A DNA stretch of 53,478 bases from Octopus bimaculoides (GCF_001194135.2 NC_068984.1:76290417-76343894), one strand, 5' to 3'; positions 1-53,478 are shown, numbered from the stretch's first letter. Notes: generated by a model from the letters alone, not told the origin. Translations and numbers: made by a program.

Positions 1-42
1 CCACCACCAAAAAAAAAATGTCAGGCCTTGTGCCTATAGTAG

Positions 43-505
43 AAAGGATTGGCCATTGCACGTGCCGCCTGGCTGGCCTTCGTGGGATTTTCGATCGAGA
101 TCATTGTCAGTGCCCCTGGACTGGCTCTTGTGCGGGTGACACATGAAATGCACCATTTTGAGCGTGACCGTTGCCAGGGCTGCCTGGCTGGCCTTTGTGG
201 ATTTTCGAGTGAGATCGTTGCCAGTGCCCCTGGACTGGCTTTTGTGCGGGTGGCACATAATTGCACCATTTTGAGCGTGGCCGTTGCCAGTACCGCCTGA
301 CTGGCCTTCATGCTGGTAACACGTAAAAGCACCCACTACACTCTCTGAGTGGTTGGTGTTAGGAAGGGCATCCAACTGTAGAAACTCTGCCAAATCAGAT
401 TGGAGCCTGGTGTAGCCATCTGGTTTCACCAGTACTCAGTCAAATCGTCCAACCCATGCTAGCATGGAAAGCGGACATTAAACGAAGATGATGATGATGA
501 TGATT
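43..505 (+). mobile_element. SINE-like retroposon family B with internal tandem VNTR and (GAT)n tail
   Basis: About 2.3 tandem units of roughly 115 bp (gttgccagtgcccctggactggct...caccattttgagcgtggcc), then ...aggaagggcatcca...ccaacccatgctagcatggaaagcggacattaaacg(atg)n. Confidence 0.8.
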
Positions 506-1865
506 ATTATTATTATTGCTGCCATACTGTAAAGTCATGGAAATTTGGAGCTCCGTAAGTTGAAAAAGTGTTTGTAATCTTTTTGGCCTTCTAAGGCCCT
601 GTGTTTTCATTTTTATTGCTATCATTGCAATTCTGAGATTGTCTGGACTGCACAGATAGTATTTTTGAGTTTTAACTACTTTTGTATGTTTGTGTGTGAA
701 TGTGTGTGTGTGTATGAGTGTGAGTGTTTGTGACTCCTTGTTCTGACATCATCTGATGTTTGTAAAATGAGTGTCACTGTCATACAAGCAGTGTCATTCA
801 TTTCTAATATTCAGCGAGAACATGTCTGGCCATGAGGAAATATTATCTTGCTTGGAGACAAGTGAAGGTGACAGGAAGGGCATCCTACTGTAGAAAATCT
901 GCCGTAAAAACTCCTTCCGACCTATGCAAGCATGGAAAAATAGGCGTTGAAATGATAGTGATGATGATCATTATTTTATATCACAGTTTGTGAACAATAA
1001 CATAATTGGTTTCATGTTGCCAATTGTATTTCCAATTGTATTTCCAGTGAGGGTGACATGACAGTGCCTATGTAACTTGAGTGCAATAAAACCTCACAAG
1101 CTATTTTTCTAGAAATACACTGGTTTATTGTTGTTTTCTCTCTGATGTACATCAACAAATATACACATCATCATTATAATCAAGTTTTACATCTGCATTT
1201 CCATGGCTGGCATGGTTTGAATGGTTCCATTTCAATATGTCTTTTCACTTACTTCAGTCCTTCATCATTTCCTTTGTGAAGTCCAGCAGCCTCAGGTTAG
1301 TCTCCTCTGCTGTTACCAGCTTCAGTAAATTTCATCTATCCACCAAATTTCACTTGCAAGACATTGACCACTTTGAATTTTTGGTTGAAGACATTTGCCC
1401 AATGTACTGCATAGTAGGATCAAGCCTGAAAGCACATAGTTGCAAAGCAAGCTTCTGAATGCCACACTGCATTTTGTCCACCAATTTATCATTTCTGCCA
1501 ATCCAGTGCCTAAGCGATTCTGCCAATTCACATTAATGTAGAACAGAATACTGGTGTGGGTGTTAAATCATCCACAATATATTTATAAATAAATGCATTT
1601 ATAATAAAAAGGTAAAATGAAAAAAAAAGATCAGTAAAATATTCTTACTCGTTTCCATATCGGAGTGAAAACACTAAATTGTTCATATTACACACATTTT
1701 ATTAAGAGTTAATATTAAATTTCCATTATTGCAAAAAACAAACAAACAAACAATAAACAAAATTATTAAAAAAAAACAATAAAAACAAGTTAGCAAAGCT
1801 AAACATAAAAATTATCCATCTATAATAGAGTTCTTTCTTATTTCTCTCTGAACATTTTTTGACAG

Positions 1866-1912
1866 ATATTCAAGAAGCAGTGAGATTTGTCATAAACGCT
1901 AAAAACATTTAA
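1866..1912 (+). CDS. Possible terminal coding exon (DIQEAVRFVINAKNI*)
   Basis: Long pyrimidine tract ending gacag, followed by a short protein-like frame to TAA at 1910-1912. No partner exon found; may be a pseudo-exon. Confidence 0.2.
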
Positions 1913-4900
1913 CTTAATAAGTAATGCTAGTATTGTGAATCTCTTCTTTGTGCTGGGGAAACATGAAGCATTTAAATGTGATTTATCATTTGGCCTCTCT
2001 TGAAAAAGTTAAAAAAGAAAACATACAACTACTATTGATAATAATGATTTCTTTTATTTGCTAAACAGCAGTTTCTCACTTTATGTGTGTGGGTGTGCAT
2101 GTGTTCCATTGTGCAAAGAGAGAATTGATTGACATAAGCTTCCACTGATCTGAAAGATAGATTGTTTTATAGAGAGGAGATTTGTTAAAAGTGCTGACAA
2201 ATTCTTTATATGAAATGTCTCATTTAGGGTTGTCAGTTTGAAATAACAAGAAATATGGTCTGCTATTTCCGATATTTGTAAATATTATTTCAATGATGGC
2301 TTTTACTTTGATAGAAGATTGTTCTTTTCACTCAAAGTGTTCAAATATTTTGCCAGAAGTATAATCTCTAAAGATATCTATCTATCTGTCTGTCTGTCTT
2401 TCAACCTGTCTATTAATCCATCTATCTATCTGTCGATCTATCTATCTGTCTGTCTGTCTGTTTGTCAATGCCATGCCATGCCCTTCTGACTTCTCTCTCT
2501 GATTCTTCCTTTCTGTCTTTCTTCATTATTGTTGATCAGGGTAAAATAGCAGTGTGGAAAAATGCTTTTGGATAACCAGCTCTAGTGTTGTGAGTTGAAA
2601 TTCATTGCAGGCATTTCATTGTTTTCTTTTTATGATAGGTCTCTTTATTCTACATATTTCAGTTCCCCTGTCAGGAATAATTAGACTTGACTGTGCACCC
2701 AGTTTAGAGGTTTTGAGATCACATCCACTACAGGTGTTCTGATCTGTATTTAAGTACTACACTTTATTCTTTATTCTACATGATTTCATTTTGGTTAGCT
2801 GTCAACAGTCAGATCATTAGAAAATGTTTCCTGAGATGAATCAGCACTTAACCAGTTGGAGAATTATGTTTGTGATTAAATGTGTACATGCCTGAATTTG
2901 CTTTGCAGTCACATGGCTCCAGATTCATTTCCATTACACAGCACTTTGGCCATGTCCTCTATCATTACCTTGAGCTAACCAATATCTAGTGATTGAATTT
3001 GCTACATAGAAACTGTGTGAAATTCGATTCCAGGAGTGGGGGTGTAATGACAAGGAATGGCTGTATCAGCAGAACATTAAACAAAATACCTTATGGTATT
3101 TAGCTATACCCCTTTACGTTATCAGTTCAAAATTCACCCTGGTCAACATTGCTGTTCATCTCTTCTAAAGAGTACTAGACAAACTACTGGACAGCATGGC
3201 TGCAGTCAAATAAATAAAACCAGCAAATAAGAAAAGGGAGTTATTTATGACATTATATTTTCCTAGGCTATTTACTTCGTTTTTAGAATGTGTATTTGTA
3301 ATACAAACAGTCCTCAAGATTTGTCCATTTGACTTTGTTTAATCCTTGAAGTTTGAAAAGTATGGAGAATAAAAATCTCAAAAGCTGTCTGTACACATAC
3401 ACAAAATGAACTAGTAGAAACAAAAATTGAATGAATGGATTTTGGGGCTTGCTTGTATTTATATCTACATTGTATTTCAATCAAATATACTGGGTTTGTT
3501 TTTAATTGGAATAAACAAATAACATTATCTATCTCCCAGTTTTAATACCACAACATGGTATCTTGGATACCTTTATGGAAGTTCATTCTGTTGTGTGTGA
3601 TCAGGTTAGGTCTCTGGTATCAAGACACCTTCTCTACCTTCCACCAAACTCAAGAGGCCCTGTAAAGAGCTATGGTCACTTATTCTTCTGACTTAAAAAA
3701 GAAAAAAACTCGAAGTACTAAAATTATAAACCATTAAGTTTTTGGCTAAGTTTCTGTGTTTAGACATTGATCCTCCTGTGTAGGTAAACTTAGATCATCC
3801 ACTTATGTTGCTTTATATTCTAAGTTGAAGTCCAGTTATGATCAACTTTGTCTTTCCATCCTTCTAGGATCATTAAAATAAGTGTCAGTGAAGCACTGGG
3901 GTACATTTTATTAACTAGATATTCTCCCCACCACTGCTGCAGGTCTTGTGGCTATGTTAATTTGAATAGCAATGATAATTATTATTATCATTAGCACAGC
4001 AGAGAATGGTGGACTGGCAAAATCATTAGGCCATTAGACAAAATGTCTTGCAGTATCTCTTCTATGGCTGTATGGTTAAAAATTTCATCTAGATGCTGGC
4101 ACTGTGGTTAATGAATTTGCTTTGGAACTGTTTGGTTACGTTTGGTCCCACTCTGTGGACACTATCAACTGGTGTCCTGTGCTGCAGTTGTGGGTCTATC
4201 AATACCTTGTCAATGAAATTGGTAAACAGAAACTGAAGAAATCTGTTATCTGTGCCTGTGAATTCATATTTTCCCTTGTCGTTGTGTGTTCACTAATTGG
4301 AAACAAATGCCTCAGTGTTCATGCAGACAATGTTGTTTGTTCCTGGCTCTCTGTGTTACTAGGCCTGGGCTGTTCTTTGCTCACTAGACTGGAGGATTAT
4401 TACCTTACTTGGAAACAAGTGGAGATTGGCACCAGGAAGGGTATCCAGCCATAAAAAACTCTGATCCAGTATAGTCTTGCCTGACCCATGCAAGTATGGA
4501 AAAGTAGATGTTAAAATAATAATGATGGCCTGGCCTTTTATCCTTCTGGAATCAGCTAAATAAAATACCAGTCAATTTAATTGATTAACTGCTACCCCAA
4601 ATTTTTAGCCATGACCCTATTTTAGAAACTATTAAGGCATTAGGTAACAGAAACAATAAAATATTTGGACTAAAATTCCTGCAGTATTTTATCATGTTTA
4701 TTTATGGTCAGAGTTCAGATATTATTAGTGTCAAAATATCTTTCATCTCCTTGGGGCAACATTAAGTGATAAATATTAATGATACATTGTAAGTTGATCC
4801 AAATGACCAAACTTATCACTTCCAACTTGTGGCCTAATGTCAGTGTCAGATATCATTGTTGTTACTATTGTTATTGTCAGATAAAGGATTTATAGAATCA

Positions 4901-5889
4901 ATAGAGTTTGAGCCAACAAAATGATTTGTGCTGTTTAGTTATAGCATTTTACATTATGTGATCACATCGTGTCAGAATTGACTTTAGTTTTTCTCATCAA
5001 TAGAATAAATACCACTCAAGTACTACAGTCAATATAATCAGTTATGATTCCTCCCCTATGCAGACATCCACACTAACTTGAGGCATTGTGTCTATCTTAC
5101 GTTTGGTTGCAGACATAGTTGTATATTTAAGAAGTTTGCTTTGCGATCACATGCTTCCAGGTTCTATTCTTCAGCACCTTAAAGAAGTATCTTTTTTTAA
5201 AACTTTGGCTTGATCTGAAACTTTAGAATTTGTTGAGATATTTAAAAAAAGAAAGATCCATCATGCATATGTGTGGCATTGCATGCTACTTGTAAACAAA
5301 CAATGACATACAAGTGATGATCTTTGTCTGCAAGTTTCCATGAAAACATGCCTGGACTCAGGGAAAATATTGCCTTGCTTGGCAACAGGTGAGGGTTGAC
5401 AATAGGAATAGTGCTCAGCTGTAGAAAATCTGCCTCAACAAATATCATCTGACACATGCAAGCACAGAAAAATAGGCATTAAAATAGCAACCCTGATAGC
5501 AGGAGCTGCTACTTCAGTTGAAAATAAAGAAATTAAGAAAAGACTACCCAACCATTCTCATTGCCCTTTCTACTTATATCTAACCGCTAAATACAACACA
5601 CTTTTCATTACATTGGTGATAAGCTTAATTAAATTTCTAATTTTTATTTATGTTTGTGCCACATTTTATTATCTGTGTCTAATTCTAAAAACACACAAAA
5701 ACAAAGCAAAAGAAACAGTGTTTAAAGTTAGCCATTTTTCCCCCATGTATATGCATCTTGCTAGCAGTCACTGGTTTATTATGTTTTATATGGCTGTTAT
5801 GGCGAGATAGCTGGATAGGCAGAAGAAAGAGTGGTTAGCAACATTAGATTAATGTGATAATTGAAGAAATAATTAACCCTTAGTGCACA

Positions 5890-6150
5890 CTAATTTTCAC
5901 ATAGTACTTTCCTTAATAACAAGTGATTAGGTTCTTTCCCATTACATGACACATTGGGACAAGATTTGTGTTGGCCCAAGCAAATTTGAGTAGAACTTGG
6001 TTGAGTAAATTTGAGTTGAAGAAAACTGTCAGGCTTCTCTCTGAAATAAAAAAAAAAATCACAGCTCCTTTGAATTTTAAGAGACTATCACACTCACCCA
6101 CTCAAAAGTGGCTTTATTTCATTGTACCAAATTCTTCTCGGAGGTCCTGG
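5890..6150 (-). CDS. Possible last two exons (6150-6098 and 6040-5890) of an unidentified minus-strand gene
   Basis: Acceptor ctctttatgttgctgcag, donor gtgagt, 57 nt intron, acceptor ttttttatttcag. Spliced frame open for 67 codons: PGPPRRIWYNEIKPLLSGEKPDSFLQLKFTQPSSTQICLGQHKSCPNVSCNGKEPNHLLLRKVLCEN*. No family recognised. Confidence 0.3.
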
Positions 6151-8294
6151 CTGCAGCAACATAAAGAGAGAATAACATAAATTATGTACCAGTTTTTAGA
6201 TAGTACAAACAATTACATTGTGTTTATATAGTTATCTGTATGTGTTTGTGTGTGTTTGTGTGTCTATATTTCTCTTTCCATATTCCCCTTTCACTGAACA
6301 CACTTGATCTGAACTTCATGCCCTCATCTACAATAATAGTTTAACCCAGTTAGAGAGTTATTGAGTGCTTCCCTTAGGTATACTGTGTATGTTTTTTTAA
6401 AGTACCAAAGAATGTAGATTTGAACTGAAACCTTCTCCAACCGCATTTTTTTTTTCTTTTTTCTTTTTCTTTATAAATAAATACAATACATACAACAGAA
6501 TGTATAATAAACAAAGAATACAAGACTATATCTGAAAACTTCACTAAAAAAATATGGCCTTTTCATTTTGATTTTGTTACTATTTTGAGCCACTCAATAC
6601 ACAAGCAAATGAGGAAGCCTCACAATTTGTTAGAAATAACAACCAAATCTCCATAAAATAATTCTTTCTTGTCTTAAAAAAGATAAAGAACAGCTTGGAT
6701 GATGTGGTCTTGGAGTTTGTTATGTTTGGATAAAAATAGTATGGTCACAGCTGAAGCATTTTTGTTTATAGATTCACTTACAGAGGTTGATCTGGAGAAT
6801 AAATGACAGCAACAGCTCAGTGTGAGAAGAGCAGCACTGCACCTGTGATCCTTTTTATTATTTGGGGGCCTCCTGTTGAGGGGAAGTTATCTTTGAACAG
6901 AAGCCATGGCTTGAATGTGTGCAACAAAGTGTACTCCTTTGTAAATGCACCGATGGATCAGAGAGCCATGTTAAATCAGGAGATGGCTTAAGTCCACTAT
7001 CCAAAAGTTGGAAGTTTATTACTGAGATTTTTGGATATCATGTTGGCAGACAACAGTGGCAGTGATTACTACAAACACTACCACCAGCACCAGCACAACC
7101 CTTGTGTGCAATCATCATATTTATTTGCCACAGGAGTGGCAAATTGGCAGAGTTATAAGAATACCAGGCCAGAAGCAAAGATTCTTTGCATGCTGGATTC
7201 AAATCCTGCCATGAGCTACTTAGGTGGACGTCTTGGCTTTTCGCTAGGTTTAACACCATTCCCTGGCACCTTGGGTGCATTTAGCAAAGCTTACCCTGTT
7301 GCATGTATTCAGGCCAAATTTCTAGTTCTAGGATACCTTCCTCTTACCAGTTATAATGAATCATAGGCACTGCCTTCTGATTCAAGGATAGAATTCTATC
7401 CTTGGTGAAAGGATAGAAAAAGTTTTTTGAATAGACATGGTCGTGTGAGTTAGAAACTCATTATACAACCATGTGCTTTCAGGTTTTATCCCATTGCATC
7501 GTACCTTGTGGAAATGTTTTCTACTATAGCCTCAGGCTAACCAATTCCTTGTGAATGAATTTGGTTGAAGGAAAAAGTGTGGAAGCCTGTTGTATATGTG
7601 TGTTTTCATGTCTATATTTGTACCCCACGCCAGTGTTGATTTGTTTATGTCTCTGAAGCTTAGCAGTTCAGCAAAAGAGACAATAGAATAAGTGCGAAAC
7701 TTTAAAAAAACTAAATACTGATATTGATTTGTTAGACTAAAAACAAAAACCGTTCAAGATGGTGCCCCAGACTGACCCCAGTCCACTGACGGAAACAAGT
7801 CAAAAAGATATAAATGAATGCAATATACAGCATTGATTATAAAACTAACATTATTATCACTTCTACTATCTATCACAGCCACCGATAATATGTTTATTTG
7901 CCACTGGGGTGACTCACAATATTACTACAAGCAAGTCACTTGACCTGCCAGAAATAGCAGCAAAATGTCTTTCAAACTGCTCTGTACATTTTATAATAAA
8001 AAAAAGATATAATGATAAGGTATATAATTAAATGTTTACACAGATTTCCACATATGTAGTAGATTAATTTTTAGGTGTGAAAATGCTTATTTTACCCGAG
8101 AAATAATTAAAATCTCAAAAAATATAAATACCTATCAGCCACAGAAACCTTTGATATACTGAGGAATCCGTGATATGAATTTACATATATTAGCCAGAAA
8201 AATTGATGTATTGAGTGCAGTATGGTGAGGGATTTCTGTATTAATAATAATCTATATACATACATGCACACATGCATTTATGTGTGTTTTAAAT

Positions 8295-8760
8295 ATTGTG
8301 GGAGCTAGGTCTGGACCATATGCTGGTTCCTGGAGTTTATTCCAGGTCATTTGAGCTGTATGAGGTCTTGCATTGTCTCACTGCAGAAAAGCTCTCTTTC
8401 TCTTAACCAATGCTGGATATTTTCGCCACAGAATGGCATACATCCACTCCAGCTTAACCAATGTTTGCACATGTTACAATTGCAAAAAAATATTTCCTTT
8501 AGATTATTACTTGTTCCAATCCATGACTCACTGCCTGTGAGTCATGGATTAAGATTCTTCACCTGGAAGGACAAGAACTGGTATTAGTATGAGATCAAAG
8601 AACTGGCAGAAAGGTGGCTTCAGATGGTGCAACACGGTGGCCTCTACTTTGAATGCCTGGCTGCTTTTGTTTGTAACTTGAGAAATAAAGCAAATAAGTT
8701 GCCAAAATATTGCAAAACTTTTGACTCTACCACAATTTATTTAAATAAATAGCAATACTA
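8295..8760. mobile_element. Rearranged mariner remnant with internal inversion
   Basis: Minus strand 8300-8470 reads KYPALVKRKRAFLQ*DNARPHTAQMTWNKLQEPAYGPDLAP. Plus strand 8548-8655 reads RFFTWKDKNWY*YEIKELAERWLQMVQHGGLYFE (mariner C-terminus), followed by a TIR-like aaaacttttgactctacc. Confidence 0.8.
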
Positions 8761-8798
8761 TTACTAAATATAACAAAAATTAATATTAATAACAATGT

Positions 8799-8856
<58 letters not shown>

Positions 8857-9044
8857 ATATATGTTTTAAATAACTACCATTGACTCTACCACAATCTATT
8901 TAATTATAGTTACCACTAAAAACAGACATAGCAACAAAATAAATTGTCATTTTTCATAGACTTTTTATTTTCCAAATTAAAGCATAGCTTAAATTTCAGA
9001 CTCCATTAGAAATTAATTGAATAATAATTCATCTCTTTTCACAG

Positions 9045-9137
9045 TTTGAATTATAAAGAAAAGAATAATTTAATTAGTTTTGTTTCATCTTTTGTTAGTT
9101 TGTCTTTTGTAGTTTTTTTTTTAGTTGAACAACAGAA
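9045..9137 (+). CDS. Candidate upstream exon of the NEF1-like gene
   Basis: Acceptor atctcttttcacag, donor AGAA|gtatgt; 93 nt, phase 2 to 2, compatible with 18949. Translation (x)LNYKEKNNLISFVSSFVSLSFVVFFLVEQQ(K). LNYK resembles recalled NEF1 DSLNVK and spacing to the conserved W is within about 2 aa. Weakness: T-rich low complexity with an internal poly-T run. Confidence 0.35.
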
Positions 9138-10593
9138 GTATGTTTCTTATGATGATTTTTTAATATTTTTTCTTTTCTTTTTAACTTTTTCAGATGTGTC
9201 ATGGTGTTTGTTTTTACATTTTTCATGTGTCATATCCTAGCTATTTATTCAATATTTCCATTAATATGGTAAGTTTTACTTTTTTTTACTTGTTATTTTA
9301 ATTTTGCTTAATTAATACATAAACAAATATATATATTTTCCAAAAGGTATGTGTGTGTGTATGTATGCTTGTATAAGTGTTCGTGTATGTATGCTTACGG
9401 TGCATGTGTGCTGTGTGATATATATACTATCTTTATCATTTATCTTTTGCTTGTTTCTGTCATTGGACTGTGGCTATGCTGGAGTACCATCTTCAAGGGG
9501 TTAGACAAACATATTGATCCCAGTACTTTTTGTTTTAAGTTTGGTACTTATTCAAGCAGTTTTGTTTGCCAAACTGCTAAATTATAAGGACAGAAACAAA
9601 CTAACACCAGTTGTCAAGTGGTGGTGGGAGATATGCACACACACTCACACACATTTTTTTATGCTCTTATTTCAGTCATTAGACTGTATCCACACACACA
9701 CATGCACAATGGGCTTTCTGGCTAGCAAATTCATTTGCAAGGCATTTGTTGACTAGGAGTTTTTGTATAAGACATTTGCCCAAAGTGCCACATGGTGGGA
9801 CTGAACTTGATATCTTATAGTCGCAAAGCAAGCTTTTTAACCACAGAGCAATATGTATGTGTACGCAAGCACAGTTGTGTGGTTGAGAGATCCTATTGAG
9901 ATGAGTCTTCAGTACAAATAGAGTTTCTGTTTCACTTACATTTACTTTTCTCTTTTGCAATCTCTGGTCATTATCCAAAGGACATGTATAAACACCAAAA
10001 ATATGAAAGATGTGGCTTCCAATGAGGAATGAGTCAAATTGTGACAATTCAGTCAACCCATGCTAGCACAGAAAGTAGATGTCATTCTTGATCCTACACC
10101 CTGACATTCTTGACTCTGCACTCTGACATTCTTGATTCATGCCTCTATACTCATGACTCAGCACCTTGATATTGTCAACAATCCATGTAAGACCTAGTTC
10201 CGATGTAGCACTCTATTGACAAACATTTTAATGGGCACATGAAATAAGAGGTAGATGCTGTTTCAACTATACTTTGGCAAACTCAAGTGGTTTTGAGCAG
10301 CTGAACTTGATGAGTTAGAATCTACACATACTACAACAGGCTGCAACACATTACTTAGTACCCTTACATGTTTATGAGCTTAATTCTTATCAAATCTGTT
10401 GCCTGTGTGTTTCAATTAATTATAAAAATTTTTAGAATTTGCAAAGGTTTAGTAAAATAACTGATATTGTAATTATCAAGCTGGTGTTTTGTAATGTAAC
10501 TTAACAGAAATATTCTTACATAAATTAATGATGTGTGGTTTTAATTTCACTATGAACATTTTAAAACAGATTTTGTTGTGTCTGGGGAGAGTC

Positions 10594-10719
10594 ATACTGC
10601 CTTAATATCTAACACACTCACCAGTTCAATTTCCACTCGTTTATTTTGGAAAAGAAAAAGTATAAATAATAGATGAGTGTAAATTGAACCGGTGAGTGTG
10701 TTAGATATTAAGGCAGTAT
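10594..10719. repeat. Near-perfect hairpin, about 52 bp arms
   Basis: atactgccttaatatctaacacactcaccagttcaatttccactc pairs with gagtgtaaattgaaccggtgagtgtgttagatattaaggcagtat, with a loop of about 22 nt. Confidence 0.85.
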
Positions 10720-10795
10720 TTTAAAACAAGTTTGCTATTACTAGAATAATATAACAAGAGTCAGTTTCAAGTAAGTTGGTTTATCAAAAAGCTCT

Positions 10796-11236
10796 TTAAC
10801 CCTTTTGATACAAACCCACCTGGACTGCACATAGTCATGTGGTACAAACTTTAGTTTAAAGTTATCTATAGTAAAGCTTTCCATTAAAATTGCATGCTAG
10901 ATTATATTCCAAATACCAGCTTAACCCTTCAGCATTCAGATTATTTTGTGAAATGTAATGCTTATTTATTCACATTTAAAAAATTTAATAATGTATTAGT
11001 TTGTAGTTTCAAGATTTCAAAAATGTGATTGTTTATCTTCTAGAATGACATTACAAGGTAAGTGTGAGAGGCCAGATCTGACCAGTTTGAACATAAAATA
11101 GGCAGAATATTTGGGCTGGATGTGGCTGGTTTAAATGCTACAGTGTTAATAATGACAAAGTTATTTTCATTAATTTTGAAATTAACTGAAATGAAGACAT
11201 TGTATTTCAGCTGAAATATGGTTGCAAAAAGGCTAA
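10796..11236. mobile_element. piggyBac-like MITE containing a second, nested piggyBac-like MITE (10921-11149)
   Basis: Outer element begins TTAAcccttttgatac. The inner element TTAAcccttcagcatt...aatgctacagtgTTAA sits at the outer element's internal cagcTTAAtaatgac site, with TTAA duplicated. Confidence 0.7.
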
Positions 11237-12796
11237 TGACTTGAAACTTCATTTTGTTTTGCTCTGTGTATGTGTATATACAGGTAACCTGTATCCTGGT
11301 TAAAGTGTTGGTAATATACGCATGTAGCCATCTAGTTGATAATAGCTGAAACTATTGTAGTAGTGATGGAAGAAGCAAAGGTAGTGATTTATTCCTCATC
11401 AGAAGTCAAAGAGTTAGAGAGTGTTAATGAAATACAATTTTCTTGGATTAGTCTAGTCAGAGTAACTTTCCTGTGAATTCAATTTATGATAGTTATGAGG
11501 TATATCTTAATTAAGTAGAATAATATTTCCTTTCACTTTGGTATAGGGTGTGGTGGAGTGAGAAAAACGGATGTAAGACTTGGATAGTGATGAAATTATT
11601 TCCTTCATTACAATTAGCATTAGCATTTAATTCTGGCCTTGTTGACATGAGACTGTTGATAATAGGAAAACCTATCATAAATCATACAGGAAGGGTTATT
11701 TTTCTTAGTTTTATCATATCTGAAATGAATATTTTCAATGCATCTGATAATATTAACTGTCTTATGTATGGGTGCTTAATTAAAGTTTAGATAACATGTA
11801 TTTTATGGATTTTTCTTCTTTTTTCAGTTTTGAAATTATTAAAAATAATTTTATTGAGTACTGGGTTAAACTAGTGTGTGTGTGTGTGTGTCTACATATA
11901 TATTCTTTTACTTGTTTCAGTCATTTGACTGCAGCCATGCTGGAGCACTGATATATATATATATATACTTATCATTATAATCTAATGTCCACTATTCCAT
12001 GTATGCATGAGTTAGGCAGAATTTGTTAAGACTGACTTTTTTATGGTTGGATGCCCTTCCTTTCCCAGCAGGATCCTTCTATCTACTACATATTACTAAT
12101 ATTTTATTTAAACAACCGAAGAGAAATAACCCATGCCACCTGCAGACTTTAGCAAAGAGATCAATATTTGATTCTCACGATCAGCCAATCCAATTCTGCA
12201 TTTCACTACTCACAGTTTTGAACTGCTAAACATTATTATTGCACTTCCTTAATTTGAATCTTAAACATTAAAGACTTCATTCATACATTTCTATACATAC
12301 ATACTTTTTTGAATGCCTATTACTCCGATAATTCTGCACTTTTACAGTTACACTTTTTCCATGATGGTAGATAAATTTTTTTATTCCACAACGTATTTGT
12401 AGTGGCTTCATGCAGGCATAGTGTGGATTCCATCCTTGATTGCCAAATTTCAATTAACACTTCAATGGTGCTTTTCTCACGGTAAAACAATAGTTTTTCT
12501 GTGAATGGCAGCAGTTATACATTTCCCAGATGCCTTCGCTAAGCAGAATAAATGTCTTTGCCTCTCACCAACCTCCGACAATCTTTCTTGCCAACCTCCA
12601 AAGACCTCTCTTACCAACCTCCAACAATTTCTCCCTCCTCCAGCTGACAGTTTTTTGTACTTTATCGTGACGGAAAATACACCTTTTGTGGCAGTTATAA
12701 CGAAATTGCTTTCTTATAGCAGAGTAATAAGGCATTTCAATAGAACATCTTTACTCCCTAGGAATTACCAGGTACACCAGCTAGTATATACATAAA

Positions 12797-12855
12797 TATA
12801 TGTGTGTGTGTGTGTAATACACACACACACATGCATACATTCATACATACATATA

Positions 12856-12931
<76 letters not shown>

Positions 12932-12967
12932 CACATATATGCATGCATTCATACATATATATACATG

Positions 12968-13010
<43 letters not shown>
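12797..13010. repeat. Compound microsatellite (TG)n/(TA)n/(CA)n
   Basis: Direct reading. Similar SSRs at 8806-8854, 18097-18160, 23125-23222 (ATT)n, 26527-26579, 40740-40804 (ATCT)n, 44260-44345, 51055-51110 and 52100-52190. Confidence 0.95.
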
Positions 13011-13011
<1 letters not shown>

Positions 13012-15414
13012 AAAGTTGGGTGTGGTTACCGAGGCACATTTATGCATTACAAACAAAACAAACCATTGGTGCAAATTACCCAGTCAAGGAAGAAAAAGAA
13101 ATAGAAAAATGTGATCCTGTAACCACACCCGACTCGATATATGTATAAGTTCTAGATAATTCAAGTTCTTTCAACAAATTACTTTTATATGTAATTTTGT
13201 GAGTCCAAGTTGACATATGTCATTCCAAAAGCACTTGGAGAGTAATCAATAGTTGCATATTATTGTATAATATGGCAAGATTGATGAGATCGAATTCAAA
13301 TGAAGCAATTGTAAATCTTCATATTAAAAAGACTTGCTCACTCCATTCCACTACTTTGTAATTATGAAATACTCTATAAATATTTATAGATTTCAGACAT
13401 TTGTTTGACACAACATACAATCTCCAGATTACTGTCTTGTCTGATAGCCAATACCCATTGATGTGCTTAATATGCTAAACTCCAGGGATGTACCTCTACT
13501 TTGAAAAGGTACAGCCCTGTCAAGTATTGATTTTGTGTCAGTGTGGATGCCACTAAATGCACTCATGATACAAAATGTGTGTGTTAAATTGCATGACAGA
13601 TTAAATCTACCACTCAACTTGACCATGGCAGAATTTGAACTCAGAATGCAAAGAGCCAAAAGAAGTATCACAAGGTATCTTGTCATTTTTACAGTTCCAT
13701 CAAACCACTGTCCTGAAAGGTAATTTTTTTTATCACCTTTCCTCTCAAGAAAAATGATGAAATGCAAAGTTGGCAGGACAAGATTTGAACTCAGAGTGTA
13801 GAGAATCAAAATAATATCTCTAGGCATTTTGTCTAATGGTCTACCAATTTGCCAGTTGTACTAAAGTGTTGATGTTTAAATCAAAAACTCCTTCAAAATC
13901 TTGTTACATTTTCAATGGTATCATGAGATTTCTGTTGGTAAATATATCTATATATAAATAAGCCAACAAGGGAGCTTTTGACCCACTAGAAATAGCGACC
14001 AAATTTTCCTCAATTCACATCCTAGCAAAAATAATGATTTATTTTTTCTAGCTTATCTTCACATTTTGATAATGACGGTATCTATGGATTATCATCATCT
14101 TATTAGTTAATAGTTACATTTAAATAATTTAAGTAATATGTTTGATAATGGAAATATTACATTCTGGCCCTCCATACTGAAAGTTGTGCTAAACATTTAA
14201 TATATTATTGCTACCATAAACTATAACATTATTATAGTGATCTTACTTCTTCACTGCACATCAGTTAACTTGGACAATAGATACAACTAACTTACTTCTG
14301 GTCATGCCATCCCAAATAAGATAACACACTTAACTGTGAAAATATGGGTTAGTGCTTGAGTTCTTATGTATGATGTACACTCCACTCTTAATATTTAGGT
14401 TTAAAAATCTAGAAAAAATGCATTGATAAATGTAAATGCATAAAGAGCTTATACTGACCAACACCAAGCACTTCAGCAACTGAAAAATAGTGTTCCACAA
14501 GAAAGTGGAGTATTGGAACCAGATATATTATATTATGTAGTGGAACACTAGAAAGTAAATCCCTTCAAAGTAATTTCCAAGATTCAAAGTAACTATATTT
14601 AAAGGGAGAATATCTTTACCCTTTTATGTTAAAAAAAAGTTCTTTAAGTTTTAAAAAAGAAAAATTTCAAAAATAAACCATTCTGTATTATCAGGATAAA
14701 AGTTGCAGTTGAAGATTGGTCTTTGTCACAATGCTATTTATTCACAACGGTCATTAAGTTAGTATCATGTTTAGTCCAAGGAACATTACACATTTAATTA
14801 TAAGTAATTTATGTGGTGAAGGAAAGACAGTTTTAGCTCATTAACAATTATCATTTTAATCATTCTGCCAATTTTACCACTCTGAGCATGTTTCAGTCTT
14901 ATTAGAACTCCTCAGCAAAACATCAATTTCATTGTTCTTGCTGAAATAGAACTGGGAGATTTGAGAAACAGATGTTCAATATTGTACACCAAACACACTC
15001 CCTTTTTAAATCCTCTGAGTTTAATTTTATACCTATCCCTCCACAGTAACACAATTCTCATCATTACTTCATCAAGTTCGCTGAAGTTGATTCTATACTT
15101 AAGAGGTCTAGCAAGACCAAAACATGTCTAGAATTATTTCCCGTTCTTGTTGAAATAATTAAAGTAATATTAATCATTGAATTCATATTAAGTTTTCCTC
15201 ACAGTATAACTATTTCTAATTAGATTTTTTTTTGTTACTCATTGTGTTAAATATGTAACACTAAGTTAACTGTTGCTTTTAATGCAGATGGCATCTCTGA
15301 ATAATTAGTCACATGGTGCAGTTTTGATTACTTGCAATAAAATTACTTTTGAAAAGTATTTTATTTTTCTAATTTCCTTAGGACTTGTGTCATAGCATCC
15401 CATTTTGTACATTG

Positions 15415-15816
15415 TTTACTCTTTACTTGTTTCAGTCTTTTGACTGTGGCCATGCTGGAGCACTGCCTTTAGTCGAGCAAATCGACCCCAGGACTTATTC
15501 TTTGGAAGTATAGTACTTATTCTATCGGTCTCTTTTGCCGAACCGCTAAGTGACGGGGACATAAACACACCAGCATCGGTTGTCAAGCGATGTTGGGGGG
15601 ACAAACACAGACATACAAACACATACACACATACATATATATATACATATATACGACAGGCTTCTTTCAGTTTCCATCTACCAAATGCACTCACAAGGCT
15701 TTGGTCGGCCCGAGGCTATAGTAGAAGACACTTGCCCAAGATGCCACGCAGTGGGACTGAACCCAGGACCATGTGGTTGGTAAGCAAGCTACTTACCACA
15801 CAGCCACTCCTACGCC
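15415..15816 (-). mobile_element. Young, full-length tRNA-type composite SINE (family A)
   Basis: Head ggcgtaggagtggctgtgtggtaag...gggttcagtcccactgcgtggca (A/B-box-like), central (TA/TG) microsatellite, tail ...ctccagcatggccacagtcaaaagactgaaacaagtaaag. Dozens of decayed copies on both strands across the window. Confidence 0.85.
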
Positions 15817-18094
15817 TATATTTTTTCTGATTTCACTTCATCTATAAATACTTAACACAGTGGAACCTGTATATGATTGCTTGATCTGAATGAAATAGTA
15901 ACCAAAACTTCTTGAAATAATGAAAACATATTTTTAACTTTATCAATGAAGTAATATGTTATAAAACCAGATATCATCATATAAAACAAATCAGATACAG
16001 AGCAAGGTTAACAAGCAAAGTATATGCTGGTTTTGAACATTCTTTTAAACTATATTGTATCATGAAGAGTCATATGAAAATAGAATCTTTTAAAATTTCT
16101 TCCCATTGTCAGAATTTTTTCAAATTTCCTACACTGGAGTAGTTATACATGATGATGGAATTCACATTCATTTTCACTAGAAATCAATTAAAAAAAAAGT
16201 TATAGGCTTTTAAAGTTATGTAATTTTAACTAGTCAGAAGTCTCCATTGCTGATATAGTGGAAGTCTCAATTATCTGTTTCCATGGGAACAGCATGAAAA
16301 CTATCACTCTTCCTTTTAGGACAGCCATATTCTTTTAAACTATAGATTCTGTCATGAAGAGTCGTATGAAAATATTCAAAGACTTTATGGCATGATCTAT
16401 TCCAATGAAAAATTATCAGTCTTTGAAGAATGATTTGATAAAAAACGACACTAAGGCTGGAGGTGCTGTTTATTTTCTAGGATCTACCAACCAGTTCATG
16501 GAGGTTAGGAAAAGATTCAACAAAAGAAAGACTCAACTGTTCTTTAGTTATGCTTTTGTTTCTTAACTTACATAAGTCATATTATATATACTTTTCTTGG
16601 TTTGTCCTGACTTGCCAGCTTTAAATTAAATAGACATATAACACATTAAGCAGGCACTGACATAGCTGTGTGATCAGAAAGCTTGGTTTTCAACCACATA
16701 GTTTCAGGTTCAGTCCTACTGCATGGCAGTAACCCTTCTACTGTAACCCTGTGGTTGATGTTGGGAAAGGCATCCAGCAGTAGAAACCATGCCAAAGCAG
16801 ACACATAGAACGTTGTCAAACTGTTCAACCTATGTCAGCATGGAAAAAGGACATTAAATGATGATGATGATGGGTGGGTGAGTAACTGTGTGTGTATCTT
16901 TGTGTTTGTACCCCACCACCACTTGATATCTGGTGTTGGTTTGTTTGCATTCCCATAGCTTGATGGTTCAGCAAAGTGTCTGATAAAATAAGTGTCAGAC
17001 TTAACAACAACAAAAGTAAGTTGTGGGGTTGATTTGTTCAACTTAAACTCTTCAAGATGGTGCCCCAGTATGGTTGCAATTTGTTGACTAAGATAGAAGA
17101 TCATGAAGATAGTTTCAAAAATAAATTTGGACTTGGATTATTTGTTAAATTGGTGTTGCTGCTACTACTACTACTGCTACTACTGCAGGTGTTATCTTAT
17201 TCCTCAAATTACATCCACTCAGAACAAGTGACCTCCATTGACCAGAGATATAAAAGCCATTGAACACTCCAGTAAGCAGGTCAGGTCATTGCTGTTAGAA
17301 ATGTAAATTATAGTTGACCTTCAGCCTGAAGGGACAAATTTGGGATTTTCTCTCTTTATATCATTGTTGCCATTCATTTTTCTTGTTTCATTTTGTTTTT
17401 GTTCTTTTCTTTATAAGTAGTACAAAAGTTACTGTTAACTTACTGTGTGTGTGTGTTATTTGGAAGAAGAAGTAACATTGACTGTAGTGAACTGGAGTAA
17501 GGAGGATGGAGAAAGAATGAGAGTATGTATATCTGTATGTGTATAAAAAATGTGGAAGCAAGTGTTTATATATGCTTCTGTATGAAAGAAGAAAGGGAAC
17601 TACATAAGGGGCTGAATGTTTGTGCATAAAAGAAAGAAACTGTAGGAGAAAGTGAGAAAAATAAAGTACTAGAGTGTATGTGTGTATTGAAAAGAGGATA
17701 TATTTTTAAATCATTTCTATTGTATGCACAAGGGCTGAAGCTTCGTTGGTGACTTATGTTAAGGACTCCAAAAAGCAAAGTCGACTTTTAAAATGAAAAT
17801 AAACTAAGGCTTTTCTTTTTATAATTGGAAGGGGTTTGTACCTAGTCAAAGGTTATTTTCAAAATCATCTTTATGATCTGTTTAGAGTTTGATAATGATC
17901 CTGTAATTATTTTATAGAAATGTTACATATAGATGCAGGCATGGCTGTGTGGTAAGAAGTTTGCTTCCCAAGTACAGAGTTCTGGGTTCAGTCCCATGTT
18001 TGACATCTTGAGCAAATGTCTTCTACTATAGTCCTAGGCTAACCAAAACCTTGTAAGTGGATTCTGTTGACAGAAACTGAATGAAGACCGACCC

Positions 18095-18142
<48 letters not shown>

Positions 18143-18948
18143 GTATATATATATCTATATGTTTATGTTTACCCACTGCACCTCACCACTTGACAATTGA
18201 TTTGTTCGTTTATGTCCCTGTAACCTAGAGGTTCAGCAAAAGAGATAGATAAGTACCAGGTTTTAAAAAATTAGGTACTGGGGTCAATTCATTTAACTAA
18301 AAAAAAACCTTCAGAGTGGTGCCCCTGCATGGCTGCAGTACAATGGCGGAAACAAGTAAAAGATTAAAAAAAAATTGAAGGAGTCTTTTTCAGGCATTAA
18401 GATGTTATTGCAGATTGAGTGATTACATAGAGGCTCACTTGTTGGCTCATAGTGTAAGTGCTCTTGTATGAAATTAAATCAGACAGAACCAATAAATGGA
18501 ATGATGTGTGTCAATGATATAACTTGCAAGAAATTTAGCTGTCACAGGCTCTCAGAGAGACTATTGACACCAATGTTCCTTTTGAACAGTTGCAATTTGA
18601 GCCTCAGTAAAAACATAGACAAGGTTGAAATCCAGAGAATCAGCATTCTTAGTAGGAAGAACTTAGGGTTAGTGCAGGGCTACTAGTGGTGGACACTATA
18701 TGGGTGGTGGGAGGAGGAGAGAGGAGTGGATTTTTGCGAATACCTGAAGAAAATGGCAGGAGAATAGCCAGTTCTGAGAAGCAGTGTCCACCATAACTGC
18801 TATGATAGCAGCTACAGTGGGTGGATGTATATTTAGAACATACACTCAAATTATGTTTTGAAAATGTTTGATTTGATTATAATTTGCCACTCATGTTACT
18901 TAGTCCTCTTTGTACAGTATTTCTGATGATTTCTCTTTGCTTTTGCAG

Positions 18949-19066
18949 GTTGTCTTGGTTAAATGTTGCTCTCATCCTTATTGCCAACTTCTTTATATTA
19001 TTGATTGGTGGCTGGATTATATTACAGTTCTCTGCATTTCGCTGTGAAGAATTTGAACTATGTTTG
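18949..19066 (+). CDS. Internal coding exon of a multi-pass membrane protein, NEF1 (No Exine Formation 1)-like
   Basis: Strong acceptor (atttctctttgcttttgcag) and donor TTG|gtaagt; 118 nt, phase 2 to 0. Only one open frame: (x)LSWLNVALILIANFFILLIGGWIILQFSAFRCEEFELCL, a TM helix. LIGxWxxLQF matches recalled plant NEF1 FLIGCWTSLQF (from memory, not searched). Confidence 0.85.
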
Positions 19067-20904
19067 GTAAGTTGCTCTTTCTCTTTAAGTTCCCTCTTGA
19101 CATCAATGAATCTTAACTCTTTTGTGACTATATTTCTGTTGAAATACATTGTCTTCATTTCAGTTAATTTTGAAAATAATGAAAACTTCTGTAAAATAAT
19201 TTTGACATTATCAAGCTGGTGCTTGAAACAAATTTAAATGAAAATTTGATGGAAGGTTTTAATTTATGTGTCATAGAACCAAAGGCAATGTCAACTAGTT
19301 TGGTATAGAGAGTTCTATTCATGATCGAAATTACTTTTGCAGGTAAGCCCTTCATGAGGCAGCTTCTGGTTTGCCAGCTCCTATCAAACTGTCCTACTTG
19401 TGCCAGCATGGAAAATGGACATTAAACGATGATGGTGGTGGCAGTGGCAGCAGCAGTGGTGGTGAAGAAGAAACATCTGTCAAATCACAAAATAGTTCTT
19501 CCACACTTCAAATCTGCTAGGAATGACTATTTTAGACAACCTCTCCTGAAAGAGGGCTTATAATCATGTTTTGACCTGTAAAAAAATAGCAGTCAAATCT
19601 TCATCAAATTACATCCTGCCATCTTAACAGAATAGATTTAACTCTTCTACACATTATCTCAGTAAAATTTCTGAAAACAAGCCTGACTGTGTGGTAAGAA
19701 TTTTGCTTCTCAACCACTTGGTTCTGGATTCAGTCTCACTACATGACATCTTGAGTAAGTGTCATCTGTCATAGTCCTGTACCACCCTAAACCTTACAAG
19801 TGGATCTGGTAGACAGAAATTGAAAGAAACCTATCAACTGTTTTAAATGATAGCTGTAACTCCTACTAAATGTGTTGAGAGCCCTTTTCCTTCATTTGTC
19901 CATTCACTCATGTGTGTGTGTGTGTTACAGTTTCCTTACTGTGACATCACATGATAGATAGTTGTAAATGAATGTTATCATCATGCAAGAAGAGTCTGTC
20001 ATTCATCTTCCATGAAAATATGTCTCATCATGAGAGAGATATTACCTTACTTGGAAATAACTAATGGTTGACAACAGGAAGGGCATCTAGCTACAGAAAA
20101 CCTTCATCAAAAAAGAAATTTCTGTCTGATTAATGCCAGCTTGGAAAAGCGGCTATTAAAATGGGGATGATGATCCAAGTAGATACTCTACACAATTACT
20201 TTAATCAAATCATACTGTCTTCAAATATGAGTGATGAGCTCCTGGATGTGCAAGAGTTGGAAAAGGGACTGTCAAAGTTGCAAATGAAATGCTTTTAATC
20301 TTGGGTCTGTATGCTTAGTCAGGGCTAAACTGAAGCTAAACAACAGCAGCTGCTGGAAATTTTACGCTCTCTTTATTTTTAAAATATCAAAAACATATTG
20401 CTTTGTCAGCAGTTGTAGACACTTTTAGATCATAAGGTAAAAAACATGTCTCCCATGTTTCTGGTACTAAGGAGTGTGTTGCTGGCTCATTTTTGTTGTT
20501 ATTTGTTTGGTTTTGTTGGAGGGGTGGCATCTATACTGTTGGCAGTCTGGTGAGATCAGTATGGTTGATGTTCAAGAGTAGAGTAACAACCACAGGAAAA
20601 ATAGATAGACAGAAAGGGTGTGAAGATAGACTTTCTGGAAAAGAAGGATTGTGTATAGGTTAGTGTGGGGCTTTGAAGGTAAGATAAGATAAAGATGACT
20701 GTGGGAAGCAAGAGATAAGTAAGTCTGGGAGGAGATAGTTTGAAACTGAAGGCATTGTAGTAAGGCAGAAAGTGGAGACAATACTTCTGTAGTCCAGAAG
20801 TAGTAGTAGTAGTGTTTCTGATGGTCATCTTCTGGAAGCTGACTTGGATGGTTGTGTACATGTGTAAGAGTAGTAGCACAGTCCTAGATACAAGGGTAAA
20901 TTTA

Positions 20905-21905
20905 TAGTTTCACACCAGACTCGATTTTGGTACTAAATAATTTTTTTCCCCACAGTTTTTTTGGATGCAATCATCTTAGTTAACTTTGTAAGCTGTTTGA
21001 AATGCATTCTTTCCACGGAAAACAGATGGGGTGGGGGTGAAGTGGAACCTCGGATATTCCCTTTTCCAACCCTGTCTCCTGCATTTTTTCATTGCAGTTG
21101 TCTTAATTGACCTCAAGTGTGGGAAATGCATTTTGTCCATAGAAAACAGAGACTGTGGGGGTGAGGCGGAACCTAGGGCATTTCTGTATATCTTCTATCT
21201 CCGGATTTGTGCTGGAATCGATCCTTTACTGGCAATCTGGGAGGGGTGTATATAATTTTGCTACCTCAATAAAAAATTGGTGCAGCAATTTTTTTTGTTT
21301 TCTGTAGCAGAGATAAATAAATACCTGGCCAGGTATTGGTGTAGACAGTTTAAATGAATACCCGGCCTTTTCATCTATTTCTTTAANNNNNNNNNNNNNN
21401 NNNNNNNNNNNNNNNNNNNNNNNNNNNNNNNNNNNNNNNNNNNNNNNNNNNNNNNNNNNNNNNNNNNNNNNNNNNNNNNNNNNNNNNNNNNNNNNNNNNN
21501 NNNNNNNNNNNNNNNNNNNNNNNNNNNNNNNNNNNNNNNNNNNNNNNNNNNNNNNNNNNNNNNNNNNNNNNNNNNNNNNNNNNNNNNNNNNNNNNACAAA
21601 GCGGCGTTTCCTAATCCGCTCAATTCCAGCAAACAACCAGACATAAACATTTTAATTAGAATATACAATCTGTAAATAGAATTAATAATTATATGTATGA
21701 GGTCAATTAAGATGATTGCAACCAAAAAAAACATGTGAGACAAGGTCGGGAAGGGGAATTTCTGAGGTTCCGCCCCACCCCCTCCATTTTCTGCGGAAAC
21801 AATGCATTTCCGACTGCTTACGAGATCAACTAAGATGATTGCACCCACAAAAATTGCGGGAAAAAAATATTATTTAGTACCGAAATCAAGTCTGATGTGA
21901 AACTA
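20905..21905. mobile_element. Non-autonomous hAT-like element with about 210 bp TIRs and internal subrepeats, spanning an N-gap
   Basis: Starts TAGTTTCAC and ends GTGAAACTA. 8 bp flanks TAAATTTA at 20897-20904 and 21906-21913. Arms 20905-21115 and 21695-21905 are inverted repeats. Confidence 0.7.
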
Positions 21906-23122
21906 TAAATTTATCAATGCAAGTGCAGTATTCAGCTTTTGTAATTTTAACATTGAAATTTACAAGTCATTTGTCTTTTGCTGTATCAATTATACTATCC
22001 ACAACTCTTTGTAATATATAATGATTGGTAATATAAAAGGAAAAGACCAGCCAGAATGTTTTCTGGAAGGTTGTGAGTAATTCTGCTGACCCTACCGCTT
22101 GACTGGGGCATATTTTATCCATTTCCAGCTTTTTGTGAAATTTGAACTGAGAAAGTAAAGACATCTGATGAAATTATATTCCCCTGCCAACATTCTACTT
22201 ATTTTCTCCTGTCTTTTACTTGTTTCAGTCATTGAACTGTGGCTATGCTGGGGCACTGCCTTTAGGGTTATAATCAGACAAATTGATCCCAGTACTTATT
22301 TTGTTTTAGGCATGGTACTTATTCTAATGGTCTCTTTTGCTGAATCACTAAGTTATGCAGGGATGTAAACAAACCAATATTGGTTGTCAAGCAATAGAAG
22401 GAACATACACACACACACACACAACAGGCTTTCACACAGTTTCCATTTACGAAATTCATTTATAAGGCATTAGTCAGTCCAGGGCTTTAGTAGAAAGCAC
22501 TTACCCTATGTACCATATGGTGGAACTGAACCCAAAACCATGTGACTGCAAAGTCAAAGTCAGCTTAATTAACCACACAGCTATACCTGCATCCAATTCT
22601 GCCATCTACAGTAATATTAATGATACAAGAAAAAATGTCAATAGAAATATGATCATAATGATTATATTAAAAATAACAAAACAATAAAACTACAATAACG
22701 AACTGAAGGTCATGAATAACAATATATCAACTCATGCGCCATCCTTGAAAAAACAAAAAAACGGAAGAAAAGAACAAGAATGGAAATGTCATTTGTAACA
22801 TTTTAATGGGGTAGTATCATATCTGGTCTATATAATCAATAGCCAATCTTTATGGGTCTTCACAGAACCCCTAATTTAATCCTGCAGGAATCTACATCAC
22901 ATGCAAACTTAGAATGGTATTATTTCCAAAAGTTCAACATAATATTGGAAATGTCAACACAATACCTTTCAGGAATTCCAAATGGACCTCATAGGCTCAG
23001 AGTTTGCATGTATTTTTATGATTTTTATTTGTAAAGCTGTAGAGTGTTTTAAAGCTAGGAAACAAATAATGGGTTGGTTGTAATAGAGTAATATATATAC
23101 ATGTTTATGTGTGTTATTGTTA

Positions 23123-23177
<55 letters not shown>

Positions 23178-23922
23178 CATTATTATTATCATTATTATCA
23201 TTATCATTTTATAATTATTATTAATCAGCAGAAGTTACAAAATGACTCAAAGGAGTTTTGCTCATGACACATATTCTACTAGACCTGTATGTATGTATGT
23301 ATGTATGTATGTGTGTGTGTGTGTGTGTGTGCATGCATGCATGTATATAGAGAGAGAGATACATACATACATACATACATACATACATACATACACACAC
23401 ACACGCATATTCCAGCATGGAAAACAGATGTTAAATGAAAACGATGATGATGGTGTATGTGTGTGTGTGTGTGTAAAATTATAGTATGTTTATGTGCTTG
23501 TACCTCTGCACATGTGTGTGTTTGCATTGCTGCTTGAAATGTGAGTTATATAGGCCTGTATCAATGGCATCACAAGAAGAGAACATTTAGGTGGTTGCTT
23601 AACCAGATATAAGATAAAATAGCAGGCAAATCTCCCTCAGAATCACATCCTACATCCTTAAAAAAAAACCTAAGGGCACATTAATGTAGTTTTAGATACA
23701 CTATATTTGGAAAACAAAATGGGATGTTCACAGCTGTTTTGCCTTTGATCATAAATCTGCTTAATCAGTGTTAATCTCCAAGTTGAAGAACAACCACAAA
23801 AGCATATAATGATTATTCAAGGAAGTACTATTCAAGAATACATCTCTTATTTCCTTTATCTTTTACTTGTCTCAGTCATTAGACTATGGCCATGCTGGGG
23901 TACTACCTTGAAGGGTTTATTC

Positions 23923-24124
23923 TAGAGGTTCTCAAATGGGGTCCGTATGATCCTTGTGGGTCCATATAAGAACTTGTTAAAATTGATGTGCAGTAAATTG
24001 CTTATACTTCTACAAAACAAAATGTTTTAATAACTTTTTTTTTATGCAATGGCCGTGAAGGTTCACCCAAATAAAATAGGAATCAAAGGGGTCCATAGGT
24101 AAAAAAAATGGTTGAGAACCTCTG
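23923..24124. mobile_element. hAT/Charlie-like MITE
   Basis: Terminal inverted repeats tagaggttctcaa / ttgagaacctctg, about 200 bp, interrupting a SINE tail. An 8 bp TSD is not cleanly preserved. Confidence 0.6.
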
Positions 24125-24282
24125 ATTCAGTCAGACAAATTGACCCCAGTACATTTTTTAATGTCTGGTACTTGATCTTTTGGTCTCTTTTGATGAATCA
24201 CTAAGTTTATGGGAACATAAGCAAACTGTTTGTAAAGCAGTTTTGGAGAACAGGCACAAAGGCACATATTGGCTTCCATATT

Positions 24283-25558
24283 TTGGGTCATCCCATAAAT
24301 AATGCAGTTGTTTTTATACTTGTTTTATATTTCAAAATTAAGATAAACAAAGTTCTTTTTTAATCTAAAATATACTTCCCTTCATTTTCTACAATGCTCT
24401 TCCATCTATCTGGTAGACTTTAAAGGCATCCCACTTCCAAAAATTCATGTGTCCATGACAAAAATACTCCTCCAGAATACTCGACTACAGAATTCGTATT
24501 TTTTGATCCAAATGATTTTGAAAACTGCGAAATAAATGATAATTAGATGAGGCAATGTCTGGTGAATATGGTGGGTGAGGCATCATTTTCCATTCAAACT
24601 GCTCCAGTCTTTGGGATGGCACCCTAGCTGTATGTGGCCAAGCATTATCCTGATGAAAGAACACATTTCGGCTTGAAATTAAAGATGGTTGTCTTTATTC
24701 TAGCGCTGAGTTAAGCCATTCCAGCTCCTCACAGTAGATCTCCTTTCTTATTGTTTGGTTTGGGCTTAAAAGTTCAAAGTGGTCTAAACCTTTCATATCC
24801 CACCAAACTGATAACAACACCTTGCATGGGTGAAGACTTTCTTTAGCCTGGAGAGCTGGTGTTTCTCCTTTTCCTGCCCTCTGTCTTTGGCACTTGACAT
24901 TTTTAAAGAGAACCCATTTCTCGTCATTATTCAGTCCAAAAAAAGGTTCATTCATGCGACATGACAGCAAAAGAGAGCACACATTCACTCTCTGCACATG
25001 ATTAGACTCGGAAAGTTTGCGAGGAACACATTGACTCAATTTGCTGACTCTTCTGATGGCAGGCAGGTGTCGATGAATGATTGAATGACCAAATCCAAGC
25101 TTCTCTGCTAGTTCTTCAATAGTTACAATAGGATTTTGTTCCACCAGGGTTTGCAGGATGTCCTTGTCGAGCGCTACAGATCTTCCAGTACAACGCTTGT
25201 CTTCTGGGCTGTAGTTTCCAGCTCAGAATTTCTGGAACTACTGTTGACACTAGCTTATGCTTATTGTCTGATCTTCATATACTGCATTAATATTCCTCAC
25301 ACTTTCCATTGCATCATTGCCTTTATTGAACTCATAAAGCAAAAAATGCCAAATATGCCCCTTTGTCACTTCCATTATAGCTTTGAAAAATTAACTGTTA
25401 CAATCGAACTGCACTCTTCAAAACTTGCACAAAGAATAAGGTAAGCTAAAATTACTATCTGTTTTTATAGCAAATTGATGCAGATAGTTTATCTCATCCC
25501 CACTCTGACTTTTAATTCATGCAATTGAAAAAACTGCATTACTTATGGGATGACCCAA
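24283..25558 (-). mobile_element. Near full-length inactivated mariner (DD34D) transposon, about 1.28 kb
   Basis: TIRs ttgggtcatcccataa(a/g)taatgcagtt at both ends, TA at 25559-25560. Transposase remnants on minus strand from ATG at 25375: MEVTKGHI..LYEF, VPRKL (WVP motif decayed), NDEKW, LHPCKVLLSVWWD, DNAWPH, PPYSPDIASSNY. Several stops; third catalytic Asp appears as Asn. Inserted within a SINE. Confidence 0.93.
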
Positions 25559-25830
25559 TACAAAGGGCTTCCAAACAGTTCTCATCTACCAAATTCAAAA
25601 GCAAGGTCCTTAACAACACAGCCATACCTGTGCCTATTAATAATAAATTCTGTATATTTGAGGTTTACAAAAAATGTTTTAAAATAGGGAAGCCAACATC
25701 ACTTTGAGTATCAAATATAATTACTCTGAAATGTTTGAGCCAGTATGGTAGGTAGCCTCTATGTGATTGCTTGACCAACCAGCATTGCCAATATAAATGT
25801 TCGTTGGTTGATTTCTATAGTCATGCTGTA

Positions 25831-25872
<42 letters not shown>

Positions 25873-26520
25873 TGATGGATGCAGAGAGAAAGAAAGAAGT
25901 GCAAGACGAGAGCACATACTAGGCTTGGTAGTAGGCAGTGAGTAATGGATCCCCCTCACACATACACACAGAGTAAGAGAGACAGAATCATAGAAACAGA
26001 AGAGGAGGAGAGGGAGTAAATGATTGAGTAGTAATGAGAGAAGTTCAATTTTACCAGTACATTTTTGATGGAGTAGATTGTGACTATGTTAATGAAATTT
26101 TAAAGAATTAAACAAATGTTTATTGCAAATATACAAATGAGAAATTTGTTTTATTTTAAGGTAATAAATATTTTTCTTTTGAAAATTAGTATTCATTTCA
26201 TCATTTTGCATAAGCACCAAGAGATTGAAAAGATATGATTTAACAATCATAAATATTGTATGTATGCCAAAATTCCTGTGTTTATGTGTGTATGTCAGTT
26301 TTAAATGGTGGAATTTGAAGTAAATAAGGTCATAAATAATAGTGTGTACATACTGAGCTAAAAAAAAAACCTTTGGACTAAAAAAAGTTGAGGGTTGCCT
26401 GTAAACATGACAAACTTTCTACCATTGTACTAAAGCAATCCTTCAAATTTCTCTATCCATTTTAGAAGTTTTCTTATTAGTAAGAATTGTAGATCTGTTT
26501 ATGTGCATATAGATAATGTG

Positions 26521-26582
<62 letters not shown>

Positions 26583-26590
26583 GTAATCCC

Positions 26591-26707
26591 ACGAGGTCGA
26601 TTTTGCCTTTCATCTTTTCGGGGTCGATGTAATCGACTTAATCCCTTTATCTTTCCTTGTTTGTCCCCTCTATGTTTAGCCCCTTGTAGGCAATAAAGAA
26701 ATAAGAA
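26591..26707 (+). mobile_element. SINE family C 3' fragment
   Basis: gaggtcgattttgcctttcatcttttcggggtcgat...aataaagaaataagaaa. Related copies at ~46340-46500 (+) and ~13600-13870 (-). Confidence 0.65.
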
Positions 26708-27060
26708 ATGTGGTAACAAAAGGGTTAAATCCTTAACAGTCACTCTAAGTTTTAGAGTTAACAAATTATATAGCCACATAGTATTTCACAGTAATTTCTG
26801 CTTTCATCTACATTCAGCCCCTATGACTCCCTCACCTAAATTATACTGTGAACAGTACTACCAATCACTGAACTCTTTAATATGCTTCAACTACCTGCAA
26901 GGGTACACCCTTGAATAAAGCTACATTGACATATCTACCCTGGATGAATTTATAATGCAAGTGAATGAACGGGATGCAATTAAATGCTATATCTTAGGAC
27001 ATCCATGCAGCAAAAGCATATGCTGGACTGAGATTTAATGCGAATGTATTTTTTATGCCT

Positions 27061-27117
<57 letters not shown>

Positions 27118-28187
27118 NNNNNNNNNNNNNNNNNNNNNNNNNNNNNNNNNNNNNNNNNNNNNNNNNNNNNNNNNNNNNNNNNNNNNNNNNNNNNNNNNNN
27201 NNNNNNNNNNNNNNNNNNNNNNNNNNNNNNNNNNNNNNNNNNNNNNNNNNNNNNNNNNNNNNNNNNNNNNNNNNNNNNNNNNNNNNNNNNNNNNNNNNNN
27301 NNNNNNNNNNNNNNNNNNNNNNNNNNNNNNNNNNNNNNNNNNNNNNNNNNNNNNNNNNNNNNNNNNATATATATATATATATATATATATATAATGATTG
27401 AGATGTTGCCATTGAAGGAACAACAAATGCAAAAGAAAATAAGTCATCATCAGATTTGATGGACAACTAAGAGAGCAAATACATTATTTTTACAGTTTGT
27501 TTTTATTCATTGTCTTACCATCTCTTTCTTTCTCCTTTTCTTTCCTTCCCATTTTGCTCATTTTCTTCTCAGTCAATGACTGATCTACATGATTATTGTT
27601 ATTGTGTAAATGAGAATAAGATCTTCTTCAGCTCTGTAATGATGCCATAATTGATATTATAGTTGTTTTCTTACTTACTTACTCCCACCCCCACACCCAC
27701 CATCTGCTATTATTCCTTCCAAATAGATTAACTGATAAATCTAAGACTACATACAAATACCATCACTGGCTTTTGGCTTGTAAGAAATACCAAGCAGACA
27801 TTTTTTTAAAATCCCTTACCACTATTTATAGCACATCTAAACTCAAAGTTTAATCCTTTCCTTCAAAGACTTATTCACTGAATAATCCAAATTCTGGCTC
27901 TTCTACATTTGTTACAGTTTATAGCTTCTCCACTGATAGCTATCTGTATTATCTAAATAGACAAAACAGATTGATAGATTGATAGACTGATTACTAGATA
28001 ACTAGACAAGATTGCTGGATAAATTGACAGATAGATAAGATATACTGGAGTTATCTAAGAAGTGCATTTAGCAGTACAGTGTTCCTAGTTCAATTCCACT
28101 GGGCAGGACCATGTGCAAGAGTCTTCTGTCATAGCCTCAAGTTAATCAATGTTGTTTGAGTGAAATTTGATTGATGTGTAAAGACAT

Positions 28188-28485
28188 TCGAGCGAGATCG
28201 TTGCCAGTGCCGCCGAACTGGCTCCTGTGCAGGTGGCATGTAAAATACACCATTTTGAGCATGGCCGTTGCCAGTACCGCCTGACTGGCCTTCGTGCGGG
28301 TGGCACGTAAAAGCACCCACTACACTCTCGGAGTGGTTGACGTTAGGAAGGGCATCCAGCTGTAGAAGCTCTGCCAAATCCGATTGGAGCCTGGTGTAGC
28401 CATCTGGTTCACCAGTCCTCAGTCAAATCGTCCAACCCATGCTAGCATGGAAAGCGGACATTGAACGACGATGATGATGATTATG
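28188..28485 (+). mobile_element. SINE family B copy, 5'-truncated, about one VNTR unit
   Basis: High identity to 210-505. A further tail-only copy lies at 43656-43818. Confidence 0.8.
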
Positions 28486-29269
28486 ATGAAAATGATTGAA
28501 TCCTGTCATGTATGTATATGTACACCTATATGTGAGTATGTGAGAATGCAAGTATATTTCTTTTATTATTGTATTGATTTGGAGAAGAGGCTTCAACTAC
28601 AAACCGCACAACTATCCAAGATCATTGAGATCAATACGGTTAACGTTTCTCCTCTTGTATATTTGAAAATGCATGTTTGTGTAGCAATACTGGTACTGCA
28701 TGTGTATTGTATATTGGTGTAAATCAAATGGATTGAACAAAAATCACTTATGGTGTTTAGACTCTGAGAAAGTAAACTAAGTCATTCAATAGAGATCGAT
28801 AGAAAATAACAGTAGTAGACTATGTACTTGGGTCAGTGTATATGACTAGAAGTTTGGATGCTGGTTCCACAGCATAGCTGCAGTTCAGTGGCTGAAACCA
28901 TTGATAATTTAGAAGTAATATTTTTAATGGTTTAGGGCAAGAGGAAGCGGTAATTCCCATGACCCTCTTAGGTCCTCAAACCCTGGAAAGATATTGGTTT
29001 CAAATTTTGGCACAAGGCCATCAATTTTGGGGGAGGGGTAACTCAATTACATTAACCCTAGTGCTCAACTGGTACTTGTATTATCGACCCTGAACAGATG
29101 AATTTGAATCAGAATGTAAAGCTGGACAAAATACCATTGAGCATTTTGCCTGGTGTGCTAATAATTCTGCTAGATCACAGTCCCAGACACTGAAAAGACA
29201 CTAATATCATGAATGTTCAATTTAAATATCTGTAATTATGCAGGAGCATATGGTCAGTAGAGAGAGAAT

Positions 29270-29560
29270 TCCAGAGAGGTGGGGCTCTGGAAAGAAAGGG
29301 TTGCGAAAATAGTTAGTGTGGGGTACTAGGACAGGTGGAAGGAGGCAGTCAAAAGGACAAGAAGAGGAGGAGAGGTTGGTTGTTTCAGCCTGAGGTGGTA
29401 TGAAATTAGCTAGTTAAGAGGAGTGGAAGCTGTTGGAGGCTGTTATATTCATGGTTGATAATAGAACATGCAGAAAGGAAGAAGAGGCAGAGATTGTAAC
29501 ATGTTAGTGAGTTAGTAGTTTCCAACCTGTCAGCTGGCCTACTTTTGGATGTGATCTCTG
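29270..29560 (-). mobile_element. CR1-like LINE 3' fragment
   Basis: Minus strand shows decayed CR1 C-terminal-like text (PHTNYFRNPFFP..LWNSL). Similar fragments at ~18650-18850, ~20600-20790 (ORF text YTQSFFSR) and ~33240-33560. Confidence 0.55.
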
Positions 29561-29672
29561 ATGCCTGTGTATGTTTGTAAAATTAGCAGAGAAATTAGTA
29601 ATTTATTAAGTGATTTAATGAGTTGGATTTTATGATATTCTTTTTCATTGAAACCAATGTCTTTTATTTCAG

Positions 29673-29788
29673 ACTATTGAAAAGCTGCTATTTACTGCAT
29701 TCCCTGCTTTGTCTGTGGCATTATGGATATGGGCAACAATGTCTGTTGTAAAACTAAGCCTACTGCCTTATCTTACAATAGCCTTTGG
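29673..29788 (+). CDS. Next internal coding exon of the NEF1-like membrane protein
   Basis: Acceptor tcttttatttcag, donor TTTGG|gtaagc; 116 nt, phase 0 to 2, in phase with the 18949-19066 exon. Translation TIEKLLFTAFPALSVALWIWATMSVVKLSLLPYLTIAF(G) continues the ungapped match to recalled NEF1 ALERLLFACVPFTASSFFAWATISAVG. Confidence 0.85.
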
Positions 29789-30223
29789 GTAAGCAATTCC
29801 CTTGTTGAAATACATTTATCATTTACTATCTTTTATGTTTGTGTTAACATGCAAAAATGGTTGTAAAAAAAAAACATTCACTTGCTATAATAGATTGTTT
29901 TTTCTATTTATTTACTTTTTGTTTTATAATTTATTCACTGTATAGACCAAAGGTTTACTAATGCCATCAATTTTTACAACATAATACAAGGCTTTAGAAA
30001 ATCCATATTAATGTTTGAACATCTTGAAAAACATGTTATTCATAATTTTGTTATACACAAGTTTGATTGCTAAAACATAAGTATGATTAATGAAACACAA
30101 TAAGCATTGAAAACAGACATTTATTCATCCATTTTATGTCTGTTTTCAATGTTAGTATGAGTTGGATGAGTATATATTACTGAGACATCATTTTACAACT
30201 GATGACTGAAGAGGATATCTATG

Positions 30224-31117
30224 GCGGATTTGTTCAGTTTCACTCACAGATTTTTTAATTATTTTTTTTTAACTAAACAGTTTGAAACTTCATGTACTGG
30301 TGTAATTTCTCATGTTCAACACAGTTTACTTTCAACATTTTTGACAAAATTTTGTATTTTAGAAGTTATTTCATCTTAAAGTTGTCATATTGGGGTAATT
30401 TTAACCAATCAACAACATGTATTTAGTTGAAGAAAGCTACTGCTGTTTGCAATAGTAATCGAAGAGGAACAACTTCCGAGCCATCTCTACTAAAATGTCA
30501 CCACTCTGCTCTATTCGTATGTCAAGCAAAGGACGAAGGGAAAGTGTTGCTCCTTGGTCATAGCTGACACAAAAGAGAAGCTTTCAGCCACAAGAAAGTC
30601 GGTGCCACTTCTACACTATCACCTACCAACCAGTGAGCGAACTTGTCATTGCCACTACAATTTCTGCTGTATCTCTAACTACATGTTCGACAAACTAATA
30701 AATGTATGTAAATAATATTTCTTCCTTCTTGGTGTTGATTTTTCAATGTTTACTAATTACTCGATGCAAGAACCAAAAAAAAACAAGCTTGTAATATGCA
30801 ACATAGGCAGCAAACAAATAGTAAAATAGAACAGTGTTGACATTTAGTAGAGATGACTCGGAGGTTGTTCCTCTTCGATTACTTTGACAAACAGCAGTAA
30901 TTTTCTTTCTTCAATTGAATGCACATCATTGATTGGTTAAAAATTACCTGAATATGACAACTTTAACACAAAATAACTTCTAAAATACGAAATTTAGTCA
31001 AAAATGTTGAAAGTAAACTGTGTTGAGCATGAGAAATTATACTGGTATATGAAGTTTCAAACTATTTAGTTAAAAAAAATAATTAAAAAATCTGTGAGCA
31101 AAACTGAACAGATCCTC
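30224..31117. mobile_element. Non-autonomous foldback DNA transposon with about 290 bp TIRs, Sola2-like
   Basis: 30224-~30515 is the inverted repeat of ~30825-31117; 4 bp direct repeat TATG at 30220-30223 and 31118-31121; termini G(A/C)GGAT. GRG termini with a 4 bp TSD fit the Sola2 convention. Confidence 0.75.
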
Positions 31118-31334
31118 TATGGCTGCTCACAACTATTATCCTTTACTTGACAGTACATACAGGTAAAATATTGTCAAGTAATATTTTATTTAATCATCAG
31201 TACTGTGATATTTATCACTTGAATCTACTTTCCTAAGAAATTAATATTTCTAATTTTGTCAAATAATTGTGAGCAACTTAGCACAGTTTATTTTAGGTGT
31301 CAGAAGGACCCTGACTGTAGCTTCTGCAATACTG

Positions 31335-32690
31335 CCCCTCCTATCTGATCACACATTATCTATTGCAGAAAACACTTGTTCAAGTATGAAGAAGACAAAG
31401 AATGTATTCTACAACACTAAGATTTTTCTTTACTAAATATGTTTTTCTTTGCAATGAGCAAAAATAAATTTGCTACTTTTCTTCATACTTAAAGATTTCT
31501 ACTTTGGGAGTGCACAGAGCTCTTTGCAATAACTTCATCAAATAATTGATCAATCTATATTACTTGTTTTCCAATTCTTTGGTTGAGATTAACTGCAGAC
31601 TGTTCAATACTGGGCCAAGATGTGTCTTCAGAACTTAATCTTGCAATGTCTCCCACCAGTTCAAAGTATTTTTTCTTTAGGTCTTGGTATGGGAGACATC
31701 TTTCATAAAAAAAAACTTTTATGTTTTTTCTTCACTTTTTCAATGTTTTCACCATTTTCTCAGCAAAGCCTCTTCATTTTGAGGCACAAATTCACAGTTT
31801 TTCTATTTCTTCTCTATTTGTCATTAGATTTTGTATTTCTAGTTTGCTTTCTGCTGTGTTGGAATTATCCTTTTCCATGGCCAGAATCAATTTATTGAAA
31901 AGGCCAAGCTGTCCATGTACAAACTATAAATACATTTTCCCAAAATCATTTTCAAAGAATTGTTTTATTAGTCATGAGCAGTGTTCTTGGTGACAAAAGT
32001 AAGACTTCAAGCCCAGCAAAAATGTTAAGAATTCTTTCAACTGCTTGTAACATTGACAAGACTAGTGTTACTATGTTCTACTAGCTCTTTGTATTGCACT
32101 CCAGCAAAGAGAGAAAATTTTCTTTAGTTGTGTTACATGAACTGTATATGTGAAATTATATATGAAAATTTTCACAATAGTTGCTTTGGTGTCAATTGGT
32201 AATAGATCAACAGTTGTTTATAAACAATTGTGCACAATGTGTGCAGCACAGCTAATGCTAACTAAGTCACTTTCAAGTTTGGTTTTAATCAGTGTTTTTG
32301 TTGTACACCATTAACATTTGTGTTGCCCTTGTCTCCACAAAGTCCAACAATTTTTCCTGTCAAATTGTGATTGTCAATAACTGTGACTAGGGCAATTAGT
32401 CAAGATCTCAACTATCTCAACTGGAAAAAGTCTGCATGTCCCAAAATTTAACTTCTATTCCTTGACCAGGAATGTAATGTTGAATAATATAAAGTATCGC
32501 TTAACATCTTTTTGGTTTGAAGCATCCATAGAAATTGTCTCAAAATTTGTTCTTGCTAAGTCTTTAGCAAACTCAGATTTAGCCATTGGTGCAATTACAT
32601 TTAAAATCACATTTTGTCTACTCTTGATGAAACTTTAACTCATTTGGATGTCTTGAAATTCATTTTATGAAAAAACTATAAAAAGACTTC
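31335..32690 (-). pseudogene. Decayed hAT-superfamily transposase
   Basis: Minus-strand fragments with stops and frameshifts: VIAPMAKSEFAKDLARTNFETISMDASN, KIVGLCGD, SCAAHIVHNCL, SMLQAVERILNIF, IKQFFEN, HGQLGLFNKLILAMEKDN, IDQLFDE. These are typical hAT motifs (CxxH, RWLS-adjacent region). Confidence 0.85.
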
Positions 32691-34689
32691 ACCAGGTGGT
32701 GCTATTAAGTTAGACATGGCCTGGGCCTGCACTGGCCAAAACCTATCTAAGTTATTGTATTTGTGGTTTAATTGTGAAGAGAAAATGGCATTGGTGGCTG
32801 TCACAGTGAGATTGTTTTTCTTCTTTTTTTTTTTATTATTCAGGAAGCTGGGCAATGCTTATGACCCTTTACAGGGCCTCTGTTAGTAGTAGGAGAGAGA
32901 GATAATGCTATAATCAAACTAGAGGTCTGACCTGAATGCTTTTAACAGCTGATTTACCTCCAACCAAAGCACCCAATGACCACAAGGTGGTGTTAAATTT
33001 TGTGACAGATGAAATCTGCCACTTAAATAGGCATCACTAGGATTTGTATCAAGAATGCTAAGAGGAGTCAGGACAAACACTGCATGGCATCCCATTGAAT
33101 GCTCTGATGGTTCTACCCTAAACTGGTACATTGTTTACTGACTCTTGAAGAATGAAAAGCAAAGAATTAGATAAATGCCATAAGGCATTTCATTCAGCAC
33201 TCTAATGACACCATTTACCATCTGTAAGTTGATGTCTGAGGGGGGAAAAATGTAGGAAAGAGAAGACTCCATAGAGCTAACTCACTAGGGAGGAAGAGTA
33301 TAGGTTGAAGATGGCAGGATGCAGGCTATGAGCTAGTTGAGAGAAACAGAGACTGTTGTGGTAGGGGTAAAATAGGCAAAGGAGGGAGGGAAGGGATAGA
33401 GAGAGTAAGAGCAACTGAAGGATAAGGTTTTAGTGGATTTTTTGCCCATCAGTGGAATGGCTAAAATTTGGTTGTAAGCTAAGATGTTTGTTTATGATAG
33501 ATGAAGGAGCAGTATTTTACTGTATGAGTCTTGCATGACATTTGCATTGTATTTGAACTTGGATCTGTCTACAAATCAGTTGTCTAAAATTGAATCCACA
33601 CAGCCATTACACCTTCAAAGTGGAGAAGTTAAGAGCATTGGAGATGAAAAAAAAAAAAAGGATGGTAGGAGATAAAGGGCAGGAAGAATGGATTTATATA
33701 TACACACACACATACATACATACATACATACATACATACACAACACACACTCATACAAACAGACAGAGACAGAGGGTGTATATACAGAGAAAAGAAGAGA
33801 GAGTGAACAGATAAGCAATGAAAGATAGAGATTGGAAGGGATGGAAAAGAAGAGAAGGAAGAGGAAGGAGAGAGGGGTGTCATAGAAAGTGTATGAAGTG
33901 TAATGGGTGAGATAAGTGTTAAGGCAAGATAATATGAGGGTGAAGGTAGAAATAACATCAAAAATGGGGATAGAATGAGAGGAGAGCAGCAGTAGTTTGT
34001 CAGCAGACATAGTTATTATAAGCTTAACTTTCTTCCTCCTCCCAAGTCATTCTTCCCCTTGAAGGAAACCATCTGTTAATTTTTTTGTTTAGCTAATTAT
34101 CCAGTTGTTTAGAACATTATATAAGGACTTTGCTGGTGTTGTTTAGCCCTGAGTCAGCACTGACTGAGTTGACTTATTAATCAAAGTTATTCCCATAGTG
34201 ACCATCTTGTCTTTTTTTTTTTTTCCTGCATATCCAGTCCAGTGAGTTTTTCTTTCTTTTAAACACTTTTGATACAATCCTTCTGAGACCACCCCTAGTT
34301 GTTTGAAACAAACCTCCCTGTTTTAGAGTGATTTAAATTAAAACTTTCCATCAAAATTTCATGTTAATCTAAGTTATAAATGCCAGCTTAATGACAAAGA
34401 TACTTGGATCTTTGTGGTTATCGTCGTTGCATGTCGAAATCTTTATAGATGTAATTTTTGATGCTGAATCCGAATTTGTTATTCATTTAATACAGAAAAA
34501 TTTTGCAAAAATGTCAAAAAGTGTTCAAAGCCAATCAGAAAACAACGCATTCATTGCCTCTTCCATCATCTGTCACAGTAGTGAGAAAGAGGGGAGGGGG
34601 CACAGACATGTCAAAACATTAAACTAGCTACAGTAAACAGTGAAAAACATTAAAAAATTTGCAAGCAAATTAAATATTTAAAAGTTACA

Positions 34690-35112
34690 AGCGTGTGGTA
34701 AGTAGCTTGCTTACCAACCACATGGTCCTGGGTTCAGTCCCACTGCTATAGCCTTGGGCCAACTAAAGTCTTGTGAGAAGACTTGGTAGATGGAAACTGA
34801 AAGAAGCCTGTTGTGTATATGTATATGTTTGTGTGTCTGTCCCCCCCCCCCCNNNNNNNNNNGTAGATGGAAACTGAAAGAAGCCTGTTGTGTATATGTA
34901 TATGTTTGTGTGTCTGTCCCCCCCCACTACCACCACCATCGCATGACAACTGATGCTGGTGTGTTTACGTCCCTGTAACTTATCGGTTTGGCAAAAGAGA
35001 CTGATAGAATAAGTACTAGGCTTACGAAAGAATAAGTCCTGAGGTTTATTTGTTCAACTAAAGGTGGTGCTCTAGCATGGCCACAGTCAAATGACTAAAA
35101 CAAATAAAAGAG
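34690..35112 (+). mobile_element. SINE family A copy interrupted by a 10-N gap
   Basis: Head, microsatellite and tail all recognisable; 34786-34852 is repeated at 34863-34926 across the gap. Confidence 0.8.
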
Positions 35113-35732
35113 TAAACCAACAGAAGTTGCTAGAAATAACAATCAAAACATTGCTTAAAACAGACTCAAGAACGAAAGTTTACAATACACTCCAGGATTT
35201 TATAAAATAAATTATCTTTCTCATATCTCCTTCTCCACATGAGTTCACAAAGATAAGGGTCAACCATGGAATGGTGTATCTCACACCATCATTTGTTTCC
35301 ATGCTTTAAAGATGTCCAAGTACACTCAATTTGGTGGTTACACTCCTTGTACACATGCACAGCATCTTTGGTTACTATGGAAACAGAGTTCTTCACAATC
35401 AACTATAGAACACATGGTGCTTCTTTGCTTAATATGCTAACAGAACTTCACGGGGATGTATAAAATACTCACTTCTGATTGGCTAAATACCCAAATTTTG
35501 CAAATTTTAAAGGCTAATAACTTTTTAATTATGAATTTTTAAGAAAAAGGAATTTCATTTTCATAATTAGGATACAAAACTTAATCCATATATCAAATTT
35601 TAAAACAATTGGAAGAAAATTGTAGACAGTGATGATAACCGCAAAGATCCAGATACTTTACTAACTACTTCATTATTTTCAAAATTAAACAAAGATTGCA
35701 TACTTTAGCATAAATATGATAATAAAAGTGAA

Positions 35733-36068
35733 GGTGCATGGCTCAGTGGTTAGAGTGTCAGGTTCACAATCATAAAGTAGTGAGTTTGATTCCCGGACCG
35801 GGCTATGTGTTGTGTTCTTGAGCAAGACACTTTACTTCACATTGTTCCAGTTCATTCAACTGTAGAAATGAGTTGTGACATCACTGATGCTAAGCTGTAT
35901 CGGTCTTTGTGTTTCCCTTGGATAACATCATTGGCATGGGAAGGGGAGGCTGGTATGCATAGGCAACTGCTGGTCTTCCTTCAACAACCTTGCCTGGACT
36001 TGTGCTTTGGAGGGGGAACTTTCTAAGTGCAATCTCATGGTCATTCATGGCCAAAGGGGATCTTTACC
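35733..36068 (+). mobile_element. tRNA-derived SINE, distinct family (D)
   Basis: A-box-like tggctcagtggtt and B-box-like gtttgattccc, then the central domain ttcttgagcaagacactttacttcac typical of invertebrate SINEs. Confidence 0.65.
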
Positions 36069-37439
36069 TTAATATTTCTTCATGGCTGGACATATTTCCA
36101 CATGACTGGAAATGAATGGCACCGTTTTTATCACCACAATACTTATTTTACAACTATCATGCAATATGAAGACAAAGACGTATGTCTTTGCCCTTTTTCT
36201 GTCTGGTGAGGTCACAGTTACAATCAAAACTATTTTGGCCATAACTGTCCTGTCTTTTTGTATATGTAGAACTATGTTAAAGTAGAGCATTGAGACACAT
36301 TTTCAGGTATTTATTTTGTATTGTGTCCCCCCCCCCATTTGTTTAGATCCTGACATGAGAGATATATAATTAGTAAAATATAATGTTTCTATAACCTGTA
36401 AATTTGATTTGATTCAGCATGAAACAGCAGGGGAACTTCTCTATGGTCATTTGACCTGCTGGGAAAAGCAGCCAAATCTACCTCCAAGAAGACACTGGAT
36501 GCTGTTGTTTTGCATTCTTTGTATATAGGAAAAAGATGTAGGGGTCAAAGCTGAAATGTATTTGATCATTTGTCTGCTCACTCAAGACTGATCTGAGGTT
36601 AAATGATTATAAATTATTTGAGGATCAAAAGATAGTTAAGCAGTATGTTTTCTTGGTTTGAGTGTATGGTTTAATGCTTAACTCCAGTTTCTTGATATGA
36701 TGTGAGACAAATGGGAAATGAATTTCCTTGTGGATAGTGCAGTAATTGAAATTATATCTGTGTAAACATTCTTATTTACCTACTTAATCCTTTTGTTACC
36801 ATATTTTTGCTGAAGTACACTGCCTTTGTTTTAGTAAATTTTGAAAATAATGAAGAATTTAGTAAAATAACTTTGTCATTATTAATCTGTTTATTTTGGA
36901 ACATAAATTAAATCTACAATAAAAAATGCTTGCAATGAATTTGAACTTAAGGTCTTTCACTTGGAAGCCTCAAATCATTACCACCTGGTCATTTCAAATC
37001 TGCTCTGTGAAAATAACTAGAAATAAATATGTAGTTTGGAAAAAATAAATAAAACAATATTTTTCAATAACTGATATTATTTTCATGTTACCTGGTAGTA
37101 CAAGAGACAATTGTGGACATGTTTCTGTATAATATTGACTTTATCCAAGAAGCATAGCTTTCGTTATACTTGCTAAAATATTGGTGAATTTATCACCTAA
37201 TAAATATACAAGGTGTCCTGAGCAACAGGGGTTCAGGAATTTTACGGAGTATAGAGTTACCCCTTAGTTACTATTACGCTCAACTCTGCTGACATGGGGT
37301 GGTAGTACCTGTCAAGGGCTCCAGCTGTGGTCACATAGAAGAAGGTGATCTTGTGGCTAAGACACACTAGATTCAGTGGAGGGCTGGCCCTATAGACTTG
37401 TGTCACTTAAGCCTACAAGTGTGTGTACATGCTATGATA

Positions 37440-37625
37440 GGCGTGGGAGTGGCTGTGTGGTAAGTAGCTTGCTTACCAACCACATGGTTCCGGGTTCAGT
37501 CCCACTGCGTGGCATCTTGGGCAAGTGTCTTCTACTATAGCCTTGGGCCGACCAAAGCCTTTTGAGTGGATTTGGTAGACGGAAACTGAAAGAAGCCTGT
37601 TGTATATATGTATATATATATATAT
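37440..37625 (+). mobile_element. Young SINE family A 5' half (runs into an N-gap)
   Basis: Near-identical to the head of the 15415-15816 copy, opposite orientation. Confidence 0.85.
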
Positions 37626-38060
37626 NNNNNNNNNNNNNNNNNNNNNNNNNNNNNNNNNNNNNNNNNNNNNNNNNNNNNNNNNNNNNNNNNNNNNNNNNNN
37701 NNNNNNNNNNNNNNNNNNNNNNNNNNNNNNNNNNNNNNNNNNNNNNNNNNNNNNNNNNNNNNNNNNNNNNNNNNNNNNNNNNNNNNNNNNNNNNNNNNNN
37801 NNNNNNNNNNNNNNNNNNNNNNNNNNNNNNNNNNNNNNNNNNNNNNNNNNNNNNNNNNNNNNNNNNNNNNNNNNNNNNNNNNNNNNNNNNNNNNNNNNNN
37901 NNNNNNNNNNNNNNNNNNNNNNNNNNNNNNNNNNNNNNNNNNNNNNNNNNNNNNNNNNNNNNNNNNNNNNNNNNNNNNNNNNNNNNNNNNNNNNNNNNNN
38001 NNNNNNNNNNNNNNNNNNNNNNNNNNNNNNNNNNNNNNNNNNNNNNNNNNNNNNNNNNNN

Positions 38061-38106
<46 letters not shown>

Positions 38107-39228
38107 TGATTGTAAACAGCAAATGGATCTCTGCTGGTGTTGACAGTGAATATTCAGTTGTTTACTCAACTGAATTGCCTGCATGTTAAGTGGCTGAGTA
38201 TTCCTCTGGCTTGCAATTTTAATGTAATTCTCAGGACACAGTTAGACACAGCTGGACCTTTAAATTACTGGTACACTCTCACCGAAACAGGGTTCCACTT
38301 GGAGAACGTGGGTCAACACAAAACTAATAAAAAGACACTTACCCAAAATGTTACACATTGGCATTGAACTCAGGATCTTGTAACAGGAGAGCAGACAGCT
38401 TAACCATCTGGCCCTGCTACATCCTCACAATAAATGTACAATCTTGTATTGTCACTTAGTGATTCATTCAACACTACTTCAGCAAGACTGGCAAAAGCTA
38501 TGTCTCACTGTTGGAGTTAGAATAAGCAGAAACATTTGAGGTTGTCTGCCATACATAGAAATTAAACATATCAATCACTGACGTTTTTGTTTATCATCAT
38601 CATCATCATCATTATTATTATTAGATTTTTTTTGTTTATCTCATCCCATATTTCTAGTTAGCTTTTTAATTCTTCCTGCCTTAAACATGTTAACACTAAC
38701 TATTAATTTTCTAGAGGATGGCATTTCTGTGCTGTTCAAATGAAAAATGTTTGCCGAGTATCTTCAACAACATAATTGCTAAGTTACTGTCTCTAAATGG
38801 AACTGGTTGTTAATTTGCCTACTTAAAGTGAGGTTCATAGCAAATCCATCAAGCTGGTTGCTAGGCTACACTATTTGATGTGTTGATTGTTAAAACTCCC
38901 AAACTAGGAGATCCACCAAACTAAATCATTTAATTGTTAATTTAATTCAGTGTTTGCTAATCTGTGAATCTAAATCTGATTTTTTTGGTTTTTTAATTAA
39001 TCTAATTTTACATATTACACATGTATGTGTGTGTGTGTGTGTGTGTATGTATTCAAAAATATACATACACACATAGATGGAAATGTATGTTTGTGTGTAT
39101 GTGTATATACAGTTGTAGTGTAAATGTATATGTGTGCATGTATGGTTATGGATGTGCATGTATATATATACACGTATATATGTAAACTTAAAGTTTAATT
39201 TTAACTTTACATACCATCCCTTATAAGA

Positions 39229-40302
39229 TACTAGCAGAGGCACCCGGCGTTGCTTGGGAATGAAATTGTTGCTTATATACTTGAAGAAAAAAAGGCAAAA
39301 TATGCTGTATAGAAATTTGAGGACATTCTGTAGATGGACTCTCAGATGAATGATGGCTGGGCGCCTCTCATGAATGGGGAAAATTGAAGATATGCCATTG
39401 GTACTTGGAAACTTTTACGAAAATTAAAATGGGGATTAAATGAAAAAAATGATTTACGTGAATATCCTCACAAGAATAATTGAAATAAATGGCGATTGTG
39501 GAACCCCCGCGCGCGCGCATACACACGTGTGTCTTTGTAAATATGTTTGTATACATTTATGTATGTTTGTGTTTGTAAGAGACNNNNNNNNNNNNNNNNN
39601 NNNNNNNNNNNNNNNNNNNNNNNNNNNNNNNNNNNNNNNNNNNNNNNNNNNNNNNNNNNNNNNNNNNNNNNNNNNNNNNNNNNNNNNNNNNNNNNNNNNN
39701 NNNNNNNNNNNNNNNNNNNNNNNNNNNNNNNNNNNNNNNNNNNNNNNNNNNNNNNNNNNNNNNNNNNNNNNNNNNNNNNNNNNNNNNNNNNNNNNNNNNN
39801 NNNNNNNNNNNNNNNNNNNNNNNNNNNNNNNNNNNNNNNNNNNNNNNNNNNNNNNNNNNNNNNNNNNNNNNNNNNNNNNNNNNNNNNNNNNNNNNNNNNN
39901 NNNNNNNNNNNNNNNNNNNNNNNNNNNNNNNNNNNNNNNNNNNNNNNNNNNNNNNNNNNNNNNNNNNNNNNNNNNNNNNNNNNNNNNNNNNNNNNNNNNN
40001 NNNNNNNNNNNNNNNNNNNNNNNNNNNNNNNNNNNNNNNNNNNNNNNNNNNNNNNNNNNNNNNNNNNNNNNNNNNNNNNNNNNNNNNNNNNNNNNNNNNN
40101 NNNNNNNNNNNNNNNNNNNNNNNNNNNNNNNNNNNNNNNNNNNNNNNNNNNNNNNNNNNNNNNNNNNNNNNNNNNNNNNNNNNNNNNNNNNNNNNNNNNN
40201 NNNNNNNNNNNNNNNNNNNNNNNNNNNNNNNNNNNNNNNNNNNNNNNNNNNNNNNNNNNNNNNNNNNNNNNNNNNNNNNNNNNNNNTATATATAGTATAG
40301 AT
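39229..40302 (+). mobile_element. Non-autonomous Helitron-like (Lep1/HINE-type) element spanning an N-gap
   Basis: 5' end TACTAGCAGAGGCACCCGGCGTTGC, internal (CA/TG) microsatellite-like tract, and tatagtatagat immediately after the gap. These termini are characteristic of such elements; continuity across the gap is inferred. Confidence 0.5.
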
Positions 40303-40739
40303 ATATATATGTGTGTGTGCGTATACATAAATATACATGCAATAAAAGATGGTGTGTAAACTTAAAATTAAATCATAAGTTAATGTATATACATACACAT
40401 TTAAGCATAGACACACGCAACTATAAAAATGTATGTGTGTGTACTTGAACATTCATCTGATCCATGCTAGTATAGAGAAGTAGATATTAAAATGATATGC
40501 ACACATGTATACATATGATATATATCAATGTATGGCTTGTGTGTATGTATGAATATATATACATACACACACACACATAATATATCATCATAATCATCAT
40601 TATCATTTAACTTTCATATTCAGTGCTAGCATGGTTTGGACTGTCCAACAGGTTCTATCTAACGTAGGGGTTGGACTGGTTTCCAACACACATATATATA
40701 CACACACACACTTCTGTCTATTCATTCATTCATTCATTC

Positions 40740-40793
<54 letters not shown>

Positions 40794-41623
40794 ATATATA
40801 TATANNNNNNNNNNNNNNNNNNNNNNNNNNNNNNNNNNNNNNNNNNNNNNNNNNNNNNNNNNNNNNNNNNNNNNNNNNNNNNNNNNNNNNNNNNNNNNNN
40901 NNNNNNNNNNNNNNNNNNNNNNNNNNNNNNNNNNNNNNNNNNNNNNNNNNNNNNNNNNNNNNNNNNNNNNNNNNNNNNNNNNNNNNNNNNNNNNNNNNNN
41001 NNNNNNNNNNNNNNNNNNNNNNNNNNNNNNNNNNNNNNNNNNNNNNNNNNNNNNNNNNNNNNNNNNNNNNNNNNNNNNNNNNNNNNNNNNNNNNNNNNNN
41101 NNNNNNNNNNNNNNNNNNNNNNNNNNNNNNNNNNNNNNNNNNNNNNNNNNNNNNNNNNNNNNNNNNNNNNNNNNNNNNNNNNNNNNNNNNNNNNNNNNNN
41201 NNNNNNNNNNNNNNNNNNNNNNNNNNNNNNNNNNNNNNNNNNNNNNNNNNNNNNNNNNNNNNNNNNNNNNNNNNNNNNNNNNNNNNNNNNNNNNNNNNNN
41301 NNNNNNNNNNNNNNNNNNNNNNNNNNNNNNNNNNNNNNNNNNNNNNNNNNNNNNNNNNNNNNNNNNNNNNNNNNNNNNNNNNNNNNNNNNNNNNNNNNNN
41401 NNNNNNNNNNNNNNNNNNNNNNNNNNNNNNNNNNNNNNNNNNNNNNNNNNNNNNNNNNNNNNNNNNNNNNNNNNNNNNNNNNNNNNNNNNNNNNNNNNNN
41501 NNNNNNNNNNNNNNNNNNNNNNNNNNNNNNNNNNNNNNNNNNNNNNNNNNNNNNNNNNNNNNNNNNNNNNNNNNNNNNNNNNNNNNNNNNNNNNNNNNNN
41601 NNNNNNNNNNNNNNNNNNNNNNN

Positions 41624-41675
<52 letters not shown>

Positions 41676-42119
41676 CAACATAACAGAATCTTGCAGCTGC
41701 CAAATTATTATTTCTCCCACAGTCACCTCTCTTTTTCTCCATCCTTTTCTTAATCTCTTTGTTATTTTGCTTCTCTTTCCCTTTCTCTGTTTTCCCAATG
41801 TTTTCTCCTATTTTTTTTTTTTTCATATAATTTTCCTAATCATTGTTATGAAAGCCAAGAATTAGTTGAGGAAGGAAATTAGAGAGATTACCAATTACCA
41901 GAAAACAACATGGGTACATCTTTAAATAAGATATTGAATATATTTTAGGAGAGTTATCGTATTTTTCTGTCCTTTCTTTGAGCTATTTCTGTTGTTTTTT
42001 TTTTTGTAATTGTTTAATTATTATTTTCATTTATTGTTATTCTAGTTGTTTTGTGTTTCTTTTTTTCTTTTTTTGTTTATTTGTTTAACCTTACATTAAA
42101 CCAACTAATTCACTCCTGA

Positions 42120-42290
42120 TATCAACTGACAAGGAATATAAGAATCACAATGTTATTCTAGATGCTAGCTTTTAAGAGATCAGCCTTCACTACTTCATCC
42201 AGTGTCTTCCTGGATCTCCCTTTTCTACAGGTTTCATTTACTTTATAGCATCCAGCACAAGACATCTTCTGCTTGTCCCTGGCTTAAAAC
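42120..42290 (-). mobile_element. RTE-like LINE 3' fragment
   Basis: Minus strand VNETCRKGRSRKTLDEVVKADL resembles the RTE C-terminal GRGRPRKTWxEVVKxDL motif. Another RTE end with the family B-like tail lies at ~1170-1330 (-). Confidence 0.6.
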
Positions 42291-44251
42291 TACCTCTTCG
42301 CTCTTTCATACATTCCCCCCTACTTAGTCAAGAGGGCTTTTCCCTTTCCCCCCCTTTTTTCTTTATTCTTGTCTCACAAGTTATTTAGCAACCTCACTAG
42401 TGCCAACAGCACAAAAAAAAAGAACAAAAAACAGCATACATTNNNNNNNNNNNNNNNNNNNNNNNNNNNNNNNNNNNNNNNNNNNNNNNNNNNNNNNNNN
42501 NNNNNNNNNNNNNNNNNNNNNNNNNNNNNNNNNNNNNNNNNNNNNNNNNNNNNNNNNNNNNNNNNNNNNNNNNNNNNNNNNNNNNNNNNNNNNNNNNNNN
42601 NNNNNNNNNNNNNNNNNNNNNNNNNNNNNNNNNNNNNNNNNNNNNNNNNNNNNNNNNNNNNNNNNNNNNNNNNNNNNNNNNNNNNNNNNNNNNNNNNNNN
42701 NNNNNNNNNNNNNNNNNNNNNNNNNNNNNNNNNNNNNNNNNNNNNNNNNNNNNNNNNNNNNNNNNNNNNNNNNNNNNNNNNNNNNNNNNNNNNNNNNNNN
42801 NNNNNNNNNNNNNNNNNNNNNNNNNNNNNNNNNNNNNNNNNNNNNNNNNNNNNNNNNNNNNNNNNNNNNNNNNNNNNNNNNNNNNNNNNNNNNNNNNNNN
42901 NNNNNNNNNNNNNNNNNNNNNNNNNNNNNNNNNNNNNNNNGGTGGTGGTGGTGGTGGCGGCGGTGGTGGCGGTGGCAGCCATTGTTCTTATAGATGCTCT
43001 GTCTTTGTTCTTATAGATGCCATTGTTCTTATAGATGCTCTGTCTACTGCTGTAGAGCATTATGATTAAAAAAGGATTTCATTCATGACCATTTTGTCTG
43101 TCTAGAATCACATTACCTAATGTGTTCTTGCTGATTTTAGACAATAGGGCATGATTTGGGAGAATTTTAGCTTCTATTTTTGGCATAATGAGAGACCACA
43201 TCAGGGTCTGATTTTATTCACTCTGTATGCCTTTATTCTTTTACTTGTTTGAAGCATGGAATTGTGGAAGTTATAGGATACTGCTTTGAAGGGTGGTTTA
43301 GTCAATTACATTGACTCTAGTAATTGTTTTAAGTCTGATATTTATTGTGTTGTACTCTTTTTGCTGAACTGCTAAGTTAAAGGGATAGAAACCAACCTGA
43401 TCATCAAGTGGTGACAGATATACACAAAAATACATGCACACACGCACACATACACACACAACAGGCTTCCTCACTGTTTCTATCTGTCAAATTCACTCAC
43501 TAAACATTAGGCAATCTGGTGCTATAGAATATGCTTGCCCAAGGTACCACATAGTATGACTGAACCTAAACCCGCATGGTTGAGGTGCAAACTTTTTAAC
43601 TACATAACCATACCTGCATCTATTAAAACAAAATTTATTTCCATAATTCCATAATTACACTCTGAGTGGTTGGCATTAGGAAGGGCATCCAGCTGTAGAA
43701 ACTCTGCCAAATCAGATTGGAGCCTGGTGTTGCCATCCGGTTTGACCAGTCCTTGGTCAAATCGTCCAACCCATGCTAGCATGGAAAGAGGACGTTAAAC
43801 GATGATGATGATGATGATGAATTCATATCTCCTTCATGTTACTTAAAAGCTCTCCATCCTTTCTTTCATAAACTTCCTTATTAAACATAGGATAATTAAC
43901 CTGTAATAAACAAAACGGTGTCACAGAATGTATCATTCAGCTTTAAATTGCTTGGTCATTTTGTTTTGCTTTACTTTGTTTTTATGTTATAAAACAGCTT
44001 TATTTCTGTTTTAAACATCAATAGAAAATGTAACATTAGCTTTATGGTAAACTTGACATATGTTTAAAAACAAATTGTTTGCTTAAAATACAAAACTTTA
44101 CCTTCCAAGGTCACTTCCAGCTCTCATTTTTCTCAGTGATCCCCCCTTCCCACACAAATACTTCGTATATTGTACAATTGTAAAACATCCATCTATTTTG
44201 ATTTGAACTTTACCCAGCCTTTAATATCTGGTAACAAATACCACAGCTGCA

Positions 44252-44331
<80 letters not shown>

Positions 44332-45377
44332 TGTGTGTGTGTTTGTATCTATATGTGTGTGTATGTGAGAGAAAGTGCACGAGTATATGTGTATTTTTGT
44401 ATATACACCTACCTTATCTTTCACTTGTTCCAGTCATTAGACTACGGCCATGCTCAGGCACTGCCTTGAAGAATTTTTAATCAAATGAATCAACCCCTGC
44501 ACTTATTTTTTTTTTTTAAAGCCTGATACTTATTCTATCGGTTGCTTTTGCTGAACTCCTAAGTTACAGAAACGTAAACACACCAGCACCAGTTGTCAAG
44601 TAGTGATGGGGGATAAATACACACACACACACACATATGACAGGCTTCTTTCAGTTTCTCTTTACCTAGTCCACTCACAAGGCTTTGGTCAGCCCATGGC
44701 TATAGTAGCAGACACTTGCCCAAGGTGTCATGCAGTGGAACTGAACCCAAAACCATGCAGTTAGGAAGCAAGCTTCTTACCACATAGCCAGATATCTTTT
44801 ATTTTTTACTTGTTTCAGTAACTGGATCGTGACCATGCTGGGGCACCACCTTAAACAGTTTTAGTCAGATAAATTGCTTATTCTATCGGTCTCTTCTGCC
44901 AAAATTTGAGGACACAAACAAACGAACATCAGTTGTGAAGCAGTGGTGGGGACAAGCACAAACACATATATACATGACAGGCTTCTTTCAGTTTCTACGT
45001 AAATCCACTCATAAGGCTTTGGTCAACCTGGGGTTATAGAAGGCACTTGCCAAAGTAGCTACACTGTGGGACTGAACCCAGGATCCCTTAGTTGGCAAGT
45101 AACATGTATTTGAACAACAGAGACAAGTAAGAGTATATTAACACGTTAACCATCACATGTATTGCTGGTGCTTCATCACAAACATCACACAAGTTCCAGT
45201 AACAGACCCGTAACTGTTAACATGCTAAATAACATTCAAGATCAGTTCTTGGTTTATTAAAATGATCTCTGCTTCTAGAGACAGTAGGCCAGTCACTTCA
45301 TGGCTATTGGCACCAAACTCTAAATGAGAAGGGAAGATAACCTCAAGAATCAAGATTTCTATAAAATTGACATGCCA

Positions 45378-45607
45378 TTAATCCTTTCATTACCATATTT
45401 CTGTTGAGATTCTCTGTGTTTCTTTCAATTAATTTTAAATATAACAAGGAGTTTAGTAAAATAACTTAGTTATCATTAAGCTAGTGTTAGGAACATAAAT
45501 GGTGACTAAGGTTTGGTGGAAGATTTCAATTTAGAACTTTTGAAAACAAGATATTTATACTACAGAGCCAGAGACGGTTTCAGCCGGGTTGGTATCGAAA
45601 GGTTTAA
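45378..45607. mobile_element. piggyBac-like MITE with TTAA target duplication
   Basis: TTAA-tcctttcattacc ... ggtatcgaaagg(t)-TTAA. Related copies or fragments at ~10796-11236, ~19113-19318, ~34260-34630, ~36786-36960 and ~46560-46700. Confidence 0.75.
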
Positions 45608-45906
45608 GAGACAAGAGGGCAGCTGTGAGCATGTGGTTCTGCCTCAACAGACATCATCAGTAAAGTGATTGAACTGCCTTATCTCCAGCAGACAGGACAC
45701 TTAAACGTATGTATATATAAAAAAAAAAGAGTAGAACACATTTATTGAATAGATAATTTGCATAAATGAAATGAATCTAAGAGAAATAACTCATGAGTGG
45801 CCAGTGGCATGTATTTGACACATAAATACATAGTCGGAGACAAATAGATATACATGTGTGTATGTGTGTATCCACACACACACTCACATACATATGATGA
45901 TAATAC

Positions 45907-45952
<46 letters not shown>

Positions 45953-47656
45953 NNNNNNNNNNGGGGGAAAAAATTTTTGATTAAAAAAAAAAAGAAAAAA
46001 AGAAAAAACTAGCAAGCAAAAACTTCACGAATACATTTATTAATGTGTTGCTAGTTACACTCCTTCTGAAAGAAAGATGATCATGGGTTTGATCATATAT
46101 GTTCTTGATCAAAGCCTAGCATGGGCTCTATCAAACAGACACTAGAGGCTGAGAACTTCCTACTTCAATGTCACTTTTAAATCTCTTTCTATAAATGCTT
46201 TATTGTCATAAAAATTAGAAACTACATATTTTAAAATTCTTTTATTACCATATTTCTGCTGAAATATATTGCTTCTATTTCAGTTAATAAAAAAAAAAAA
46301 ATAAGAAAAGAATTTAGTAAAATAATCTTGCTATTATTAAGCTAGCAGAATTGTTAGCATACCAGGCGAACTTCTTAGTGGTATTTTGTCTGTCCATATG
46401 TTCTGAATTCAAATTATGCTGAGTCGACTTTGCCTTTCATCCTTTCAGGGTTGATAAAATAAGTATCAGTTAAACACCAAGGTCAATATAATTGACTTAA
46501 CTAATCCTGGGTAAGAGTATAAAAAAACTACACCCCTCTACATGCCTTCATTCTGCAGTGGACTGAACATAGGCAATCCAATCTAAGCTGGTATTCGAAA
46601 CATTAACATGAAATTTTGATGAAAAGTTTTAACTTAAATAACTTAAAAACAAAAAGTTTGCAACTAAGAACCAGGAGTAATCCTAGGCATATTGGTATCA
46701 GAAGAGTTAAGCCCTAATTTTGAAACACCATGTATCATTTTGCTTCTACAATGAAATGATAATAGGGATGATCATGAACACCACTTGACTGTGATGATGG
46801 TGGTGGTAACACGAGTGATCATTTAAATACCTTACCACAAACATGATATGAGGTTGTGAGGACACTTGTATGTAGTAGCTTGACCTGATCGAACAGACCT
46901 AAATCTCCCTTGAACCACATCCCGCCATCATAAGAAAAAAACAACCAAGAAAGAAAAGAAAGAAACTTTAGATAATGTAGTCTTAGATACACTAGTTCCA
47001 AATATAAAAATGAATGGTTACAGCTGGAACATCTTTCATCACAGGTTTGCACAATCAGGGCTAACCTAGAAGGCTTAACAACAATAGTAACAACAACAAA
47101 AATTATGTGAAATGTAAAAGTTGGCCCAAGAAGTTTCATTGTCTGAAGAAGCGTTTATTATTATTCAATGGACAGAAAAATTATATGAAAACAATAAAAT
47201 TTATTCTGTGAAACCAATTACCAAACTAATGTGAAACACAGAAATTGTCCTCAAGCAACTCTGCTAATAAATTACACATGAGATTAAGGAAGAGACAGGG
47301 TGGGAGTAAGTGAGAGTTTCAGTGATTATTTGATAAAGATTGTATTTTTTACTCTTTTTTTTTGTTTTCTTAGTTGTGTTCATAGTAGGATAACTTAATT
47401 CACTGTTGACAAACTTTCTTGTTTCTGTCTCTATTACTACTTTTTTTTTTACTTTAATGAGTTCCTAATTCATTGTTGCGGTGGCAGTGGATACGATAAT
47501 GATGGTGGCAGCTGTTGTTGTTATTTAATCCCAGGTCAGCTCTGATCAAGCAGACTTATATCTGATCATAGGGTGTCCAGCCAAGACCATTGCCTCTCTA
47601 CAGGGTTAGACTACCTTCAGAGCATGTGTTTTGTTTCATTTGTTAAGCAACACAAA

Positions 47657-47778
47657 GCCAACAACAACAGTGAAGTTGAATGCACCAGTTCTTGTCTGAT
47701 CACCAAAGTTAAGCAATGTTGAGCCTAGTTAGTACTTAGATAGTTGACCATTTTGGGAAACCTAGGTGCTGTAAGCAT
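47657..47778 (+). pseudogene. Full-length decayed 5S rRNA pseudogene
   Basis: gttgaatgcaccagttcttgtctgatcaccaaagttaagcaatgttgagcctagttagtacttagatagttgacc...gggaaacctaggtgctgtaagc is collinear with metazoan 5S rRNA. Most differences are CpG to TpG/CpA; no tandem 5S array nearby. Confidence 0.85.
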
Positions 47779-50321
47779 CTCATTCCAACAGTGGTGTCCC
47801 AGCATGCCTGCAGCTCTTGGCTGAAACTAGTTAAAGAGTAACTGTCATTAGAATGTTAGATAGACTTGTCCGACTCTCTGCCTGCTGAGTTCAAATCCTA
47901 CTGAAGTCAGCTTTCTTCCTTTCAAGGATGATAAAATAAAAAAAAGAAGAGTACCAATCTACATTAATGAATTGGCAGAATCGTTAGAGGACTGGTGTCT
48001 GTTCTGGATTTGTGCATTCTGAGTTAAAGTGTCACCAAATAAACAGTGACACCTCTGTCAGGAGTTGCAACCAATAGATAGTATCAGCAATCTGAAGAAC
48101 CAATAGAGACTTGAAGTTAAGTATCTAGTTAAAAAATCTCTACAAGAGATGAGAGCAGTAACTATACTGAGAAGTATAGTTTATTGCCACTTAAACATGG
48201 TGGTTCCATAGGGACCAATGTTACTGCTATTTTTAACCCCAAGAGGATGCATCCTCCAGCTGGTTATTCAATGCAATCTGCACCTGATATATATTGTAAG
48301 CAGGGGAGTGAAACTCTTTCTTCTAACCATGAGACCACCAGACCATATGGTTTCAACCTCTTTGTGATCATCCTCGGTGTGGATACTTGCCCGCTAGAGA
48401 TAGCCGTAATGTTGGTTCCTATGAAACTGCCACGTTTAAGTGGCAGTGAACATTATTCCTCAATAGAAACTTAGTTTTCTTGGTTTTATTGTAGAATCAA
48501 ATCACCACTACAATGAAGGCTACATTATCTTTTTTTTCTTTTATTTTTATTTTATTTGTTTCAGTCATTAGACTGTGGTCATACTGGGGAACCACCTTAA
48601 AGGGTTTAGCCTTACAGATCAACTCAGTATCTGCTTTTTTTAAATCACCTATTGTCAAACAGTAGGGGATAAATACAAATATGATGTACACACACACACA
48701 CACACACACATATATAAGCAGCCCAATCAATCAATACACCCCTAATGTTGTCGTCCCCACTCTCTACACCATGTCATCCACTACAGCTCCTTCATCCATC
48801 AGCCATACTGATACCACTTTTCTCTCTTGCTACCCAGAACCATCTCAATTGCTAGCCATTCCTTATCCATTAATATTGTTCTCCACCACCCACATGTTAC
48901 AGTGGTTTCCCTTCTCTCTGGGTTTGTTGGTTTGCGAGCTGCATGGTAACTTTAATGATGTTGGTGGCATAGAAAAAAACACCCAGTAAAGTGGTTGGCA
49001 GTAGGAAGGGCATCCAGCCATAAAATCCATGCCAAAGCAAACACTGGAGTACAATGCAGTTTTGAAGTCATTGGATCCTTGTCAAACTGTCCAACCCATG
49101 CCAGCATGGAACATGGGCATTAATTCATGATATATGCGTGTGTGTGTGTGTGTGTGTGGTTTTATATAAATCCCTTACCTTGACATCTTGCGTTGGTTGT
49201 AAATGAGCATCATTTCCATGAAAAATATATCTAGTCATGGGGAAATATTACCTTGCTTGGAAATAGGTGAGAATTGGTAACAAGGGGAGCATCTGGCTGC
49301 AGAAAAAAATGTGCCACAAAATTCTATTTGACCTATGCAAGCACAAAAAAAAATGGATATTAAATAATGATGCTGTTTACACACACAGGCACACGAGAAA
49401 TTATGATAAAAACAATTGTTCCTACATACATTTCACTATTGTTGTTGTTTGGCACTCTGCATTGGAAGTGCAATTGAAAGCTTAACTATAGTGGATCATC
49501 AGGGGTACTCTTTATTGCATTGTTACTGAGATCTTATGTAGAAAGCACTTGACCAAGGGGCCACACAGTGTGACTGAACCTGAAACCACATGGTTGCAAA
49601 GTGAGCTTTTTGACCACTCAGCCATGCCTAAAGAGATTTTTTTTTAACAAGAATACAGCATGGTGTTATTTTGGGAGATTTTGGCCATTCAAATAGGCTG
49701 AACAACATCATAAAAAAGGTCTGTCTCATTGATTTATTTGCTCTGTTACAGGCTCAAGGTTCCCAACTAGTCAGATACCATTTCAGTGTTATTATCTGTA
49801 CATATTCATTGATATATGCATGACTGTGTTGGTAAGAGGTTTACTCTGCAGATGCATTGTTTCAGGTTCTGTTCCACTGCACTATGCCTTGGGCAAGTGT
49901 TTTCTATAGCCTTGGGACAACCAAAGCCTTGTGAGTGAATTTGGAAGCTGAAATTTAAAAGAAACCATCTTCTGTCTCTCTCTTTCTCTCTTTTTATGTG
50001 TGTGTATGTGTGCATGCAGATGTGTGCACACTCACATGCATATATGTATGTTTGTGTTTCCTTGTATCGACATTGCGTGATTGTTGTAAATGAATATCAT
50101 TCATTTCCTGTACTCTGCAAAAACATTTTTGGCCATGGTGAAATATTACCTTTCTTGGAAACAAGTAGCAGGTTGGCAATAGGATGGGAAGTATGGAAAA
50201 GTGGACATCAAGACAATAATGATGTACTGTGTATGTGTGTAGTTTGTCTCTCACTGCTTGATAATCATTGATGGTTTGTTTATTTCCCTCATAACTAAGC
50301 AGTTCAGTAAAAAGAAGAAAA

Positions 50322-50525
50322 TACAAGGGTCAGCTGAAAAGGTCATAGGCTGACCAAGATACTCTCATAGAATGTCACGAAATGAAGTTTATTTCTCAAT
50401 ATAGTCCCCTTTGCAGTCCACACACTCTTTCCATCAGTTGCAGTATTTGGACCCCATTGATGAAGAAGCTTTTATCTTGTTTGTCAAGGAAAGTTATCAA
50501 CAGCAGATATGACATCATCATCACT
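50322..50525 (+). mobile_element. mariner-type non-autonomous fragment (one TIR)
   Basis: Begins TAcaagggtcagctgaaaaggtcataggctgacc, similar to irritans-type mariner TIRs, and interrupts a SINE. Second TIR not seen. Confidence 0.45.
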
Positions 50526-50702
50526 GCGTTACTGGTTCCCTCACAGAATAAGTAACAGACCTAAAATAAATACTGGGATCAGTTTGAAGCACCACCTAAG
50601 TTGGTGCTCCAGTATGGCTGCTGTTCTTTGACTAAAACAAGACTTCTGCTGTCTGTGATGGATGGTCAGGATATTTCTCTTCCACTTTATCAAGCTCTCT
50701 AA

Positions 50703-50745
<43 letters not shown>

Positions 50746-51066
50746 TTAGTGGTACTTTTTTTTTTTCAATTATTATTTATTGCTCACTCTATCCATCAGT
50801 TTATCTCATCAATTTTGCTTGTTTCTCTGCATCTCATACAAATCGTAATTATAAAGTTTGAAATTTCAGAACCAGCTCCCACCTCCTTTCCACTGGTTTC
50901 TATCTTTTATTTTTCTATTTAATGTCTCTTTTATTTGTCACTTCATAAACTTTTTTACTAAGTATTTTCTTTTACCGTACTTTGTATAATTTGTTTCAAG
51001 CAAGAGAAGTTTTTAATTTCATTTCAACTTCATTAAAAGAAATGTTTGTTGTCATTATTATTATTA

Positions 51067-51110
<44 letters not shown>

Positions 51111-52098
51111 GTTACTTAGCCCCAAGTCAGCACTGACCAAGTAGACCTATGCTGTTCCAACTATAATTATATCATCATTTTCCTCCCATCGGCATGCATG
51201 CGGCCAAGGATCCATTTGTTCAATTTGTGTTTTTCTAAGACAGGGGTGGGGAAGTGACTTGAAACCTAGCTGCCGTTTCTAGAAGGTTGAGCAGCTCCTT
51301 AGAGCAGGTGGGCATGAGTATCCTTTTTCAAGAAGTGGGCTACATGCGACATGGCTCATCTGGTAGGCCATACCAATAAAAAAACTAAAGATAATTTTTT
51401 TGCTTGGTGTGCTATTGAGAATTTCCCCACAGGCCATGGACCACCTCTATGTGCTCCCCCATTGGCTCATTATTATTGTAGACGTTGGTGTCGTTAGTGA
51501 TGGTGGTGGTAGGAATAGTTTTGTTTCGTGTTTCTTTGATAGTTTTATTGATTTTTTTTTTGATTTTTTTACATAACTCTATTTCATTCATTTTTTTCCA
51601 CTGCCCCAAAGCATTCTCTTAATTTGTTATTATGGAGTTTTTCTTTTTTAATTATGTACTAGCTGTTGTTGGTTCTGTTTGTTTCAAACATGAAAAAAAA
51701 AAAAAGAAAACAAAAGACATTGCTAAACATTTCGTTCTTTATAGTTAAATAGAAGTAAAAGATAATAATGATGATAATAAATTTCTGAAATAATTTAACT
51801 GTTCAGTTACTTTAATATATGACATTTTTATAAATTGCACTTGTTGCTGCTTTTTGTGTGTCTTTTGAAATTTTTTATTTTTTTTGCTTATTTTTTAGGT
51901 ATGCATCACAGTTACATTTCACAATTATTCAAACCAATTTTCTTATTTTCTCTTCTACTCTATCTTTTTCTTTGTCCCCTTCTCTCTCCATAAATATATA
52001 TATATATATATATAACTCTCTTTCTTATCTCTTTCTGTCTCTTGTCTCTGTCTCTCTTTCTTGCTCAGTCTCCCTTTCTTTCTCTTGCTCAATTACTG

Positions 52099-52143
<45 letters not shown>

Positions 52144-52153
52144 NNNNNNNNNN

Positions 52154-52193
<40 letters not shown>

Positions 52194-52373
52194 GTCTCTC
52201 TGTATGCATTCCTCTATGTCTCTCTCTTTCTGTCTCTGTCTCCCACACCGTTCACCACCTCAAATACAAATCTACAAAATGCAAAATTGAATGCATTCCA
52301 ATTACATGCACTATAAACTACATTAAAATTATTTTAATCTAAAAATATCATTGATTATTCTTATTGTTGCTAG

Positions 52374-52430
52374 TATTGTTATTATTGTCTTCTTTAATAT
52401 TTTCCTGCCCAGAGAACCATCCAAAGGCAG
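52374..52430 (+). CDS. Candidate downstream exon of the NEF1-like gene
   Basis: Acceptor ttcttattgttgctag, donor CAG|gtgatt; 57 nt, phase 2 to 2, compatible with 29788. Translation (G)IVIIVFFNIFLPREPSKG loosely resembles recalled NEF1 VFYWIFAIPRVSSF. Low complexity; the true exon could lie in an N-gap. Confidence 0.3.
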
Positions 52431-53032
52431 GTGATTAAATTATTCTATGGAGCTGGCTGGACAGAGAATGTGCGTGTGTGCTCTGTGTGTGCGTGCGTGC
52501 GTGCGTGTATGTGTGTATGTGCCTGAACTTCAGAACAGTGAATATGAAAGCACAGTGCAGGAAATGGTTAGTTGGAAAATAACTAACATAGTCAATGCTG
52601 TGTGCTACAACTATGCCATAACTAACTGTAGTGCAGACCTATGGTATTTTTGTTAGTATTTGGGAGTTATCTAATAACAGTATAGACCAAAAGAGGTTAA
52701 TTAGTATTACAAAACCAAACTAACAACAGTGCTGATCAATAGTTTTGAGAGAGATGAAGAGACATGGTACACACAATATGGAAGAAGAAATTATGCAGCA
52801 AGTCAGCATTACAGATACAAAACAATCTAACATATACAAACACAAGAGTGATTATGGTTGGCTGGTAGTTACACAAATATTTCTTAAGTGCACCTTATGA
52901 ATGTTCTTTTTAGTAACTTCAGTCATTGGACTGCAGCCATTTAAGTCAAACTGTGTATAAAGGGATACAATCAGGACGGAACCAGTTGATATAATCAACT
53001 AACCTCTCCCTCCTAAAATCAGTGACTTTGTT

Positions 53033-53069
<37 letters not shown>

Positions 53070-53169
53070 GTACCAGTTGAATATTGAGGTCAATGTAATT
53101 GACTCATCCCCTCCCCCAAAACTGCTGCCCTTGTAGCAAAATTTGAAACCATTATTATTATTATTATTT

Positions 53170-53478
53170 TATGTTTGACTTTTGCTTTGCATTTGTACAA
53201 GTTGGATCCAAGTCTCACCTAGAGACCTCAAGAGACAACAAGTTAGAAGTTCATGTAGGTGTTATGCCTAGGGTACCATAGATTTGGATTTGTACATAGT
53301 GTTGTTCTAGAGAATGTTTAAGAAACCATAAGAAAATTATGTGTTTGTTTTAAAATTTGAGATCACATAGACAGTATTTTACGTAGGATATGGGCAGTTC
53401 CCATGAGCACAATCTTTTGAACTTCAGCCATTTTGGGGTTTCCTGGTATCTGAGCTAGGTAGTAATCAGCCTGTTATT
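53170..53478 (-). mobile_element. 3' end of a Dong/R4-clade non-LTR retrotransposon (extends beyond window)
   Basis: Minus strand 53475-53363 reads QADYYLAQIPGNPKMAEVQKIVLMGTAHILRKILSM*, matching the R4/Dong C-terminal QKxVLxGTAHILRK pattern. About 190 nt of 3' UTR ends in a (TAA)n tract, the known Dong target type. Confidence 0.75.

Follow-up and report, generated by a model that had tools for sequence, protein, structure and literature searches.

Exon Structure of the Octopus Locus

The window, a 53,478-nt stretch of Octopus bimaculoides DNA analyzed over its whole length, carries three consecutive internal coding exons on the + strand: A (9194-9268), B (18949-19066), and C (29673-29788). 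Exon A (75 nt) encodes (R)CVMVFVFTFFMCHILAIYSIFPLI and the first two bases of a Trp codon, and is bounded by the acceptor tttttcag/ATGTGT and the donor ATATG/gtaagt (slashes mark exon boundaries). It is supported by tblastn with residues 75-109 of the cuttlefish protein P0001 and by the highest splice score in a phase-constrained scan. Exon A is absent from the original prediction, which described B and C. Exon B (118 nt) encodes (W)LSWLNVALILIANFFILLIGGWIILQFSAFRCEEFELCL, harboring the conserved N, GxW, and LQF residues; it lies between the acceptor ttttgcag/GTTGTC and the donor TGTTTG/gtaagt and aligns to P0001 residues 110-147. The last two bases of exon A and the first G of exon B form the codon TGG, the conserved Trp of the family motif PLIW/LS. 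Exon C (116 nt) encodes TIEKLLFTAFPALSVALWIWATMSVVKLSLLPYLTIAF plus the GG of the next codon and contains the invariant E..LLF...P........W motif. It is delimited by the acceptor tatttcag/ACTATT and the donor CTTTGG/gtaagc and aligns to P0001 residues 149-187. Joined and read from offset 1, exons B and C yield LSWLNVALILIANFFILLIGGWIILQFSAFRCEEFELCLTIEKLLFTAFPALSVALWIWATMSVVKLSLLPYLTIAF, in which the 50-mer of the original prediction is contained exactly.

Intron 1 (9269-18948, + strand, 9,680 nt) has GT...AG ends and contains interspersed repeats and microsatellites; no match to the family profile was found inside it. Intron 2 (19067-29672, + strand) measures 10,606 nt as assembled, the length originally given, and contains a mariner-type transposase remnant (Transposase_1) as well as both assembly gaps (21387-21595 and 27118-27366), which adjoin microsatellites. 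As no coding sequence spans a gap, the length of intron 2 alone is uncertain. The order, orientation, and frame of exons B and C are reliable because homologues align over the junction without gap or insertion, zero residues being missing between the two exons. The in-frame splicing of B to C proposed earlier is thus upheld by canonical sites and by the gapless alignment of homologues.

AT-rich intergenic or intronic DNA can contain chance open stretches flanked by chance splice-like signals, and the exons could be such stretches with no gene behind them. A crude scan for splice sites on the + strand does return dozens of exon-like candidates in the window, and the region has neither a standalone ORF nor a Pfam domain. 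However, among 2,771 open stretches taken from all six frames of the window, only three match the family profile, with E-values of 7e-8 (9156-9269), 4e-11 (18872-19234), and 2e-11 (29652-29789). These are collinear, in phase, and on the + strand, while every other open stretch has E >= 1. Moreover, the 102-aa peptide encoded by A, B, and C aligns gaplessly to cuttlefish proteins over 101 aa at 75-76% identity, a conserved residue is restored by the Trp codon split between A and B, and homologous proteins occur in more than 10 species, so they are not artefacts themselves. A chance origin of the exons has a negligible probability. With high confidence, and jointly with the homology to NEF1 discussed below, the three exons are part of a real cephalopod gene.

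The other long ORFs of the window, the mariner remnant excepted, are microsatellite or N-run artefacts, and no tRNA genes were found in the window.

Extent of the Gene

The readable portion of the gene amounts to 102 of ~930 codons. Exons for the N-terminal ~85 aa and the C-terminal ~745 aa are absent from the readable part of the window by tblastn and profile searches, and the next downstream exon was not found within the 23.7 kb 3' of exon C, ~2.5 kb of which is N. An ab initio exon search up- and downstream by splice-site scan gained exon A only. The locus could be a decaying, partial, or rearranged copy, for instance a pseudogene or a piece of a gene separated from the rest by misassembly. 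The undetected exon(s) for residues 1-84 and the undetected next downstream exon are in line with such a copy, as are the heavily gapped 23.7 kb downstream and the proneness to error of scaffold joins at microsatellites. Set against these points, each of the three exons is open and flanked by canonical splice sites, and nearly all family-invariant residues are kept, the sole change being a conservative one, from Y to F within the YP motif. With introns of ~10 kb, it is also unsurprising that neighboring exons fall outside the window or into gaps. A decaying or partial copy is unlikely.

Members of the Animal Family

A search of 1.84 billion proteins with the 77-aa peptide of exons B and C returns 18 matches. 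The best of these is P0001 (E 1.3e-25, 72% identity), aligned over residues 1-76 of the query and thus spanning the B/C junction. An earlier word-index search with the same peptide came back empty and is rejected as a false negative, the 72%-identical P0001 being in the same collection. With the 102-aa peptide, the alignment to the family's animal proteins crosses both junctions without gaps. Cuttlefish proteins are the closest (75-76% identity), other molluscs follow with 40-50%, and a brachiopod, an annelid, a crinoid, and an octocoral have ~39%. The matched animal proteins are ~930 aa long and all annotated "uncharacterized", and Pfam gives no domain in the peptide, in seven homologues, or in all 16 members of the alignment. 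The family had been described as uncharacterised and patchily distributed, and the matches, all unnamed, agree with this. No vertebrate is among the 18 matches of this 77-aa query, which at most suggests the lack of a vertebrate counterpart.

The P0001 cluster, which includes Acanthosepion pharaonis CAE1158594.1, is the probable orthologue, with the exon junctions at contiguous residues. It belongs to a different species from the window protein. At 75-76%, the identity is too low for one genus, so that the window represents another cephalopod lineage. The database record of the cuttlefish protein is partial and unnamed. The cuttlefish-cluster proteins are uninterrupted 932-aa ORFs on Logan contigs of 3-4.5 kb. 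These contigs appear to be transcripts, in which case related species splice at identical junctions.

The Plant Comparison Gene

The NEF1 segment on which the original prediction relied, a 50-mer, occurs verbatim in a gene for a 1123-aa protein on the plant-derived metagenome contigs L001 and L002. The segment is therefore genuine, and the 18 ungapped identities over 50 residues claimed for it are correct against the real plant gene. The empty result of a word-index search with this NEF1 50-mer is likewise discarded as a false negative, the segment being present in plant DNA. Every homology statistic reported here rests on the L001 protein, which was spliced from real plant DNA; a provisional Arabidopsis NEF1 sequence served solely as bait for recovering that DNA.

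The L001 protein of 1123 aa is taken to be NEF1 (At5g13390). Besides containing the 50-mer, it is 94-99% identical per aligned segment (~3% overall difference) to the provisional bait sequence, for which an exact look-up at full length gave no match. At5g13390 is located downstream of the GH3.13-16 cluster (PMC7789250). The L001 gene likewise lies directly downstream of a GH3 gene, and its neighbor on the other side encodes a POT/PTR2 transporter. Synteny, length, and agreement with the 50-mer and the bait sequence, as opposed to an annotated record, offer supportive but indirect grounds for equating L001 with NEF1.

Homology with NEF1

In HMMER, the animal-family profile matches the plant protein end to end with 140 bits (E 6.5e-36 for a library of 1.8 billion proteins). 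An hhalign comparison of the animal and plant alignments gives a probability of 100% and an E-value of 2.3e-38 over 904 aligned columns with ~18% identity. The window peptide, in which 102 aa are testable, is pairwise identical to the plant protein at 19 of 55 ungapped positions (E 3e-7), and 10 of the 33 columns conserved between kingdoms lie in the exons of the window. The core motif N...GxWxxLQF...E..LLF...P........W, present in the window peptide as IANFF, GGWIILQF, IEKLLFTAFP, and WIW, is kept in all compared sequences (16 animal and 4 plant). What the three exons encode is the family's most strongly conserved core.

Hydrophobic proteins can resemble each other without common descent, and the gene could be real and yet owe its likeness to NEF1 to generic transmembrane similarity, belonging instead to another membrane superfamily. 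The match at the window level is short (19/55) and lies in hydrophobic sequence, the HMMER bias term for the full-length match is high (73 bits), and the word-index search with the 50-mer was empty. The last of these carries no weight, since the same search also missed the 72%-identical P0001. The full match is collinear over ~900 columns at an hhalign probability of 100%, and shuffling inside blocks of 20 residues, a control that leaves the pattern of hydrophobicity intact, brings the 140 bits down to <=3.9. Non-hydrophobic motifs (FxYNxR, LQF, E..LLF, SSFK, GN..T, and Q/N-D..LL) are common to both proteins, and Pfam and the PDB offer no other family, a weak match to LCI1 aside. Generic transmembrane similarity is very improbable as an explanation, although less so than a chance origin of the exons. 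The cephalopod protein is, with the high confidence given above, a member of the NEF1 family, homologous end to end. The claim of an animal NEF1 homologue encoded by spliced exons is accordingly sustained by independent evidence.

The word "plastid" in the original designation of the protein does not carry over. Animals have neither plastids nor exine or pollen, so a plastid location is not a family-wide feature. In plants, NEF1 is described as a plastid membrane protein on which lipid accumulation in the tapetum and the primexine depend (PMC3220415, PMC12346373).

Protein Architecture

As examined on P0001 and other members, outside the window, the proteins of the family are very large, almost wholly membrane-embedded, and all-helical, with no known domain. 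A hydrophobicity scan shows 24-34 partly overlapping hydrophobic segments in four family members. The AlphaFold model of the cuttlefish orthologue has 36 helical elements (mean pLDDT 75.8), of which helices 3-8 correspond to the 102 aa of the window. Judged from this orthologue, the full octopus product is predicted to be ~930 aa long and almost wholly membrane-embedded, with ~30 predicted helices. No internal repeats were detected by hhalign of six segments.

In Foldseek searches of the PDB, the full model has no significant match and the C-terminal model none at E <= 0.001. The top matches (helical solenoids, complex I ND5, and 14-3-3) are regarded as noise.

Similarity to LCI1

Among PDB sequences, the family profile matches LCI1 (PDB 6BHP) alone. 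Positions 749-850 of the profile, in the C-terminal region, align to LCI1 residues 27-127 with an E-value of 3.6e-4. A C-terminal sub-alignment including one plant sequence strengthens the match, which is still weak, to an E-value of 3.3e-5 and 26.4 bits. The LCI1 segment scores 22.7 bits, compared with <=10.3 for 1000 shuffles. The combined full-length profile matches LCI1 slightly less well than the animal profile does, and the plant-only profile does not detect it.

LCI1 is a protein of 200 aa with four helices that forms homotrimers (PMC9614477). In the Foldseek search of the PDB, the C-terminal model (pLDDT 84.5, pTM 0.75) does not match this four-helix fold; 6BHP is not among its top 50 matches, the best of which has E 0.2. 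A kinship of the family with LCI1 would be a testable lead and no more.

Proposed Function and Evolutionary Origin

The protein has very little soluble mass and contains neither a nucleotide-binding nor a known catalytic domain. Several polar or charged residues on predicted helices are conserved between kingdoms (E151, R288, R442, K464, N114, and N766 in cuttlefish numbering). In the nef1 mutant of plants, the phenotype concerns lipids and sterol esters (PMC3220415, PMC12346373). Taken together, these features suggest, as the most likely role, transport of a passive or secondary kind or a scramblase-like conduit, whose substrate would be lipidic or a small hydrophobic molecule. This mechanism is tentative, with the odds somewhat against it. 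The site of action in animals, which have no plastids, may be an endomembrane or the plasma membrane.

Two histories could have brought a common gene to plants and animals: horizontal transfer from a plant or alga, or descent from an ancient eukaryotic gene lost in many lineages. The patchy distribution, comprising plants and some marine invertebrates with no vertebrate, arthropod, or nematode among the 18 matches, would suit a transfer. However, family members are present in four phyla of Lophotrochozoa as well as in Cnidaria and Echinodermata, and the animal gene in the window has its own long spliceosomal introns. The ~18% full-length identity to plants, compared with 39-50% among animal phyla, is the pattern of old vertical descent. 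Horizontal transfer is highly unlikely.

A broader and speculative proposal, to which only a small probability is assigned, extends this ancient descent. Giant polytopic membrane proteins would form an ancient family of eukaryotes with NEF1 as one of its branches, kept in marine invertebrates (cnidarians, echinoderms, and lophotrochozoans) but lost from the vertebrate and ecdysozoan lineages. The C-terminal helices of the family would be distantly related to LCI1, and the whole family would let lipids or small hydrophobic molecules pass through a membrane other than that of the plastid. If true, NEF1 could no longer be read as a plastid transporter, and LCI1 would for the first time have relatives beyond the green algae.

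Significance and Comparison with Known Systems

For twenty years NEF1 has been cited as a plant "plastid membrane transporter". In the literature searched, it is mentioned for plants and green algae only. The NEF1 family is neither plant-only nor plastid-bound, and full-length homologues in animals without plastids or pollen imply that its core activity is a general membrane function. New experimental systems are thereby opened, such as the relatives in oyster, snail, and sea anemone. In terms of genome annotation, the cephalopod locus represents an unrecognised gene of short exons and 10-kb introns, whose protein is known in related species from partial or unnamed records only. Since the animal proteins are already in databases and are probably placed with NEF1 by family-level classifiers, what is gained is modest: an interpretive link and no new kind of system.

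LCI1 is the plasma-membrane CO2 channel of Chlamydomonas, a small four-helix homotrimer, whereas the animal protein is polytopic and ~930 aa long. NEF1 (At5g13390, 1123 aa) shares with the animal family an all-helical, highly polytopic, domain-less build and the motifs FxYNxR, LQF, GxWxxLQF...E..LLF...P...W, SSFK, and GN..T...Q/N-D..LL. There are also differences between the two. The plant protein is ~190 aa longer, with extra loops, and the plant gene has 4 exons in ~3.8 kb, in contrast to the short exons and ~10-kb introns of the cephalopod locus.

Exon Structure of the Gene

Two coding exons on the plus strand, exon B (18949–19066; acceptor ttttgcag, donor gtaagt) and exon C (29673–29788; acceptor tatttcag, donor gtaagc), are separated by 10,606 nt, with the positions, splice signals, and spacing described in the original prediction. 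When translated from the second base, the joined exons yield a 77-residue open frame that includes the 50-residue peptide reported there. With a cuttlefish protein as guide, a third exon was found upstream, exon A (9194–9268; acceptor tttttcag, donor gtaagt), whose last two bases (TG) and the first G of exon B together encode the conserved tryptophan of the motif PLIW/LSW.

The assembly gaps 21387–21595 and 27118–27366 both lie within intron 2, between exons B and C, and carry TA/CA microsatellites on their flanks. No reading frame crosses a gap; the uncertainty concerns only the true length of intron 2 and, in principle, the scaffold join. The join is argued to be correct because homologues align across the junction with no residue missing or extra.

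Exons for residues 1–84 and from 188 onward (orthologue numbering) were not detectable anywhere in the window with either the cuttlefish protein or the family profile as guide, such that the window shows only ~11% of the coding sequence. This is unsurprising, since the introns run to ~10 kb and N fills ~2.5 kb of the stretch from 37.6 to 43 kb. The latter region (37626–42940) holds four large N runs (435, 703, 819, and 498 nt) in 5.3 kb, with di- or tetranucleotide repeats at all borders, and the next exon of the NEF1-like gene could be hidden in these runs.

Repeats and Noncoding Sequence

Except for the three exons, all of the window is intron or intergenic sequence. Its G+C content is low (about 27–39% in sub-windows without long N runs), microsatellites are numerous, several SINE-like dispersed repeat families are present, and no tRNA genes were found in it. 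Intron 2 harbors a remnant of a mariner-type transposase on the minus strand (24695–25144), a 149-residue ORF matching Pfam Transposase_1 (DDE domain, partial; E 6e-18).

A SINE-like dispersed repeat of ~300 nt occurs at 9443–9840, 15495–15819, 22212–22542, 37437–37625 (inverted), 44508–44790, and 49533–49613. Its copies are found in both orientations with 62–95% identity, frequently adjoining microsatellites and assembly gaps, and no tRNA-like head was detected in it by ARAGORN. A second dispersed repeat of ~250 nt (259–514, 28243–28497, 43657–43831, and 16801–16890) has copies 83–92% identical that end in a GAT-rich tail, one of which overlaps a 47-nt tandem repeat at 155–246. A 107-nt repeat is located at 19112–19218, 36783–36889, and 45377–45483, recurring at 71–80% identity in the two copies further downstream; the first copy starts 46 nt past the exon B donor, and the repeat includes no coding sequence.

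Animal Relatives

When the 77-residue peptide is compared by HMMER with the full set of 1.84 billion representative proteins, 18 of them match, the best at E 1.3e-25 and 72% identity over query residues 1–76, which span both exons. All full-length matches are 810–1130 residues long and are labeled “uncharacterized” or “hypothetical” in their sources; the relative from Mactra antiquata bears a pleckstrin label, apparently mis-transferred. The relatives are distributed among cuttlefish (Acanthosepion pharaonis), gastropods (Batillaria, Babylonia, Biomphalaria, Patella, Haliotis, and Plakobranchus), bivalves (Pinctada and Mactra), a brachiopod (Lingula), an annelid (Owenia), a crinoid (Anneissia), and an octocoral (Paramuricea). 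Grouped with the cuttlefish protein are many Logan contigs of 3–4.5 kb with an uninterrupted 932-residue ORF, which are presumably transcripts.

Among the window's 2,771 six-frame open stretches, a profile built from 16 animal family members matches only those of exons A, B, and C, in the correct order (E 7e-8, 4e-11, and 2e-11, respectively), and no other stretch scores better than E about 1. The 102-residue product of the three exons is 75–76% identical to the cuttlefish-cluster proteins over 101 residues without gaps, 40–50% identical to proteins of other molluscs, and about 39% identical to those of non-mollusc phyla. These values place the window in a cephalopod distinct from the cuttlefish lineage represented in the database, plausibly an octopus.

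Homology to Plant NEF1

A provisional full-length Arabidopsis NEF1 sequence, for which an exact look-up gave no match, was employed only as a lead, as bait for plant loci in contigs of JGI metagenomes. Two contigs, L001 and L002, are 94–99% identical to this bait in the aligned segments; six further loci were recovered at 72% and five partial ones at 59–76%. Both contigs represent host plant DNA within the metagenome assemblies. Splicing of L001 at canonical sites (3001–4221, 4376–4948, 5039–5257, and 5406–6764) produces a 1123-residue protein that contains verbatim the 50-residue NEF1 segment of the original prediction.

The gene in L001/L002 is flanked upstream (1–3000) by a GH3 family gene on the same strand and downstream (7049–9313) by a POT/PTR2 transporter gene on the opposite strand. 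Because At5g13390 (No Exine Formation 1) likewise sits downstream of the Arabidopsis GH3.13–16 cluster (PMC7789250), L001 is taken, on this indirect ground, as NEF1 of Arabidopsis or of a close Brassicaceae relative. A word-index protein search with this 50-residue NEF1 segment found no match, although the segment occurs verbatim in real plant DNA, and the same type of search with the 77-residue peptide missed the 72%-identical cuttlefish protein in the same collection. Negatives from word-index searches thus carry no weight here and do not signify absence.

All homology statistics were computed on the spliced L001 protein and not on the bait sequence. Position-by-position comparison of the two 50-residue segments gives 18 identities, the number originally counted, and BLASTP of the window peptide against the L001 protein aligns 19 of 55 residues identically without gaps (E 3e-7). 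Against the L001 protein, the animal profile reaches 140.2 bits (E 6.5e-36 at a library size of 1.8 billion) in two collinear stretches covering profile positions 36–936 and plant residues 48–1110, while 200 controls shuffled within 20-residue blocks, which keep the hydrophobicity pattern, score no higher than 3.9 bits. Profile–profile comparison with an alignment of the real plant loci returns a probability of 100% (E 2.3e-38; 904 aligned columns, 18% identity). Hence, the proposal that the spliced exons encode an animal homologue of plant NEF1 is supported. The window carries a spliced gene whose product belongs to a giant polytopic membrane-protein family that plants share with animals of several phyla.

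Thirty-three columns are conserved between the kingdoms, and 10 of these fall in the window's exons (N114, W131, L134, Q135, F136, E151, L154, F155, P159, and W168 in cuttlefish numbering), which is why the similarity could be detected in so short a piece.

Architecture and Possible Function

No Pfam domains were found in the family members examined, and no internal repeats are detectable in the family. A hydrophobicity scan of four members gives 24–34 hydrophobic segments, partly overlapping. AlphaFold2, run with the 16-sequence alignment, predicts a wholly helical structure of 36 helical elements (mean pLDDT 75.8, pTM 0.55), for which a Foldseek search of the PDB returned nothing significant (best E 0.5, the matches being helical solenoids).

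Because animals lack plastids, the conserved activity of the family cannot be plastid-specific. In plants, nef1 mutants accumulate less lipid and sterol ester in tapetal plastids and form a defective primexine, and NEF1 is referred to, ahead of biochemical proof, as a membrane protein of plastids or a putative transporter (PMC3220415, PMC12346373). A NEF1-like protein would be nearly all membrane, without an energy-coupling or known catalytic domain, and would have retained polar and charged residues on its predicted helices for more than a billion years. On the basis of these features, the most likely activity, suggested tentatively, may be that of a transporter, scramblase, or channel facilitating the movement of a substrate that is lipidic or small and hydrophobic. 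Most of the remaining probability would fall to an intramembrane enzyme or to a part in assembly or scaffolding.

Relation to Known Families

The sole PDB sequence match of the family profile is 6BHP (E 3.6e-4), the Chlamydomonas plasma-membrane CO2 channel LCI1 (PMC8967839), a four-helix homotrimer (PMC9614477). The match covers profile positions 749–850 (about 735–840 in the cuttlefish orthologue), a C-terminal region encoded outside the window. The LCI1 segment scores 22.7 bits versus at most 10.3 for 1000 shuffles, and a C-terminal sub-alignment containing one plant sequence strengthens the match to E 3.3e-5; LCI1 is not detected with a plant-only profile. The C-terminal 214 residues are modeled confidently (pLDDT 84.5, pTM 0.75), and 6BHP is absent from the top 50 Foldseek matches of this model. 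Kinship of the C-terminal region with LCI1 is a tentative lead, suggested by this sequence match and supported neither by the plant-only profile nor by Foldseek.

The NEF1 family itself is already known, and its animal sequences are public and easily connected by profile methods. In the searchable literature, the 24 papers with mentions of “no exine formation” or At5g13390 concern plants or algae only, and the animal relatives are unnamed in their source databases. What is new here is an unannotated member of a known, uncharacterised family and not a new type of system; the useful point is that the NEF1 family is not plant-specific.
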